A DNA stretch of 52,927 nt from a virus (IMGVR_UViG_3300038330_000053:1-52927), one strand, 5' to 3'. Shown: positions 1 through 52,927, counted from the first letter of the stretch. Translations and numbers: made by a program. The notes: generated from the sequence alone by a model not told the origin.

Positions 1-112
1 CATACGCCGGCCCAGACGTTCCAAAGCTCAGTGACGCAGACGCCTGCGCCGCTCGAACGCAACGCCCCTGGTGTGCCGGGCGCGCCGGGCGTAGCCCCTA
101 CGGCTCCTGCAC
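1..112. repeat. Terminal overlap identical to 52816-52927 except position 3 (T vs G); circular-assembly overlap
   Basis: Direct comparison of both ends; the repeat lies inside a reading frame that continues across the junction. Confidence 0.95.
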
Positions 113-1047
113 CGACGTTGCCGGCTCCTGCTGGGCCAGGCGTCGCGCCCCGCCCGGTGCCGGGGCCCGGTGCCGCTGCGCCGGCTCCGATGCCGCCGGC
201 CCCCCTACCGCCGGCCGAGGCGCATCGACGCGGGACGGAGCAGATCAACCGCGAGGCCCGCGAGAAGGTGGCGGCCGAGCCGGTGCCGCGCACAGACGCG
301 GCGCGCATCCACGACCCCTACTCGTTCCAGAACGTGCAGCCTGCGAACAAGGGCGACATGGACGCGGGGCTGCAGACGCGCAAGTACATCCAGGTGGACC
401 CCGAGAAGGCGGCGGGCCTCTTGCAGCTAGAGCGCTACTTCCAGCGGTACTTCCCGGCGCTGGAGGTGCTCATGCCCTACATGACCAGCGGTGGGCGGAC
501 GGCCGCGCTCCGCTGGCTCACCGAGGGCATCGAGATCAAGTTGCCGCACCCGTTGCCACGCTTCGGCTTCGAGATCCCGGCGGGCGCGTTCGGCCAGCCC
601 CTCATCACCTCCGTGATGAAGGGCCTGGGTGTTCCGGAGAGCGAAGCCATCAACGTGCTCCAGGCCGTGGCCGAGTTGACCTTCCTCAAGAACGAGGCCC
701 CGGTCATCGCCTACCAGATCACCGGGCAGCGCATGGCCGCCGAGCTTGCGAAGTCCGAGATCAAGTCGTTCCCCGCGATGGAGGGGAGCCGCGAGGCCCA
801 GGAGGCGCGCACCATCGCGTTCTGGCGGCTCACCGAGGCGCGGCGACAGGCGGCCGGCGGCGCGCCGCTGGGACCGACGGTCACGAGCGACGACCTCATG
901 GCCGGCGTGGAGCAGTTCGCCAAGTCCACGAAGCAGTCAGCCGACACCATCCTCAAGTTGTATGAGACGGGCCACAAGGCCACGCAGAACTCGGTCCAGG
1001 CGCGCGCCTACGCGAACGCGATCACGAGGGCCCATGGCAAACGGTGA
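1..1047 (+). CDS. C-terminal part of the large putative ejection/internal virion protein starting at 51556 (768 aa joined)
   Basis: Position 31 equals 52846, in frame with ATG 51556; Pro-rich linker then helical domain; TGA at 1047. Confidence 0.8.
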   Translation, partial: HTPAQTFQSSVTQTPAPLERNAPGVPGAPGVAPTAPAPTLPAPAGPGVAPRPVPGPGAAAPAPMPPAPLPPAEAHRRGTEQINREAREKVAAEPVPRTDAARIHDPYSFQNVQPANKGDMDAGLQTRKYIQVDPEKAAGLLQLERYFQRYFPALEVLMPYMTSGGRTAALRWLTEGIEIKLPHPLPRFGFEIPAGAFGQPLITSVMKGLGVPESEAINVLQAVAELTFLKNEAPVIAYQITGQRMAAELAKSEIKSFPAMEGSREAQEARTIAFWRLTEARRQAAGGAPLGPTVTSDDLMAGVEQFAKSTKQSADTILKLYETGHKATQNSVQARAYANAITRAHGKR

Positions 1048-2773
1048 CACGTACGGCAAGGCGTTCCAGGAGTTGCAGGACAAGCGCCGTCAGGTGCAGC
1101 AGGGGCAGACCGGCGTCACCCCGCCGCCGCCGGGCCTGGGCCTGACCCCGCCGGGACAGCCCACGCGCATTGCTCCGTTCAAGCCCGGCGCGACGCCTGC
1201 GCCTGGCGCAGGGCCGACGCCCGCGCCCACGAACCCCCAGGCCCTGTCGCTCAACCCCTTGGACTACGTGGAGCCCTCGACGCTAGGGGCAACGGCGGCC
1301 GAGGCCGTCGGCATGATCCCGCACCCGGCCTTCAAGGGCGTCGGTCTCGTGAGCCGCACCGCCCTCAAGACGGCGTCGGCCATCAGTCACTTGCCGGCCC
1401 CGGTGAAGCGCTTCATCCTCACCGCCATCGGTGGCGGGACAGGGGAGAAGCTGGCGGGCGGCGACTTCACGGCGGGCGCGGTGAAGGAAGGCGGGAGCCA
1501 GATCGCCAGCGAGTTGGGCATGAAGGGCGTCGTCAAGACGGGGCAAGCGGTGCTCCGCAACTACCCCGGCAACAAGATGGCTCGTCAGGTGGGCAGGGTG
1601 GCAGAGAACGTCGGTGGCGAGTCCATGGCCGGCGCGCGGACGCCGGCCGGGTTGGGCGGTCTCGCGGCGCGCGAGACCACGATCCGCCAGACGATGAGCC
1701 GCATCCAGGAGCAGACCACAGTCAAGGCACAGGGGCTCTTGCCGGGTGGCACGACGTTCCTCGATCCCACGCGGCCCGCGCTGGCGCTCCCCACATACGA
1801 TGCGCAGAAGCTGGCGTCCCTCATGCGGAGCCCCGCCCTGGGGCTCGACCCCACGAAGCCCGCTGACGTGCAGCGGGCCCTCAGTCAGCCCTGGGTCCAG
1901 CAGCTTGTCGGCGCAACGGGGCCCCCCGTGCCTAAGCGCTACACGCTCGAAGAGATGAACAGCCGTCTCCAGGAACTCGGCGAGCGTGGCTGGCCCAGCC
2001 GCTTCGAGGTGTCGCCGACGTTGGCCAGTGGGGACAGTGGCGCGGCAGCGGCAGCCCGCAAGGAGTTCGCCATCCTCCGCAATCACCTCAAGCGCGAGAT
2101 GGAGTCGCATGGCGCGGCCGGCGTAGAAGCGTTCAACACGTGGGACGGCGGTCGTCAGGTCCGCAACGGGGGGCTCGCCTTGCTGGAGGTGATCCAGCGC
2201 GGCGGCTGGCTGGAGCCCGGCCGCAACACGACGCGCCTCAACACGGCCGCGTTCCAGAAGGCCGTGCGCGAGAACCTCGATAACCTGGAGCACCGCTTGC
2301 CGCCGGACGACTTCAAGCGGCTCAAGGCCGTGGTGTTCCGCAACGCGGACCCCATGACGGGGGACGTGGCGCACCGGGGCGCGACCGGCCGCGTGTTCAA
2401 CCCCATGAGCTACACCGGGACGGAGCCCTTCTCACCCGGTGAGTGGGGCCAGATCCTGGTGAACACGATTGTCAGCGCGGCCCTGGACCAGACGGGGCTG
2501 GGCACCGTCGCGCGGGGCGCGGGCTCGTACGGCGCGGGCCTCGTCAGCAGCACGCCAGCGCCCACGCCCGCCACAGAGGCCGCGACGCTGCCCCAGCGCT
2601 CCCTGGCTGCGCCACGCCCGTCGCTCGTCCCGACCGGCGCTGGGGTTACGCCGGCCGGAGTGCCCACACCCAGCGGTGAGGCGGTGATCCGCGCCAACGC
2701 GGACGCGGCAGAAGCGAACGCCAAGGAGAAGACGGCAGCGTTCCGCCGCGCCCGTGAGAACGCTAACCGCTAG
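1034..2773 (+). CDS. Putative ejection/internal virion protein (579 aa, MANGDTYGKAF...)
   Basis: ATG 1034 overlaps the end of the upstream gene; Gly/Ala-rich helical segments; last large gene of the structural arm, as in podoviruses. Confidence 0.65.
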   Translation: MANGDTYGKAFQELQDKRRQVQQGQTGVTPPPPGLGLTPPGQPTRIAPFKPGATPAPGAGPTPAPTNPQALSLNPLDYVEPSTLGATAAEAVGMIPHPAFKGVGLVSRTALKTASAISHLPAPVKRFILTAIGGGTGEKLAGGDFTAGAVKEGGSQIASELGMKGVVKTGQAVLRNYPGNKMARQVGRVAENVGGESMAGARTPAGLGGLAARETTIRQTMSRIQEQTTVKAQGLLPGGTTFLDPTRPALALPTYDAQKLASLMRSPALGLDPTKPADVQRALSQPWVQQLVGATGPPVPKRYTLEEMNSRLQELGERGWPSRFEVSPTLASGDSGAAAAARKEFAILRNHLKREMESHGAAGVEAFNTWDGGRQVRNGGLALLEVIQRGGWLEPGRNTTRLNTAAFQKAVRENLDNLEHRLPPDDFKRLKAVVFRNADPMTGDVAHRGATGRVFNPMSYTGTEPFSPGEWGQILVNTIVSAALDQTGLGTVARGAGSYGAGLVSSTPAPTPATEAATLPQRSLAAPRPSLVPTGAGVTPAGVPTPSGEAVIRANADAAEANAKEKTAAFRRARENANR

Positions 2774-2784
2774 GAGGTGACGCC

Positions 2785-2979
2785 GTGAGCATTCTGGACA
2801 TCGTCATCCTGCTGGTCGTGGTGGGGATCATCGCGTTCCTGATCCAGCGGGCCCCCTTCATCGATGAGCCCTACAAGTCATGGGCGCTCTACGCGCTCCT
2901 GGTGTTCGTGGCCATCGCCATCATCGTGATGGTGCTCGGGGGTTCCAGCGTCCTCACGAAGCGCTTCACCATCAACTAG
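2785..2979 (+). CDS. Small two-TM membrane protein (holin candidate)
   Basis: GGAGG RBS; two hydrophobic helices and a basic C-terminus; last gene of the late arm. Confidence 0.65.
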   Translation: MSILDIVILLVVVGIIAFLIQRAPFIDEPYKSWALYALLVFVAIAIIVMVLGGSSVLTKRFTIN

Positions 2980-3180
2980 TTCCGGCCGGCCGCCCGCGAA
3001 GCGGGCGGCCGGGAGCCGGGGCAGCGTTCCCGGCGTCATCCCACACCGGTAGAGAATCTCCAGATACCACGCGGCCCGCTGCCTCGCGTCGTCCCGCGCG
3101 GCCCGGAGGGCCGCGATCTCGTCCAGCAGCGCGAGCGCGGACTTGGGGCGCGTGAACGTCAGGAGGATGCGTTCAGCCAC
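2878..3180 (-). CDS. Hypothetical protein (MAERILLTF...)
   Basis: GTG 3180 overlaps the upstream stop region; 3' end overlaps the convergent gene by ~100 nt. Confidence 0.4.
   Translation of the reverse strand: MAERILLTFTRPKSALALLDEIAALRAARDDARQRAAWYLEILYRCGMTPGTLPRLPAARFAGGRPELVDGEALREDAGTPEHHHDDGDGHEHQERVERP
2986..3012. terminator. 12-bp hairpin with GAA loop where the two arms converge
   Basis: CCGGCCGCCCGC-GAA-GCGGGCGGCCGG; no clear U-tract. Confidence 0.55.
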
Positions 3181-3454
3181 CGAGGCGCTCCCGTAGGAGA
3201 GCAACGCAGCAGTGCTCCAGGGCGTGGGAGCCCGTGCAGTGCGCGTCCATCGCGGCGGCGAGGCGGTCGAGGGCGGCCTCAGCATCCAGATGACGACGAG
3301 CGACGGCATTCAGGGCGTCCCGCTCCCGCGTGAGCGCGTCCACTTCGGCCAGGAGCGCGGCGCGGTCGGCGTGGGCCTGGATGAGGTCCTTGAGTGGGAT
3401 GCGACCCGATGATGCGGCGGCGTGGCGCGCGCGGATGTCGGTGAGGTCCGTCAC
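3173..3454 (-). CDS. Hypothetical coiled-coil protein (MTDLTDIRAR...)
   Basis: GTGA start/stop coupling at 3451-3454. Confidence 0.6.
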   Translation of the reverse strand: MTDLTDIRARHAAASSGRIPLKDLIQAHADRAALLAEVDALTRERDALNAVARRHLDAEAALDRLAAAMDAHCTGSHALEHCCVALLRERLGG

Positions 3455-3690
3455 CGGGGCACCGTGTCGCGCATCGCGTGCCACCGCCGATCCATCTCCT
3501 CCACGAACCGCTTGGCGTCGAGCCGGGGGATGCCGTGCCCCTCGCGCACCAGCGCGGCCAGCGTCGCCCCCGCGATCAGCGTGTTGCGCGCCTTGACGTA
3601 GGCGCACGAATGCCAGCGGTGGATCAGGCGGGCCGGGAGGCCCTCCAGCGTCGTGTAGTACGTCTCGGGACAGGTGCAGTCGCGGCTCAT
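3451..3690 (-). CDS. Hypothetical protein, 79 aa
   Basis: ATGA and GTGA coupling to both neighbours. Confidence 0.6.
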   Translation of the reverse strand: MSRDCTCPETYYTTLEGLPARLIHRWHSCAYVKARNTLIAGATLAALVREGHGIPRLDAKRFVEEMDRRWHAMRDTVPR

Positions 3691-4922
3691 TCGTCCTCCT
3701 CCTCCTCGTCGGCGTGATGACCGTTGTCATGTGGGGGCTGCGTCTGCGGGTAGCGCACGCCCCCGCCCAGGTACTGCCAGCCTCGGCCGCGTCCGATGGA
3801 CGCGGACTGGACCTCACCCATCTCCACCAGCGTCTGCATGGCCATCTGGATGGCGCGGGCGTCGAGCCCCTTGTTGGTGAGGTGCTTGAGCAGGACGCGG
3901 TGGGGCACCGTGCCTCCGGCGTACCGAGCCAGGAACGCGCGGGCCAGGGGCAGGCCCCGTGTCGCCTCGGTCATCTGCGACACCGACAGCACCTGGGGCA
4001 TCTTGGAGACGGCGTGGTCGCTCAGCCGCTGAGCCTGGGCCAGCGTGGGCGCGGTAATCGTCAGGTCCGGGCCGTCGGCTAGGGTCAAGAGCATGGCGAG
4101 CTTGAGCATGAAGTCGTGCTGGCGCTTCCACGCGGCCGCGAGGTCCGGGTCGCTGGGCTCGGGCCGCCCCAGATACCACGCGACCTCGGACTCGGCGGCC
4201 TCGGGCGTCATCTCGAAGGGGCCGCCCAGGCACGACAGCACGTGCAGCCGGGTGCGGAGCGCGGTGCGCAGCGCCTCCCAGTCGGGCGGCAGGATGGGGC
4301 GGGGGTAGCGCACGTCGAAGTTGTACTCGGCCGGCACCACGACCATCCGCCCAAAGAAGCCGCCGCTGATCGCGTCCGGCGGGATGGCCTGGACGAGCCA
4401 CGCCTGCGTGCTCCCGCTGATCCAGTTGATGCAGACCTCGCCGGGCTGGAGCCGGCGCGTCCCGCTCGTCCGCGTGGACTCGCGAATCCCGAGCGTCGAG
4501 CCCGTGTAGAGTTCGGTGAACTGCTTGACCAGGGCGTCGGCCCACTCCCCCTTGCCCATGGACCACGACAACTCGGGCGTGACGAAGGTGTGGTGCGAGT
4601 TGAGGACCGGGCCTCGGGCCGGCGTGGCCAGCAAGTCCAGCATCGAGGGCGCGGTGATCTTGCCCTTGAAGATGTTCACGCGCGGGCAGGGAGCGAGCAC
4701 GTCCAGCATCGCGTCGATAGCTTCGTTCTTGCCGATCCCCGACGGCCCGATGAGCGCGACGTAGAGGTTAGGAGCGAGCCGCTTCGCGCCCTTCTGGAGC
4801 CAGACGCGGTTACTGACGGCGGCCGCGATGGCCATGAGGGCGCACCAGTGATGGTACTGGCGGGGCACCTCGGACGTGCCCGCGTACCGCAGATAGAGTT
4901 CCAGCAGGTTCTCATCGTCCAT
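3687..4922 (-). CDS. DUF3987-type P-loop ATPase, putative replicative helicase, with C-terminal winged-helix-like region
   Basis: PNLYVALIGPSGIGKN Walker A; GGFFGR motif; next to the polymerase. Confidence 0.75.
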   Translation of the reverse strand: MDDENLLELYLRYAGTSEVPRQYHHWCALMAIAAAVSNRVWLQKGAKRLAPNLYVALIGPSGIGKNEAIDAMLDVLAPCPRVNIFKGKITAPSMLDLLATPARGPVLNSHHTFVTPELSWSMGKGEWADALVKQFTELYTGSTLGIRESTRTSGTRRLQPGEVCINWISGSTQAWLVQAIPPDAISGGFFGRMVVVPAEYNFDVRYPRPILPPDWEALRTALRTRLHVLSCLGGPFEMTPEAAESEVAWYLGRPEPSDPDLAAAWKRQHDFMLKLAMLLTLADGPDLTITAPTLAQAQRLSDHAVSKMPQVLSVSQMTEATRGLPLARAFLARYAGGTVPHRVLLKHLTNKGLDARAIQMAMQTLVEMGEVQSASIGRGRGWQYLGGGVRYPQTQPPHDNGHHADEEEEDE

Positions 4923-5064
4923 GGCGTGGCTCGGGATGCGGTGGCACAGGGACGTGCCGGCTCCCGTCGAAGCGGGGGCACTCGCACAGGTGGAAGCGGC
5001 ACGGGCCGTGGCCGGGATGCACGTCCTCGGCGTGATGACAGCGTCCGCAGAACAGCAGGCTCAT
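4912..5064 (-). CDS. Small Cys/His-rich Zn-binding protein (MSLLFCGRCHHAEDVH...CECPRF)
   Basis: ATGA coupling with the polymerase stop; CxxC, H and CxC ligands. Confidence 0.6.
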   Translation of the reverse strand: MSLLFCGRCHHAEDVHPGHGPCRFHLCECPRFDGSRHVPVPPHPEPRHGR

Positions 5065-7589
5065 GGCTCGGACTCCTTCAGCATGAGGCGCACGCGCTCG
5101 GTGAACTCCTCGCGCGGCGGCAGCCGCTTGAACTCTAGGGGCAAGGCCCACGACAGCCCCACCTTCACTTCGACGGGCATGGACAGCCGCGTCCCCGCGT
5201 AGGTCCGTGGCTTCCCGATGCCCTCCGCGAGGAAGACAGCCACGTCATAGGCCTCGTCCAGGGTGGTGGAGCAGAGCAGCGAATCGTGGTTCTGGTGGTG
5301 GAGGACGGTGGTCATGCGCTCGCGCCGCAGCCACTTGTCCAGGGGGACGAGCCCGTACTGGTTGACGAGGAGGACGAGTTCTGACTGCGGACGGGCGGCG
5401 TAGGCGAAGCGATAAAGGTCATCATCCAACCTGTCCCAGGTGAAGTCCCAGACCATGCCCCACGAGTTGGCGAGGCAGCGATGGCGCATCACCTCGGCGC
5501 GGGTGTCGCGCTGCCACACGCGGACCTCGGGCGTGTCCCGGTCGATCACGGCCTCGATGTAGCCCTGCGCTTCCTCGGGCGTGACGATGACGCCGTCCTT
5601 CAGCAACTCCTCGGAGAAGCGGAGACCGTGGAGGTCGTAGTTGCCGGCGTGCCGGCTGCGCTTGCCCAGGTAGCGGCGCTCCGGCGTGATGGGGAGGTCG
5701 GGCCAGATCACGCGGGCGGCGCGGGTGTGCTCGTCGTTCTCCCACGGCGGGGCGAGCGCCCGCGCAATGAGGCGCTCCGAGCGCGTGAGGCACTTGACGA
5801 TTCGGTCCTCACCTTGCGAAGCATCGACTTCAAGAAAGAACATCCCTGGCTCTGCCACATACACACGCCGCAACGCTCGATCAACGTTCTGAAGGTTCGC
5901 ACCTGTGCGGCGGGGGTTCTTCCCAGATGTGAGGCGAAGTGTTTCTGTAAATCCGTACTGAGTCCGCACGCGTCCGTCGTCATCGGCCATCCCCTCCTTC
6001 AAGAAGGTCGTGAGCTTGCTGACGCGGCGGTGCGCCAGGATCAGCGGGCCGGCGTACGCGCACGTGGCGACGGCATCGGGCGTGCTCACGTCGTCGTAGA
6101 TCGAGCCCAGCACGTTGGGCTTCTGGATCATCAGCTTGCGCACGACCACTTCCTTGGTGGTCGTGGCCTTCGAGGCCCGGTCCCGCTGGACCGGCAGGCC
6201 CAGCCCGTCGGGCTTGGGTCCGTAGAGGTAGGTGGCCAGCTTCTTGGTGGAGAGGTCGGTCTTGCCCTGGAGGGCGTGGCCCGTCACCTCCTGCAGCCGC
6301 GCGCCCAGGGCAGCGCGCTCGGTGATGAGGCGGGCCGCCACGCTCCGGGCGGCCATGGCGTCGCGGGGCAGGCCCCGCAGCATCATGCGCAGGAGCGGGG
6401 CGAACAGCGCCTGATACATCCGCAGATAGAAGGGCAGGGCCTCGCGCTCCGCGAGCCGGGCCCGGTACAGGTTCGCCAACTCCAGGGTGACGCTGGCGTC
6501 CTTGCCGCAGTAGCGCCAGAACGTCTCCAGGTCCGACCACTCGCCCTCGCCGTCGCCCTCCTTGGCGTCGTCCTTCCAGTAGGGCTCGCGCGTGTCCACG
6601 CTGGCCATGTAGGCCAGCGAGTGCGTGTCGAGGGGATCGAGGGCATGGTGCAGCCACCGCGTGTCCCACCGATACTGGCGGACGGGCACGCCGACCTGGG
6701 CCAGCCAGAACGTGTCGAACAGGCCGTTCTGCAGGACCTTGGCCTGGGGCAGAGCGTGCAGCGCCTCGATGACCTTCCACACCTGGGGCAAGTCCTCGCC
6801 CCAGTAACTCGTGGTCGTGGGGATGGTCAGGCTCAGCGCGGGATCGATGGCGTAGCCGATACAGGTGATGCGCGGATCACCGAGCCACTTGCGGAGGCGG
6901 GGCTTGCCCAGGCCGCCCCGCTTGAGGGGGCGACCGGGCACCGTCTCGCTCATGCGCTGACGGGGGGTCTCGATGTCGATGGCGAGGGCGTCGCTTCGCG
7001 ACGCCTGATCAAGGAAGTCGTAGAGGTCGGGAAGGGTCGGTCGGATGACGTGCTCACGCCGTGGCAGCCGCAGATCGCAGGGGAACAGCAGGTCACTGGC
7101 GATCCGCCGCCAGTCCAGCCGGCACCGTCGCTCCCAGGAGGGCGTGTGGAACGTGGCGGCGGGGTGGATGGTGGGAATGACCTTGTGAGCGCGGCCGCGC
7201 TCGTCGGTGTACGAGAGGATGGAGCCTCGGGCCTTGGTGATGGTGAGGCGGCGTCGAGCCAGGAGCGCACGAAGAGCCACGTCCCCAGTAGGTACGATGA
7301 CGACAGGGCCGTCCAGGCGAGCCAGTCGCACATGGAGATCCTCCAGCCAGGGGGCGAGGTCGGCGGCCGGGACCTTGGCGATCTTGTTGCCCGGCGCTTG
7401 GTACGGAAACACGTTAGTCCAGTAGGCGTCGGCCCGGTCCAGGCCCACCTCGGTCATCCAGCCCTTGAGCTTGTAGCCGCTAGGCCCCACGAACGGGCGG
7501 CCCTGCGCCACCTCCTGGGTCGCCGGGGCCTCCCCGATAATGCAGAGGGGCTCGCGGCCTGTCCCCTCGTCCGGCACGCGGATCGGCAT
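5061..7589 (-). CDS. polA: Family A DNA polymerase with N-terminal family-4-like uracil-DNA glycosylase domain and 3'-5' exonuclease
   Basis: UDG motifs GEAP/PFVGPSG/TN/HPAA; Exo DIET, QNGLFD, YCGKD; motif A DASQGEDR, motif B RYLGKRSRHAGNY, motif C HDS. Confidence 0.93.
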   Translation of the reverse strand: MPIRVPDEGTGREPLCIIGEAPATQEVAQGRPFVGPSGYKLKGWMTEVGLDRADAYWTNVFPYQAPGNKIAKVPAADLAPWLEDLHVRLARLDGPVVIVPTGDVALRALLARRRLTITKARGSILSYTDERGRAHKVIPTIHPAATFHTPSWERRCRLDWRRIASDLLFPCDLRLPRREHVIRPTLPDLYDFLDQASRSDALAIDIETPRQRMSETVPGRPLKRGGLGKPRLRKWLGDPRITCIGYAIDPALSLTIPTTTSYWGEDLPQVWKVIEALHALPQAKVLQNGLFDTFWLAQVGVPVRQYRWDTRWLHHALDPLDTHSLAYMASVDTREPYWKDDAKEGDGEGEWSDLETFWRYCGKDASVTLELANLYRARLAEREALPFYLRMYQALFAPLLRMMLRGLPRDAMAARSVAARLITERAALGARLQEVTGHALQGKTDLSTKKLATYLYGPKPDGLGLPVQRDRASKATTTKEVVVRKLMIQKPNVLGSIYDDVSTPDAVATCAYAGPLILAHRRVSKLTTFLKEGMADDDGRVRTQYGFTETLRLTSGKNPRRTGANLQNVDRALRRVYVAEPGMFFLEVDASQGEDRIVKCLTRSERLIARALAPPWENDEHTRAARVIWPDLPITPERRYLGKRSRHAGNYDLHGLRFSEELLKDGVIVTPEEAQGYIEAVIDRDTPEVRVWQRDTRAEVMRHRCLANSWGMVWDFTWDRLDDDLYRFAYAARPQSELVLLVNQYGLVPLDKWLRRERMTTVLHHQNHDSLLCSTTLDEAYDVAVFLAEGIGKPRTYAGTRLSMPVEVKVGLSWALPLEFKRLPPREEFTERVRLMLKESEP

Positions 7590-7657
7590 GGGTGCCTCGC
7601 TTAGCGGTTAGCACAGATGACAGGGCCCCCAGCGTGCGGGGGCCCCGTCTTCAGCGC

Positions 7658-8317
7658 TTACTCGTCGTTGGCTTCGTGAGCGGCGACGTGCGCGGCGAAC
7701 CGCGCCTTCAGGACGGACTGGTTGCAGATGCTGCAGTTGACGGTGGCCGGCTGGGTCACGGGGGTCACCGGCTTGGGGCCGGTCGCCGCCGGCTTCGTGG
7801 CCACGCGGGCCGTCGCCACGGGGGCGGGCATCCCGCCGCCGGGCGCGGGCAGCGGGTGCTCCCCATAGATGAAGAAGGAGCGGATGTTGGCCTGGACGCG
7901 ACCGGCGTAGGCGTTGGGCGTGCCGTCGCGGTTCGTCTCCTTCTGGACCTCGTTGGCCACGAGGACGCCCAGCGTGCGGCCCACCGCGCCCTCGATGTCC
8001 TTGGCGATGGAGCCCGTCGCGTCCATGCCCGCCTTCTTGAGCATGTCCTTGTAGCGGCGGCCCGCGAAGCCGGCCCACGAGTTGGGGTCCTTGCCCTCGG
8101 GATCGGCGTCGGTGCCGATCACGAAGCGCTCGAAGTGGGGCTGGTCCTTCACGTCGTCGGGCTCCAGGCCGCGCAGCGTCACGCGGATCTGGTACTTGCC
8201 CGTCTTCGTGGGCTCGTGGTCTTCCAGCGCCTCGATGCGGACGTGCGCCCGGCCCGGCGGGAACTGTCCGCCCGTCCAGTCGGGGATGACGTTGGGATCG
8301 TAAATCATGTCGCTCAC
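7658..8317 (-). CDS. Putative ssDNA-binding protein (DUF669-like) with C-terminal C2H2 finger
   Basis: GAAGGAG RBS; FPPGRAHVRIE OB-fold-like start; lies in the Sak4/nuclease/polymerase module. Confidence 0.65.
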   Translation of the reverse strand: MSDMIYDPNVIPDWTGGQFPPGRAHVRIEALEDHEPTKTGKYQIRVTLRGLEPDDVKDQPHFERFVIGTDADPEGKDPNSWAGFAGRRYKDMLKKAGMDATGSIAKDIEGAVGRTLGVLVANEVQKETNRDGTPNAYAGRVQANIRSFFIYGEHPLPAPGGGMPAPVATARVATKPAATGPKPVTPVTQPATVNCSICNQSVLKARFAAHVAAHEANDE

Positions 8318-8344
8318 AGCGCGCTCCTTCTGTCCTAGTGAGGG

Positions 8345-8530
8345 TTAGGCCGCAGGGGCGGCGGGATCGGTGGCCTCGGCCAGCTTCGCGATGCGGCGTC
8401 GCCGTCGCACGACGGGCGCAGCCTTGGCCCGGGGGGCCAGACCGAGCTTCGTCGCGAAGGCGTCCAGGCTATCGCGAATCTTCGCGAGCCGGGCGAGGTC
8501 ATTGTGGGAGAGGACCGTTGCTTTGTGCAT
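8345..8530 (-). CDS. Small basic protein (MHKATVLS...RRRRR)
   Basis: GAGGAGG RBS and an upstream promoter. Confidence 0.55.
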   Translation of the reverse strand: MHKATVLSHNDLARLAKIRDSLDAFATKLGLAPRAKAAPVVRRRRRIAKLAEATDPAAPAA

Positions 8531-8560
8531 CCGGGCATCACCTCCTCTGTGCATGATGGG

Positions 8561-8589
8561 ATCGTAGCGTGTCGCTGGCCCGCTGTCAA
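8561..8589 (-). promoter_or_regulatory. Sigma70-type promoter TTGACA-17-TACGAT
   Basis: Consensus -35, 17-bp spacer, intergenic. Confidence 0.8.
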
Positions 8590-8593
8590 GCGG

Positions 8594-8758
8594 TCAAGCG
8601 AAATATTCTGCCTGCCACCCACGGCGGCGGGCATACCGCAGCGCTTCCTCGCGGGTCCACCCCAGCATGTAGCCCAGGATGGGCGCGGCGCGGGTGACCA
8701 CGCCCCGCGCGTCGATCTCGACGGCGGCCACGAAGTGGGGCGCAGTCACGCGGATCAC
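8594..8758 (-). CDS. Hypothetical protein (MIRVTAPHFVAAVE...)
   Basis: GTGA coupling with the upstream peptide gene. Confidence 0.6.
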   Translation of the reverse strand: MIRVTAPHFVAAVEIDARGVVTRAAPILGYMLGWTREEALRYARRRGWQAEYFA

Positions 8759-8841
8759 TCCCGGCCCCCGCCGATGATCAGGAGGATGGCCACCGACAGG
8801 AAGAAGACCGCCCCGATCAGCAGCCACCAGGTCGTCTCCAC
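8755..8841 (-). CDS. 28-aa single-TM peptide METTWWLLIGAVFFLSVAILLIIGGGRE (not in ORF track)
   Basis: Hand-translated; fills the gap; stop coupled to the next start. Confidence 0.5.
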   Translation of the reverse strand: METTWWLLIGAVFFLSVAILLIIGGGRE

Positions 8842-8850
8842 GGCGGGCCG

Positions 8851-8988
8851 TCAGCGTCCCAGCAGCGCGCCGATGATGGCGAAGGGCAGCAGGCACAGGC
8901 CCACGACGAACGCGCCCATCAGCAGGAGCCCACCTCCGTAGAACACGATGGTGGCGATGATCAGGGCGATCTCCACGCCGGGGCTCAT
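8851..8988 (-). CDS. 45-aa hydrophobic membrane protein
   Basis: ATGA coupling; almost entirely hydrophobic. Confidence 0.55.
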   Translation of the reverse strand: MSPGVEIALIIATIVFYGGGLLLMGAFVVGLCLLPFAIIGALLGR

Positions 8989-9800
8989 GCCTCGGCCTCC
9001 TGCGCCGCCGCGTCGTAGCCGGCCCAGAGGGCGAGGTAGTGCGGCTCGCACTGCGCCGGGGCCTCGATCTGCGTCGTCGCGAGCCACGTGTTGTCGCTCC
9101 GGGTCTGGAGCCAGTGGCCCGTCGCGTCCGCGTACACGCGGTACACCTCACCGTACTGGCTCGGGAGGCTGGCCCGCAGGGTGCCGGGGGCCATGGGCAT
9201 CCGGCGCTGCACGCCCTGGTGCTCGCTGCGGTCGGGATCGATGTGCGCGAGCACGACCACGTTGCACGGCAGCCCGGAGAACCGATTCAGCAGCATCCGC
9301 TCCAGCAGATCCTTGGAGTTGAAGTACCAGCGGCGCGCGTCCTCGGCGTTGGGGTTGACCACGAACTGGTCCCAGCGGCGGGCGGCGATCTCCATGGAGG
9401 TGACGGAGTCAAGGACGACGGTGCGCCACGCGGGCTGGTCGTCCTGGATGCCGGCCATCCTCTGCATGAATCGCGGGTAGGTGTTGGGGATCATGTCCTT
9501 GATGATGGTCCCCGCCTTCAGGTGCTGCTCCACCGGGGTGATCCAGTCGGTGTCGTGGTAGTACTCGATCCGCTTCAGCAGGGTGCCCTTGCGCGAGAAC
9601 ACCTCGCGATAGCGGGTGCCGTGGCCATCGAGCTTCAGGTCCCCGATCACGAGGTGCCGGCCCTTGAGATAGGGCATGTCCTTTCCGTAGGCATCGAAGC
9701 AGCAGACCAGCTTGGGATTGGGGAACGTGTCGGCCAGCGACGACTTGCCGCCGCCGCTGTCCCCGTACGCCAGCACGTGCAGCGCAGGTCGATCAGGCAT
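8985..9800 (-). CDS. Sak4/AAA_24-like recombination ATPase
   Basis: YGDSGGGKS Walker A, VVLDSVT Walker B, VVVLAH; GAGGAGG RBS; near a nuclease and an SSB. Confidence 0.85.
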   Translation of the reverse strand: MPDRPALHVLAYGDSGGGKSSLADTFPNPKLVCCFDAYGKDMPYLKGRHLVIGDLKLDGHGTRYREVFSRKGTLLKRIEYYHDTDWITPVEQHLKAGTIIKDMIPNTYPRFMQRMAGIQDDQPAWRTVVLDSVTSMEIAARRWDQFVVNPNAEDARRWYFNSKDLLERMLLNRFSGLPCNVVVLAHIDPDRSEHQGVQRRMPMAPGTLRASLPSQYGEVYRVYADATGHWLQTRSDNTWLATTQIEAPAQCEPHYLALWAGYDAAAQEAEA

Positions 9801-9834
9801 GAGGGCCTCCTCGGTGAGGGTGAGGGGCTAAGGG

Positions 9835-10026
9835 TTAGGCCGCGCGCCGGTCGGCTAGCTTCAAGAGGGCGTCGAAGATCTCCTTGACGAGGACCAGGGC
9901 CTCCTCCTTGGAGAGGTACTCGTGGCGCAGCCCCTTGTTGCGGTCGTCCGTGCTGCGGGTTCCGTTCGACACCGTCAATTCGATGTTGCCGGGCATCACG
10001 GTGCTCACGAGAGCGGTCACGGCCAT
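9835..10026 (-). CDS. Hypothetical protein (MAVTALVS...); in-frame GTG at 10131 is an alternative start
   Basis: GAGGAGGAG RBS before ATG 10026. Confidence 0.55.
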   Translation of the reverse strand: MAVTALVSTVMPGNIELTVSNGTRSTDDRNKGLRHEYLSKEEALVLVKEIFDALLKLADRRAA

Positions 10027-10127
10027 GTCATCTCCTCCTCCATGGTTGATGTGGGTGCGGGCGAGGTCACGCTCGCGCGTGCGCTCCGCGAGAAGCCGGC
10101 GCAGCCACGCGCACTCGTCCTCGGGCG

Positions 10128-11108
10128 TCACGGCTGGGCCTGGACCAGAGCGGTGGCGTGGTCGTAAGGGGACCACGGATCGAGGACGAGGTTGCCGTCC
10201 GTGATGTAGGACATGGGCCGGCCCAGTTTGCAGAAGTCGCGGAAGGAACACCAGCGGCACACGGTTCCCGCGTTGAACATGCCTTGCATCCGCACGTTCG
10301 GCAGGCTCTCGATGGTGGGGAAGCGGTCGCGCTTGGCCTCGTAGCGCCGCGCGAGGTGGAGCATGGACTTGCGCCACTCCTCCAGTTGGTCCGGCGTCCG
10401 CGACACGACGACGGTCTGGAAGGTCGCGTGCAGATCGCCGCACTCATCGTAGAGAACCTTGTGAGTGGGGCAGCGCTTGGGGGCCTGACCGCCCGGCGTG
10501 ATGCCGCCCGGCAGCTTGGAGAACTCCACCGCGTTCAAGAACGCGCCGGCCACGGGCTTGCCCACGTGCTGCTGCGCGGCCCAGATGTAGCCGCTCAGTT
10601 GGGAGTCCAGCGAGAAGGCGTCGAGCCAGGGCGCGCTGATCTGGCCCGTGGTCTTGTGCTCCAGGACCCAGAGGGCCCCCTGGTACTCCACCACGCCGTC
10701 GAGCCGCCCACAGAAGATGATGGAGCCGTCGTCCACCAGGGGGAAGGCGAAGCCCACCTCGATCAGGCTGGGCGTCACGATGTAGGGGCGGGTGGCGACC
10801 GGATTCTGCTCCAGCCACCGGCTGACGATGCGCACGAGGTTGTCGTAGGAGAGGCGGTCGTGGGCCGCGACGTTGTCGTAGCTCCACGTGCGGTACGAGT
10901 TCTGGAAGGCCTCCAGACTCTCGGCGTACGAGCCTCCCTTGAAGTGGACCTCGGCCATCTGGTGGTAGGCCGTGCCGGCCCGCAGGGCCGCGCGATCCTC
11001 GGGCGTGACGTAGCCCCAGGCGTAGCGCAGCATGACCTCGGTGCTGCACCGGGCCTCGGCCTTCGCGGTCGAGTTGTCGATGTACAGGATGCTCTTGGGG
11101 TCAGTCAC
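10128..11108 (-). CDS. PD-(D/E)xK RecB/Cas4-like exonuclease with Cys cluster
   Basis: GTAYH, GRLDG...EHKTT, QLSGY, C-terminal CRWCSFRDFC; GTGA-coupled start. Confidence 0.88.
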   Translation of the reverse strand: MTDPKSILYIDNSTAKAEARCSTEVMLRYAWGYVTPEDRAALRAGTAYHQMAEVHFKGGSYAESLEAFQNSYRTWSYDNVAAHDRLSYDNLVRIVSRWLEQNPVATRPYIVTPSLIEVGFAFPLVDDGSIIFCGRLDGVVEYQGALWVLEHKTTGQISAPWLDAFSLDSQLSGYIWAAQQHVGKPVAGAFLNAVEFSKLPGGITPGGQAPKRCPTHKVLYDECGDLHATFQTVVVSRTPDQLEEWRKSMLHLARRYEAKRDRFPTIESLPNVRMQGMFNAGTVCRWCSFRDFCKLGRPMSYITDGNLVLDPWSPYDHATALVQAQP

Positions 11109-11272
11109 GAGCCGATCCTCCAGCCCTCCGCGTCTTCGTGCGCGGTGATGTGGTCGGGGTGGAAGCCGTAGCCCCCGCCCGTGTCGATCCAATCTATGGC
11201 ATCATCGTCCTTGACCCCCAGCGCCTCAACGCGCAGCTTGAACTCGCCCCACGTCATCTGTCGCGGTTTCAT
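11105..11272 (-). CDS. Hypothetical protein (MKPRQMTWGEFK...)
   Basis: AAGGAGG RBS and an upstream promoter. Confidence 0.6.
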   Translation of the reverse strand: MKPRQMTWGEFKLRVEALGVKDDDAIDWIDTGGGYGFHPDHITAHEDAEGWRIGS

Positions 11273-11294
11273 TTGCTTTGGCCCTCCTTGGCTC

Positions 11295-11323
11295 AGTGTC
11301 GCGCATCGTTGGCTCGCTGTCAA
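11295..11323 (-). promoter_or_regulatory. Sigma70-type promoter TTGACA-17-GACACT
   Basis: Consensus -35, 17-bp spacer, intergenic. Confidence 0.7.
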
Positions 11324-11372
11324 GAGAAACCTTCGCTCGGCAGCGGCAGCCTGGGCCGGGATGTCCCTACTC

Positions 11373-11726
11373 CTAGACTTTGGGCTGCTTGCGGGGCCGG
11401 ATCATGGGGATGCCGCGCGGAACGAGGAGCCCGCCCTCGTGTGAGCCACCGGCCCGCACGTGCAGGCGGTACTGCCAGAGCCCCATGCCGATGTAGCGGC
11501 GATCCACTGTGTGGCTGCCAAACCGGGCCTTGCGGAAGTCGCGCAGACGGGCGCTCACGCTGGCCTCCGGGTAGCCCGTGGCCTCCGAGATGGCGGCCAG
11601 AGACCGCCACCGACCGGCGATCATGTAGTCCCAGACGCGGCGGCGCTGGCGGGCGAGGCGCTCGCGGTCCCGCTCGGGCTCGTACGTCTCGCCGTCCGCG
11701 TGGCCGTCAAACTCCGTCGTCGTCAT
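11373..11726 (-). CDS. Winged HTH DNA-binding protein
   Basis: SLAAISEATGYPEASVSARLRDFRK...WQYRL pattern. Confidence 0.75.
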   Translation of the reverse strand: MTTTEFDGHADGETYEPERDRERLARQRRRVWDYMIAGRWRSLAAISEATGYPEASVSARLRDFRKARFGSHTVDRRYIGMGLWQYRLHVRAGGSHEGGLLVPRGIPMIRPRKQPKV

Positions 11727-12039
11727 CGTCCAGCCGGCTCACGAGCCGGACCTGTACCAACTCGATCCCCTTGTGTTGCTGAAACCGGATGGCCCAGGCG
11801 TGGCCGCACTCGCCGTCATAGACCAACTCGACGGCGGCGCGCCGCTCGCCCACTGCCCGCCCGACCACGCGGACGCCGTCCGGCGGCGTCCCCTCGAACT
11901 CGTCCGAGCCTCGGAGCGCTCCGACCTCACGGAGGTGGGCATACCCGAAACGACAGGCGGGGCACACCAGGGCCCACTCCCCGTCATAGAGGTCACCGTA
12001 GGTCAGGAACGCGGGCGTTGCTGGCTTAGGCCGTGCCAT
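11707..12039 (-). CDS. Hypothetical Zn-binding protein (CPAC...ECGH)
   Basis: Overlaps both neighbours in an operon-like arrangement. Confidence 0.6.
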   Translation of the reverse strand: MARPKPATPAFLTYGDLYDGEWALVCPACRFGYAHLREVGALRGSDEFEGTPPDGVRVVGRAVGERRAAVELVYDGECGHAWAIRFQQHKGIELVQVRLVSRLDDDDDGV

Positions 12040-12253
12040 TGCGGGCGGCGATCTTGGTGGCGGTCTTGGGGCTGAACCACTCGGCTTCGAGGTCCCGCAC
12101 GCCCCGGTCGATAGCCTCGTTGACTACTCGTTCCATGGTGGTCTTCTGGCCGGTGCGGGTCTCGATCAGGGCGGCAAGGGCGTGGAGCCGGTCGCGAAGG
12201 TCCGTCCGGAGGTTCCGCATGGAGAATGCCACGGTGAGGGTGGCGATAGGCAC
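12026..12253 (-). CDS. Ribbon-helix-helix-like regulator
   Basis: AAAGGAG RBS; FSMRNLRTDLRDRL...TMERVVNEAI pattern. Confidence 0.6.
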   Translation of the reverse strand: MPIATLTVAFSMRNLRTDLRDRLHALAALIETRTGQKTTMERVVNEAIDRGVRDLEAEWFSPKTATKIAARNGTA

Positions 12254-12294
12254 GGCGATCTCCTTTCAGGGGTGCTTAGCGCTAGACAGTGTCC

Positions 12295-12465
12295 CTAGCG
12301 GTTAGGGGTGCGCTCCTCGGCCAGCAGGCCCTCGGCCCGGTCCAACACGGAGTTGGCGAGGCCCAGGGTGCGGCCCATGGCCTCGTGCAGGCGCACAAGC
12401 GTCTCGCCCACGTCGCGGAGCGCGGCGACCGCAAGGGTCAGCGTCAGGCGCTCGTTGGGGGTCAT
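12295..12465 (-). CDS. 56-aa helical protein MTPNERLTLTLAVAAL...ERTPNR (not in ORF track)
   Basis: Hand-translated; ATGA-coupled to the HTH gene. Confidence 0.55.
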   Translation of the reverse strand: MTPNERLTLTLAVAALRDVGETLVRLHEAMGRTLGLANSVLDRAEGLLAEERTPNR

Positions 12466-12677
12466 GCGCTGCGACTGGTGGGCCGGTAGCTGGTGACCTC
12501 CTCCAGGCCCAGGGCTTCCAGGGTCTTGGGGCCGGGCTTCCGGTGACCCCGCAGGATGTCGCAGAGGTGCGACTGGCTGATCCCCAGGGCCGCCGCCGCC
12601 CCGCGCTGGCTCCCGGCTGCCGTGATGAGGCGCAGCATTCGCTGCCGGATCTGTTCGATGGTCGTCATCGTCGTCAT
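12462..12677 (-). CDS. XRE/Cro-like HTH regulator
   Basis: GSQRGAAAALGISQSHLCDILRGHRKPG. Confidence 0.85.
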   Translation of the reverse strand: MTTMTTIEQIRQRMLRLITAAGSQRGAAAALGISQSHLCDILRGHRKPGPKTLEALGLEEVTSYRPTSRSA

Positions 12678-12683
12678 GGCCCC

Positions 12684-12713
12684 AGCGTCGCAGATCCCTT
12701 GACCGCTGTCAAG
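12684..12713 (-). promoter_or_regulatory. Sigma70-type promoter TTGACA-17-GACGCT with palindrome CTTGAC-cgct-GTCAAG over the -35
   Basis: -10 lies 6 nt before ATG 12677; palindrome at 12698-12713. Confidence 0.7.
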
Positions 12714-13014
12714 CGCCGCCTGCGGCGGCAGGCGGCAGGCGGAGGTAGCGGCTAGCCGTGGGGCTGGCCCGGCGGGCCGTGGCGCGGGCCCGGAAGAGGA
12801 GGTGGAGGTCGGCCCGGGCCTCTGCCACGCGCGCCGCCGCTTTCGCGGCGGCTCTCGTGGCGATGGCCAGGGCCTCGGCATGGCCGGCGGCGGCCTGCAT
12901 GGCGACCTCCCACGTGGTCACGCGCTGCTCCAGGGCACGGATGTCCTTGCGCCGCTGGGCGATCAGCTTGTCCAGGGCCGCGAGCCGAGGTAGGAGGTTC
13001 CGCGCGCCCGTCAC
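12709..13014 (-). CDS. Ala-rich coiled-coil protein
   Basis: GTGA coupling at 13011-13014. Confidence 0.55.
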   Translation of the reverse strand: MTGARNLLPRLAALDKLIAQRRKDIRALEQRVTTWEVAMQAAAGHAEALAIATRAAAKAAARVAEARADLHLLFRARATARRASPTASRYLRLPPAAAGGA

Positions 13015-14108
13015 GACCGGCCCCCTCTGGGCTTGCGGCGGGGGACGAGCTTGACGAACCAGAGCCAGAGAGTGCCGCGTCGGTCGTCCTGGGTGCGGCA
13101 GGAGAACCGCATACGGCGGGCCACGGAGGCGGCGCGCGTTCGGTAGCTCTTCATCTCCTTCGCGGAGAGGCGCTGGAAGCAGAGGGCCTTGCCGCTCTTG
13201 AAGGTGCCGCGCAAGGCAACCGCAAGCGGGCCGGGCCCCTGCCCGTAGCCACCGGGCAGTCGCGGGGCCGGACGCGCTGTCACCTCCCAGGGTGTCCGGA
13301 TCGCCGCCGCCGCTGGAGGGACGCGCGGCTGGACCTTCCCCTGCAGGAGAGCCGGCGCAGGCAGGGGCGGCGCGGACGCGGGGCACGCTTCGCGGTGCCG
13401 ACCTTGCTGCTTGTACTGTCCCTTGCACGTGGGGCAGATCCAGCCGGTGGTCGGCGGGAACTCGATTGCGTGCTCGCTGAGCTTCTTGAAGAAGAAGGTC
13501 TTGGACCACTCCAACGTGGCGGCGGCGAGGATGCGGTTACCGTTCGCCTGCTCCAGGGCCTTCAGGATCTTGAGGCGCTCGGCCTGGGCCGGCGGCGGCT
13601 TCTCGACGGCGACGGGGGACGACATCGGCGGTGCCTCCTCTGAAGCTGCCGCCAGTGGCGGCGGCTCCGGGCTAGGGGTTAGCGGCGTCTCCGGCGGCGG
13701 CAAGATCGAGGGGCGCACTGCCTCCTCGATCCGCGCGGCAATGTCCGGCATCGGCCCCATATGCAGGGCGACGGACTCGGCTAGCGCCGTCCGCTGGACC
13801 TCGTCCAGCGGACGCATGGCGGCGACCTCGGCGTGAATGTCCACGCGCGCCTCCTTCCGCGCCACGCGCTCGCGCCAGCCCGGCAGCGCGCGGTACATCT
13901 CGGCGGTCAGGCGAAGCCACTCGCGCGTCCGGGCCTCACTGTGGCGTCCCTGGTCGTTGAAGCTGGCCCCGCCCCGGATGAGCGGGGTCATGAATCTGTA
14001 GCCCTTACAGGTCCACAGAATGCCGTGCGTCGTATGGCGACTCTGCTTGAAGCCGTGCCGGTTCAACTCCGCGAGAAGCTCGCGGTCAGTCAGGGTGCGT
14101 GTGTTCAC
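13011..14108 (-). CDS. Multidomain protein: HicA-like N-terminus, Pro linker, Fis-type HTH, Zn finger
   Basis: GTGA-coupled start; ERLKILKALEQANGNRILAAATLEWSKTFFFKKL; WICPTC...H..C. Confidence 0.7.
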   Translation of the reverse strand: MNTRTLTDRELLAELNRHGFKQSRHTTHGILWTCKGYRFMTPLIRGGASFNDQGRHSEARTREWLRLTAEMYRALPGWRERVARKEARVDIHAEVAAMRPLDEVQRTALAESVALHMGPMPDIAARIEEAVRPSILPPPETPLTPSPEPPPLAAASEEAPPMSSPVAVEKPPPAQAERLKILKALEQANGNRILAAATLEWSKTFFFKKLSEHAIEFPPTTGWICPTCKGQYKQQGRHREACPASAPPLPAPALLQGKVQPRVPPAAAAIRTPWEVTARPAPRLPGGYGQGPGPLAVALRGTFKSGKALCFQRLSAKEMKSYRTRAASVARRMRFSCRTQDDRRGTLWLWFVKLVPRRKPRGGRS

Positions 14109-14590
14109 GGGCGGCCCCCTTCGGGGGCCGCCGGCCAGGGGAGGTCGGTAAAGACGCGGACGTACGGAGCCAGGATCGGACGGGGCGGCCCCAGCGTCAC
14201 GGAGGAGCCGGGCGTCCGCGTGAGAGTCAGGCTGCAGCCGGTCACGCCGTCCCGGTCGGCGGTCGCGATGACGAGGACTTCCTTGCGGTCGTCGGGCGGC
14301 AGCGTCGAGACGCCGCCTCGGCGGCGGACTGCGTCCACTTCTGCGAGGCTCAGAGGGTGCGCCGTGGTCCAGGCCTCGTTGACGTGGGCCACGGCGGTTG
14401 CGCCGTCGCGCACCATGCCGACGAAGGCCTCGCGAAAGCTGTCCTTGTGCATCACGAGGGCGATCACCTGGAGCCCCTCGGCGGGGCTCCAGGTAAAGGC
14501 CATCGGCTGGTGCTCGATCAGATGGTCCTCGCGCGCGTAGATTGCGGGCGTGGTCTTCAGCAGCATGGCGAGGAGGTCGTCGCGGGTCAT
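14105..14590 (-). CDS. Hypothetical protein, 161 aa
   Basis: Start/stop coupling on both sides; globular composition. Confidence 0.65.
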   Translation of the reverse strand: MTRDDLLAMLLKTTPAIYAREDHLIEHQPMAFTWSPAEGLQVIALVMHKDSFREAFVGMVRDGATAVAHVNEAWTTAHPLSLAEVDAVRRRGGVSTLPPDDRKEVLVIATADRDGVTGCSLTLTRTPGSSVTLGPPRPILAPYVRVFTDLPWPAAPEGGRP

Positions 14591-14820
14591 GACGTGGGCT
14601 CCTGCCCCGTCGCCTTGCGGATGACGGCGCGGAGGGCCGCGAGGTGGTCACGGCGCAGATCCTCAATGGTCGTCTCGCCGTCGTCGTCGGTCAGGTCCAC
14701 GAGGATGCGGTTGAGGAGGATGAGCATGTGGGGTGCAGCCACCGTGAGGCGCGCCGCGTGGCGTGCGGCGTCGTGCGCGGCGTCTCTGGCGGCGAGTTGC
14801 TCCAGCTTGGTCGGCTTCAT
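14587..14820 (-). CDS. Small phage protein (AAPxxL...RAVIRKATG type)
   Basis: AGGAG RBS and an upstream promoter. Confidence 0.65.
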   Translation of the reverse strand: MKPTKLEQLAARDAAHDAARHAARLTVAAPHMLILLNRILVDLTDDDGETTIEDLRRDHLAALRAVIRKATGQEPTS

Positions 14821-14838
14821 GGTGTGGTCTCCTGGGCG

Positions 14839-14868
14839 AGTATCGCCTTTGGGCGGTTGCGCTGTCAA
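14839..14868 (-). promoter_or_regulatory. Sigma70-type promoter TTGACA-18-GATACT
   Basis: Consensus -35; intergenic. Confidence 0.7.
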
Positions 14869-14879
14869 GCGATGGGTCC

Positions 14880-15278
14880 TCATGTTGTCTGGCCGTACTC
14901 GTGGCGCGGGCACGGCGTCACGTCCTCGTCGGCGCAACTCATGACGCATGGGCCCTCGTGCGTGTCCTCGTACTCGTGGCCGTGACTGCACACGCGGACG
15001 TGCGTGGTCGTGAGCCCGCCGCCGACCTCGAAGAGGTCGGCGGGGGCGACGGGTTCGGCATCCATCAGGACAAAGGTGATCCAGGTGAACGTCTCGCAGG
15101 GGCACGCGGACACGCTGCACGCGGCGTGACCGTAGGCGAGGCCCAGCACGTCGAAGTGATCGGTGCGCAGGTGGCCGCACCGGCACGCCTCGTCTATCAC
15201 GGTCGCGCCGCCGGTCAGGTAGAACGGGAACGGGCTCGGAGCGAGGTGAATCTCGCGGGGGCGACGGCGGCGCGTCAT
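14880..15278 (-). CDS. Cys/His-rich protein with two putative Zn sites
   Basis: CRCGHLRTDH...CSVSACPCETF and CSHGH...C..C...CPRH; AGGAGG RBS. Confidence 0.65.
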   Translation of the reverse strand: MTRRRRPREIHLAPSPFPFYLTGGATVIDEACRCGHLRTDHFDVLGLAYGHAACSVSACPCETFTWITFVLMDAEPVAPADLFEVGGGLTTTHVRVCSHGHEYEDTHEGPCVMSCADEDVTPCPRHEYGQTT

Positions 15279-15820
15279 GACGTGGCCTCCTGGCCGCCCC
15301 CATCGAGGGCGATCACGGCGGCGTTCTCGGCAGCAGTGAGGAGCCCGCCGGGGTAGAGGACCTGACGACGCCGCCCCTTGTCGTCCTTCTGCAGGGCGTA
15401 GACGTACTGGTCGGCGGCGCGTGTGTGCTCGCGGGCAATGCTGATCAGCCGGTTGGCCTCGGTGATCTGCTCGTCGGTCACGTCCGCACCATCCGCGACG
15501 ATGGTGGGGTACTTCAGCCCCTCCTTCTTGGTCTCACCGGAGGGCAGCGTGATGGTGAAGAGGAACTCATCCGTGCGCGCGTGGCGGCCCCGCAGGATGG
15601 CGCGGCAGAGGTAGCCGTTCTCGCCCTTGATGACGAGGGGGATCGCGTGCTCGACCTTGCGAACGCGGAGGTGCCGCTTCGCGCGCTCCATCACCGACTC
15701 CAGCGTGGGCGCGGAGTACAGAATGTCATCGAGCGTGATGCAGAATGCGCCGCCGTCGGTCGCGGCAACGGTAACCGGAGTGCCGTTCACGTTCTTCTGG
15801 AAGGTGCCAACAATGGCCAT
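15275..15820 (-). CDS. Hypothetical early protein (MAIVGTFQK...)
   Basis: AAAGGA RBS; ATGA coupling downstream. Confidence 0.65.
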   Translation of the reverse strand: MAIVGTFQKNVNGTPVTVAATDGGAFCITLDDILYSAPTLESVMERAKRHLRVRKVEHAIPLVIKGENGYLCRAILRGRHARTDEFLFTITLPSGETKKEGLKYPTIVADGADVTDEQITEANRLISIAREHTRAADQYVYALQKDDKGRRRQVLYPGGLLTAAENAAVIALDGGGQEATS

Positions 15821-15876
15821 GGGTGAGGGTCCTTTCATGGCCGGCCGCCGGCTGGTGCCGCCGGCCGGGCTAGGGG

Positions 15877-16266
15877 TTAGCGCGCCAGGGGCATCCGGTG
15901 CCCGGCGTCCCAGCGGATGACCTCGCGGGAGGCAATCCGGCAGATGGTCTCGGGCTCCGCCACGACCAGCGCAGCGAAGAGGGCGCGGCACTCGGGGGCG
16001 TCGTAGGTCTCGGTCTCGAAGAGCATCATCCGGTACACGGCCTCCACGATGAGCGTTGCGCCCAGGTGGGTGAAGCCGTCGGACTCGGGCTCGACGCCCT
16101 CGCCGTCCTCGGGGCCGGCGTCGTCGTCGTCCTGCACGATGGCGTAGGCCACGCCGGCCATGTCGAGGTCGTGGAGGTATGCGCCCACGTCCTCGGGGTT
16201 GGGGAAGGTACGGGTGACCTCGCGGCCATCCTCAAAGGCGACGGTAACGGTGAAGGTGTTGGGCAT
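15877..16266 (-). CDS. Acidic early protein
   Basis: GGGAGG RBS; Asp/Glu-rich. Confidence 0.65.
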   Translation of the reverse strand: MPNTFTVTVAFEDGREVTRTFPNPEDVGAYLHDLDMAGVAYAIVQDDDDAGPEDGEGVEPESDGFTHLGATLIVEAVYRMMLFETETYDAPECRALFAALVVAEPETICRIASREVIRWDAGHRMPLAR

Positions 16267-16270
16267 GGCG

Positions 16271-16453
16271 CTAGGCCTCCCGGCTGACCGCCGGGCGGTC
16301 AGCCGACCTGGGGAAGGAGTGCCAGTGGCCGCAGCCGGCGCAGAACCAGCCAGACTGGCGGCTCATGCGACCGTCGCGGGGCGTGGCACAGAGGGGCTCG
16401 GTGTACTGGAGCCCGGTAGCGTCGGCGCGCTCGACGTAACAGTGCAGGCACAT
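16271..16453 (-). CDS. Small Cys-rich protein (CLHC...CAGCGH)
   Basis: GGAGG RBS; two CxxC pairs. Confidence 0.6.
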   Translation of the reverse strand: MCLHCYVERADATGLQYTEPLCATPRDGRMSRQSGWFCAGCGHWHSFPRSADRPAVSREA

Positions 16454-16456
16454 GGG

Positions 16457-16660
16457 CTAGACCTCCGGGATACGCCCCGCGTGGCAGGCGCAGGGGCACG
16501 AGGTGCCGGGCAAAGCATCGCGGTCGCGGCGGCACGCGCACCGGACGTGCGGGCGCAGCAGCGAGGCGGCGGCCCCTTCGGGGCCGCTGGTCAGGACGGT
16601 GGCGAAGTCGTCGGGAATCGGGATCACGTTGGCCTCCTGAGTGATCGGTTGCTTGCACAT
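16457..16660 (-). CDS. Small Cys-rich protein; start is either leaderless ATG 16660 or GTG 16627 (AGGAGG RBS)
   Basis: CAC...CPCACH; directly follows a promoter. Confidence 0.55.
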   Translation of the reverse strand: MCKQPITQEANVIPIPDDFATVLTSGPEGAAASLLRPHVRCACRRDRDALPGTSCPCACHAGRIPEV

Positions 16661-16666
16661 GAGCGA

Positions 16667-16695
16667 AGGTTACATGGACGCTGGACCGCTGTCAA
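16667..16695 (-). promoter_or_regulatory. Sigma70-type promoter TTGACA-17-TAACCT
   Basis: Consensus -35, 17-bp spacer. Confidence 0.8.
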
Positions 16696-16960
16696 GCGGA
16701 AACTTCTGCCGCGCCTGGGGCCGTCCCGGCCCCAGGCATGAGACGTAGAGCGCTGAGCCCTGAGTGCCCTAACGATGGGAAAGGGAAGGTCGCAGGCTGC
16801 CCCACGAGGCGACCGAGTCGCCCTCGGGGCGCACCGCCTATGCGAGTGTTTCGCAGGGCAGCCTGCTGTGGTGCGTGGCCGGGCTTGGGAACCGGCCTGC
16901 CGCATTGACGCGCGGCCCAGGTGGCCGCGCGCCCCTCTGCGTGGGTTGAGGGGGAAATGG

Positions 16961-16989
16961 TCCGGCCAGCCGCTTCGCGGCTGGCCGGA
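16961..16989 (-). terminator. 13-bp hairpin after the 17002-17742 gene
   Basis: TCCGGCCAGCCGC-TTC-GCGGCTGGCCGGA. Confidence 0.55.
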
Positions 16990-17001
16990 GGGCCCTGGGA
17001 T

Positions 17002-17742
17002 CTAGCGGGAGAGGGCGATGTGCGCGGCGGCGGCTGCCGCCTTGTCGCCCAGGCTGCCGCCCACGGCGGCGGCGAGGGCCTGGAAGGCCTTGGCCAGGGA
17101 GACCTGGGCCGGGGTCAAGGGCAGGTCGGGGTCAGGCGCGGGCGCGGGCGGCTCCGGGGGAGCCGGGGCCGGCGTGGGCTCGGGCTCGTCGCCCTCGGGC
17201 TCAGGGGTGCCGTGAGGCGAGGGGTCCAGGGGGCCGGGCGATGGGGCGGGCGTTGGTGCCGGCTGCGGCTGGCCCTTGGGCCAGCCGCCGGGACGGCCCC
17301 GGCGCAGGGGCGGGATGCAGGCGTGCGCGTGCCGGCCCCGCTCCACCTCGGTCGGGTTGGTGATCGTGGCACGGCACCGGGAGCACTTGCCGTCGTACTC
17401 GATCACGTAGGGGGTCAGCGGCTGACCGCTCTTGAGGCGCTGGTTGACGATGGCGATGGCCGCGCCCATCGCCTCGGCGGCGGGGCCGGTCGCGCTCTTG
17501 GCGCTGGTCCGCCACGAGAGCGAGCCGTCCGGCTCGGTGCGGAAGTAGCCCAGGTACTCGGGCTCCGCGCCGGGCGCGAGGACGGCGCGCGTGAAGTAGA
17601 CCTCGCGCCCCTGGTCCTGCACCTTGGGGGCGGCGATGCGGTAGGGGTAGCGGCCCCCGGTCTCGCCGTTGACCAGCGAGAAGATGGCACTGCCACCGGT
17701 CAAGTACTCGCGGGCGTATGCGGCACTAATCAACAGGCTCAT
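17002..17742 (-). CDS. DUF6011-like Zn-ribbon protein with Pro-rich linker
   Basis: GKCSRCRATITNPTEVERG...C; N-terminal TGGRYPYRI; GAGGAG RBS. Confidence 0.7.
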   Translation of the reverse strand: MSLLISAAYAREYLTGGSAIFSLVNGETGGRYPYRIAAPKVQDQGREVYFTRAVLAPGAEPEYLGYFRTEPDGSLSWRTSAKSATGPAAEAMGAAIAIVNQRLKSGQPLTPYVIEYDGKCSRCRATITNPTEVERGRHAHACIPPLRRGRPGGWPKGQPQPAPTPAPSPGPLDPSPHGTPEPEGDEPEPTPAPAPPEPPAPAPDPDLPLTPAQVSLAKAFQALAAAVGGSLGDKAAAAAAHIALSR

Positions 17743-17788
17743 GGTGTGTCACTCCTCAGGTGAGTGAGAAGGTGAGGGGCATGAACCG

Positions 17789-17815
17789 CCGGGCCGGCGC
17801 GAAGCGCCGGCCCGG
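17789..17815 (-). terminator. 12-bp hairpin after the VWA-like gene
   Basis: CCGGGCCGGCGC-GAA-GCGCCGGCCCGG. Confidence 0.5.
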
Positions 17816-17821
17816 AGGCGG

Positions 17822-18805
17822 TTAGCAGTCGTCGGCGGACAGGTTCAGCGTCACACCCTGGCGCTTTAGCTGGTAGGTAATCCAGGCGACGGCAGAGGGC
17901 GCGTGCTGCCAGGGTACGCTCCCGTCCAAGAAGGAACAGGGCAAGTAGATGTCGCCCCGCTCGTCGTCGGCCATGTCCACCGGGAAGCCGTACGAGCCGC
18001 CGTGAACGCCTACCTCGCGGCGCTCCTGCTCGGTGGGCAGGCTCTCATAGATGGAGAAGATGAGGCGGCGGAACAGCGAGGGATGCGCGACGGCGTAGGC
18101 GACGCTCGCCATATCGAGGGGCTCGGAGAACCGCTTGACCGTCGTCTGTGTGGTGAAGCGGCGCTTCGAGTTGATCGCGTGGGCCACGACGATCTCGCAA
18201 CGGTGGCCGGCATACTCCAGCAACTCCACAAGGGCGGCGGTCACCGCGCCTCGGGCCAGCAGGACGGCGGCATCAATGCCACTCGACGCCGCCACGTTCA
18301 CGACGAGGCGGATGTAACGGGGGCCCTCGGCCTCACCCTCTACCTCATGGCGAGCTACCCAGCACTCCGCCTCGTTGGCCACGACGCGGGACAGGTCCCA
18401 CGTCATGCCCTCGTCTGCGAAGAGGAAGACGTTCTTGGTCATCTTCGCGCTGACCTTGGCGAAGAGCGCATCGGAGTACTCGCGCGCCTTCTGCGCGCCC
18501 TCGGGCCAGCCGGACTCTGCGAGGCGCGCCGCCCCGGCGAAGCCGACGCCCAGGTCCCAGGACTGTTCCTGATCGTGGTTGTGGCTGGAGCGGGCATCCT
18601 GGGGGCACGGCGACGGCGCGGTGGCTGCCATCAACAGGTCGCTCAGCGAATCGAAGGTCAGGTCCAGCGAGTTGGCCGGGCGGGTGAGGCTCGGCACGGG
18701 GCGCGCGCCCTCGGGCGTCCACGTGGCCGGCGCGGGTGGCGTCCACGAGTACGGGGCGGGCGGGCGGTATGTGTTGCGACGGCGCGGGCGGTATCCACGG
18801 GGCAT
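17822..18805 (-). CDS. VWA-like partner of the MoxR-type ATPase (degenerate MIDAS)
   Basis: IRLVVNVAASS...ALVELLEYAGHRCEI, HPSLFRRL; directly downstream of the AAA gene. Confidence 0.7.
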   Translation of the reverse strand: MPRGYRPRRRNTYRPPAPYSWTPPAPATWTPEGARPVPSLTRPANSLDLTFDSLSDLLMAATAPSPCPQDARSSHNHDQEQSWDLGVGFAGAARLAESGWPEGAQKAREYSDALFAKVSAKMTKNVFLFADEGMTWDLSRVVANEAECWVARHEVEGEAEGPRYIRLVVNVAASSGIDAAVLLARGAVTAALVELLEYAGHRCEIVVAHAINSKRRFTTQTTVKRFSEPLDMASVAYAVAHPSLFRRLIFSIYESLPTEQERREVGVHGGSYGFPVDMADDERGDIYLPCSFLDGSVPWQHAPSAVAWITYQLKRQGVTLNLSADDC

Positions 18806-18855
18806 GGTGAGATGCCTTTCTGGCGCGCCCCAGGAGGGGGCGCGCCGGTTAGGGG

Positions 18856-19995
18856 TTAGTCCTGATGGCCCCACGTGCCGGGGGGCAGAGGGTTCGCGTC
18901 GAGGGCGCGCGTGATGCGCTGGGGCTCGATCAGCTTCCACAGGGCATCTTCGAGCATCTCGGGCACGGTCAACATGCCCTGGTGCAGGAGTTTGGCGAAG
19001 TAGTACGTGCTGCGCGGGCTGACCATCAACTTAGGGTCATTGGTCGCGGCCCACTCGCGCAGGCCCTGGAACCACGTGACCCAGGGGCCCATCGTGGGGC
19101 AGAAGGCGAGGGCGGCGCGCCGCTCCAGCGCCGCGTCCACCGGAAACTGCACGTAGCAGACGCGGTCAATGGTGGCCGCGCCCATCGCGTTGCGCTCGGG
19201 GAAGGCCTTATCACCGCCCCTCATGGTCGTGTTCCCGCCCATGATGATGTAGCACTGCGGGTGCTTCTTCACCCGCTTGTCGGGGAAGGAACAGTGCCCG
19301 TTTGCGAGGGCAGCGTTGAGGCTGGTAATCAGGTTGGGGTTGGCGTTGTCTGCCTCGTCAATGACTATGACGCCGCCAAACTCCCAGGCCTTGCGGAAGT
19401 CGGGGTCAGAGACGAGCCCGGAGGGCAGGAGCGCGCCCAGCAGGCGGCTCTCAGGGGTCCACATGCTGAGGGAAATGTCGTAGAAGGGCACGTCCCACAT
19501 GCGAGCGAGTTGCTCGCCCAGGTAGGACTTGCCCCCGCCGGGCGGGCCCACGAGGTACGGGATGTTACCGGCCATCACGTGGGCGATGACGCGGCGGGCC
19601 TTGGGGTGCATCTCGGAGAGGTCGTGCTTGGTCTCGTCGCCGTCGGGCTTGACGGTGATGAGAATGCGCGCGGCGCGGCGCTTGGCCTCGTCTTCGATGG
19701 CCTGCTTGACGCCGTCGAGGACGGCCAGCGTGACCGTGTCAATGCGCTCACCCACGGCGCGGCGGGCCGCGTCCATGACGGCGTCGAGGTCCAGCGGGGC
19801 GGGCACGGGCACGGGGGCCTCGGTCTCGCCCTGCACGAGGATCACGGGCTCCTGGGGCTTGCGCGCGTCGCTCTCGCTCCGCGCGCCATTGGGGCACTCC
19901 TGGTGAAACGGTGTTCCCGGCTGGGGCTTATTGAAGAGGCGGATACGCTCGCCTGCGCGAAAGGGCTCATTGCATCGGTGGCACTTGAGGGCCAT
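18856..19995 (-). CDS. MoxR/CbbQ/CobS-like AAA+ ATPase
   Basis: GPPGGGKS, VIVIDEADNA, GGNT sensor 1, AATIDR Arg finger, SPR sensor 2; AGGAGG RBS. Confidence 0.9.
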   Translation of the reverse strand: MALKCHRCNEPFRAGERIRLFNKPQPGTPFHQECPNGARSESDARKPQEPVILVQGETEAPVPVPAPLDLDAVMDAARRAVGERIDTVTLAVLDGVKQAIEDEAKRRAARILITVKPDGDETKHDLSEMHPKARRVIAHVMAGNIPYLVGPPGGGKSYLGEQLARMWDVPFYDISLSMWTPESRLLGALLPSGLVSDPDFRKAWEFGGVIVIDEADNANPNLITSLNAALANGHCSFPDKRVKKHPQCYIIMGGNTTMRGGDKAFPERNAMGAATIDRVCYVQFPVDAALERRAALAFCPTMGPWVTWFQGLREWAATNDPKLMVSPRSTYYFAKLLHQGMLTVPEMLEDALWKLIEPQRITRALDANPLPPGTWGHQD

Positions 19996-20060
19996 GGGTC
20001 AATTCCTCCTGGGTGAGGGGCAAGAGGTTAGGTATCGGATTGGTATGGGTTAGGTATGGG

Positions 20061-20295
20061 CTCGGATGGCTCCGAGTAGTGCGGCCCCGTTGCGGGGCCT
20101 ATCACGGCTAGCGCTTCTCGCTAGCTGAGAGCCACTCCCGCGTTCCCGGTGTCTCCGGGCGCTAGTGGCCTTGACGGCTTGGTCCGGGGCGTCACTCCCG
20201 CAGGTTTCGCGTGGGGCTCTGACCGTCTGGCCGTTCCGCCAGGGTTGCGCCCCGCCCGCTTACTCCCCGTATTCGGTTTTCAATCCAACGACTAC
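20061..20295 (-). ncRNA. Candidate structured 5' leader/ncRNA of the early operon
   Basis: No ORF >=60 aa; consecutive hairpins between the promoter and the first gene. Confidence 0.5.
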
Positions 20296-20301
20296 GCTCT
20301 C

Positions 20302-20330
20302 AAGGTAACGCTTAGCTGAGTAGCTGTCAA
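20302..20330 (-). promoter_or_regulatory. Main early sigma70-type promoter TTGACA-17-TACCTT with upstream A/T tract
   Basis: Consensus -35; A/T-rich UP-like stretch at 20336-20348. Confidence 0.85.
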
Positions 20331-20737
20331 TACCCAAAAAAGATTTTCTAAGTGCGCGGAGTTGCTGAGCATTTGGGGCTGAGCCCTAGGGCGCGCCGCA
20401 TCCTTATATAAGGCGCTAGGTCGGCGGGCCGGCCCAGGGGCATGAAACCGCCGGCTACCGGCCTCGCTGGCGCTCGGCCTCGGCCCGGCGCGAAGCGCCG
20501 GGCCGGGCCAAAGGCGCGCCGGACCTGAGAGGCAAGGCTGAGCCCTGGCCCGGTAAACGCCCAGGAAGGCCGGTCTGAGGCCAAAAACGTGTGTGTTGGA
20601 AGTGTGCGGAATTGCAGGCGTTTCGGCTGAATCGACCCAGGAGCCGCTATCCCTATAGCCTCGGGCTCATGACGCAGTGCTCTAGGGGCCTTTACGGCCC
20701 GCACAGCGGGTGAGGAATAGTTTACCTTGGTCAATGA

Positions 20738-20750
20738 AATCAGGCACTTG
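20738..20750 (+). promoter_or_regulatory. IHF-like site AATCAG-gcac-TTG
   Basis: Matches WATCAR-N4-TTR; 15 nt upstream of a sigma54-like site. Confidence 0.55.
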
Positions 20751-20765
20751 CGTGCTTAGCTGTGC

Positions 20766-20781
20766 TGGCATGGGGCTCGCA
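20766..20781 (+). promoter_or_regulatory. Sigma54-like site TGGCAT-N5-TCGCA
   Basis: GG-N10-GC spacing conserved. Confidence 0.5.
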
Positions 20782-20789
20782 TGGGCTCA

Positions 20790-20805
20790 TGCATGATCGG
20801 TGCCA
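20790..20805 (-). promoter_or_regulatory. Sigma54-like site TGGCAC-N5-ATGCA
   Basis: GG-N10-GC spacing conserved. Confidence 0.5.
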
Positions 20806-20854
20806 CGCGGATGTGCGGTCGCGGGGCCGCTTCGCGGTGGGGGCATCTTACGTT

Positions 20855-21100
<246 letters not shown>

Positions 21101-21309
21101 TACACATCACTTGTGTAGTGGATTGGGCCTCCGGCGCGAGCCTAGCCCCTAGCGATTCCAGCCGGTTAGCGCGGGGGGCGCTAGCGATTCTAGCTACTTG
21201 GGGCCGGCCCGCTGGGCCGGCCCGCTGGGGGCACGCGCCCCGCTGGCGCGGGGCACTAGCGCCTAGGCCTAGCCGTTAGGCTAACGATTTCAAGGGGTTA
21301 GAGCGCGCA

Positions 21310-21325
21310 AGCAAGCGGCGTGCCA
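21310..21325 (-). promoter_or_regulatory. Sigma54 consensus site TGGCACGCCGCTTGCT
   Basis: Full match to TGGCACG-N4-TTGCW. Confidence 0.7.
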
Positions 21326-21458
21326 GGCGGTTTCGGCCGCATCGGCCCGCGCCGAGGGGGTCCGCCCCCCAGGCGGCCGCGCGGCGGAGGCTGAACGGTC
21401 GGATCTACGCGCCCAGCAAATTTTGGGCCTGATCGCTGGCTCGCGATCAACAATTCCA

Positions 21459-21488
21459 TTGACAACCCTAGGGGTTACGACGCACGCT
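21459..21488 (+). promoter_or_regulatory. Sigma70-type promoter TTGACA-18-CACGCT for the structural arm
   Basis: Consensus -35; spacer holds a copy of the 11-bp motif. Confidence 0.55.
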
Positions 21489-21618
21489 GGCCCCTAGCGG
21501 CTGGGGGCCACGCTCGCGCGTCCGCTCCTGCATGTCGGTGAGGGCTGTAGGGGCCTTCCGGTCTGGCAAGTGACCCCCAGCCGCAACCGGCCGGCCCGTA
21601 GGGCCGGCCGGCCTGACA

Positions 21619-21631
21619 AATCAAGGGGTTA
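21619..21631 (+). promoter_or_regulatory. IHF consensus site AATCAA-gggg-TTA just before terS
   Basis: Perfect WATCAA-N4-TTR; related copy at 21288-21300. Confidence 0.6.
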
Positions 21632-21642
21632 GCGAGGTCCTG

Positions 21643-22194
21643 ATGCCGCTGCCTCCAACGAAGTTGAACGAGCGGCACCGCCTGATCGCCTTCATGAAGC
21701 TCGGGGGCGCGGGGCGCGACGAGATCGCGACCGCCCTCGACTACGAGCCGACCTACGTCTCCGCGATCACCGAATCCCCCATGTTCAAGGCCCTGATGGA
21801 CCACCTCCGCGCGGAGATGCGCCACAAAACGGTCGGCTCGGTCGTGGACCGCATCATCGCGGAGGGCCCCGCCAGCATCGAGACGCTCGTCACCCTCCGG
21901 GACCACGCCGAAAGCGAACAAGTTCGCACCGTTGCCGCTCGGGACCTCCTGGACCGCAATCCGGACACCGCCAAGGTCTCCCGCGAGGACCGCCGCGTGG
22001 AAACCCGCATCGTCATCGATTCCCGCGCGCTCGCGCGCATCGCCGGGGTCATGGCGGAAGATGGCGGAACCGTGGCGGAGCCCCAACCCCTCGACGTGAC
22101 GCTGCCGCCGGCCGCTGCGCGGCCGGCGGGCTACCTGACGCTAGAAGCCGCTGTGGCCGCCCTGGCGGCCCAGGAAGAGGCCTCCAATGCCTGA
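21643..22194 (+). CDS. terS: Putative terminase small subunit (N-terminal HTH)
   Basis: GRDEIATALDYEPTYVSAI HTH; AARDLLDR helix; first gene of the arm, upstream of the terminase. Confidence 0.65.
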   Translation: MPLPPTKLNERHRLIAFMKLGGAGRDEIATALDYEPTYVSAITESPMFKALMDHLRAEMRHKTVGSVVDRIIAEGPASIETLVTLRDHAESEQVRTVAARDLLDRNPDTAKVSREDRRVETRIVIDSRALARIAGVMAEDGGTVAEPQPLDVTLPPAAARPAGYLTLEAAVAALAAQEEASNA

Positions 22195-22423
22195 CCAGGA
22201 CCCCATCATGCAGTTCTTCGAGTACGAGCACCTTCCCAACCACCTCCGGGAGGCCTCTATCCCCTTCTGTAAGCTGGCGATTTGGGTCCAGAGCGAGTTG
22301 CCCCGGTGCGCCGAGCGCACCGTCGCCCTCCGCAAGCTCCTGGAGGCCAAGGACGCCGCTGTCCGCGCCCGCCTGACCCTCGGGGGCGTGGGCGAGGGCC
22401 CGGAGGAGCCCGCACGCCCGTGA
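22187..22423 (+). CDS. Small helical-hairpin protein, Tad1/Acb2-like sponge candidate
   Basis: FFEYEHLP...ERTVALRKLLEAKDAAVRA. Confidence 0.55.
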   Translation: MPDQDPIMQFFEYEHLPNHLREASIPFCKLAIWVQSELPRCAERTVALRKLLEAKDAAVRARLTLGGVGEGPEEPARP

Positions 22424-22605
22424 TCGCTCCCGTGCGATTGCCCAAGCCGGGCCGCGACCTTGTCCCCGGCCCGATCTCGCTCACGGACAAGGGCGGCCGT
22501 CACCTGACCACCGTGTCGGTCACAGAGTGGCGGAAACTCAGGCCCGTGCTCCGCTGCCGGCACGGCCGGGACGCCTGCCCCTCCTGCCGCGCCACCCGTG
22601 CCTAG
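22420..22605 (+). CDS. Small Zn-binding protein (CRHG...CPSC)
   Basis: GTGA-coupled start; overlaps the next start. Confidence 0.55.
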   Translation: MIAPVRLPKPGRDLVPGPISLTDKGGRHLTTVSVTEWRKLRPVLRCRHGRDACPSCRATRA

Positions 22606-23761
22606 CCCCTCCCTCGATGCGTGGCTGGACGACGACGAGGAGACCAACCCCGTCGAGATCGTCGTGGACCGGGCCACCGGCCAGGCCCGCCAGGCCGGCG
22701 CGACCGAGGCCGAGGGTGCATGGATCGAGGGCGTGAAGCGGCGAGCGGAAGCGAGCCTCTACGTGTTCGCCAAGGCGATCCTGGGGCGCGACTACCTCAC
22801 GAAGTCGCTGCACCGGCCCGTGTGCGAGTGGCTCCAGGCCCGCCCCCCTGACCGGAAGCTCCTGCTCCTGCCGCGCGAGCACTGCAAGACCACCATCGTG
22901 GCCCACGCCCTGCCCCTCCACATCCTGATCCAGCCCCGCGACCACAACGTCTACTTCCCCGGCATGGCCGGCGAAGACCAGCGGGTGGTGCTCGCGGGCG
23001 AGACCGACCAGCGCACGACCGACGCCCTCCGCGTCATCAAGGCCGCCACCGAGACGAACGAGGTCCTGCGGGCCCTGTGGCCCCACCGCGTCTGGGACCG
23101 GCCCTCCCAGCAGGCCCTGAAGTGGAACGACAAGGAGATCATCCTCCCCCGCAAGGCGGAGTGGCCCGACCCCAGCATCCGGTGCATCGGCGTAGGCGGA
23201 GCCGTGACCGGCAGCCACCCGTCCGTCCTGATCAAGGACGACCTGGTCACCCTCGAAGCGGCGAACAGCCCCACGGTCATGCAAACCGCCATCACGTGGC
23301 ACATCGCCTCCCGCGCCCTCATCAACGCGCCTGGGTGCCTGGAGTACACGATTGGGACGCGGTGGGCGGTCAACGACCTCTACGAGTACATCCAGAGGAA
23401 CGACCCCTCGGTCGAGAGCATCACGCGCGCCGTCGTGGAGAACGGGGCCCCCATCTACCCTCAGATGTTCTCGCTGGAGAAGGTGGCCCAACTCCAGCGG
23501 GAGTTTGGGGTCCTGTTCCCCCTCCTCTACATGAACTCGGCCGCCGACCCCACCCTCGTGGACTTCGACATGACCATGCTCCGTGACTTCGAAATTTCCG
23601 GCGGCCTCCTGCGATTTCAAGAAGATGACCGCGATCTGGCCATCGCGGAGCGCCAGAAATTGCCGGCAGCGGCGGCCGCCGTGCCCCAGGGCGCGGGGCT
23701 CGGCCCCCGCACCTGGCAGAGCGTGTACACGGCCGGCGAAGGGTTTCGCCTCCGTGGCTGA
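22598..23761 (+). CDS. terL: Terminase large subunit, ATPase domain only
   Basis: LLLLPREHCKTT Walker A variant, VTGSHP, LIKDDL Walker B, IGTRW coupling motif. Confidence 0.88.
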   Translation: MPSPSLDAWLDDDEETNPVEIVVDRATGQARQAGATEAEGAWIEGVKRRAEASLYVFAKAILGRDYLTKSLHRPVCEWLQARPPDRKLLLLPREHCKTTIVAHALPLHILIQPRDHNVYFPGMAGEDQRVVLAGETDQRTTDALRVIKAATETNEVLRALWPHRVWDRPSQQALKWNDKEIILPRKAEWPDPSIRCIGVGGAVTGSHPSVLIKDDLVTLEAANSPTVMQTAITWHIASRALINAPGCLEYTIGTRWAVNDLYEYIQRNDPSVESITRAVVENGAPIYPQMFSLEKVAQLQREFGVLFPLLYMNSAADPTLVDFDMTMLRDFEISGGLLRFQEDDRDLAIAERQKLPAAAAAVPQGAGLGPRTWQSVYTAGEGFRLRG

Positions 23762-23766
23762 CGCGT

Positions 23767-23955
23767 GTGAAGGCCGTGTGCCTGGGGCTCATGTGGCTCC
23801 TCACCCTGGGCGTCGCGCTCGTGGGTAACGGCTGGACCGGGGGCATCCTCGCGCTGGGGTTCCTCATCGTGACGACCCTGGGCGTGATCCTGTGGGACCA
23901 CTTCCGCCACCCGCCGGGCCCGTCAGGACCCGGCGGCGGGGACGACCGTGACTGA
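23767..23955 (+). CDS. Small two-TM membrane protein between the terminase halves
   Basis: Two hydrophobic helices; overlaps the next start. Confidence 0.6.
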   Translation: MKAVCLGLMWLLTLGVALVGNGWTGGILALGFLIVTTLGVILWDHFRHPPGPSGPGGGDDRD

Positions 23956-24625
23956 GTTCCCCCTGGGCGCGCTAACTGACGTGGCCGCGTTCTGCGACCC
24001 GGCCGGCGGCAAACGGATGGAGTTGAAGCGGGTCCGGGCGCGGAGCGCCATCGTCGTCGTCGGGACCGACCGCCTCGGCCGGATCTTCGTGCTGCACACG
24101 TGGGCCGACCGCTGCACAGCGGGCCAACTCTCCGAGAAGATCCTCAAGATTCAGCAGGAGCGCCTCCCGCGCGTGTTCGGCATCGAAGCGAACGCCATGC
24201 AAGCCCTGTACGGCGAGATGGTGGCGCGCGAGGCGCGCCACCTGGGGCAGCGGCTGCCGCTGCTCCCCGTGAAGCAGCCGACCAACGTCGATAAGGACTG
24301 GCGCATCCGCACCGCGCTCCAGCCGATCATCGGCAACGACCGGCTGTTCCTGCAGGCGGGCCAGTACGAACTCAAGGCGGAACTCACGACGTTCCCGATG
24401 AACCCGCTCAAGGACCTGGTGGACGCGCTGGCGTCCGCCGTCACGCTGCTGCGCAAGCCCATGTCCGCCCGCGTGGAGCGGGCCGACTCGCAGGCCTACC
24501 TGGAGTACCTGCGGAGCAGCAACGCCCCGTCGTGGTATGTGGACGCGGAGGCCGTGAAAGCGCTTGACGCTGCGGCCGCGCGCGCCTACGTTAGCCCCGG
24601 CACCATCGCTCTCACTAACCCCTAG
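23948..24625 (+). CDS. terL: Terminase large subunit, RNase H-like nuclease domain as a separate gene
   Basis: FCDPA...SAIVVVG, GIEANAMQ, KDWRI, FP...DLVDALASA. Confidence 0.85.
   Translation: MTEFPLGALTDVAAFCDPAGGKRMELKRVRARSAIVVVGTDRLGRIFVLHTWADRCTAGQLSEKILKIQQERLPRVFGIEANAMQALYGEMVAREARHLGQRLPLLPVKQPTNVDKDWRIRTALQPIIGNDRLFLQAGQYELKAELTTFPMNPLKDLVDALASAVTLLRKPMSARVERADSQAYLEYLRSSNAPSWYVDAEAVKALDAAAARAYVSPGTIALTNP
24564..24592 (+). promoter_or_regulatory. Internal sigma70-type promoter TTGACG-17-TACGTT
   Basis: Correct spacing; precedes the RBS of the 24638 gene. Confidence 0.6.
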
Positions 24626-24637
24626 GAGGCGTCCACC

Positions 24638-24817
24638 ATGGGTGACAAGGCCGCAGGACTGGCGCGCGTCGCCAGCAAAGAGACCTCGAACCAGTCGCAG
24701 GGCCGCAGCGGGGCCGAGACCAAGAAGCTGGGCGACGTGGTCGGCACCGTACGCCACAACCCCACGCACGGCGGGGGGATCAACCGGGCCACCAAGGGCA
24801 AGGGCGCGGGGAGCTAG
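24638..24817 (+). CDS. 59-aa basic Gly/Lys-rich peptide MGDKAAGLAR...KGKGAGS (not in ORF track)
   Basis: Hand-translated; AGGAGG RBS. Confidence 0.65.
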   Translation: MGDKAAGLARVASKETSNQSQGRSGAETKKLGDVVGTVRHNPTHGGGINRATKGKGAGS

Positions 24818-24824
24818 CCGGACC

Positions 24825-25550
24825 ATGTGGCGCGCCGTCCTCGCGCTCACCGCCCTGCTGGCCACGGCCGCCCCGGCCCAGGCCGCCCTCATCACCACGT
24901 GGTCAGCGGACCTGGACGCCACGTTCGACACGGCCGCGCCCGTCTTCCGGGCGGGGGACGGCACGCCCACCGTGACGCCCAAGCTGATCGAGTGGGGCAC
25001 GACGGCCATCTCCTCTCTGTCCCTAGGTGACGCGCAGACGGGCGTCGAGATCATCACCAACGGCACAGCGGTGCCGGGCGTGCCGCTCACCCACGTCAAC
25101 AACGTGCTCAGTGCGAGCGATGCCTCGCTGGCGCGGGGGACCATCGCGCTCTCGGTCGATCTCACGTCGGTGCCGCCCGGCGCGACGCACCTCCTGTCGT
25201 TTGACCGGATCATCGAGTTCATCGAGACGCCCAATGCGGCCGTGCCGTGCGCCGCTGGCGACCCGAACCCCTGCGACGACTTCCTCGTGTTCTCGGCCCC
25301 GAACCCCGAGGCGTCCCAGTTCGTCATCGATGGCGTCCAGTACACGCTGGAGGTGAGCCTCGACGGCCTGACGACGCTGTCCGACAGCGCGTGCGCGACC
25401 CTCGGCTTCGCCTCGGGCTGTCGCGGGCTCATCACCGTTGAAGACGCCACGAATGTGTTCACACCGGACATCCGCATCACGGCGGTGGCCGTCTCGGCCA
25501 CGACGCCGTTCACCCTGGTGGCCGCGCTCATCGCGTGGCTCATCAGCTAG
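24825..25550 (+). CDS. Exported THxN-motif surface protein (PEP-CTERM-associated type) with degenerate C-terminal anchor
   Basis: Signal peptide ...APAQA; IEWG; LTHVNN; FIETPN; PCDD; TVEDATN; hydrophobic C-terminus. Confidence 0.7.
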   Translation: MWRAVLALTALLATAAPAQAALITTWSADLDATFDTAAPVFRAGDGTPTVTPKLIEWGTTAISSLSLGDAQTGVEIITNGTAVPGVPLTHVNNVLSASDASLARGTIALSVDLTSVPPGATHLLSFDRIIEFIETPNAAVPCAAGDPNPCDDFLVFSAPNPEASQFVIDGVQYTLEVSLDGLTTLSDSACATLGFASGCRGLITVEDATNVFTPDIRITAVAVSATTPFTLVAALIAWLIS

Positions 25551-25558
25551 GAGGCCCT

Positions 25559-26149
25559 ATGGCCCAATCGTTCTTCGTGACGCTTAGCCCCGCCGGGTAC
25601 CCCCAGTACCCCAACCTGTTCGTGGCACGTGTGCTGGAGGGCTTCTCGCCGGGCAGCCCCCCGCCGCGCCCGCAACCGGGCCCGCTGCCGCCGTACATCG
25701 ATAACACCCTGCCCGGTCTGCCGCCGTACATCGACAACACGCTCCCAGGCCTGCCCCCGTACATCGATAACACGCTGCCGGGGCTGCCACCCTACATCGA
25801 CAACACGCTGCCGCAGCCGCCGCCGGTCATCAGCGGCGGACCTGGCTGGCTTCCGCAGCCGCCCCCGCGCCCCACGCATCCCATCATGCTGCCGGGGATG
25901 CCGGGCTGGGGCGGAGGCCCCATCGGGCCGCCAACGCTGCCGCCCAACTGGCCCCTGCCGGGACCGGGTGAGCCGGGCAGCCCGTCGAACCCGCACCCGC
26001 CGGGCAGCGGCGCGCCCCCGAGTTCCGAGGAGGGTGGCGTCTTCTACATCTATCGCCCCGATGGGTCGGGGTTCTACGGGCCCTATCCCGTGCCCGAACC
26101 GCCGCCGGTCGTGGACAACACGCTGCCGGTGCCGCCGCAAGCTCCGTAG
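25559..26149 (+). CDS. Proline-rich repeat protein
   Basis: AGGAGG RBS; LPPYIDNTLPG repeats. Confidence 0.75.
   Translation: MAQSFFVTLSPAGYPQYPNLFVARVLEGFSPGSPPPRPQPGPLPPYIDNTLPGLPPYIDNTLPGLPPYIDNTLPGLPPYIDNTLPQPPPVISGGPGWLPQPPPRPTHPIMLPGMPGWGGGPIGPPTLPPNWPLPGPGEPGSPSNPHPPGSGAPPSSEEGGVFYIYRPDGSGFYGPYPVPEPPPVVDNTLPVPPQAP
25685..25816 (+). repeat. Four tandem 33-bp coding repeats (LPPYIDNTLPG/Q)
   Basis: Read directly; differences are almost all synonymous. Confidence 0.9.
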
Positions 26150-26162
26150 CGGTTAGCGGGTC

Positions 26163-29100
26163 GTGCCGGTTCACCACCGCAAGGTGAGCCCCGCCCCGCC
26201 CGTGGGCGGGCCGAACACCGTCACCACGGCCGACTGGAACGATGCGCTGGTCGGCCTGGGTGGCGGTGACGGCCTGCCCCTGGTGCGCAAGGCGGCGCAC
26301 GCCGACGGCATGGACTTCGCCGCCACGGCGGCGGAGGTCCGCGACACCCTCGACGTGTACGCGCAGGCCGAGGTGGACGCCCTGCTCGCCGCCGTCGAGA
26401 CGACGCCAGGTCCGCCGGGTCCGCAGGGCCCCGCAGGCGTGGAGGGCCCCGCCGGGCCCGCAGGGGCGGACGGCGCAACGGGCGCGCAGGGGCCGACCGG
26501 CGCGACAGGTCCAGCGGGCGCAGACGGCGCGGCGGGCGCAGACGGGGCGACGGGCCCCGCTGGCCCCACGGGCGCGACCGGCGCGGAGGGCCCGCAGGGC
26601 GTGCAGGGCGTGCCGGGCGACGTGGGCGCGACGGGCCCCGAGGGCCCTGCTGGCCCGACCGGCCCCGAAGGTCCACAGGGCCCCGCCGGCACGGGCATCA
26701 ACATCCAGGGCGAGGTCCCCACGGTCGGCGACTTGCCGACCGGCGCAGCGCCCGGTGACGCCTGGGTCATCGCGGAGACGGGCGACCTCTGGCAGTGGAC
26801 GGGCACGGAGTGGGTGAACCTCGGCCAGATCGTGGGTCCAGCGGGCCCGCCCGGCGCGACCGGGCCGACCGGCCCCGAGGGACCGCAGGGCCCGACGGGG
26901 GCCACGGGAGCGGCGGGGCCGCAGGGCGTGCAGGGTGTGGCCGGCACGCCGGGTGACACCGGGGCCACCGGGCCGGCGGGTCCCGAGGGCCCGGCGGGCG
27001 CCACGGGGGCGACCGGGGCCACGGGGGCGACTGGGGCCACCGGGGACACGGGCCCGCAGGGCCCGCAGGGCATCCAGGGTGTGCCGGGGGCGACGGGCGC
27101 GACGGGACCGGCCGGCGCCGACTCCACGGTGCCGGGACCGGCGGGTCCGGCGGGTGCGGAGGGCCCGACGGGTCCCACTGGCGCAACGGGCGCACAGGGG
27201 GCTCCGGGTCCGCCGGGCCCCGAGGGTCCGATGGGGCCCGAAGGGCCGCAGGGGCCGGCGGGCGAAGGGGCCGACGTGGACGTGGTGTGGGTGGGGCCCG
27301 AGGCCCCGACCGACGCCGACACGGAACTGTGGGCCGACACCGATGCGGCGCTGCCCGCCGAGACACGGATCGGCCACTGGGTCGCCGCGGATGCGGCCGG
27401 CGCGGGGACGACGCTCCCGGATCGCTCGCCGAGCGCGGCGCACGGCACGCTCACGGCGGGCTGTACGTGGGGCACGGTGGGCGCGGGCGAGGCGGCGCTC
27501 CGGTGTCCGGGCAGCGATCACGCCGCCGTCGCCGACCACGCGCGCTGGACGCTGGGCGACTTCACGCTGACCATGCGCGTGCTGTTCCACAGCGTGACGG
27601 GCCAGCCCGGGCTCCTCGCCCACAGCGCCGGGAGTGGAGCCGTCGCGAAATGGGTCTGGAACTACCGCTATGCGGGCGGCGGGTCGGCGGATCGGCTCGC
27701 CGTGCATACGAGCGGTCCCTACGCGACCGGGGCCGCGCGGACGCTGACCGCGGGGGTCGTCTACGCGCTCGGGGTCAAGCGCAGCGGCTCCACGTGGACG
27801 TTCTACGCCAACGGCGCGACCGATGGCACCACCACGGCCGCGGGGGCGCTGTCGGACGTGGCCCAGCCGCTGCGGATCGGGTGGGGCGGCGAGACCTTCT
27901 TCGACGGCGATGTGTCGGTCGTGGCGTGCCGCATGGACGCCACGGCGCTGAGCGACGCGGCGGTCCTCGGCATCCTCGCCCAGCCCGACCTCGCCAATCC
28001 ACCGGCCCCGATTGTCCTCAAGGTCAAGGTCGATGATGCGTGGGCGCTCGCAACCGGCGTCACCGGCCCAGCCGGCGCCACAGGCGCCACCGGCCCGACG
28101 GGCGCAACCGGGGCGACCGGCCCGACCGGCGCGACGGGCGCGGCCGGTCCCGGTGTGCCCGCGGGCGGCGCGACCGACACGATCCTGACGAAGGCGAGCG
28201 CGGCCGACTACGCGACCGTGTGGGACAACACGCTGAACATCGCGTCGGTCTACGCATCAGGCACGGTGGACGGCAACTTCCTGAACAGCCGTACCGGCAT
28301 TACCCAGGCCAAGCACAGTTGGCTCTATGGAGGAGATGTTGCGCTTATCGCGGCTGGTGGCGGGGGCGCCGGCACCGTTATTTATGTCGGTGGTGGCGCT
28401 GGCACACTCATTCAACTGAGCCTCCCCGTCACCGCGAGCAGCACGATTTACGCCACCGGCATCATCAGCACGGGCGGCGACTTCCGGATGCCCCAGAGCG
28501 CGTACCTGTACAGCGGCGCGCGGGGCATGATCACGTTCGACGGCACGTACACCGTGATGAATGGGCCGACCTACCACAACGGGACGTTCGGGGCGACCGG
28601 CAAGATCAACTCGAATGGTGAGCTTGAGGCCGGAAGCCACATCCGAATGCCGCAAGGCTATTCCCTCTATGGCGGCGCGCGGGCATTGATTGCCTTCGAC
28701 GGCACATACACGACCATTGGCGGGCCTGCCATTGTGGGCACGTCGCTCTCGGTCAGCACGACCCTGTACGTCGGGAACACGGCGACCATCCAGAACGGCC
28801 TTGACGTGGGCAGCCTCTACAACCGAGGAAACGCCACCCTCGTGTCCGGGGCCAACTTCCAGTGGGGATCGGGCTACATCCTCGCGCTGGAGTCGGCCGG
28901 TCAAATCTATGCCGTGCGTAACGGGAACACGTACTTCAATGACCTCGGCGGCTGGAGCGAGTTTTGCGGGGCCGTCACCTTCCGCAGCACCGTGACCCAC
29001 TGGACCGACCGCACCTTCCAGGGCTCGAACGGCCTGTGGATCGCGTACGTGCGGAGCAGCCCACCCGAAATCCTCTACGCGTACAACGCCAACTGTCGCT

Positions 29101-29507
29101 TCAACGAGAGTGCGGGCGTCACGTCGTTCCACTCGACGGTCCACTTTCCGGCCGGCGCGAACATGTATACGGACGGGGGGCTGCGCTGCAACGGCGTCTA
29201 CAACCTCATCGGCGGGGCATGGTACACGCACCCGGACTACGTCTTCGAGCACGCCTACACGGGCCGCATCGAGTTGTTCAAGGACGCGCCGGGGGCCCGC
29301 AGCTACACCGGCCTGCGCCCGCTCGCGGAGGTGGAGGCGTACACCCGCGAGCACTGGCGCCTGCCGGACCACGTACGCGACGGCCAGTACGAGGTGTTCC
29401 GGCGTGGCGACGAGACACTGGCCGAGGTCGAGCGAATTTACCTTTACTGTTTTGACTTCAATCGGCGCATCGAAGCCCTGGAGGCCCATGCCAAATCGGC
29501 GCGTTGA
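26163..29507 (+). CDS. Collagen-like tail fibre with LamG-like domain and C-terminal chaperone-like domain
   Basis: Long G-X-Y runs; FTLTMRV...WTFYANG...LRIG; PDYVFE...LAEVEAY...LP...VERIYLY coil. Confidence 0.85.
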
Positions 29508-29970
29508 CCTTGAGACTGTGTTCTGGGGCCGGGTTGATCGTTCAGCAGGCCCGACAGCCTGTTGGCCGTGGTGCGGCGGCGTGAGCAGCACTGGATATGG
29601 TCAGTGGCACAACGGGACGTTGCGCGCAGGCGAGGGACGTAAGCCCCTGAGTGCCCCACGCGCGGCGTTGATGTACAGCGGTACGGACTGCGCGGGGTGG
29701 TCGGTGCTGCATCGCTGTGACAATCGTCTGTGCTGCAATCCCGCCCACCTGTACCTCGGCACGCAGGCTGACAACATGCATGACCGGATCGCCCACGGGG
29801 CCGGATACGCGCAGGGCGAGAAGCATCACGCGGCGAAATTCACGACGGAGGACATCCAGCGGATTCGGCAGAGCACGTGGTCGCGCCGCACCTTGGCCGC
29901 AATCTTCGGCACGGCCCCGACCTATATCGACCAGATTCGTCGTGGTGCGACCTGGGCCGCGACGCCATGA
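29488..29970 (+). CDS. HNH homing endonuclease
   Basis: [40 protein letters not shown]; C-terminal HTH; GGAGG RBS. Confidence 0.92.
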
Positions 29971-30149
29971 ACGCTGAGGCCCACCTCCGAAATGAGGTAG
30001 GATCGCTCGTATCGCAGATGCTGTTCCAGATCGCGGTGCTCAAGGCCGAGATCGACGCGCTCAAGGAGGCGGCGGGTGCTCGCGACGGAACCGAGCCCGG
30101 TGGTGGACGCCCCGTCCCCACGGGCGCTCGTCCCGGCGTTTCAGAGTGA
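29967..30149 (+). CDS. Small coiled-coil protein
   Basis: ATGA coupling. Confidence 0.55.
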   Translation: MNAEAHLRNEVGSLVSQMLFQIAVLKAEIDALKEAAGARDGTEPGGGRPVPTGARPGVSE

Positions 30150-30251
30150 CGGCGGGTTCCAACTCGCGGAGCAGGCTGGCTACCAGACGCAGTCGTTCGG
30201 GGAGCCTGAGCCCGGCGAGGAGCCGTACCGTCGGTGGAGGAGGGCCCAAGC

Positions 30252-30824
30252 ATGGCATCGCCGAAGCAGCCTGTAGCACCCGCACCCCCGGTCGTGCCGC
30301 CCAGGCCGCTTGTGCCGGCTGCACCGCCAACGCCGGCCTGGCGCTCAGCGCACAGCGCGGCCGTCAACGCGCTCGCGTTCCTGGAGCCGCTCGTCGCGCT
30401 GCGGGACGCGCTCGCCCCGCTCGCGGACGCCAGCGGCGACCTGTCGGCGCGCGAGACCACGCTGCAGGCGCTGGACGCAGCGCTCGCGGCCCGGAAGGAG
30501 CAGATCGCCGCCGCTGACGCCGCGATCACGACGGCCACGGCGAACACGGACGCCCGCATCGTGGCGCTCCGCGAGTCCGCCGTCACCGCGAAGCAGGCGG
30601 TGGACCGGGAGGTGGCGGCGCATCGGGCCGCCGCCCAGATCGAGCGCGCCAAGGTCACGGAGGCGGTGCGCGCCGAGGAGGACGCCGCCGCGAAGGTGCG
30701 GGCCGGGCTCGCGGCCGAGATCACGCGCCTGCGGGGCGAGGTCCAGACGCTGGAGACGCGCAAGCAGGTGGTGGAGCGGGGCCTGGCCGACGTGGCCGCC
30801 ACGCTGACGGCGGGGAGAGCGTGA
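30252..30824 (+). CDS. Ala-rich coiled-coil protein
   Basis: GGAGGAGG RBS; heptad pattern. Confidence 0.7.
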   Translation: MASPKQPVAPAPPVVPPRPLVPAAPPTPAWRSAHSAAVNALAFLEPLVALRDALAPLADASGDLSARETTLQALDAALAARKEQIAAADAAITTATANTDARIVALRESAVTAKQAVDREVAAHRAAAQIERAKVTEAVRAEEDAAAKVRAGLAAEITRLRGEVQTLETRKQVVERGLADVAATLTAGRA

Positions 30825-31105
30825 TGGCGAACTCGCTGGGCGGGACTGCGTGGGCGCTGGACACGGCGGGTGTCATCACGACGGATCGGGTGCGGTGCAA
30901 CCTGCGGTGGGTCGGCAGCACCACGGCGGGCCACCTCTGCACCATCGCGAACAACGCGGGACGGGTCGTGTGGTCGTCGGCCGCCGCCGGGGCGAACAAC
31001 GTGGAGTCCGACCTCCTCAACGCGAACCCGCGCGCGCCCTACCAGTTCGATGGCTTCAACCTGACGGCGATTGGCAGTGGCATCCTCTACGTCGAAATCT
31101 TGTAG
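30824..31105 (+). CDS. Small beta-rich putative virion protein
   Basis: TGATG coupling; ends GSGILYVEIL. Confidence 0.65.
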   Translation: MANSLGGTAWALDTAGVITTDRVRCNLRWVGSTTAGHLCTIANNAGRVVWSSAAAGANNVESDLLNANPRAPYQFDGFNLTAIGSGILYVEIL

Positions 31106-31122
31106 CCGCTAAGGAGATGACC

Positions 31123-31290
31123 GTGGCAGAGAGCCAGAAGTCAGTTCACGTCGTGTCGTCCACGATGCCCAAGGCCCCTGGCAAGACCGGCGAGCACTGC
31201 CGCGCCTACGTGACCGCGCCGCCTCGGCTCGGGCGCAACGTCAGCGGCCAGTCCAAGAAGGGCCTGGGGACCCCGAACCATGGCCGCTAA
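31123..31290 (+). CDS. Small basic peptide (AESQKSVH...)
   Basis: AAGGAG RBS before GTG 31123. Confidence 0.55.
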   Translation: MAESQKSVHVVSSTMPKAPGKTGEHCRAYVTAPPRLGRNVSGQSKKGLGTPNHGR

Positions 31291-31402
31291 GCCCAAGCCG
31301 CCGCCGTTCGGCAAGAAGGGGGCCGCGCCGCCGTTCGGCAAGAAGCCGGCGGGCGGCAAGATGCCGCCGGGGAAGCCGGCGAAGGGCGGGAAGCCCTACT
31401 GA
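31280..31402 (+). CDS. 40-aa Lys/Pro/Gly peptide MAAKPKPPPFGKKGAAPPFGKKPAGGKMPPGKPAKGGKPY (not in ORF track)
   Basis: Hand-translated; fills the gap; all Lys codons AAG; PPFGKK duplicated. Confidence 0.6.
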   Translation: MAAKPKPPPFGKKGAAPPFGKKPAGGKMPPGKPAKGGKPY

Positions 31403-31404
31403 CC

Positions 31405-33174
31405 GTGACGACGCACTATCCGCTCCCGGCGGCGGACGCGGCGTACCTGCCCGACGAGGCGGCGTTCCTCACGGGCGAGGACGCGGCCCGTTTCCGGGAC
31501 ATGTTCGAGCCCTTCGTCGTGGCCGGCGGGACGCACGCGCCGGGCGCGGGCCTGACGCACACGCCGGACCCGCTCACCGCGTACCCCGCCGGCATCTACA
31601 CCGTGGAGACGGCGTCCCTCACCTACGAGAACGCCGTCACGACCTGGGTCATCTGCGACGCCGCCACGACCGGCAACAGCGGCAGCTACGTGCGGGTGCC
31701 CGGCACGCACTACCTCACCGCGATCAGCGGCGTGCAGCCGGCGGTGCCGGCGACGGCGTGTCCGCTGATGGGCGTGACGACGGGTGGGGGCTCCGTCACG
31801 GCCGTGCAGGATCTCCGGCTCCTGGGGCCCGTGCAGCGCCTCGCGCTCCGGGGCGTGGTCTTTAGCGGCTACTACGCCACGCTTCAGGAGGCCATCGACG
31901 CGCTGCCGACCGAGGGCGGGACGGTGTTCGTGGAGCCCGGCACCTACACGCTATCCACCACGCTGACCCTCGGCAATGGGAGCGCGGCCGGGGCCAGCAC
32001 GCGGCGGGGCGTGGCGCTCAAGGGCGTGGCGGGCGGCGGCACCGCGTTGAGCGTGCTCCAGTGGGTGGGCGGGGCCGCGCCGGTCGTGCAGGTGCGCGGG
32101 CCGCTGATCGGCTGGACCATCGAGAACCTCTACATCGATGGCGCGGGCGTGGCCACGGTCGGCGTGGACGTGGTGAGCGCGAAGTACGGCCGCCTGGAGC
32201 ACGTGGAGATCCACGGCTGCCAGGTCGCGGGGCTCCGCCTCACGTCGGTCACGACCGTGTCGGACGCCGCCATCAGCCAGCACAATCACATCGCCAACCT
32301 CTTCATCAACGCGGCGGGCGACGCCGGCATCGAGGTGGACGGCGCGGCCGAGGCCACGGCCTCGATGTACAACACGTTCGACACCCTCAACGTCAACGTG
32401 ACGGGCAACGGCATCGGCCTGCGCCTGGGGTGCGCCCTCAACAACACGTTCACCGCGTGCCGCATCAACGACGCGGGCGGGGCGACGGGCTCGATTCACT
32501 TCGCCTACGACAACGGGGGGAGCGCGCTCCGGCCGGCGGGCAACGTGTTCGTCAACCTGGAGACGGGCGGCGTGCCCATGACGCAGTCGGGCGATCCGAC
32601 GAATGGCCTGCCGCCCAACCTGATGCTGGGGATGTCGCCGGCCGGGCTCATGGTCATCCCGGACATTGACGGCCTCGCCCTCATCTTCGTGGAGGAGTCC
32701 ACGGGCGACCTGTACCTCCTCGCCTCCCAGAACCCGACCAACGGCATCGCGCCGGTCGGCAACGTGGTCGTGGGCCAGGTCACGGGCCAGGTCCGCCACT
32801 TCGTGCCCGCCATCGACGGCGTGGCGTCGCTCGGGACGCCCACGCTCCGGTGGCACCGCCTCCATACGACCGGCGGCATCTCCACGGGCATCGCGACCGT
32901 CGCGACGAGCGGGACGCTGAACGACGGTCACCACGTGGTGCTGGTGGACGCGGCGGCCGGTTCCGTCGATATCACGTTGCCGCCGCCCGTCGGGATCACC
33001 GGCACGGTCTACATCGTCAAGAAGGTGGATGCGTCCGCGAACGCCGTCACGGTCCACACCACCGGGGCCGAGACCATCGACGGCGCGGCGACGACCGTCC
33101 TGGCCGCCCAGTGGGACGCGATCCACGTCGTGACCGACGGGCTCAACTGGTTCATTGCCGGGATCGGACCCTGA
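31405..33174 (+). CDS. Tailspike with pectin-lyase-like beta-helix
   Basis: TLQEAIDALPTEGGTVFVEPGTY; Asn-ladder repeats; C-terminal ITLP...YIVKKVD...TIDG module. Confidence 0.85.
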   Translation: MTTHYPLPAADAAYLPDEAAFLTGEDAARFRDMFEPFVVAGGTHAPGAGLTHTPDPLTAYPAGIYTVETASLTYENAVTTWVICDAATTGNSGSYVRVPGTHYLTAISGVQPAVPATACPLMGVTTGGGSVTAVQDLRLLGPVQRLALRGVVFSGYYATLQEAIDALPTEGGTVFVEPGTYTLSTTLTLGNGSAAGASTRRGVALKGVAGGGTALSVLQWVGGAAPVVQVRGPLIGWTIENLYIDGAGVATVGVDVVSAKYGRLEHVEIHGCQVAGLRLTSVTTVSDAAISQHNHIANLFINAAGDAGIEVDGAAEATASMYNTFDTLNVNVTGNGIGLRLGCALNNTFTACRINDAGGATGSIHFAYDNGGSALRPAGNVFVNLETGGVPMTQSGDPTNGLPPNLMLGMSPAGLMVIPDIDGLALIFVEESTGDLYLLASQNPTNGIAPVGNVVVGQVTGQVRHFVPAIDGVASLGTPTLRWHRLHTTGGISTGIATVATSGTLNDGHHVVLVDAAAGSVDITLPPPVGITGTVYIVKKVDASANAVTVHTTGAETIDGAATTVLAAQWDAIHVVTDGLNWFIAGIGP

Positions 33175-33178
33175 GCCC

Positions 33179-33553
33179 ATGCCCCAGGTCACGGTGACGG
33201 TGCTCGTGGAGGTGGATGGCCAGCCGGTGAGCGGCTTTCCGCTCACCACGCGCCTGCAGACGGACCAGGTGGTGCCCTGGAACCCCGTCTGGCACCTCGC
33301 GGACGCCCCTGGCACCTACGTAGCGGTCCCCGCGCCGACCATCGAGGGCCTCAAAGCGCTGATTCTGCGGCCCGACGCCGCGATTAGCGTGCGATTTGCC
33401 GCTCAGAGCGACGCCGGGCTCACGATTGGGCCGCATGGCCTGCTCATCGCGCTCGATTGTGACGTGACGACGGGCGCGGAGACCAACGCGAGCGTGTCGG
33501 CGGCCGCTGACACGGCCATCCGGGGCCTCGCGGCGGGCGTGAGCGAGGTCTAG
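33179..33553 (+). CDS. Beta-rich putative virion protein
   Basis: Fits between the spike and portal genes. Confidence 0.6.
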   Translation: MPQVTVTVLVEVDGQPVSGFPLTTRLQTDQVVPWNPVWHLADAPGTYVAVPAPTIEGLKALILRPDAAISVRFAAQSDAGLTIGPHGLLIALDCDVTTGAETNASVSAAADTAIRGLAAGVSEV

Positions 33554-33555
33554 AC

Positions 33556-35502
33556 GTGCGTCTGGTCGAAAAACACCCCGGACGCGAGGCCGCGACCCTC
33601 CAATTCACCCAGGAAAACCTCGAAAAGCTCAATGCGTGGCTCACCCGCGAGATCGAGGACGCGCTGAGCGCGCGCGCGGCCCAGGAAACCGCCTGGCGCG
33701 AGGATCTGGCCGCCTACGAGGGCGTCCCCAAGAACCCGGTCATCAACTTTCCGGTCCAGAACGCCCCCAACACGGTCATCACGCTCGGCGCGATTGCGAC
33801 GGACTCGATTTACTCGCAGGCGCTTGATCTGATGTTCACGGTGAGCCCGCCAGTGACCGCGCGGGCGGTCCAGGGGCGCGCGACGGACGCCGTGATGGGC
33901 TTGCAGCGCCTGATCGACTGGGGCGTCAAGAACGAGTGGGGCCTGGAGTTGGCCGCCGAGCACTCGGTGCTCGATGACGTGCAACTCGGCACCGGGGTCT
34001 TCTACATTCCGTTCGTGGAGGAGCGCAAGAAGACCAAGACCCACAAGTCCACGTCCCGGCACCCCCTGATCCAGACCGTGCCCGTGGAAGACCTCCTGGT
34101 GCCGGGCGGAGCCATGGGCGACGTGCAGAAGACGCGGTGGGCGGCCCTCCGCTTCTGGTACACGCAGGGCGAACTCCACGACCGGGCGCGCGGCGAGAAG
34201 TGGTGGTCCGTGGACGGCATGTTGCCGACCGGCAGCATCGGCTGGATGCGCACCCGCCGGGAGGTCCTTGGCCGCACGAGTTCCGGCACGAGAGTGTCGG
34301 AACTCTACGAGGTGTTTCGGATCTGGATCTACTGGGACATCGACGGGGACGGCTACGACGAAGATCTGCAGGTGATCTGGGACCGCACGAGCCGCACGCT
34401 CCTCCGGGTGAGCTATAACCCCTACGACTACCGGCCCATCGAGATCATGCGCTACCAGATCCGGGCCCACCTGTTCTACGGGCTCGGCGTGATGGCGATG
34501 GCGCGCCCCTACCAGGAAGAGACGACCATCGTCCACAACCAGCGTGTCCTGAACATGCTGCTGGCGAACGCCCGGATCTGGAAAGGACGGGAGACCACGG
34601 TCCCCGAGACGCTGACGATCTGGCCCGGCAAGGTCATCACGATGGCCGACCCGGCCGACCTGGCGTCCGAGGCGATGGCGGACGTGTATCCGTCAAGCCT
34701 CCAGGCGGAGCAGGTGACCATCAGCCTGGCTGAGCGCCGGTTAGGGATCAATGATCTCTCCATGCCGCGTCCGTCCGCCGTGATGGGGAGTCGGACGCCC
34801 GGCATCACAGCGCTCAGCCTCCTCCAGCAGATCTCCAAGCGGTTCACGGCGGCGTTCAACCAGATGCGTAACGGCGCGGCCCGCTCCGTGCGCCAGTGCC
34901 TCTACCGCTACCAGGAACGGCTCCTGGCGGGGGACCGTGAGGTGGAGGCCCACCTCTACCGCATCCTGGACGACGACGCGCCGGCCGTCATCGCGCTCCT
35001 GCGCGACCCGGAGTTCGATGAGGCGATTAGCGTGGAGCTAACCGCTAGCTCCGCGAGCGTGAACCGCGACGCTGACCGCCAGAACGCCATCATGCTGGTC
35101 CAGTTGCTGGGCCAGTACTACCAGCGCACCCTGGAGCTTGTGAGCATCGCGGCGAACCCGCAGACGCCGCCCGCCGTGCGCAACGTGGCGGAGAAGATCG
35201 CGGAGGCGGCCGGCAAGATCATCGAGCGGACGATCCGGACGTTCGACGTGATCCGCGACCCCAGCACGTTCATCCTGGACGTGGAGGAGGAGTTGGATCA
35301 GATCCAGGGCCTGTCGGCCGAGGGAATGCTCGGCCTGAACAACATCATGGGGCAGGTACTCCAGACGGCCGGCGGGGCGATGCAGCCCGGTGGCGCGCCC
35401 GCTGCAGCCCAGGGGATGTCAGGTGGTCCAGCTATGGCTGCCGCTAATGGAGGGGGCCCCGCCGCCGGGGCCGGAGACGCGAACCCTGTCCCAGTGGAGT
35501 GA
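33556..35502 (+). CDS. Portal protein
   Basis: 648 aa; DDVQLGTG, FYGLGV, C-terminal Q/M/G-rich tail; upstream of scaffold and capsid. Confidence 0.85.
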   Translation: MRLVEKHPGREAATLQFTQENLEKLNAWLTREIEDALSARAAQETAWREDLAAYEGVPKNPVINFPVQNAPNTVITLGAIATDSIYSQALDLMFTVSPPVTARAVQGRATDAVMGLQRLIDWGVKNEWGLELAAEHSVLDDVQLGTGVFYIPFVEERKKTKTHKSTSRHPLIQTVPVEDLLVPGGAMGDVQKTRWAALRFWYTQGELHDRARGEKWWSVDGMLPTGSIGWMRTRREVLGRTSSGTRVSELYEVFRIWIYWDIDGDGYDEDLQVIWDRTSRTLLRVSYNPYDYRPIEIMRYQIRAHLFYGLGVMAMARPYQEETTIVHNQRVLNMLLANARIWKGRETTVPETLTIWPGKVITMADPADLASEAMADVYPSSLQAEQVTISLAERRLGINDLSMPRPSAVMGSRTPGITALSLLQQISKRFTAAFNQMRNGAARSVRQCLYRYQERLLAGDREVEAHLYRILDDDAPAVIALLRDPEFDEAISVELTASSASVNRDADRQNAIMLVQLLGQYYQRTLELVSIAANPQTPPAVRNVAEKIAEAAGKIIERTIRTFDVIRDPSTFILDVEEELDQIQGLSAEGMLGLNNIMGQVLQTAGGAMQPGGAPAAAQGMSGGPAMAAANGGGPAAGAGDANPVPVE

Positions 35503-35734
35503 ACGGCTGCGGGGGGACCGGGCGGCCCAGGACGACTTCCTGGCGTGGGTGGGACGCCGTGAGATGGAGCTTGTCGCCCGCGTGTTCAGCAGTGAAGCGC
35601 TGGACCTGGAGGCCCTTGCGCAGGCCCGGGGGGCGAAGAAAGTGCTTGACGAGTTGAGGCGCTGTGCCACCATGCAGGACCGCGAGGAGTTAGCGAATGC
35701 CCGATACCGAGCCGGAGTGGAACCCAGCGAATAG
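35447..35734 (+). CDS. Small post-portal helical protein
   Basis: QARGAKKVLDEL; typical position between portal and scaffold. Confidence 0.55.
   Translation: MEGAPPPGPETRTLSQWSERLRGDRAAQDDFLAWVGRREMELVARVFSSEALDLEALAQARGAKKVLDELRRCATMQDREELANARYRAGVEPSE
35646..35673 (+). promoter_or_regulatory. Candidate promoter TTGACG-16-(TGc)CACCAT for the scaffold/capsid genes
   Basis: -35 plus extended -10, just before the GAGGAG RBS of 35697. Confidence 0.45.
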
Positions 35735-36500
35735 CCCCGGGGACGACGAGGGCGCTGCCCCGCAGACCCCGCCCCCACCGCAGTATGTGCCACTCGAAGA
35801 GTTTCGGGCGTCGCAGGCCCAAACGCAGCAGACGCTCGCCGCGCTGAACGAAACGATGAGCGCGCTGCGCGAGGGCATCTCCGCCGCGTCCTCCCGCCCG
35901 CAGTACGTGATGCCGCCGCAGACCCAGGGCCGGGCGCTCACGCGGGGCCAGTGGATCGAGGCCGTGCAGACGGGCAACGAGGAGGTCATCGCGGCCTATG
36001 AGGAGCAGCAGAAGCAGGCGCTCCTGGCTGAGCACGTTCATCCGCTCCGCGACAACGGGCTGGAAGCGATTGCCAACCTCACGCGCAACACGACCGTCGG
36101 CCAGCTTCCGTACTATCAGCGCTTCAAGAAGGAAATCGACGGGTTCATCCAGAATCTCCCGGCCGGCATGAGAATGTCCGCCGAGGTCTATCAGACGGCC
36201 CACGAGGTCGTCGTGGGCCGGCACGCGGCCGAGTTGATCCAGGAAGCCAAGGAGGCCGCCCTCCGGGGCGATCCGGCTCCGGCCGAGCCCGCTGACGCTG
36301 GGCGGCGGTCTGTGCGAGCCGGCGGCGGTGGCGGTGGCACCGCCCGTGACCACCCGTCGGTGGAGGACCTGGGCGGCCGGGACGCGATGGACGCGCTGGC
36401 CGGCGCGGGGAAGGACCCGGATGCGATGGCCCAGCGGATGGGCTACGCCAACTGGAAGGACTACATGACCAAGACCCGCGACTACCAGGCGGTGCGCTAA
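35697..36500 (+). CDS. Putative capsid scaffolding protein
   Basis: Acidic/Pro N-terminus, helical body, MAQRMGY..W..Y tail; position. Confidence 0.7.
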   Translation: MPDTEPEWNPANSPGDDEGAAPQTPPPPQYVPLEEFRASQAQTQQTLAALNETMSALREGISAASSRPQYVMPPQTQGRALTRGQWIEAVQTGNEEVIAAYEEQQKQALLAEHVHPLRDNGLEAIANLTRNTTVGQLPYYQRFKKEIDGFIQNLPAGMRMSAEVYQTAHEVVVGRHAAELIQEAKEAALRGDPAPAEPADAGRRSVRAGGGGGGTARDHPSVEDLGGRDAMDALAGAGKDPDAMAQRMGYANWKDYMTKTRDYQAVR

Positions 36501-36502
36501 CG

Positions 36503-37231
36503 ATGGCCAAGCCCGATCCGGCGTTCCCCAAGCCTCCGGCCGGCCGCGTAGCGGCCGGCCGGCCTGCGCCTGTCTACCAGGGGCCGTCACCCGCTGATCT
36601 CCCGGCGGGCGATGCGCGGCGAGACGCGCAGCGCGAAGCCGCCGATGATCTGGCGGAGCAGGCCGCCAAGCAAGAGGTGGACGGCGGCGCAATCGACCCC
36701 AAGGCGTTCCGCATCGACCGCGAAATCGCCGCCCACTTCAACGAGTTGGAGGTCACCGAGGCGCAGCCCGAGTTCGAGTACTGCTGGGTCAACGCCGGCC
36801 ACGCCGGACGCTTCATCAAGGCCAAGCTCTCGGAGCGGGTGCGCCTGGGTGAGTCCATCGTCCCCGTGTGGGAAGTGGTGCAGGGCGACATGCCGGAGGC
36901 CCGCGAACTCCGGGGGATGATGGCCGACACCACCCGGCGGCTGGGCGACGTGATCCTGATGCGCGCCAAGAAGGATGCGTTCCTGCGGGTCAAGCAACTG
37001 CGCGAGGCGCGCCGGCAGGCGATGCACACCGGCACCACCACCGAACTCCAGGAGATGGCCGAGCAGCAGCGCCGGCTGGGCCGCTCCGTCGTGATCCGGA
37101 CGGACTTCGGGCCGGACCAACTGGAACAGATGGGTCGTCGCGCCCTGGTGCGCCAGCAGGCGGGCCAGATGATCGACGGCATGTTGCGCAACGGCACCGT
37201 GCCCGGCCTAGGTCGGCCGGGCTCTCGCTAA
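36503..37231 (+). CDS. Head-module protein of unknown function
   Basis: FEYCWVN...WEVV...GDVILM; between scaffold and capsid genes. Confidence 0.65.
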   Translation: MAKPDPAFPKPPAGRVAAGRPAPVYQGPSPADLPAGDARRDAQREAADDLAEQAAKQEVDGGAIDPKAFRIDREIAAHFNELEVTEAQPEFEYCWVNAGHAGRFIKAKLSERVRLGESIVPVWEVVQGDMPEARELRGMMADTTRRLGDVILMRAKKDAFLRVKQLREARRQAMHTGTTTELQEMAEQQRRLGRSVVIRTDFGPDQLEQMGRRALVRQQAGQMIDGMLRNGTVPGLGRPGSR

Positions 37232-37256
37232 CCTCTAGCGACAAGGGAGACCTCTC

Positions 37257-37772
37257 ATGCCTCTGACCACCCAGCCCCAGCCGCCGACCGTCGTGCGCTG
37301 CCCTGGCCTGTCCAGCATTCCCACGTTCCATGGCGAGGAGAAGGCCGCCTCGACCTTCAAGAAGGGCGCATTCCTGATCGATGACGATGCGGGCCTCCTG
37401 ACCGAGACCACCGCGCCGCTGAGCGCGGCGGCCGTGACGGGCCGCACGCTCGGCATGGCCCTGCACGACGCGACCGGCGTGACGGCGGCGGACGTGCCGT
37501 TCGTGTGGCTCGGCCCCCACACCATCATCGAGGTCACGCTGTCCGACGGCACGGCCGGCACGGCCACGCTGGCCCAGACCCACAAGTGGAAGGTCTATCC
37601 CCTCCTCAAGGGGACGGCCTACTGGTATGCGGACGCGGCGGCCGTGAGCGACACGGGTGGCCTCCTGATCACGGGATTCAAGGACCCCATCGGGACCGTC
37701 AATGCCCGCGTCCTCGGCGTCATCACCAACACCGTCCGTGGCGGCGCGAACGCTGCCAGCGGCATCATCTAG
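37257..37772 (+). CDS. Capsid decoration/cement protein
   Basis: Ala/Thr/Gly beta-rich; directly upstream of the MCP; AAGGGAG RBS. Confidence 0.65.
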   Translation: MPLTTQPQPPTVVRCPGLSSIPTFHGEEKAASTFKKGAFLIDDDAGLLTETTAPLSAAAVTGRTLGMALHDATGVTAADVPFVWLGPHTIIEVTLSDGTAGTATLAQTHKWKVYPLLKGTAYWYADAAAVSDTGGLLITGFKDPIGTVNARVLGVITNTVRGGANAASGII

Positions 37773-37791
37773 CCGCTAACAGGAGGAGCCC

Positions 37792-38697
37792 ATGCCCCCG
37801 ATTGTCCGAGGTGCCTTCTCACCCCTGCTCGCGCCTGACCTCCGCAAGGTCTACGTCGAGACCGGCAAGGAGCGGCCCGTCGAGTTCCGCCTGTGGTGCA
37901 ACGTCACCACGATGGAATGGAACCCGATGCGCGACCAGCAGATCAGCGGCCTGGGCACCATGCCGCAGAAGCCCGAGGGGACGGACTTCCTCCTGGACCA
38001 GCCCATCCTGGGCGGCAACAAGTCGTACCTCGCCGCGCCCTACGGCCTGGGCGTGGAGATCACGTGGGAGATGTGGCGCGACGACCTGTACGGCGTCATG
38101 CGGGAACTCGTCGCGGGCCTGGCCCGCGCGTCCCGCAACCGGATGGAAGTGAGCGGGCACGCGGTCCTGAACAACGCGTTCAACACGGCGTTCTCCGGGT
38201 TCACAGCGGGTGAAGCGCTGTGCAGCGCGGCGCACGCCGGGTTGGACGGCGTCACCCGCGCGAACCGGCCGTCACCGGACATCGGCTTCAGCGTGACCGG
38301 CATCCAGGCCGCCATCGCCCGCTTCGAGGGCATGACGGACGAGCGCGGCCTCCCGCGCCTCATGTCCCCGATCCTCGCGTTCGTGGGCCCCTCGAACAAG
38401 TATGTGGCCCGTGAGATCCTGGGATCGAGCGGCAAGCCGTACACGGCGGACAACGAGATCAACGCCCTGATCGAAGAGGATCTGTCGTGGATGATCGGCC
38501 ACTACTTCTCCACATCCACGATGTGGTTCCTCATGGCCGCCAAGGGCGTCCACGACCTCAACATGATGATGCGGGACGAGCCGATCTTCGATTCGTTCGA
38601 TGATCCCCGCAACAAGAACGCGGTGTTCACCAGCTACCAGCGCCACACGGACTCGCAGTACGGGGCGTGGCGCGGGATCGACGGGAGCACCGGCTGA
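37792..38697 (+). CDS. Major capsid protein (Mu gpT-like HK97 fold)
   Basis: GLG.MP.KPEG, YGLGVEITWEM..DDLYG, GEALCSAAH, NEIN, WF, WRGIDGSTG; AGGAGGAG RBS. Confidence 0.9.
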   Translation: MPPIVRGAFSPLLAPDLRKVYVETGKERPVEFRLWCNVTTMEWNPMRDQQISGLGTMPQKPEGTDFLLDQPILGGNKSYLAAPYGLGVEITWEMWRDDLYGVMRELVAGLARASRNRMEVSGHAVLNNAFNTAFSGFTAGEALCSAAHAGLDGVTRANRPSPDIGFSVTGIQAAIARFEGMTDERGLPRLMSPILAFVGPSNKYVAREILGSSGKPYTADNEINALIEEDLSWMIGHYFSTSTMWFLMAAKGVHDLNMMMRDEPIFDSFDDPRNKNAVFTSYQRHTDSQYGAWRGIDGSTG

Positions 38698-38948
38698 TGC
38701 CCAAGGGCGTGACCTACCACGAGAGCGTCGGCTTCATCCCGGACGCGGCCGTGGGCGGCACCGCACCGCCCAGCGTGCCCCTGGACCGCACGACCGCCCC
38801 CTACATCTGCTCGGGCACGGGGCCGCCCACGTTCGCCGCGCCCAAGGGCAGCCTCTTCATCAACCTGGGGGGCAGCGGGACGGCCAACCGCCTCTACGTC
38901 AACACGACGGGCTCGACCGCCTGGGCCGCCGTGACGACGGCCTCCTGA
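38697..38948 (+). CDS. Small head fibre/decoration-like protein
   Basis: GTGPP...APKGSLF...RLYVN...W; TGATG coupling. Confidence 0.65.
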   Translation: MPKGVTYHESVGFIPDAAVGGTAPPSVPLDRTTAPYICSGTGPPTFAAPKGSLFINLGGSGTANRLYVNTTGSTAWAAVTTAS

Positions 38949-39184
38949 TGCCCGCCGTCAGCAAGGCGCAGCACGGCTTCATGGGCCTCGTCCGGGGCGT
39001 GAAAGAGGGGACCACCAAGTTGGCGGACGTGAAGAACCCCAAGAAGGTGGGCGAGGCCGCGAAGAGCATGAGCCGGGAGTCGCTGCGCGAGTACACCGCG
39101 ACCCGCACGGGTGGGCTCCCGACCCACGCGAAGGGGCAAGCGCCCGCGCCGAGCGGCCGGGCGAACCGCTACCGTAGCACCTAG
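38948..39184 (+). CDS. DUF3008-like small basic protein
   Basis: MPAVSKAQ...SMSRESLREYTAT...LP. Confidence 0.7.
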   Translation: MPAVSKAQHGFMGLVRGVKEGTTKLADVKNPKKVGEAAKSMSRESLREYTATRTGGLPTHAKGQAPAPSGRANRYRST

Positions 39185-39186
39185 CC

Positions 39187-39714
39187 ATGCCGCAGCGGCG
39201 CACGCCGGGTGACGACGATCCCATGTGGCTCGGCGGCGATGTGCCGGGCGAGCGCACGACGCACTACTTCGCACGCGGGCCGCGCGAGGGCGCAACGCGG
39301 CCCAACCGGGCCGTAGACGCACCGCAGCCCGAGGGCACCGAGGCCGACTACGCCGGGCCCGGCCTGTCGCCCGCCGACCTCGCGGCGCTCGGTGAGGCGT
39401 TCAAGACCTCGGAGTTCTACCGCACCATCACGGAGAACCTCCCACCGGCCTGGGGTCAGCAGTGGGAACTGATGTCGGGGGCAGCGACGCTGCCGCCGGG
39501 CCAACTCCACTTGACCGATACTCAGATCGATCATTACATGGAGATTCTGCAGAACGAGGGTCCCGAGTCCGCCAACCACTTTGCGGCGAAGTCGCGGCAA
39601 GAGAACTGGGACGCAGCGGGCGGTAACCTCCCGCCGCGCTACCGCGCGCCCAAGCCGAGCCCTCGGAGCGAGAAGGGCTACGGCGGTCCACGGCTCCACG
39701 GCGCGAAGGGGTAG
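39187..39714 (+). CDS. Hypothetical protein, 175 aa
   Basis: Tight spacing in the late operon. Confidence 0.6.
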   Translation: MPQRRTPGDDDPMWLGGDVPGERTTHYFARGPREGATRPNRAVDAPQPEGTEADYAGPGLSPADLAALGEAFKTSEFYRTITENLPPAWGQQWELMSGAATLPPGQLHLTDTQIDHYMEILQNEGPESANHFAAKSRQENWDAAGGNLPPRYRAPKPSPRSEKGYGGPRLHGAKG

Positions 39715-39719
39715 CCGCG

Positions 39720-40670
39720 ATGGCCACCGTACAGGACGTGGCCCGCCAGGTGTTGGCGGCCATCGACACCACCGCCGGTCACTTGCTCTGTTGTCAGTGG
39801 GTCGCGCAGCGCTACACCCAACTGTGCTCGCGGGCCCGGTTCCGCCACCTCCGCCGCGTCGGCGCGGTCATGCTGCCCGCGCCCGTGACGGACGGCACCA
39901 TCACCATCGCGGAGGGCTCGGACACCGTCGTGGGCGATGCGACCGCGTCAGCCGCGTGGGCCACGCAGGATCTGGTCGGGTGGCACCTCCGCACCCGGAC
40001 CAACTGGTCCCGTGTCGTGGCGCGGGTGGGGCCGGCGACGCTCCGGCTGGCGAGCCCGCAGACCGAGGGCGACAACGTCGCCGCCACGTACCAGCTTGTC
40101 CGGCGGTACGTGCCCCTCGCGCCGGAGGCGCGGTGGCTCACGCAGGACGGGTTCGTCCTGCAACGGACGTGGACCCCGCTGCGGCCCCAGCCGCTCGCCG
40201 CGCTGGACTACCAAGCGCCGAGCCGCCCGCTGGTCGGACCCTGGCCGCTGACGTGGACCCAGGTGGAGTCCCTCGCGGATGGGACCATCCAGATCGAGTT
40301 CTACCCCATCTCGTCGCAGATCGAGACGGTCTCCTACGTGTACTGGGCCGTCCCGCCGGAACTCGCGATGGACGCCGAGGTGCCCTCCACGATTGACGCG
40401 GGGGTGCTGGTGGAGGGGGCGCTCCACGACGCCATGCGCTACAACGCCGCCAAGGCCGCCAACGCGGGCAACATCGAGGCGGCCGGCTACTGGCGCAACG
40501 AGTACCGCGCCCAGAACCTCGTGTGGGAACGGCGCATCCTCGAAGCGATCCGGACGGATCGCGGCCTGGACGACGTGACCCTGATCCTCCAGATGCAGAA
40601 CGCCTACTACGGCGTGCCGCAGGATCTGATGACGGCGCGCGACCACATCTGGTACGGATGGCGGCCATGA
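39720..40670 (+). CDS. Head-tail adaptor-like protein with inserted beta domain
   Basis: TVQDVARQV N-terminal helix; FYP; LVEGAL C-terminal helices. Confidence 0.65.
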   Translation: MATVQDVARQVLAAIDTTAGHLLCCQWVAQRYTQLCSRARFRHLRRVGAVMLPAPVTDGTITIAEGSDTVVGDATASAAWATQDLVGWHLRTRTNWSRVVARVGPATLRLASPQTEGDNVAATYQLVRRYVPLAPEARWLTQDGFVLQRTWTPLRPQPLAALDYQAPSRPLVGPWPLTWTQVESLADGTIQIEFYPISSQIETVSYVYWAVPPELAMDAEVPSTIDAGVLVEGALHDAMRYNAAKAANAGNIEAAGYWRNEYRAQNLVWERRILEAIRTDRGLDDVTLILQMQNAYYGVPQDLMTARDHIWYGWRP

Positions 40671-40728
40671 GTCCGCGAGCGCGTGCCCCCCTGTTGGGGG
40701 CACGGGCGAGCGGGGGCGTCTAGCCCCG

Positions 40729-41298
40729 ATGGCCGTCGAGGCCGGCACGCTGGTGGACCGCGTGCTCCAGCGCATCCGCGACGAGCGCGCCACCGGGACC
40801 GCGCGCACGCTCGTGCGCGCGGTCATGACCCATGCGCAGCGCCTCGTGAACGGGAAGCTGGGCCTCGTCATTCGGGACCTCGCGTTCCCCACGGTGGCGT
40901 ATCAGGGCGTCTACCCGCTTGCGACGCTCGCGCCCACGGCGTTGCGCGTGCTGGGCGTGCAGCAGGGCCCCCGCGACCTCACGGAGGTGCCGTGGCAGGA
41001 GTTCGCGTACGAGCGACGCACGTGGCTGCGCGACGCGCGCAGCCGCTACGAGAGCTACGCCCTGATCGGGCGCAACATGCTGGTCCTGTACCCGACCCTG
41101 GCAGAGCCAGGGTCGGTCTCGCTGCGCGTGGCCGTGCTGACCATCGATCTCGCGTCCGACGCGAGCGAGATCGAGTTGCCCGATGAGTACCACCCGCTCC
41201 TCGTGGACCTGACGAGCGCGGTCCTGCTCGTGCGCCAGCGCACGTTCCTGTCCGTGGGCACGCTCGCGGACGCCATCGCCAAGCGGACGGCCGCGTGA
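40729..41298 (+). CDS. Head-tail adaptor-like protein
   Basis: LVDRVLQRIRD...YPL...LYPT...LPDEYHPLLVD. Confidence 0.7.
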   Translation: MAVEAGTLVDRVLQRIRDERATGTARTLVRAVMTHAQRLVNGKLGLVIRDLAFPTVAYQGVYPLATLAPTALRVLGVQQGPRDLTEVPWQEFAYERRTWLRDARSRYESYALIGRNMLVLYPTLAEPGSVSLRVAVLTIDLASDASEIELPDEYHPLLVDLTSAVLLVRQRTFLSVGTLADAIAKRTAA

Positions 41299-41879
41299 GC
41301 CGGGCCAGCGTCATCGCGCTCGCGCAGGCCCTGGCCAACGACCAGGCGGACCCCACCAGCCTGGAGCGCTACTACGACGACGCGGTCACGGACCTCGCGC
41401 AGAGCACCATGTGGATGGTGCTGGAGATCGTGACGGGCACGCCCGGCGTCGCCATCTATGATCGGCCCGCGCGCGTGGCGGACCTGGTGACCGTGTTCTA
41501 CGACGACACGATGCTCTCACTGGCGACGCACCGGGAGATGGACGCCCTGTCCCCTGAGTGGCGGACGCACGTCGGCCGGCCGACGGCCTACCTCTACGAG
41601 GACATCAGCTATACCCAGGTCCAGGTCTATCCCATCCCCACGGACACGGGCACGCCGGTCATTCCGGTGCATGGCGCGCCCTTCGGCCTGGACTACCCCG
41701 TCGGCTCGCTGGCCATCCTCGCGACCGCGCGGATGGACGACATGCCCGTATGGATGGATCTGCCGCTCGCGCTCGCGCTCCTGCAGCGGGAGTACAGCCG
41801 GCCGTCGCCGCACATGGACCCGGGCTTCGCGGAGGGGTGTAAGGCGCTGGGCCTGCTGTGCGCCACGATGGTGGCCTAG
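41295..41879 (+). CDS. Head-tail adaptor-like protein
   Basis: MDALSPEWRT..GRPTAY...VYPIP; GTGA coupling. Confidence 0.7.
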   Translation: MSRASVIALAQALANDQADPTSLERYYDDAVTDLAQSTMWMVLEIVTGTPGVAIYDRPARVADLVTVFYDDTMLSLATHREMDALSPEWRTHVGRPTAYLYEDISYTQVQVYPIPTDTGTPVIPVHGAPFGLDYPVGSLAILATARMDDMPVWMDLPLALALLQREYSRPSPHMDPGFAEGCKALGLLCATMVA

Positions 41880-41883
41880 CGGC

Positions 41884-42057
41884 ATGGACATCATCCGGGA
41901 CACGTCGAGCACGCGGCCGGCGGACACGCTGTCCGTGGAGGAACTCAACCGGGTGATCGTGGACCTGAACGCCCGGCTGGACGCGCTCTGGGACACGCTG
42001 GCGCAGGTGGCGGCCGGCCTGCCACGCGAGCCCCCGCAACCCCGAGGGCAGCGCTAA
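41884..42057 (+). CDS. Small coiled-coil protein
   Basis: VEELNRVIVDLNARLDAL. Confidence 0.55.
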   Translation: MDIIRDTSSTRPADTLSVEELNRVIVDLNARLDALWDTLAQVAAGLPREPPQPRGQR

Positions 42058-42062
42058 CCCCT

Positions 42063-43979
42063 ATGCCCGTGGTGCGCATCCGGTGGCGTGACTTCACCAA
42101 GGGCTGGTGGGGCACGGGCGCACGCGACGCGCAGCCCGACGGCACGCTGCGCCGCGCCGTGGGCATCCACTACACCAAGATGACGGAGTTGCGGAGCCGG
42201 TACGGCTGCACGGTCCTGGCGAACCTGGACGCCCACTCCGTGGCGCGCTACAACCATCACCGCTACATGGGCGTGGACACGGGGTTCTGGGTCGATGGCC
42301 TCACGGTGCTCCAAGGTGGGCTGGACGGCAGCAAGCTCACGTGCGTGCGGGCCCAGCCCACGGTGGACGTGGAGGACTACCTGTTCGTCGCGGGGGGCGG
42401 CCTCCTCTTCAAGGTGGGCCCCGACAACGTCGCGAGCCTGTGGGGCATCGAGCCGCCGCCCAACGGCTTCCTGGCCGGCGCGAACACGGCCGGCGACATC
42501 GTCATCGATGAGATGGAGACGGCCGCCGCCTGGACCGCCGTCTCGTGTGTCCTCGCGGACGAGGCCGTCATCAAGCAGCAGGGCACCAACGCCATGAAGA
42601 TGACGGTCGCGGCCTCCACGACGGGGACGGCCACCAAGGCCATCACGGTGGACCTCGCCACGTTCGGCAGCGGCGTGGACTCCCCCGAGGAAGACTTCAT
42701 CAGCTTGTGGGTCCGCGTGGACCACCCGGAGCGGGTGGAGGCGCTCACGCTCTCATTCGATGTGGCCGGCACCGTGTTCGCCGCCGATTACTACGTGCGG
42801 GACGTGGTGCCCTCGGAGCAACGGGTCGCGCCGGGGCAACTCTCGACACAGACTGGCGGCATCGCCGCGTACCGCTACAGTCCGCAGGCGGGGCAGACGG
42901 TCGCGGTCCTGCCGGACGCGAACACGGGCGAGTGGCGACTGTTCACCATCTCGCCCGATGGCGGCATCAGCCAGCAGGTGCATGACCCCGCCGTGCTCGC
43001 GGAGTTTCAGGGCGGGGCGACGCAGTCGTTCCTGCCCGCGACGCTCGATACGTGGACGTTTGTGCGGCTGCCCAAATCGACGTTTGCGCGGGTGGGCGGC
43101 GGCGCAGGGACGTGGGCCACGGTCCAGGCGGTCAAGATCCAGATGCGCACGAACGCGCTGGGCGAGGCCATCGCCTACCTCGATGCGATGCACGCGCAGG
43201 GCGGCGTGGGCCTCCAGGGGACCTACACGTACCACGTCACCTACCTCAACGCGGTGACGGGCACTCGCTCGAATCCGAATCCGACGCCCGTCGTGGTGCC
43301 CACAGTGGCGCGCGGGGGCGTCACGCTGACGAACCTGCCCGAGAGCACGGACCCCCAGGTGACGCACGTCGAAATCTTTCGCACCGTGGGCAACGGCACG
43401 CTCCACTTCAAGGTCGGAGAGGTCACGAACGGGACGGCCCTGTGGGTGGACGAGGTGTCCGACGCGGCGACGCTGGACTCGCGGCCCGATGTCGCGCTCA
43501 TGACGGACATCGAGTTGCCGTTCGATAACCTGCGGCCCGACGATGCGTGGGACGACGTGTTCGGCCCCTACGCGGGCTGCCTCTTCTGGACCCGGTCGCC
43601 CAACGCCGGGGAGCGGGGCAAGGTGTTCTTCTCGCCGCCGGGGCGGACGGAGGTGGCGGGCGGCTACATCACCATCTCGTCGGACGACGAGCCCGCCCTC
43701 AAGGGCGTCGTCTTCAACGGCTCGGCGTACGTGTGGACGACGAAGGGCGTGTACCAGATCATCGGCGCGGGCCCGTTCAGCAGTCGGCGGGTGTACGGCG
43801 TGCCCGGCACGCTGTGGCCGCTGGCCATCGCGCTCACACCGTACGGCGTGGCGTACCTGGCGAACGATGGGCCTCGGATCTTCGATGGGAACACGTCCAA
43901 GCTCATCGCGAACGCGCCCATCTCGCTGCTGTTCCGCGACGAGTCCGTCGAGAACATCCGCTTCGTGCTGGATGCGTGA
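42063..43979 (+). CDS. Tail nozzle-like protein, N-terminal part
   Basis: DFTKG..LRSRYG start; YTYHVTY..TRSNP..VEIFRT; propeller blades; follows the adaptors. Confidence 0.7.
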   Translation: MPVVRIRWRDFTKGWWGTGARDAQPDGTLRRAVGIHYTKMTELRSRYGCTVLANLDAHSVARYNHHRYMGVDTGFWVDGLTVLQGGLDGSKLTCVRAQPTVDVEDYLFVAGGGLLFKVGPDNVASLWGIEPPPNGFLAGANTAGDIVIDEMETAAAWTAVSCVLADEAVIKQQGTNAMKMTVAASTTGTATKAITVDLATFGSGVDSPEEDFISLWVRVDHPERVEALTLSFDVAGTVFAADYYVRDVVPSEQRVAPGQLSTQTGGIAAYRYSPQAGQTVAVLPDANTGEWRLFTISPDGGISQQVHDPAVLAEFQGGATQSFLPATLDTWTFVRLPKSTFARVGGGAGTWATVQAVKIQMRTNALGEAIAYLDAMHAQGGVGLQGTYTYHVTYLNAVTGTRSNPNPTPVVVPTVARGGVTLTNLPESTDPQVTHVEIFRTVGNGTLHFKVGEVTNGTALWVDEVSDAATLDSRPDVALMTDIELPFDNLRPDDAWDDVFGPYAGCLFWTRSPNAGERGKVFFSPPGRTEVAGGYITISSDDEPALKGVVFNGSAYVWTTKGVYQIIGAGPFSSRRVYGVPGTLWPLAIALTPYGVAYLANDGPRIFDGNTSKLIANAPISLLFRDESVENIRFVLDA

Positions 43980-43994
43980 GGACCGCTAACGAAC

Positions 43995-45227
43995 GTGGCC
44001 ATCGACCACATGGACTGGACGCGGCGCGCTGTGCTCGACCCCATCAACCGGCTCGTCTGGACCGTCCAGTCCCCGACGACGCAGCAGGAAGGGACGGCGT
44101 ACGGCCTGGCCGTGTTCAGTGATGGGTCCATCACCGCGTTCATCTCCGATACGTGGTGGGTCGCCGGGATCGGACGTGGGCTACGACTCGTGCGCTCAAT
44201 CGACGGCGGAACGACGTGGACCGGCATGGATTCGGACGGTGTCAAGACCAAGCTCACGTACTACAACACCTCCGACCCGATCCGTCAGCACGGTGACACG
44301 GTGTGGCTGCCGACGGGAACGTGGGCGAACAACTCGGCGAACTGGACCACGATCTGCAACACCACACCGTCGCTCCTCGGGACCTTCTTCGCCCTGGCGA
44401 CCGACGGCGTGACCCTCACCCCGCTCGGGGTCCACGACCCCGCGTTCAGCTACAACCTGTACAGCGTCGTGGCCGCCGCGACGCCGCTGCTCTACGCGGG
44501 GCAGATCGGGGTCCAACCGGCGTTCGACCCGATCTACACTGAGCGGGGCTACGTGTTCGCCCAGACGGGCGCGTTCGGATCGGACCCGACGATGAACACG
44601 ATGGTCTCCGGCGTCCAGATCCCCGGCACGGATCACGTCGTCGCGGCGGGCACGCAGGTCCCGGTCGGCGGGGGGACGGCGGTCCAGCGGGTGATGCGAT
44701 CCACGGACGGGGGCGCGACGTGGACGATGGTCACCCCCGATCCCACGCGCACCTATGCGTCCGTCCAGTACTTCCCGTCGATCAGCCGCCTCCTAATGGG
44801 CGGGAACCGGGGGTGGTACAGCGACGACGAGGGCGTGACCTGGACCCAGATGTTCGGTGGCAGCATCTCGCAGTTCTGCCAGGTCACCGACGACGTGTTC
44901 GTCGCGGCGGGATCGGGCTGGGCGACTTGGTCGCAGGATCGCGGGCAGACGTGGGGCAACAGCGGGGCGACGTACACGCCGCCCCGCGATCCCGTGACCT
45001 ATTCTCCCCGTAGTATCGTGCGTCTGCCCGACGGCGTGTCGGTCCTCATGCTCGTCGTCAAGGGGAGTGCGCCCGGGGCAGCCGCCGAGGTGTGGCGCGG
45101 GACCTTTGACCCACCGCTAGCGCCGCCTGCGCCGCCTGCGCCGCCTGCGCCTGAGCCGCTCGCGCCAACGGTTCAGAGTGCGCGCGAACGGCTCAGCTTG
45201 CGCATCGTCGGGACCTATGTGCCATGA
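43995..45227 (+). CDS. BNR/Asp-box beta-propeller protein, cassette 1
   Basis: RSIDGGTTW, RSTDGGATW, SDDEGVTW, SQDRGQTW; Pro linker; ends SLRIVGTYVP. Confidence 0.85.
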   Translation: MAIDHMDWTRRAVLDPINRLVWTVQSPTTQQEGTAYGLAVFSDGSITAFISDTWWVAGIGRGLRLVRSIDGGTTWTGMDSDGVKTKLTYYNTSDPIRQHGDTVWLPTGTWANNSANWTTICNTTPSLLGTFFALATDGVTLTPLGVHDPAFSYNLYSVVAAATPLLYAGQIGVQPAFDPIYTERGYVFAQTGAFGSDPTMNTMVSGVQIPGTDHVVAAGTQVPVGGGTAVQRVMRSTDGGATWTMVTPDPTRTYASVQYFPSISRLLMGGNRGWYSDDEGVTWTQMFGGSISQFCQVTDDVFVAAGSGWATWSQDRGQTWGNSGATYTPPRDPVTYSPRSIVRLPDGVSVLMLVVKGSAPGAAAEVWRGTFDPPLAPPAPPAPPAPEPLAPTVQSARERLSLRIVGTYVP

Positions 45228-45520
45228 CGCTCACACGCATCGAGCAACGCCTCATCAAGAAGACGCACTACTTCGGGCGTGACCTGGGCACGCTCGGGAA
45301 CCTCTGACTCGTGGCACGTGTGGCCCGCCGTCGGCGGGCTGAGTTCCGGCGGGGACCGGACGGGCTGGAGCCGGTGGACGCGACGAGCGCGGCGATCCTC
45401 CGCGCCACGACCGACGACGTGGCCGCGTACCTGGGGTTCGCGGACGCGACGGCGTACGACGCGGCGACCCCGGAGGAGCGGCAGCAGCGCGCACAGGACG
45501 CTGTGATTGAGGGCGACTGA
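45224..45520 (+). CDS. Small ORF with in-frame TGA at 45305 (or two tiny genes, 45224-45307 and 45311-45520)
   Basis: Both parts are in the same frame; coupled to both neighbours. Confidence 0.45.
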
Positions 45521-46785
45521 TGCCGCCGACCCTCCACTTCTCGCTGGTCATGTCCACGCCCTTCGAGGACTGCGGCCTGGGGGGCATCACTTGCACAGGC
45601 GGGGGCGGCATGACCGCGTACGTCGAGGACTTCACCGACTTCGGCACGACGTACCGTATGCGCATCTTCCGCTCGACGGATAACGGCCTCACGTGGGCCG
45701 AGCCCTGGTCGTACACGTCGCCGGCCAACCCGTGGTTCTACCAGATGAAGTCGCCGCGCTTCGGGCGGGTGCTCGTGGGGTCCGAGGGGCCGTACGAGTG
45801 CATCCCCGAGATGCTGAACGATATCTTCCCGGTCTCGGACGACGCGGGCGAGACGTGGGTCGGGGCCAATGCCCCGCACTACGCGGACGACTGTCTTGAC
45901 GACTGGACGACGCGCGACTTCGTGGTCCTCGACGCGAACGAGGTGCTGGCGTACGGGGGGCACCGCATCGGTGGCGGCGTGTACTACCACATGATGCGCT
46001 CCTTGGACGGCGGAGCTACCTGGGGCGCGCCGTTTCAGGTTGCGCCGGCCGGGACGACGGGGCTGGCCGAGATTTCGACCATGACGTGGCTCGGCGGCGA
46101 CACGCTCGTTGCCAGTGGGAGGATGCGCAACGCTTCGGCGGTCCCCATCTATCGGTCTACGGATCGGGGCGCGACCTGGACGGGGAGCGTGCCACCGGCT
46201 GGGACGGGCTCTCGGTACATGGGATCGGCGTCGCTCGGCGGTGGGGTCGTGCTCATCGGGAACGCCAACGGACTCTTTCGCTCGACGGATAGCGGCGTCA
46301 CGTGGGCAAGCATCAGCGCATCTCTGCCCAGCTTCTTGGGTGGCACCGGCTACATCGTGTCGCCTGGCGCGGGCGTGGCGGTCGTCATGATCGGTGGGGC
46401 CGAGTTCGACAACGTGTGGTGGTGGACGGCGGACAGCGGCGTCACGTGGGCCCGCGCCACGCACACGGCACCGACTGATGAGCCACGCGCGCCAGGAGGC
46501 ACCCAACACTTCATGGCCGTGGCCGACGACGGGTCGATCCTGTCCACGAGCCTGTCGAAAGCGGCGACGGCGACCCCAGGTGAAGGCTATAGGTTTCGTA
46601 TCTGGCGCGGTGTGTGGTCGGAGGTCGAGGGCCTGGCGCTGGCGGGGCCATGCGTCGGGTTCGTGCTACCTGAGCCCCCGGAGCCCGAGCCCGAGCCCGG
46701 GCCGCCCGAGGAGCCGCTGGCCGCGCTCCAGCAGCAGGGCCGGTTCCGCCAGAGCCTGCGCGTGACGGGGACCTACCGCCCATGA
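45520..46785 (+). CDS. BNR/Asp-box beta-propeller protein, cassette 2
   Basis: Six S/TxDxGxTW boxes; PE linker; ends SLRVTGTYRP. Confidence 0.85.
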   Translation: MPPTLHFSLVMSTPFEDCGLGGITCTGGGGMTAYVEDFTDFGTTYRMRIFRSTDNGLTWAEPWSYTSPANPWFYQMKSPRFGRVLVGSEGPYECIPEMLNDIFPVSDDAGETWVGANAPHYADDCLDDWTTRDFVVLDANEVLAYGGHRIGGGVYYHMMRSLDGGATWGAPFQVAPAGTTGLAEISTMTWLGGDTLVASGRMRNASAVPIYRSTDRGATWTGSVPPAGTGSRYMGSASLGGGVVLIGNANGLFRSTDSGVTWASISASLPSFLGGTGYIVSPGAGVAVVMIGGAEFDNVWWWTADSGVTWARATHTAPTDEPRAPGGTQHFMAVADDGSILSTSLSKAATATPGEGYRFRIWRGVWSEVEGLALAGPCVGFVLPEPPEPEPEPGPPEEPLAALQQQGRFRQSLRVTGTYRP

Positions 46786-47309
46786 GCGAGTACGTCTTCT
46801 CCAACGAGATCGTCAGCCTCGCGGTGAACCTGGAGGACGGCTCATGGCGCGTGGTCGCGACGCAGTCCGGCGTCGCCACCAAGTGCTACTGGTACGAGGA
46901 GGACACGGGCGAGTTGCTGGGCTCGGCCCTCGGCCAGGTGCTCCTGCTGGAGCGGCCCGGCGAGACGACGGACGGCGCGGCCTCCATCTACTACGAGGTG
47001 GAGACGCCCGGCGTGGCGCTCGACGCGGGCCAGATCGGCGTCATCCAGCGGGTCTACGTGGACATCAACACGCGCGGGGAGCGGCTGGAGACCGCCCTGG
47101 TGCTCGATGGCGGAGACGTGCGCGTCATCCCGGCCCTCGTGCAGACGCCCGTCCGCCAGATTGTGGAGGTGCCGACCGGGAGCGTGTCCGCGCGCCTGGC
47201 GGGCGTGCGCCTGTGGGGCGCGATTCGGCAGCGGGTGGACCTCTACGAGATTGCGCTGGACGTGAGCATCGGTATCCAGGAGCATCAGGCCCAGGGAGGC
47301 GGACGCTAA
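46782..47309 (+). CDS. Tail nozzle-like protein, C-terminal part
   Basis: EYVFS...LAVNLEDGSW, YEVETP..L......IQRVYVD, final beta-sandwich; ATGA coupling. Confidence 0.6.
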   Translation: MSEYVFSNEIVSLAVNLEDGSWRVVATQSGVATKCYWYEEDTGELLGSALGQVLLLERPGETTDGAASIYYEVETPGVALDAGQIGVIQRVYVDINTRGERLETALVLDGGDVRVIPALVQTPVRQIVEVPTGSVSARLAGVRLWGAIRQRVDLYEIALDVSIGIQEHQAQGGGR

Positions 47310-47314
47310 CCGCT

Positions 47315-48976
47315 ATGCCGCAACTCCAGAAGAAGTCCGCATCAGGCGGCTCGGCACGCGGCGCGGACTACGTTGGGGACGACGCGGCCCTCCAGACACT
47401 CCAGTACATCGTCAAGAGCCTGGTCGAGACGCCCAAGAAGATGGCGCAGGGCGCGCTCGACATCGGCGTGGCGGGGCCGCTTCGCGCGTTGGGCCTCTTC
47501 GCAGACACGCCGCCCGGCGAACTCATCCTGGGCAAGAACCACGAGATGGGCCTGGTGGATTGGGCGGTGCCAGGCTCCGGACGCGGCATTCGCAACCTCC
47601 CGCTCCTTGCCGCCATGATGGGCGGCCGAGGGAAGGGCGGCTTCCCCAAGCCTGGCCCACCCAAGAACTGGGACCCGCCGTCGCATCATGGGCGGGCGGC
47701 CGGCGAAGCCGCTGCTCCCCGTCCCACGAAGGTGGAGGAACCGGCTCCGTCGGGCTGGTGGGGCGAGATGACCGAGGAGATGCCACGGGGCAAGAAGCTC
47801 CAGCGTGAGTTGACGGATGCGTACGGCGTCCCGCTCTTCGAGCGGCCCGAGCCGTCGCGCATCGTGCGCAGTGACGCCAAGCGGTTAGCCGCCCGTAACC
47901 AGGCGATGGTTCCCGTCGAGCCTCGCCGCCTCGTCGTGGACCCCGAGGAGGCGCTGGCCGAGGGGACGCGCCGTGCGATGCGGGCCACGCCGGGGGCGCT
48001 GGGCGAGCGGCAGCGCCTCAACGCGGTCTACGACTGGATCATCGCGCAAAAGGAGACGGTCAAGGAGGCCGGCACGATGCGCGCCGGCCTCGCGCACGAG
48101 GAGGACATCCGCCGCTACCTCCGCACGGGCATCTTCGGCCAGTACTGGTACGAGGGCGCGGAGGACGCCCTCCGCGAGGGCGTCGAGCGCCTGCGCCGTG
48201 CGGCGCGCGTCCACCAGGGACTCACGCTCCCGCCAACGGGCGAGGCGGTGGCGCACTTGGGCCGCAACATCGCGGCCACGTCGCCGCTCACCGAGCCCGG
48301 CGAGAACGTGGACCGCGCCCTCCAGGCCTACTTCTTCTGGGTGGCAGGCGGGAAGCGCACCGATCAGCAATTCCCCGGCTTCGAGTCTCATGCCAAGAAC
48401 CTGGGGAAGATCGTGGCGGGTGAGCCCATCCACGGCCCCAAGGTCTCCAACTACCTCCTCGACATCTTCGGATCGCAGCGGTCCCCCACCATTGACCGCT
48501 GGATGGTGGAGGTGCTCATTCCGGGCCGGAAGTCCACGGCGTCGCAGGTGGCGGACTGGGAATACCAAGTGGTGTCTGACCGCCTCACGCAGTTAGCGGA
48601 CCTGTGGGGCACGACGCCCGTACGTGCGCAGGCCGCCCTCTGGACGGGCTACAAACTGCTCCACGATGACCGGATGATCGAGATGGTCAAGACGCATAAG
48701 CTCCTCCCCGAGGACGTGGTCCCGTCGCTCGCCACGCACATCCGAGCCGGCGTGGACCGGAGCGTCATCGCGATGGAGAAGCGCGGCACCTCCTGGATCA
48801 TGAAGGGCAACCCCGCGCTGCTGGCGACGCTGCCCATCATCGGCCTGGCCTCCTCACTCATCGAGGACGATAACGCCTACACCGCCTCGCAGGCCCAGCC
48901 CGCGCCCGTGGCCGAGGGGCCGCCCAGCGGCAACGGGATGCAGGGGCCGGCGGCCACGCGCCCGAGGATGGAGTAG
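47315..48976 (+). CDS. Putative ejected protein with HhH-GPD-like DNA glycosylase domain
   Basis: WYE...AATSP...GPKVSNY...TIDRWM...P..AQAALW; Lys-to-Asp spacing of 18. Confidence 0.7.
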   Translation: MPQLQKKSASGGSARGADYVGDDAALQTLQYIVKSLVETPKKMAQGALDIGVAGPLRALGLFADTPPGELILGKNHEMGLVDWAVPGSGRGIRNLPLLAAMMGGRGKGGFPKPGPPKNWDPPSHHGRAAGEAAAPRPTKVEEPAPSGWWGEMTEEMPRGKKLQRELTDAYGVPLFERPEPSRIVRSDAKRLAARNQAMVPVEPRRLVVDPEEALAEGTRRAMRATPGALGERQRLNAVYDWIIAQKETVKEAGTMRAGLAHEEDIRRYLRTGIFGQYWYEGAEDALREGVERLRRAARVHQGLTLPPTGEAVAHLGRNIAATSPLTEPGENVDRALQAYFFWVAGGKRTDQQFPGFESHAKNLGKIVAGEPIHGPKVSNYLLDIFGSQRSPTIDRWMVEVLIPGRKSTASQVADWEYQVVSDRLTQLADLWGTTPVRAQAALWTGYKLLHDDRMIEMVKTHKLLPEDVVPSLATHIRAGVDRSVIAMEKRGTSWIMKGNPALLATLPIIGLASSLIEDDNAYTASQAQPAPVAEGPPSGNGMQGPAATRPRME

Positions 48977-48978
48977 CG

Positions 48979-49695
48979 GTGAGCACGCTGGGCCAGGCCG
49001 TCAGCGACCCCGCCGTCCAGGCCATGATCCAGGGCATTGTGCAGCAGGCACAGCGCACGGGCCTGGCGACGCCGGCCGGCCGCGCCAACGCGGCGCAGCA
49101 GACGCTCCAGTGGCTCGGCGGCGCGCCGCCCAAGGCCATGCGGTTCGATGCATTCGGCCGCGAGAAGCCCCTCGTGGACCAGGACCAGTGGCGACGGAGC
49201 CAGGAGGGCGGGCCGCTGTCAGCCGCCGCTGGCCCAGCGGGGCGCTACCCGCTCAAGCACTCGCAGGGTCTTGACTTCACGAAGCTCCCGAACGGGCTGC
49301 TTGGCGGAAAAGAGAAACTCGATGGCATCCTCGGGACCATGTCCCCACAGTCACGTGAGGCGGCCATCCGGTATCTCAACGAGGAGATTCTGACGAAGTT
49401 CCGCGCCGAGGCCCCCGTGGGCAGTTCGTTCAAGGTGCTCACAACGACAGGCGAGAACGCGCGCGTCGTCGGCCGCGCCACGGAGGACAAGGCCGCAGCC
49501 GAGGCCCTCGGCAAGGTGACGGAGTGGCTTGGCCCAAACACAGAAGGGCGGTTCGGCTGGGGCCTGCGGAAGCCTGGGGCTCCTGACCAGGTGCCCTGGG
49601 CACTCACGCCGGAGGGCAAGACCGTGCCGCGCGACCCGTGGGAGTACATGCGGCAGCACCGTGAGTGGCGCGAAGGCCAGCCACCGACCCGCTAG
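48979..49695 (+). CDS. Hypothetical protein in the ejection block
   Basis: GGAG RBS; tight spacing. Confidence 0.6.
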   Translation: MSTLGQAVSDPAVQAMIQGIVQQAQRTGLATPAGRANAAQQTLQWLGGAPPKAMRFDAFGREKPLVDQDQWRRSQEGGPLSAAAGPAGRYPLKHSQGLDFTKLPNGLLGGKEKLDGILGTMSPQSREAAIRYLNEEILTKFRAEAPVGSSFKVLTTTGENARVVGRATEDKAAAEALGKVTEWLGPNTEGRFGWGLRKPGAPDQVPWALTPEGKTVPRDPWEYMRQHREWREGQPPTR

Positions 49696-49697
49696 CC

Positions 49698-50282
49698 ATG
49701 TACCGTTACGAGACGAGCGCCGACATGGACACCGCCGTCGCCGGCATGTGGTATCGGATGCAGCGGGACGGGGACCTGGACCGCATCTTCCTCAAGGACT
49801 CCCAGACCCTGAGCGAGATGTTCCGGCTGATCCAGGGGGCGAACAAGGGCATGTTGTTCGAGGCCAACGCGGAGGACGGCATCTGGCTGGCCATGTGGTT
49901 CGAGCAGGTGATGGGCGTGGCGTACTGCGGCCTCTGGGTCGCTAAGCCCTACCGCCCCACGCTGCGCGGCCTGCGCGCCGTCATCACGATCTACGAGCAG
50001 GCCCTCCGCTGGTTTCCTGCTATCCTCGGCGTGACCAAACAGGAGGCCCTCCTGGAACCCCATCGCAAGCTCGGCTACGACATCCTCGGGGAGATCCCTG
50101 GCATCTGGGACGGCGAGCGCGCCTGGCTCGTCATGCTCACGCGCGAGGGGTTCGCACGGGCGAACGCCCGGCGGCTCGCGCGGTTCTCGCCCGCCGGCCA
50201 CAAAGAGCCGCAGTGGATCTCTCGCGCGGCCTTGCTCCTCGAAGATCAGGTGGCGCGCGCCAAGGAGCTACACCGTGGGTAG
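49698..50282 (+). CDS. GNAT-like protein preceding the ejection proteins
   Basis: GLWVAKPYR...RKLGYDILGEIP; position typical of podoviruses. Confidence 0.65.
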   Translation: MYRYETSADMDTAVAGMWYRMQRDGDLDRIFLKDSQTLSEMFRLIQGANKGMLFEANAEDGIWLAMWFEQVMGVAYCGLWVAKPYRPTLRGLRAVITIYEQALRWFPAILGVTKQEALLEPHRKLGYDILGEIPGIWDGERAWLVMLTREGFARANARRLARFSPAGHKEPQWISRAALLLEDQVARAKELHRG

Positions 50283-50817
50283 CACAGGGAAGGGCGGGAA
50301 GGTCCCCAAGTCCAGCGCTGAGAGCGGTCTCCTGGACGTGGCCTCGCAGATGATCCATGAGGCCACGCCCATCCGGCGCGAGGTGCTGAACCAATCGATG
50401 GAGGCCCTGACCACTGGCGGCATCGGGGCGCGCATCCCCTTCGCCCAGAAGGGCGTGGAGGCGTCCCGCGCCGCCACAAGCTCCGCGCTCAGCCAACTCG
50501 ATACGTCCCTCGCGCAGCAAGGGATGGGCCGCTCCTCGTTCGGGAACCAGTTGCGCGCGAGCACGCTGCTGCAGGGCGAGCTAGAGACGCAGGCCATCCC
50601 GCAGCGGGTGGCGGAGCAGTTCATCGTGGCCGCGCCGACGATGGCGCTCGGCTTCGGGGGCCAGGGCCTGCAGGGCGTGAGCAGCGCGGGCGGCATGGCC
50701 AACCAGCGCAAGGGCATCGAGGCGCAGCGCGACATCGCCAAGGGCAACCAGCAAACCCAGTTGATCTCGTCGTTCATGAGCGCCGCCGGAGGCGGGGCCG
50801 GCGCGGCACTTACCTAG
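50275..50817 (+). CDS. Putative ejection/pilot protein
   Basis: MGSTGKGGK start; LAQQGMGRSS; Gly/Ala/Gln-rich; AAGGAG RBS. Confidence 0.65.
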   Translation: MGSTGKGGKVPKSSAESGLLDVASQMIHEATPIRREVLNQSMEALTTGGIGARIPFAQKGVEASRAATSSALSQLDTSLAQQGMGRSSFGNQLRASTLLQGELETQAIPQRVAEQFIVAAPTMALGFGGQGLQGVSSAGGMANQRKGIEAQRDIAKGNQQTQLISSFMSAAGGGAGAALT

Positions 50818-50827
50818 GGGTTACGAC

Positions 50828-51553
50828 ATGGGCGCGAAAGGTAAGCAGTCAATGTTGTCGGACCCCGGCGCAGCGGTGGTCGCGGCGTCCGCCCAGAACC
50901 CGTACGGCGTGGACGGCGGCGGCGGGATGGACGGCAGCGACATGGCGAACGCGCAGGTGGCCATGAACCCCTACACGTTCGAGGCGTCGCCCCCGGGCAT
51001 CGGGCTCGGCCCGCCCGGTCAGCAGCCGTTCGGGCAGTGGGGCGCGATGACGGCGGCGGAGGGCTATCCGCCGAGCGCCTACGGGACGCCCGGCACCACG
51101 CCCTACCCGCAGACGCAGGGGACGCCCGGCTACGAGCCCGCGAATCCGATGAATGACCCCATGGGCGAGCGGCAGCAGCCCGGCGCGCCCATCGAGTGGA
51201 CCGACCCCGGCTCTCGACCGGTGCCAGGGGCCGACAAGAAGGGGATCGACTGGAAGAAGATCCTGGAAGGCGCGCAGGAGGGCTTGCGCAAGCAGCCCCC
51301 GTTCTCGCCCAGCAGCATCCCGTCGGTGCCGGGGCTATCGGCGGCACAATATGGGACGCCCGATGCCAAGCTGGGCCCGTTCCTCGTCATGCCGTTCCAG
51401 AGTCGCATCCTGCGCAGCATGGGCATGAACGACGAGCAGGGCCGCAGCTTTCTCGCCAACCAGATCATGGCCGGTAACCCGCAGTACGGGCCGTACTCGG
51501 CGCAGCAGATCGGGGCCGCGCAGCGCATGTTCGGCGGCGGCGGTAGGGGCTAG
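50828..51553 (+). CDS. Gly/Pro/Gln-rich putative ejection protein
   Basis: Low-complexity protein in the ejection block. Confidence 0.6.
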   Translation: MGAKGKQSMLSDPGAAVVAASAQNPYGVDGGGGMDGSDMANAQVAMNPYTFEASPPGIGLGPPGQQPFGQWGAMTAAEGYPPSAYGTPGTTPYPQTQGTPGYEPANPMNDPMGERQQPGAPIEWTDPGSRPVPGADKKGIDWKKILEGAQEGLRKQPPFSPSSIPSVPGLSAAQYGTPDAKLGPFLVMPFQSRILRSMGMNDEQGRSFLANQIMAGNPQYGPYSAQQIGAAQRMFGGGGRG

Positions 51554-51555
51554 CC

Positions 51556-52927
51556 ATGGCGATGTCCCTCCCGCTGTTCCTCGCGACGCTGATTGGCGGC
51601 GGCGCGGTCGCGTTCGGCGGCGCGAAGATGCGCCGCGACGCCGAGGAAGAGGCCCACGGCCGCATGGCCGTGATGAAGGTCACGCAAGAGGCCGCCGTCA
51701 AGCAGATGATGGACGGCCTCACCGTCCCCGACGAGTTGGGGACGGCCGCGTTCGGCAAGGAATGGAAGAACGTCTCGCCCGCGTTCGCCATCACGGCGCA
51801 GGCCATCCGTGCCGCCAAGGACGAAAAGCGCCGCTACGCGCAGAGCCTCATCGAGAGCCTCAACAGCCGGGACGACGTGGTGCCCATCACGTCGCAGCAG
51901 CAGCAGGCGCTGCCGCCCGGCATGATCGCGCCCCAGGCGCTGCCGCAGGCGGGAGCCGCCTCGCCCCAGGCGCTCCCACCGCATCTCGCGCCTATTGGCC
52001 CCGGCACCGATCCCCGGCTCGCGCAGCAGACGCCGCCGGGCCCCACGGTGGATACGCTGTCTCCGACAGAGGAGACGGTGTACACGCCGCCGGCTCCTGC
52101 TAAGCCGATCCTGCGCCCGCTGGTCGGCGGGCGACGACCGCCCCGAGGCGGGGCCAGCGTCAGTGTCACGGACGAGGGCAAGGTCACGATCAATCGCACG
52201 TCGGCAACGGACGAAGCCCTCAAGGACTATGACCGCTCCCAGTTCATCGCGGATCTCATCAGGAAGGTGCCCAACACGAGCCTGCATCCCCGCTACATCC
52301 GCGAGGCCGGGTTCGACGTACCGGCGGGCTACCTCGATGAGGTGGGGCAGTCGGCGTTCGACCGCGAGATGCTCGCGGCGCTCCAGACGTTCCGCAACGA
52401 GCGGGGCCGGATGCCCAACACGTCCGAGCAGCCCATGCTGCTCTTCGAGGCGGCGCAGAAGGCGGGCTACGTGCCCAAGCACCTCGCGGGCCAGATGTTC
52501 CAGACGCCCGCTGACGCGGACAACGCGTTCCTCGCGGCGTTCCAGGGAAGCTGGGACAAGTTCCAGCCCCTCCTGGAGCGCGGCAGTGTCACGCTCCAGG
52601 AGTACACGGAGTTGATCGCACGGACGGTGGGCAAGCCCCCGAGCCGCGAGCATCTTGCGGCGGCCAACGAGTTCGCGCGCAATGCCCTGCGGGCCCGCCT
52701 CGCGAACGATCCCCGCTTCAAGACCAACATCGGCGCGGCGGAAGCCGAGTTGAACCGGCTCGCGCCCCAGGGCGTGACCGAGCCGTCGCTGCAGCGGCAG
52801 GACCGCCCCCTCCCCCAGACGCCGGCCCAGACGTTCCAAAGCTCAGTGACGCAGACGCCTGCGCCGCTCGAACGCAACGCCCCTGGTGTGCCGGGCGCGC
52901 CGGGCGTAGCCCCTACGGCTCCTGCAC
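51556..52927 (+). CDS. Large putative ejection protein, N-terminal part (MAMSLPLFLATLIGGGAVAFGG...); continues at window start
   Basis: Hand-translated open frame to the window end; absent from the ORF track because its stop is at 1047. Confidence 0.8.
   Translation, partial: MAMSLPLFLATLIGGGAVAFGGAKMRRDAEEEAHGRMAVMKVTQEAAVKQMMDGLTVPDELGTAAFGKEWKNVSPAFAITAQAIRAAKDEKRRYAQSLIESLNSRDDVVPITSQQQQALPPGMIAPQALPQAGAASPQALPPHLAPIGPGTDPRLAQQTPPGPTVDTLSPTEETVYTPPAPAKPILRPLVGGRRPPRGGASVSVTDEGKVTINRTSATDEALKDYDRSQFIADLIRKVPNTSLHPRYIREAGFDVPAGYLDEVGQSAFDREMLAALQTFRNERGRMPNTSEQPMLLFEAAQKAGYVPKHLAGQMFQTPADADNAFLAAFQGSWDKFQPLLERGSVTLQEYTELIARTVGKPPSREHLAAANEFARNALRARLANDPRFKTNIGAAEAELNRLAPQGVTEPSLQRQDRPLPQTPAQTFQSSVTQTPAPLERNAPGVPGAPGVAPTAPA

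Follow-up and report, generated by a model that had tools for sequence, protein, structure and literature searches.

The virus-derived DNA analysed here (IMGVR_UViG_3300038330_000053; the whole stretch of 52,927 nucleotides is called the window) carries a nozzle gene that is truly divided into two separate genes, the N-part and the C-part, and the split is old. Two genes encoding BNR-type proteins, BNR1 and BNR2, lie between the halves (Table 1). On balance, we favour the reading that this locus encodes a three-piece podovirus nozzle, in which the strand at the break is carried by the C-terminus of a BNR protein and tethers the head of that protein. An ancestral single nozzle gene of the T7 gp12/SU10 gp17 type, encoding about 800 aa, would have been divided in one clade into the N-part and the 175-aa C-part. 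The break would lie inside one blade of a beta-propeller, with the strand at the break encoded by neither half and found at the extreme C-terminus of the BNR protein, behind a Pro-rich linker of 17-19 residues.

Table 1. Features of the divided nozzle locus and its upstream context, counted from the first nucleotide of the window.
Feature	Position	Strand	Description
SU10-like portal gene	33556-35502		PF23899 SU10_portal, 2.1e-24
Capsid gene	37792-38697		Pfam PF25209
Three tandem SU10_adaptor-like genes	39720-41879	+	Pfam PF24175
Nozzle N-part	42063-43979	+	638 aa; ends ...ESVENIRFVLDA*, just before one blade strand
BNR1 cassette	43995-45227	+	410 aa from GTG 43995; database copy begins at ATG 44010
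BNR1 Pro-rich linker	45111-45167	+	PPLAPPAPPAPPAPEPLAP, residues 373-391
BNR1 tail	45189-45227	+	RLSLRIVGTYVP and stop; closes on CCATGA
Spacer	45224-45520	+	98-codon frame; one in-frame TGA (45305-45307) gives 27-codon and 69-codon ORFs
BNR2 cassette	45520-46785	+	421 aa; beta-propeller head is residues 1-366
BNR2 Pro-rich linker	46666-46716	+	LPEPPEPEPEPGPPEEP, residues 383-399
BNR2 tail	46747-46785	+	RQSLRVTGTYRP and stop; CCATGA overlaps the C-part start
Nozzle C-part	46782-47309	+	175 aa; starts MSEYVFS

A divided nozzle gene

The fold of the halves was assigned by way of an unsplit homologue, P0011, which is 45% identical to the N-part. Its AF2 model (pLDDT 89.8, from a 32-sequence alignment) was compared using Foldseek with a PDB set that runs to April 2026, and the top matches are nozzle chains (9k09_U, 7z4b, 7z47_G, 9jyz_P, 6r21_a, 7ey7_s, and 8eap_D; E-values of 7e-17 to 2e-11, TM scores of 0.31-0.45). 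The modelled fold is that of the nozzle proteins of cyanophage A4, SU10, T7, Kp7/Kp9, and P22 (gp10), with E-values of 7e-17 to 1e-10. As judged from this model, the two halves correspond to the N-terminal and C-terminal portions of a podovirus nozzle of the T7 gp12/SU10 gp17 type. The SU10_adaptor genes directly upstream (E-values of 1.2e-6, 1.6e-9, and 2.3e-8) and the SU10_portal gene make up the gene neighbourhood of a short-tailed phage nozzle. Nozzles of this type are single polypeptides; at this locus the nozzle is split, and the split layout is conserved.

Nine homologues of the N-part have a similar length (605-646 aa, 46-67% identical), and the longer unsplit ones are 32-45% identical to it. 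All 10 short N-parts break at the same alignment column, and all 13 long forms in that alignment continue through it. Alignment A1 leaves out P0001 (the window's own fragment), P0013 (a near-duplicate of P0012), and P0016, P0026, and P0027, in which a long form carries additional domains. The C-part, encoded 2.8 kb downstream of the N-part by an ORF of its own, comprises what is left of the broken blade, roughly one further blade, and a C-terminal beta-sandwich. It matches the last ~165 residues of the unsplit homologues, beginning at the motif EY[YL]I[SA] (BLASTP E-values of 1e-28, 2e-22, and 7e-22 for P0012, P0011, and P0014, respectively). The preliminary description had read a nozzle-like gene as stopping at 43979 and its remainder as starting at 46782; this reading is borne out, and the objection that the 46782 product might be unrelated to nozzle C-termini falls away, given its homology to those of the unsplit forms. 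Free-standing C-part homologues are also found (n = 14; 167-178 aa, 37-75% identical), and every one of them starts with M[ST]E[YV].

Unsplit homologues of 775-862 aa cover both halves. Against the full-length profile, the N-part occupies positions 2-617 and the C-part positions 626-785, so that about eight positions, corresponding to one beta-strand of a propeller blade, are absent from both. In the P0011 model, the gap is strand 615-619, which is followed by strands 622-626, 631-635, and 640-643. Among loci L001-L039, 37 are continuous across the junction and one (L001) is split there. The members of the clade come from soil, mine drainage, and estuary metagenomes, and scans of genome contigs with the protein query and with alignment A2 returned no relatives. 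A pseudogene or an assembly artefact was ruled out because 10 N-parts and 14 C-parts, drawn from several sources, all show the same conserved break, and because the region is identical in contigs from three further public runs.

BNR cassettes and their junctions

As the preliminary description had proposed, the genes between the halves encode two divergent BNR propellers. BNR1 has four Asp-boxes (S-x-D-x-G-x-x-W) and BNR2 has five, and the two are 31% identical across their last ~180 residues (E 1e-7). The Pfam family BNR (PF02012) matches BNR2 with 37.7 bits and BNR1 with 26.8 bits, just below the cut-off of 27; Sortilin-Vps10 matches BNR2 with 34 bits, while the BNR_2 and Sortilin-Vps10 matches to BNR1 are under the cut-off. 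The AF2 model of BNR2 alone has a pLDDT of 79.3, with a confident propeller and a tail (residues 406-421) below 50. It is matched by GH74 proteins, the sortilin Vps10 domain, and sialidases with E-values of 3e-10 and weaker (Foldseek), and thus BNR2 is modelled with the propeller fold of the BNR/Asp-box superfamily; the low TM scores (0.28-0.46) preclude a specific glycosidase or sialidase assignment. The BFVD neighbours of the BNR2 head include phage proteins of the fibre or spike type, some annotated as short tail fiber and some with intramolecular-chaperone auto-processing domains.

Across 64 fetched loci and the window, ORFs with at least three Asp-boxes are restricted to split loci, namely the window, L055, and L001/L056. 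The close relatives of BNR2 are P0043 and the cassette of L055 (10271-11545). Contig ends truncate the cassettes of L001, L054, and L057; the ORF that follows the N-part in L057 is only 54 aa long and has no Pfam match, and a LamG-like identity considered for it was dropped.

The two propellers end in the same way, in a Pro-rich linker and a tail with the consensus R-x-[SN]-[LT]-R-[IV]-[VT]-G-T-[YW]-x-P. These are common to four cassettes from three phages (BNR1, BNR2, L055 10271-11545, and P0043), the heads of which are only 30-45% identical to one another; no tails beyond these four are known. Translated in six frames, the entire 52.9-kb window contains the motif R[IV][VT]GT[YWF] just twice, in BNR1 and BNR2, and the same two are the only ones among 720 stop-to-stop ORFs of at least 40 aa to end in it. 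Because the motif is otherwise absent from the window, the sharing is not due to chance, and the linker and motif reported earlier for both propellers stand. P0043 ends in ...GTYRPR, while P0044, which has a BNR2-like head, has a different, Cys-rich C-terminus. Contigs of the public runs break at the Pro-rich repeat of BNR1.

Both cassettes close on CCATGA, as had been noted, although coupling to the next gene, which had been claimed for both, applies fully only to BNR2 and the C-part. In BNR1, the ATG of this sequence (45224) opens an ORF of merely 27 codons; the stop of the 69-codon ORF that follows overlaps the ATG of BNR2 (TGATG). The spacer has a GC3 of 0.88 over 45311-45520 and no family match above noise, and comparison of 45227-45519 with the L055 spacer and with the C-part (blastn, tblastx) gave GC-rich noise only. 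An origin of the 27-codon ORF as a decayed start of the C-part is unsupported. The 3' ends of the cassettes share 23 of 33 bases, with the longest exact runs of 8-9 bases, and no well-supported deletion joint was found in four public runs; the suggestion that recombination between these ends could delete or swap cassettes is not supported. The contigs of these runs do contain three joints (44721>46159, 44221>44701, and 41877>43804), but their sides measure 20-29 letters, which falls short of the tool's reliability mark, and BNR repeats or other organisms are their probable source. No RNA datasets are listed among the public runs that hold the locus.

These junctions also bear on whether the pieces are joined by recoding, with the blade formed in cis. 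BNR1 is in frame with the N-part, one TGA (43977-43979) and five codons downstream, and L001 has the same layout; read-through of this TGA would fuse the N-part to BNR1. A second route is a -1 slip at C-CCA-TGA (46779-46785), where the Pro-tRNA could shift from CCA to CCC, with ATG read next; this would give a BNR2-C-part fusion whose sequence is that of a continuous blade. However, other cassettes do not keep the slippery context (it is G-CCA in L055 and BNR1, and P0043 ends differently), the same-frame layout occurs in three of five loci, which is near chance, and the L054 cassette begins in a different frame, overlapping the stop of the N-part. ATGA and TGATG overlaps are those of ordinary translational coupling. 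A covalent fusion is thus highly improbable.

It is also conceivable, but unlikely, that a two-piece nozzle like that of Pseudomonas podophage A1002 (described below), with an N-part and a single protein combining head, linker, strand, and C-part, was secondarily broken by a CCATGA stop/start after the strand, and that heads do not alternate at all. Only the BNR2-type cassette next to the C-part would then matter; BNR1 would be recent, with a 3' end copied by recombination, and may not assemble. As described, A1002 gp39 matches BNR2 plus the C-part in size and order, and L055 has just one BNR2-type cassette. BNR1 has no close homologue but itself among 1.84 billion representatives, and only its last ~100 residues link it to other cassettes (P0215). 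Against this, its sequence is also present in a ~93%-identical relative from another habitat, and its ORF is intact, with a coding-like GC3 of 0.88 and a complete linker and tail. Furthermore, the C-part homologues are free-standing in 14 of 14 cases, and no fused BNR-C-part protein was found in the BNR2 search (231-737 aa, best 7999 candidates by shared words).

The strand at the break

The BNR tail is positioned where the strand missing from both halves should be, and the eight missing profile positions are present in no other ORF. When the 12-residue tail is joined to the C-part lacking its Met, the start of the profile alignment moves from 622 to 614, with a gain of about 4 bits. The same extension is equalled by 25 of 500 shuffled tails for BNR2 and 4 of 500 for BNR1, and by 38 and 25, respectively, of 747 internal BNR 12-mers; with the Met kept, the tail does not extend the alignment. 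On sequence alone, the identification of the tail as the missing nozzle strand is weak.

Structure modelling of the complex utilised three chains, the N-part, the C-part, and BNR2 residues 377-421, with our own alignments. The complex reached an ipSAE of 0.83, compared with 0.00 for the best of three controls. Of 80 solved complexes, 58 attain the mark applied, as do 2 of 110 mismatched pairs; these counts hold only roughly here because our own alignments were used. At least 51% of contacts are common to the runs, and the pLDDT of the partner is at least 46 but under 50. In the model, the BNR2 tail is placed against the first strand of the C-part, and residues 410-421 contact residues 1-9, 14, 17, and 33-38 of the C-part and residues 584-593, 597, 599, and 636-637 of the N-part. 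Thus, the BNR2 tail is predicted to dock at the broken blade, although this is modelled only, and since the chains are pieces of one fold, the pass may stem from complete propellers that the model has memorised. Both halves have a pLDDT of 80 even when the peptides are unrelated ones, and therefore the claim that they need the peptide is unsupported. The earlier proposal that the cassettes complete the nozzle is upheld in part: the position of the tail and the docking model of BNR2 speak for it, whereas the sequence match is weak and a need of the halves for the peptide is unsupported.

The same observations could be read as a nozzle break that is simply tolerated, in which the halves associate unaided and the BNR genes are accessories whose products attach elsewhere or are not part of the virion. 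The sequence comparison of tail and missing strand is a weak test, and in locus L061 a gene of the same family is broken elsewhere, its pieces separated by a non-BNR gene, which suggests that insertions into the nozzle gene may simply be tolerated. However, the tail is kept across the divergent heads, always at the extreme C-terminus behind a Pro-rich linker, and that of the last cassette directly adjoins the C-part start. Together with the uniqueness of the missing positions and the contrast between the complex and its controls, this makes the accessory role quite unlikely.

In the favoured three-piece assembly, the C-part would be made by termination-reinitiation at the CCATGA overlap, presumably in a ratio of about 1:1 with BNR2. 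The BNR tail, disordered alone, would insert as a beta-strand that lies beside the first C-part strand and packs on the N-part. The blade would thereby be completed and every nozzle subunit would have a BNR head tethered to it, probably a receptor module that binds or cleaves glycans. BNR1, an unrelated-looking second head with the same tail, could occupy some of the sockets, and virions bearing both heads may exist.

A more far-reaching, tentative possibility is that the ~12-residue C-terminal strand behind the Pro-rich linker is a portable docking tag derived from the nozzle, by which any tagged head could plug into the broken blade. This is rather doubtful; phages of the clade would then have arrays of one, two, or more cassettes between the nozzle halves, virions with mixed heads on the six sockets, and a host range that changes through gain, loss, or exchange of cassettes.

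If the three-piece model holds, a receptor-type protein is fixed to the tail by a strand donated to the DNA-channel protein, with no dedicated adaptor domain and an anchor of ~12 residues visibly derived from the nozzle gene. Gene fission would here have clearly converted a single protein into an assembly of socket and plug, and the locus would extend the two-piece design of A1002 to three pieces in a conserved environmental clade. It would also explain small orphan ORFs downstream of tail genes, give a rule for recognising receptor-binding proteins of uncultured podoviruses (a Pro-rich linker and a GT[YW]xP tail beside a truncated nozzle), and suggest a minimal tag for attaching proteins to the nozzle of laboratory phages.

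Comparison with known systems

The preliminary description knew of no comparable tail system, a view that is outdated by the two-protein nozzle of Pseudomonas podophage A1002, split into a nozzle base (gp42) and a nozzle rope (gp39) (PLoS Biol, November 2026; PMC13730344). According to that report, cryo-EM shows the nozzle propeller completed in trans by strands of the second protein; the last ~150 residues of gp39 (beta-propeller-C and platform-C) complement the base, and its upstream part is a fibre dock (PMC13730344). The locus would therefore be a new three-piece variant, in which the missing strand is part of a receptor-type head; the literature searched contained no case of a head protein that carries a nozzle strand as a separate polypeptide. 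A tblastn search of a phage collection with the N-part gave four records, and A1002 was not among them.

Compared by its description, A1002 resembles this locus in that a canonical single-chain nozzle is partitioned, propeller and platform strands that one protein lacks are supplied in trans by another, and the complementing piece is C-terminal and of about 150 residues. Here, homology to the unsplit forms places the propeller on at least two polypeptides, and the complex model supports this. By gene number, the fibre genes gp40 and gp41 lie between the nozzle genes of A1002, as the BNR genes do between the halves. However, A1002 has two pieces and the proposed assembly three: in A1002 a large fibre-docking protein ends in the complementing propeller-C/platform-C, while here the complementing C-part is a free-standing protein of 167-178 aa (175 aa in the window), with the strand on the BNR head. 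The described rope binds fibre dimers, whereas this locus has BNR propellers on Pro-rich linkers, as one or two heads with the same tail.

The locus shares the modelled nozzle fold with T7 gp12, SU10 gp17, and the proteins of cyanophage A4, Kp7/Kp9, and P22 (gp10), and, like single-chain podovirus nozzles, has SU10-type adaptor and portal genes nearby. In SU10, a propeller loop docks the short tail fibre (PMC9509320). Fibres of single-chain nozzles attach via N-terminal segments, either on surface loops or where adaptor and nozzle meet; at this locus, the break lies within a blade, and the C-terminal strand of the appendage would become part of that blade.

In podophages of Klebsiella (KP32, K11, and KP34), a docking peptide is reported to anchor secondary receptor-binding proteins (PMC13352976). 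Their described arrangement resembles the proposed one in its short conserved peptide, exchangeable receptor-binding protein, two heads per virion, and modular swapping. The docking peptide of RBP2, reportedly N-terminal, binds the branching domain of RBP1, whereas the C-terminal peptide considered here would complete the nozzle fold and, unlike the Klebsiella peptide as described, would descend from the nozzle gene itself.

Donor-strand complementation, in which an incomplete beta fold is filled by a strand of another polypeptide, is the principle of chaperone-usher pili, and the proposed nozzle would be similar in this respect. The pilins are unrelated Ig-like proteins and their complementation serves polymerisation, whereas here it would tether a head to a channel protein.

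The divided nozzle gene and its neighbourhood

The structural genes form a block on the + strand of the window, which has a G+C content of 70%. The sequence facts listed in the preliminary description are all present in the window. Its statement that both cassettes (the Asp-box propeller genes BNR1 and BNR2, lying between the two halves of the nozzle, N-part and C-part) close on a CCATGA coupled to the next gene holds for BNR2, whose stop codon overlaps the ATG of the C-part; the first CCATGA opens just a 27-codon ORF.

Features of the structural block around the nozzle locus
Feature	Position	Strand	Family match
SU10-type portal	33556-35502	+	PF23899, E 2.1e-24
Capsid gene	37792-38697	+	
Three tandem SU10_adaptor-like genes	39720-41879	+	PF24175, E 1e-6 to 2e-9
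N-part ORF, 638 aa	42063-43979	+	
BNR1, 410 aa	43995-45227	+	
98-codon frame with one internal TGA	45224-45520	+	
BNR2, 421 aa	45520-46785	+	
C-part ORF, 175 aa	46782-47309	+	

The adaptor-like triplet directly upstream of the nozzle (316, 189 and 194 aa, all PF24175) is an unusual set. Just upstream of the portal gene, a 589-aa protein (31405-33174) has a pectate-lyase-like beta-helix match below the cut-off (PF12708, E 7.8e-5); it is a candidate tailspike or depolymerase, and would then be a further receptor-binding protein. G+C rises to 0.78 at 26001-28000, inside a 1114-codon ORF (26163-29507), compared with about 0.70 elsewhere. The frame between the cassettes has coding-like GC3 and is divided by its TGA (45305-45307), also present in identical contigs from other runs, into ORFs of 27 and 69 codons. 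Family searches gave nothing above noise for it, and it does not resemble the spacer of the metagenome relative L055; a gene expressed by read-through, a broken gene and a pair of small genes are all conceivable.

Searches with the N-part returned 27 proteins, including the window's own fragment (P0001). Nine short homologues (605-646 aa) match it at 46-67% identity over 97-100% of its length; more distant homologues are 775-862 aa long (32-45% identity), and there are also longer forms carrying extra domains. The C-part matches the ~165 C-terminal residues of the long forms at 33-35% identity, with the alignment beginning exactly at EY[YL]I[SA] (E 1e-28 for P0012, 2e-22 for P0011, 7e-22 for P0014). 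The homology to the C-termini of unsplit nozzles, on which the preliminary description had staked its reading, is thus found. In an alignment of 23 sequences, the ends of all ten short forms lie no more than two columns apart, directly after ...E[DNG]xxF, and all 13 long forms go on with x-V-A-x-Y-G-R-N-E-Y-x-I-S-D. On a full-length profile the N-part covers positions 2-617 and the C-part 626-785, so that about 8 positions are encoded by neither half. Free-standing homologues of the C-part (n = 14, 167-178 aa, 37-75% identity) all begin M[ST]E[YV]. Judged from these sequences, the gene was split long ago, at a precise place, and has stayed split, so neither a pseudogene nor faulty assembly explains the break.

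The AlphaFold2 model of the unsplit homologue P0011 (pLDDT 89.8) has solved podovirus nozzles as its first structural matches (E 7e-17 to 2e-11), and the solved matches include cyanophage A4, SU10 gp17, T7 gp12, Kp7/Kp9, the crAss001 muzzle and P22 gp10. The missing positions correspond to the strand 615-619 of this model, which is followed by strands 622-626, 631-635 and 640-643; as modelled, these would have the pattern of one four-stranded blade.

Cassette tails and the missing strand

Both cassettes end in a Pro-rich linker and a tail of about 12 residues, RLSLRIVGTYVP or RQSLRVTGTYRP, and the tail motif, R-x-[SN]-[LT]-R-[IV]-[VT]-G-T-[YW]-x-P, occurs in the window only at these two C-termini. 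In L055 the N-part (8174-10051) is followed by a 220-nt spacer and a single BNR2-type cassette (10271-11545) ending ...GRISTRIVGTWRP, then by CCATGA and a C-part beginning MSEYLVS. The homologous protein P0043 shows the same design, with the C-terminus ...RLNLRIVGTYRPR; its longest contig and that of the N-part homologue P0004 are both 25,932 nt long, so both proteins are probably encoded on one contig. In the four cassettes the heads, the propeller portions, are 30-45% identical, but the tail does not vary at its R, R, G, T and P columns.

Across the junction, the sequence ...VTGTYRP-MSEYVFS runs parallel to ...TVATYGRNEYFIS in the unsplit proteins. Appending the tail to the C-part gains about 4 bits and moves the start of the profile alignment from 622 to 614, a weak test, in which shuffled tails equal the real one in 25 of 500 trials for BNR2 and 4 of 500 for BNR1; when the initiator Met of the C-part is kept, the tail brings no extension. 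Because this test is weak, the main grounds for taking the tail as the missing strand are its position, its conservation and the structure model, with residue similarity counting for less.

Modelled alone, BNR2 forms a propeller at residues 1-366, and its tail (406-421) has a pLDDT below 50. A three-chain model combined the two nozzle halves with BNR2 residues 377-421, with one alignment per chain. It scored 0.83 (best control 0.00), a mark that 58 of 80 solved complexes attain, as do 2 of 110 mismatched pairs; the calibration is only rough, as the alignments were our own and the job held three chains, and pieces of one fold can score well by resembling solved propellers. Contact agreement between runs was at least 51% and partner pLDDT at least 46. 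In the confident interface, tail residues 410-421 meet both halves: on the C-part, residues 1-9 (the first strand), 14, 17 and 33-38; on the N-part, residues 584-593, 597, 599 and 636-637. This predicted interface is as should be expected of a strand filling the gap. With unrelated peptides, the nozzle halves are still modelled at a pLDDT of 80.

Taking the tail's position, its conservation and the three-chain model together, donation of a strand by the cassette tail to the nozzle, as first proposed in the preliminary description, is likely; alternation of the heads in one socket, which it also proposed, is hypothetical. A three-piece nozzle working by strand complementation is the reading that we slightly favour.

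The N-part and first cassette share a reading frame, one stop and 5-6 codons apart, in the window (43977-43995) and in the relative L001 (11855-11876); they do so in L055 too, but with more stops between. This layout, at three of five split loci, is not beyond chance. From the sequence, a read-through fusion of the two is conceivable.

Heads and their variation among relatives

The nearest solved folds to the heads are GH74 xyloglucanases, sortilin Vps10 domains and sialidases, at low TM scores (0.28-0.46). Some of their viral structural neighbours are annotated as short tail fibers, others as having intramolecular-chaperone auto-processing domains. By analogy only, the likeliest reading is that the heads bind or cleave glycans at the cell surface. 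A 475-aa protein, P0044, has a BNR2-like head (34% identity, 95% coverage) without the GTYxP tail; repeated Cys-rich segments (…CxHGF…C…) form its C-terminus instead, suggesting that another phage uses the same head family with a different anchor.

Among 39 IMG/VR loci (L001-L039), one is split at the junction (L001), 37 read through and L035 is cut off before it; the metagenome scan added the split loci L054, L055 and L057, and L056, the same contig as L001. A gene directly follows the N-part in all five split loci. In the window and L055 it is a BNR gene. In L054 it is BNR-type (Asp-boxes seen by eye, weak Sortilin-Vps10 match, E 0.0087), and in L001 it has at least 565 aa, three Asp-boxes and a long Pro-rich linker reaching the contig end. 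In L057 it is an ORF of 54 aa with no Pfam match. Across the 64 loci and the window, no ORF outside the window, L055 and L001/L056 has three or more Asp-boxes. Searches of 1.84 billion representatives gave no relatives of BNR1 except through its last ~100 residues. Thus, loci differ in how many cassettes they have (one or two) and in the type of head; only four tails are visible.

Three mine-drainage runs hold contigs identical to the window, and an estuary run holds a ~93% relative carrying BNR1 and BNR2 sequence. The proposed recombination between the cassette 3' ends is not supported: they are identical at just 23 of 33 positions, and no well-supported cassette deletion was found in the contigs of these public runs. 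One estuary contig, ~93% identical, runs from the N-part on into BNR1; a second matches to 43986 and continues with 150 unlike letters opening with a new ATG, a weak hint, from this single contig, of a relative with a different first cassette.

A second, different fission in the nozzle family is seen in L061 (2-2603). Its first ORF spans profile positions 352-688, reads through the window's junction and has an extra ~100-aa domain at its end; a ~265-aa gene (about 1405-2202) and a 133-aa ORF (2202-2603, positions 678-782) follow. At this break the strand is present on both sides (…QSALFATG / MSTFALHSLEG). The unsplit nozzles are themselves very plastic (L016-L034, L022, L029, L036, L038, L039; P0016, P0026), including short forms without profile positions ~140-360 and others with insertions near 388-397 or C-terminal extensions of 300-400 aa.

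Comparison with known tails

The preliminary description knew of no tail system like this, and the literature searched offers one precedent, phage A1002. Its nozzle is assembled from gp42 (nozzle-base) and gp39 (nozzle-rope): blades 1 and 2 of gp42 lack strands, and these come from the C-terminal beta-propeller-C and platform-C of gp39, together about 150 residues long; by number, the fibre genes gp40 and gp41 fall between the two nozzle genes (PMC13730344). Nozzle propellers thus tolerate completion in trans (PMC13730344). In Klebsiella podophages, the peptides that dock secondary receptor-binding proteins are a functional analogy (PMC13352976). No description of a separate head protein that carries a strand of the nozzle was found in the literature searched. 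Compared with A1002, the window locus differs in three respects. Firstly, it has a third piece, the free 175-aa C-part. Secondly, one strand sits on a head protein. Thirdly, two different heads carry one common tail. The A1002 nozzle suggests a route by which such a locus could have arisen: a head-strand-C-part protein would have been cut once more, after the strand.
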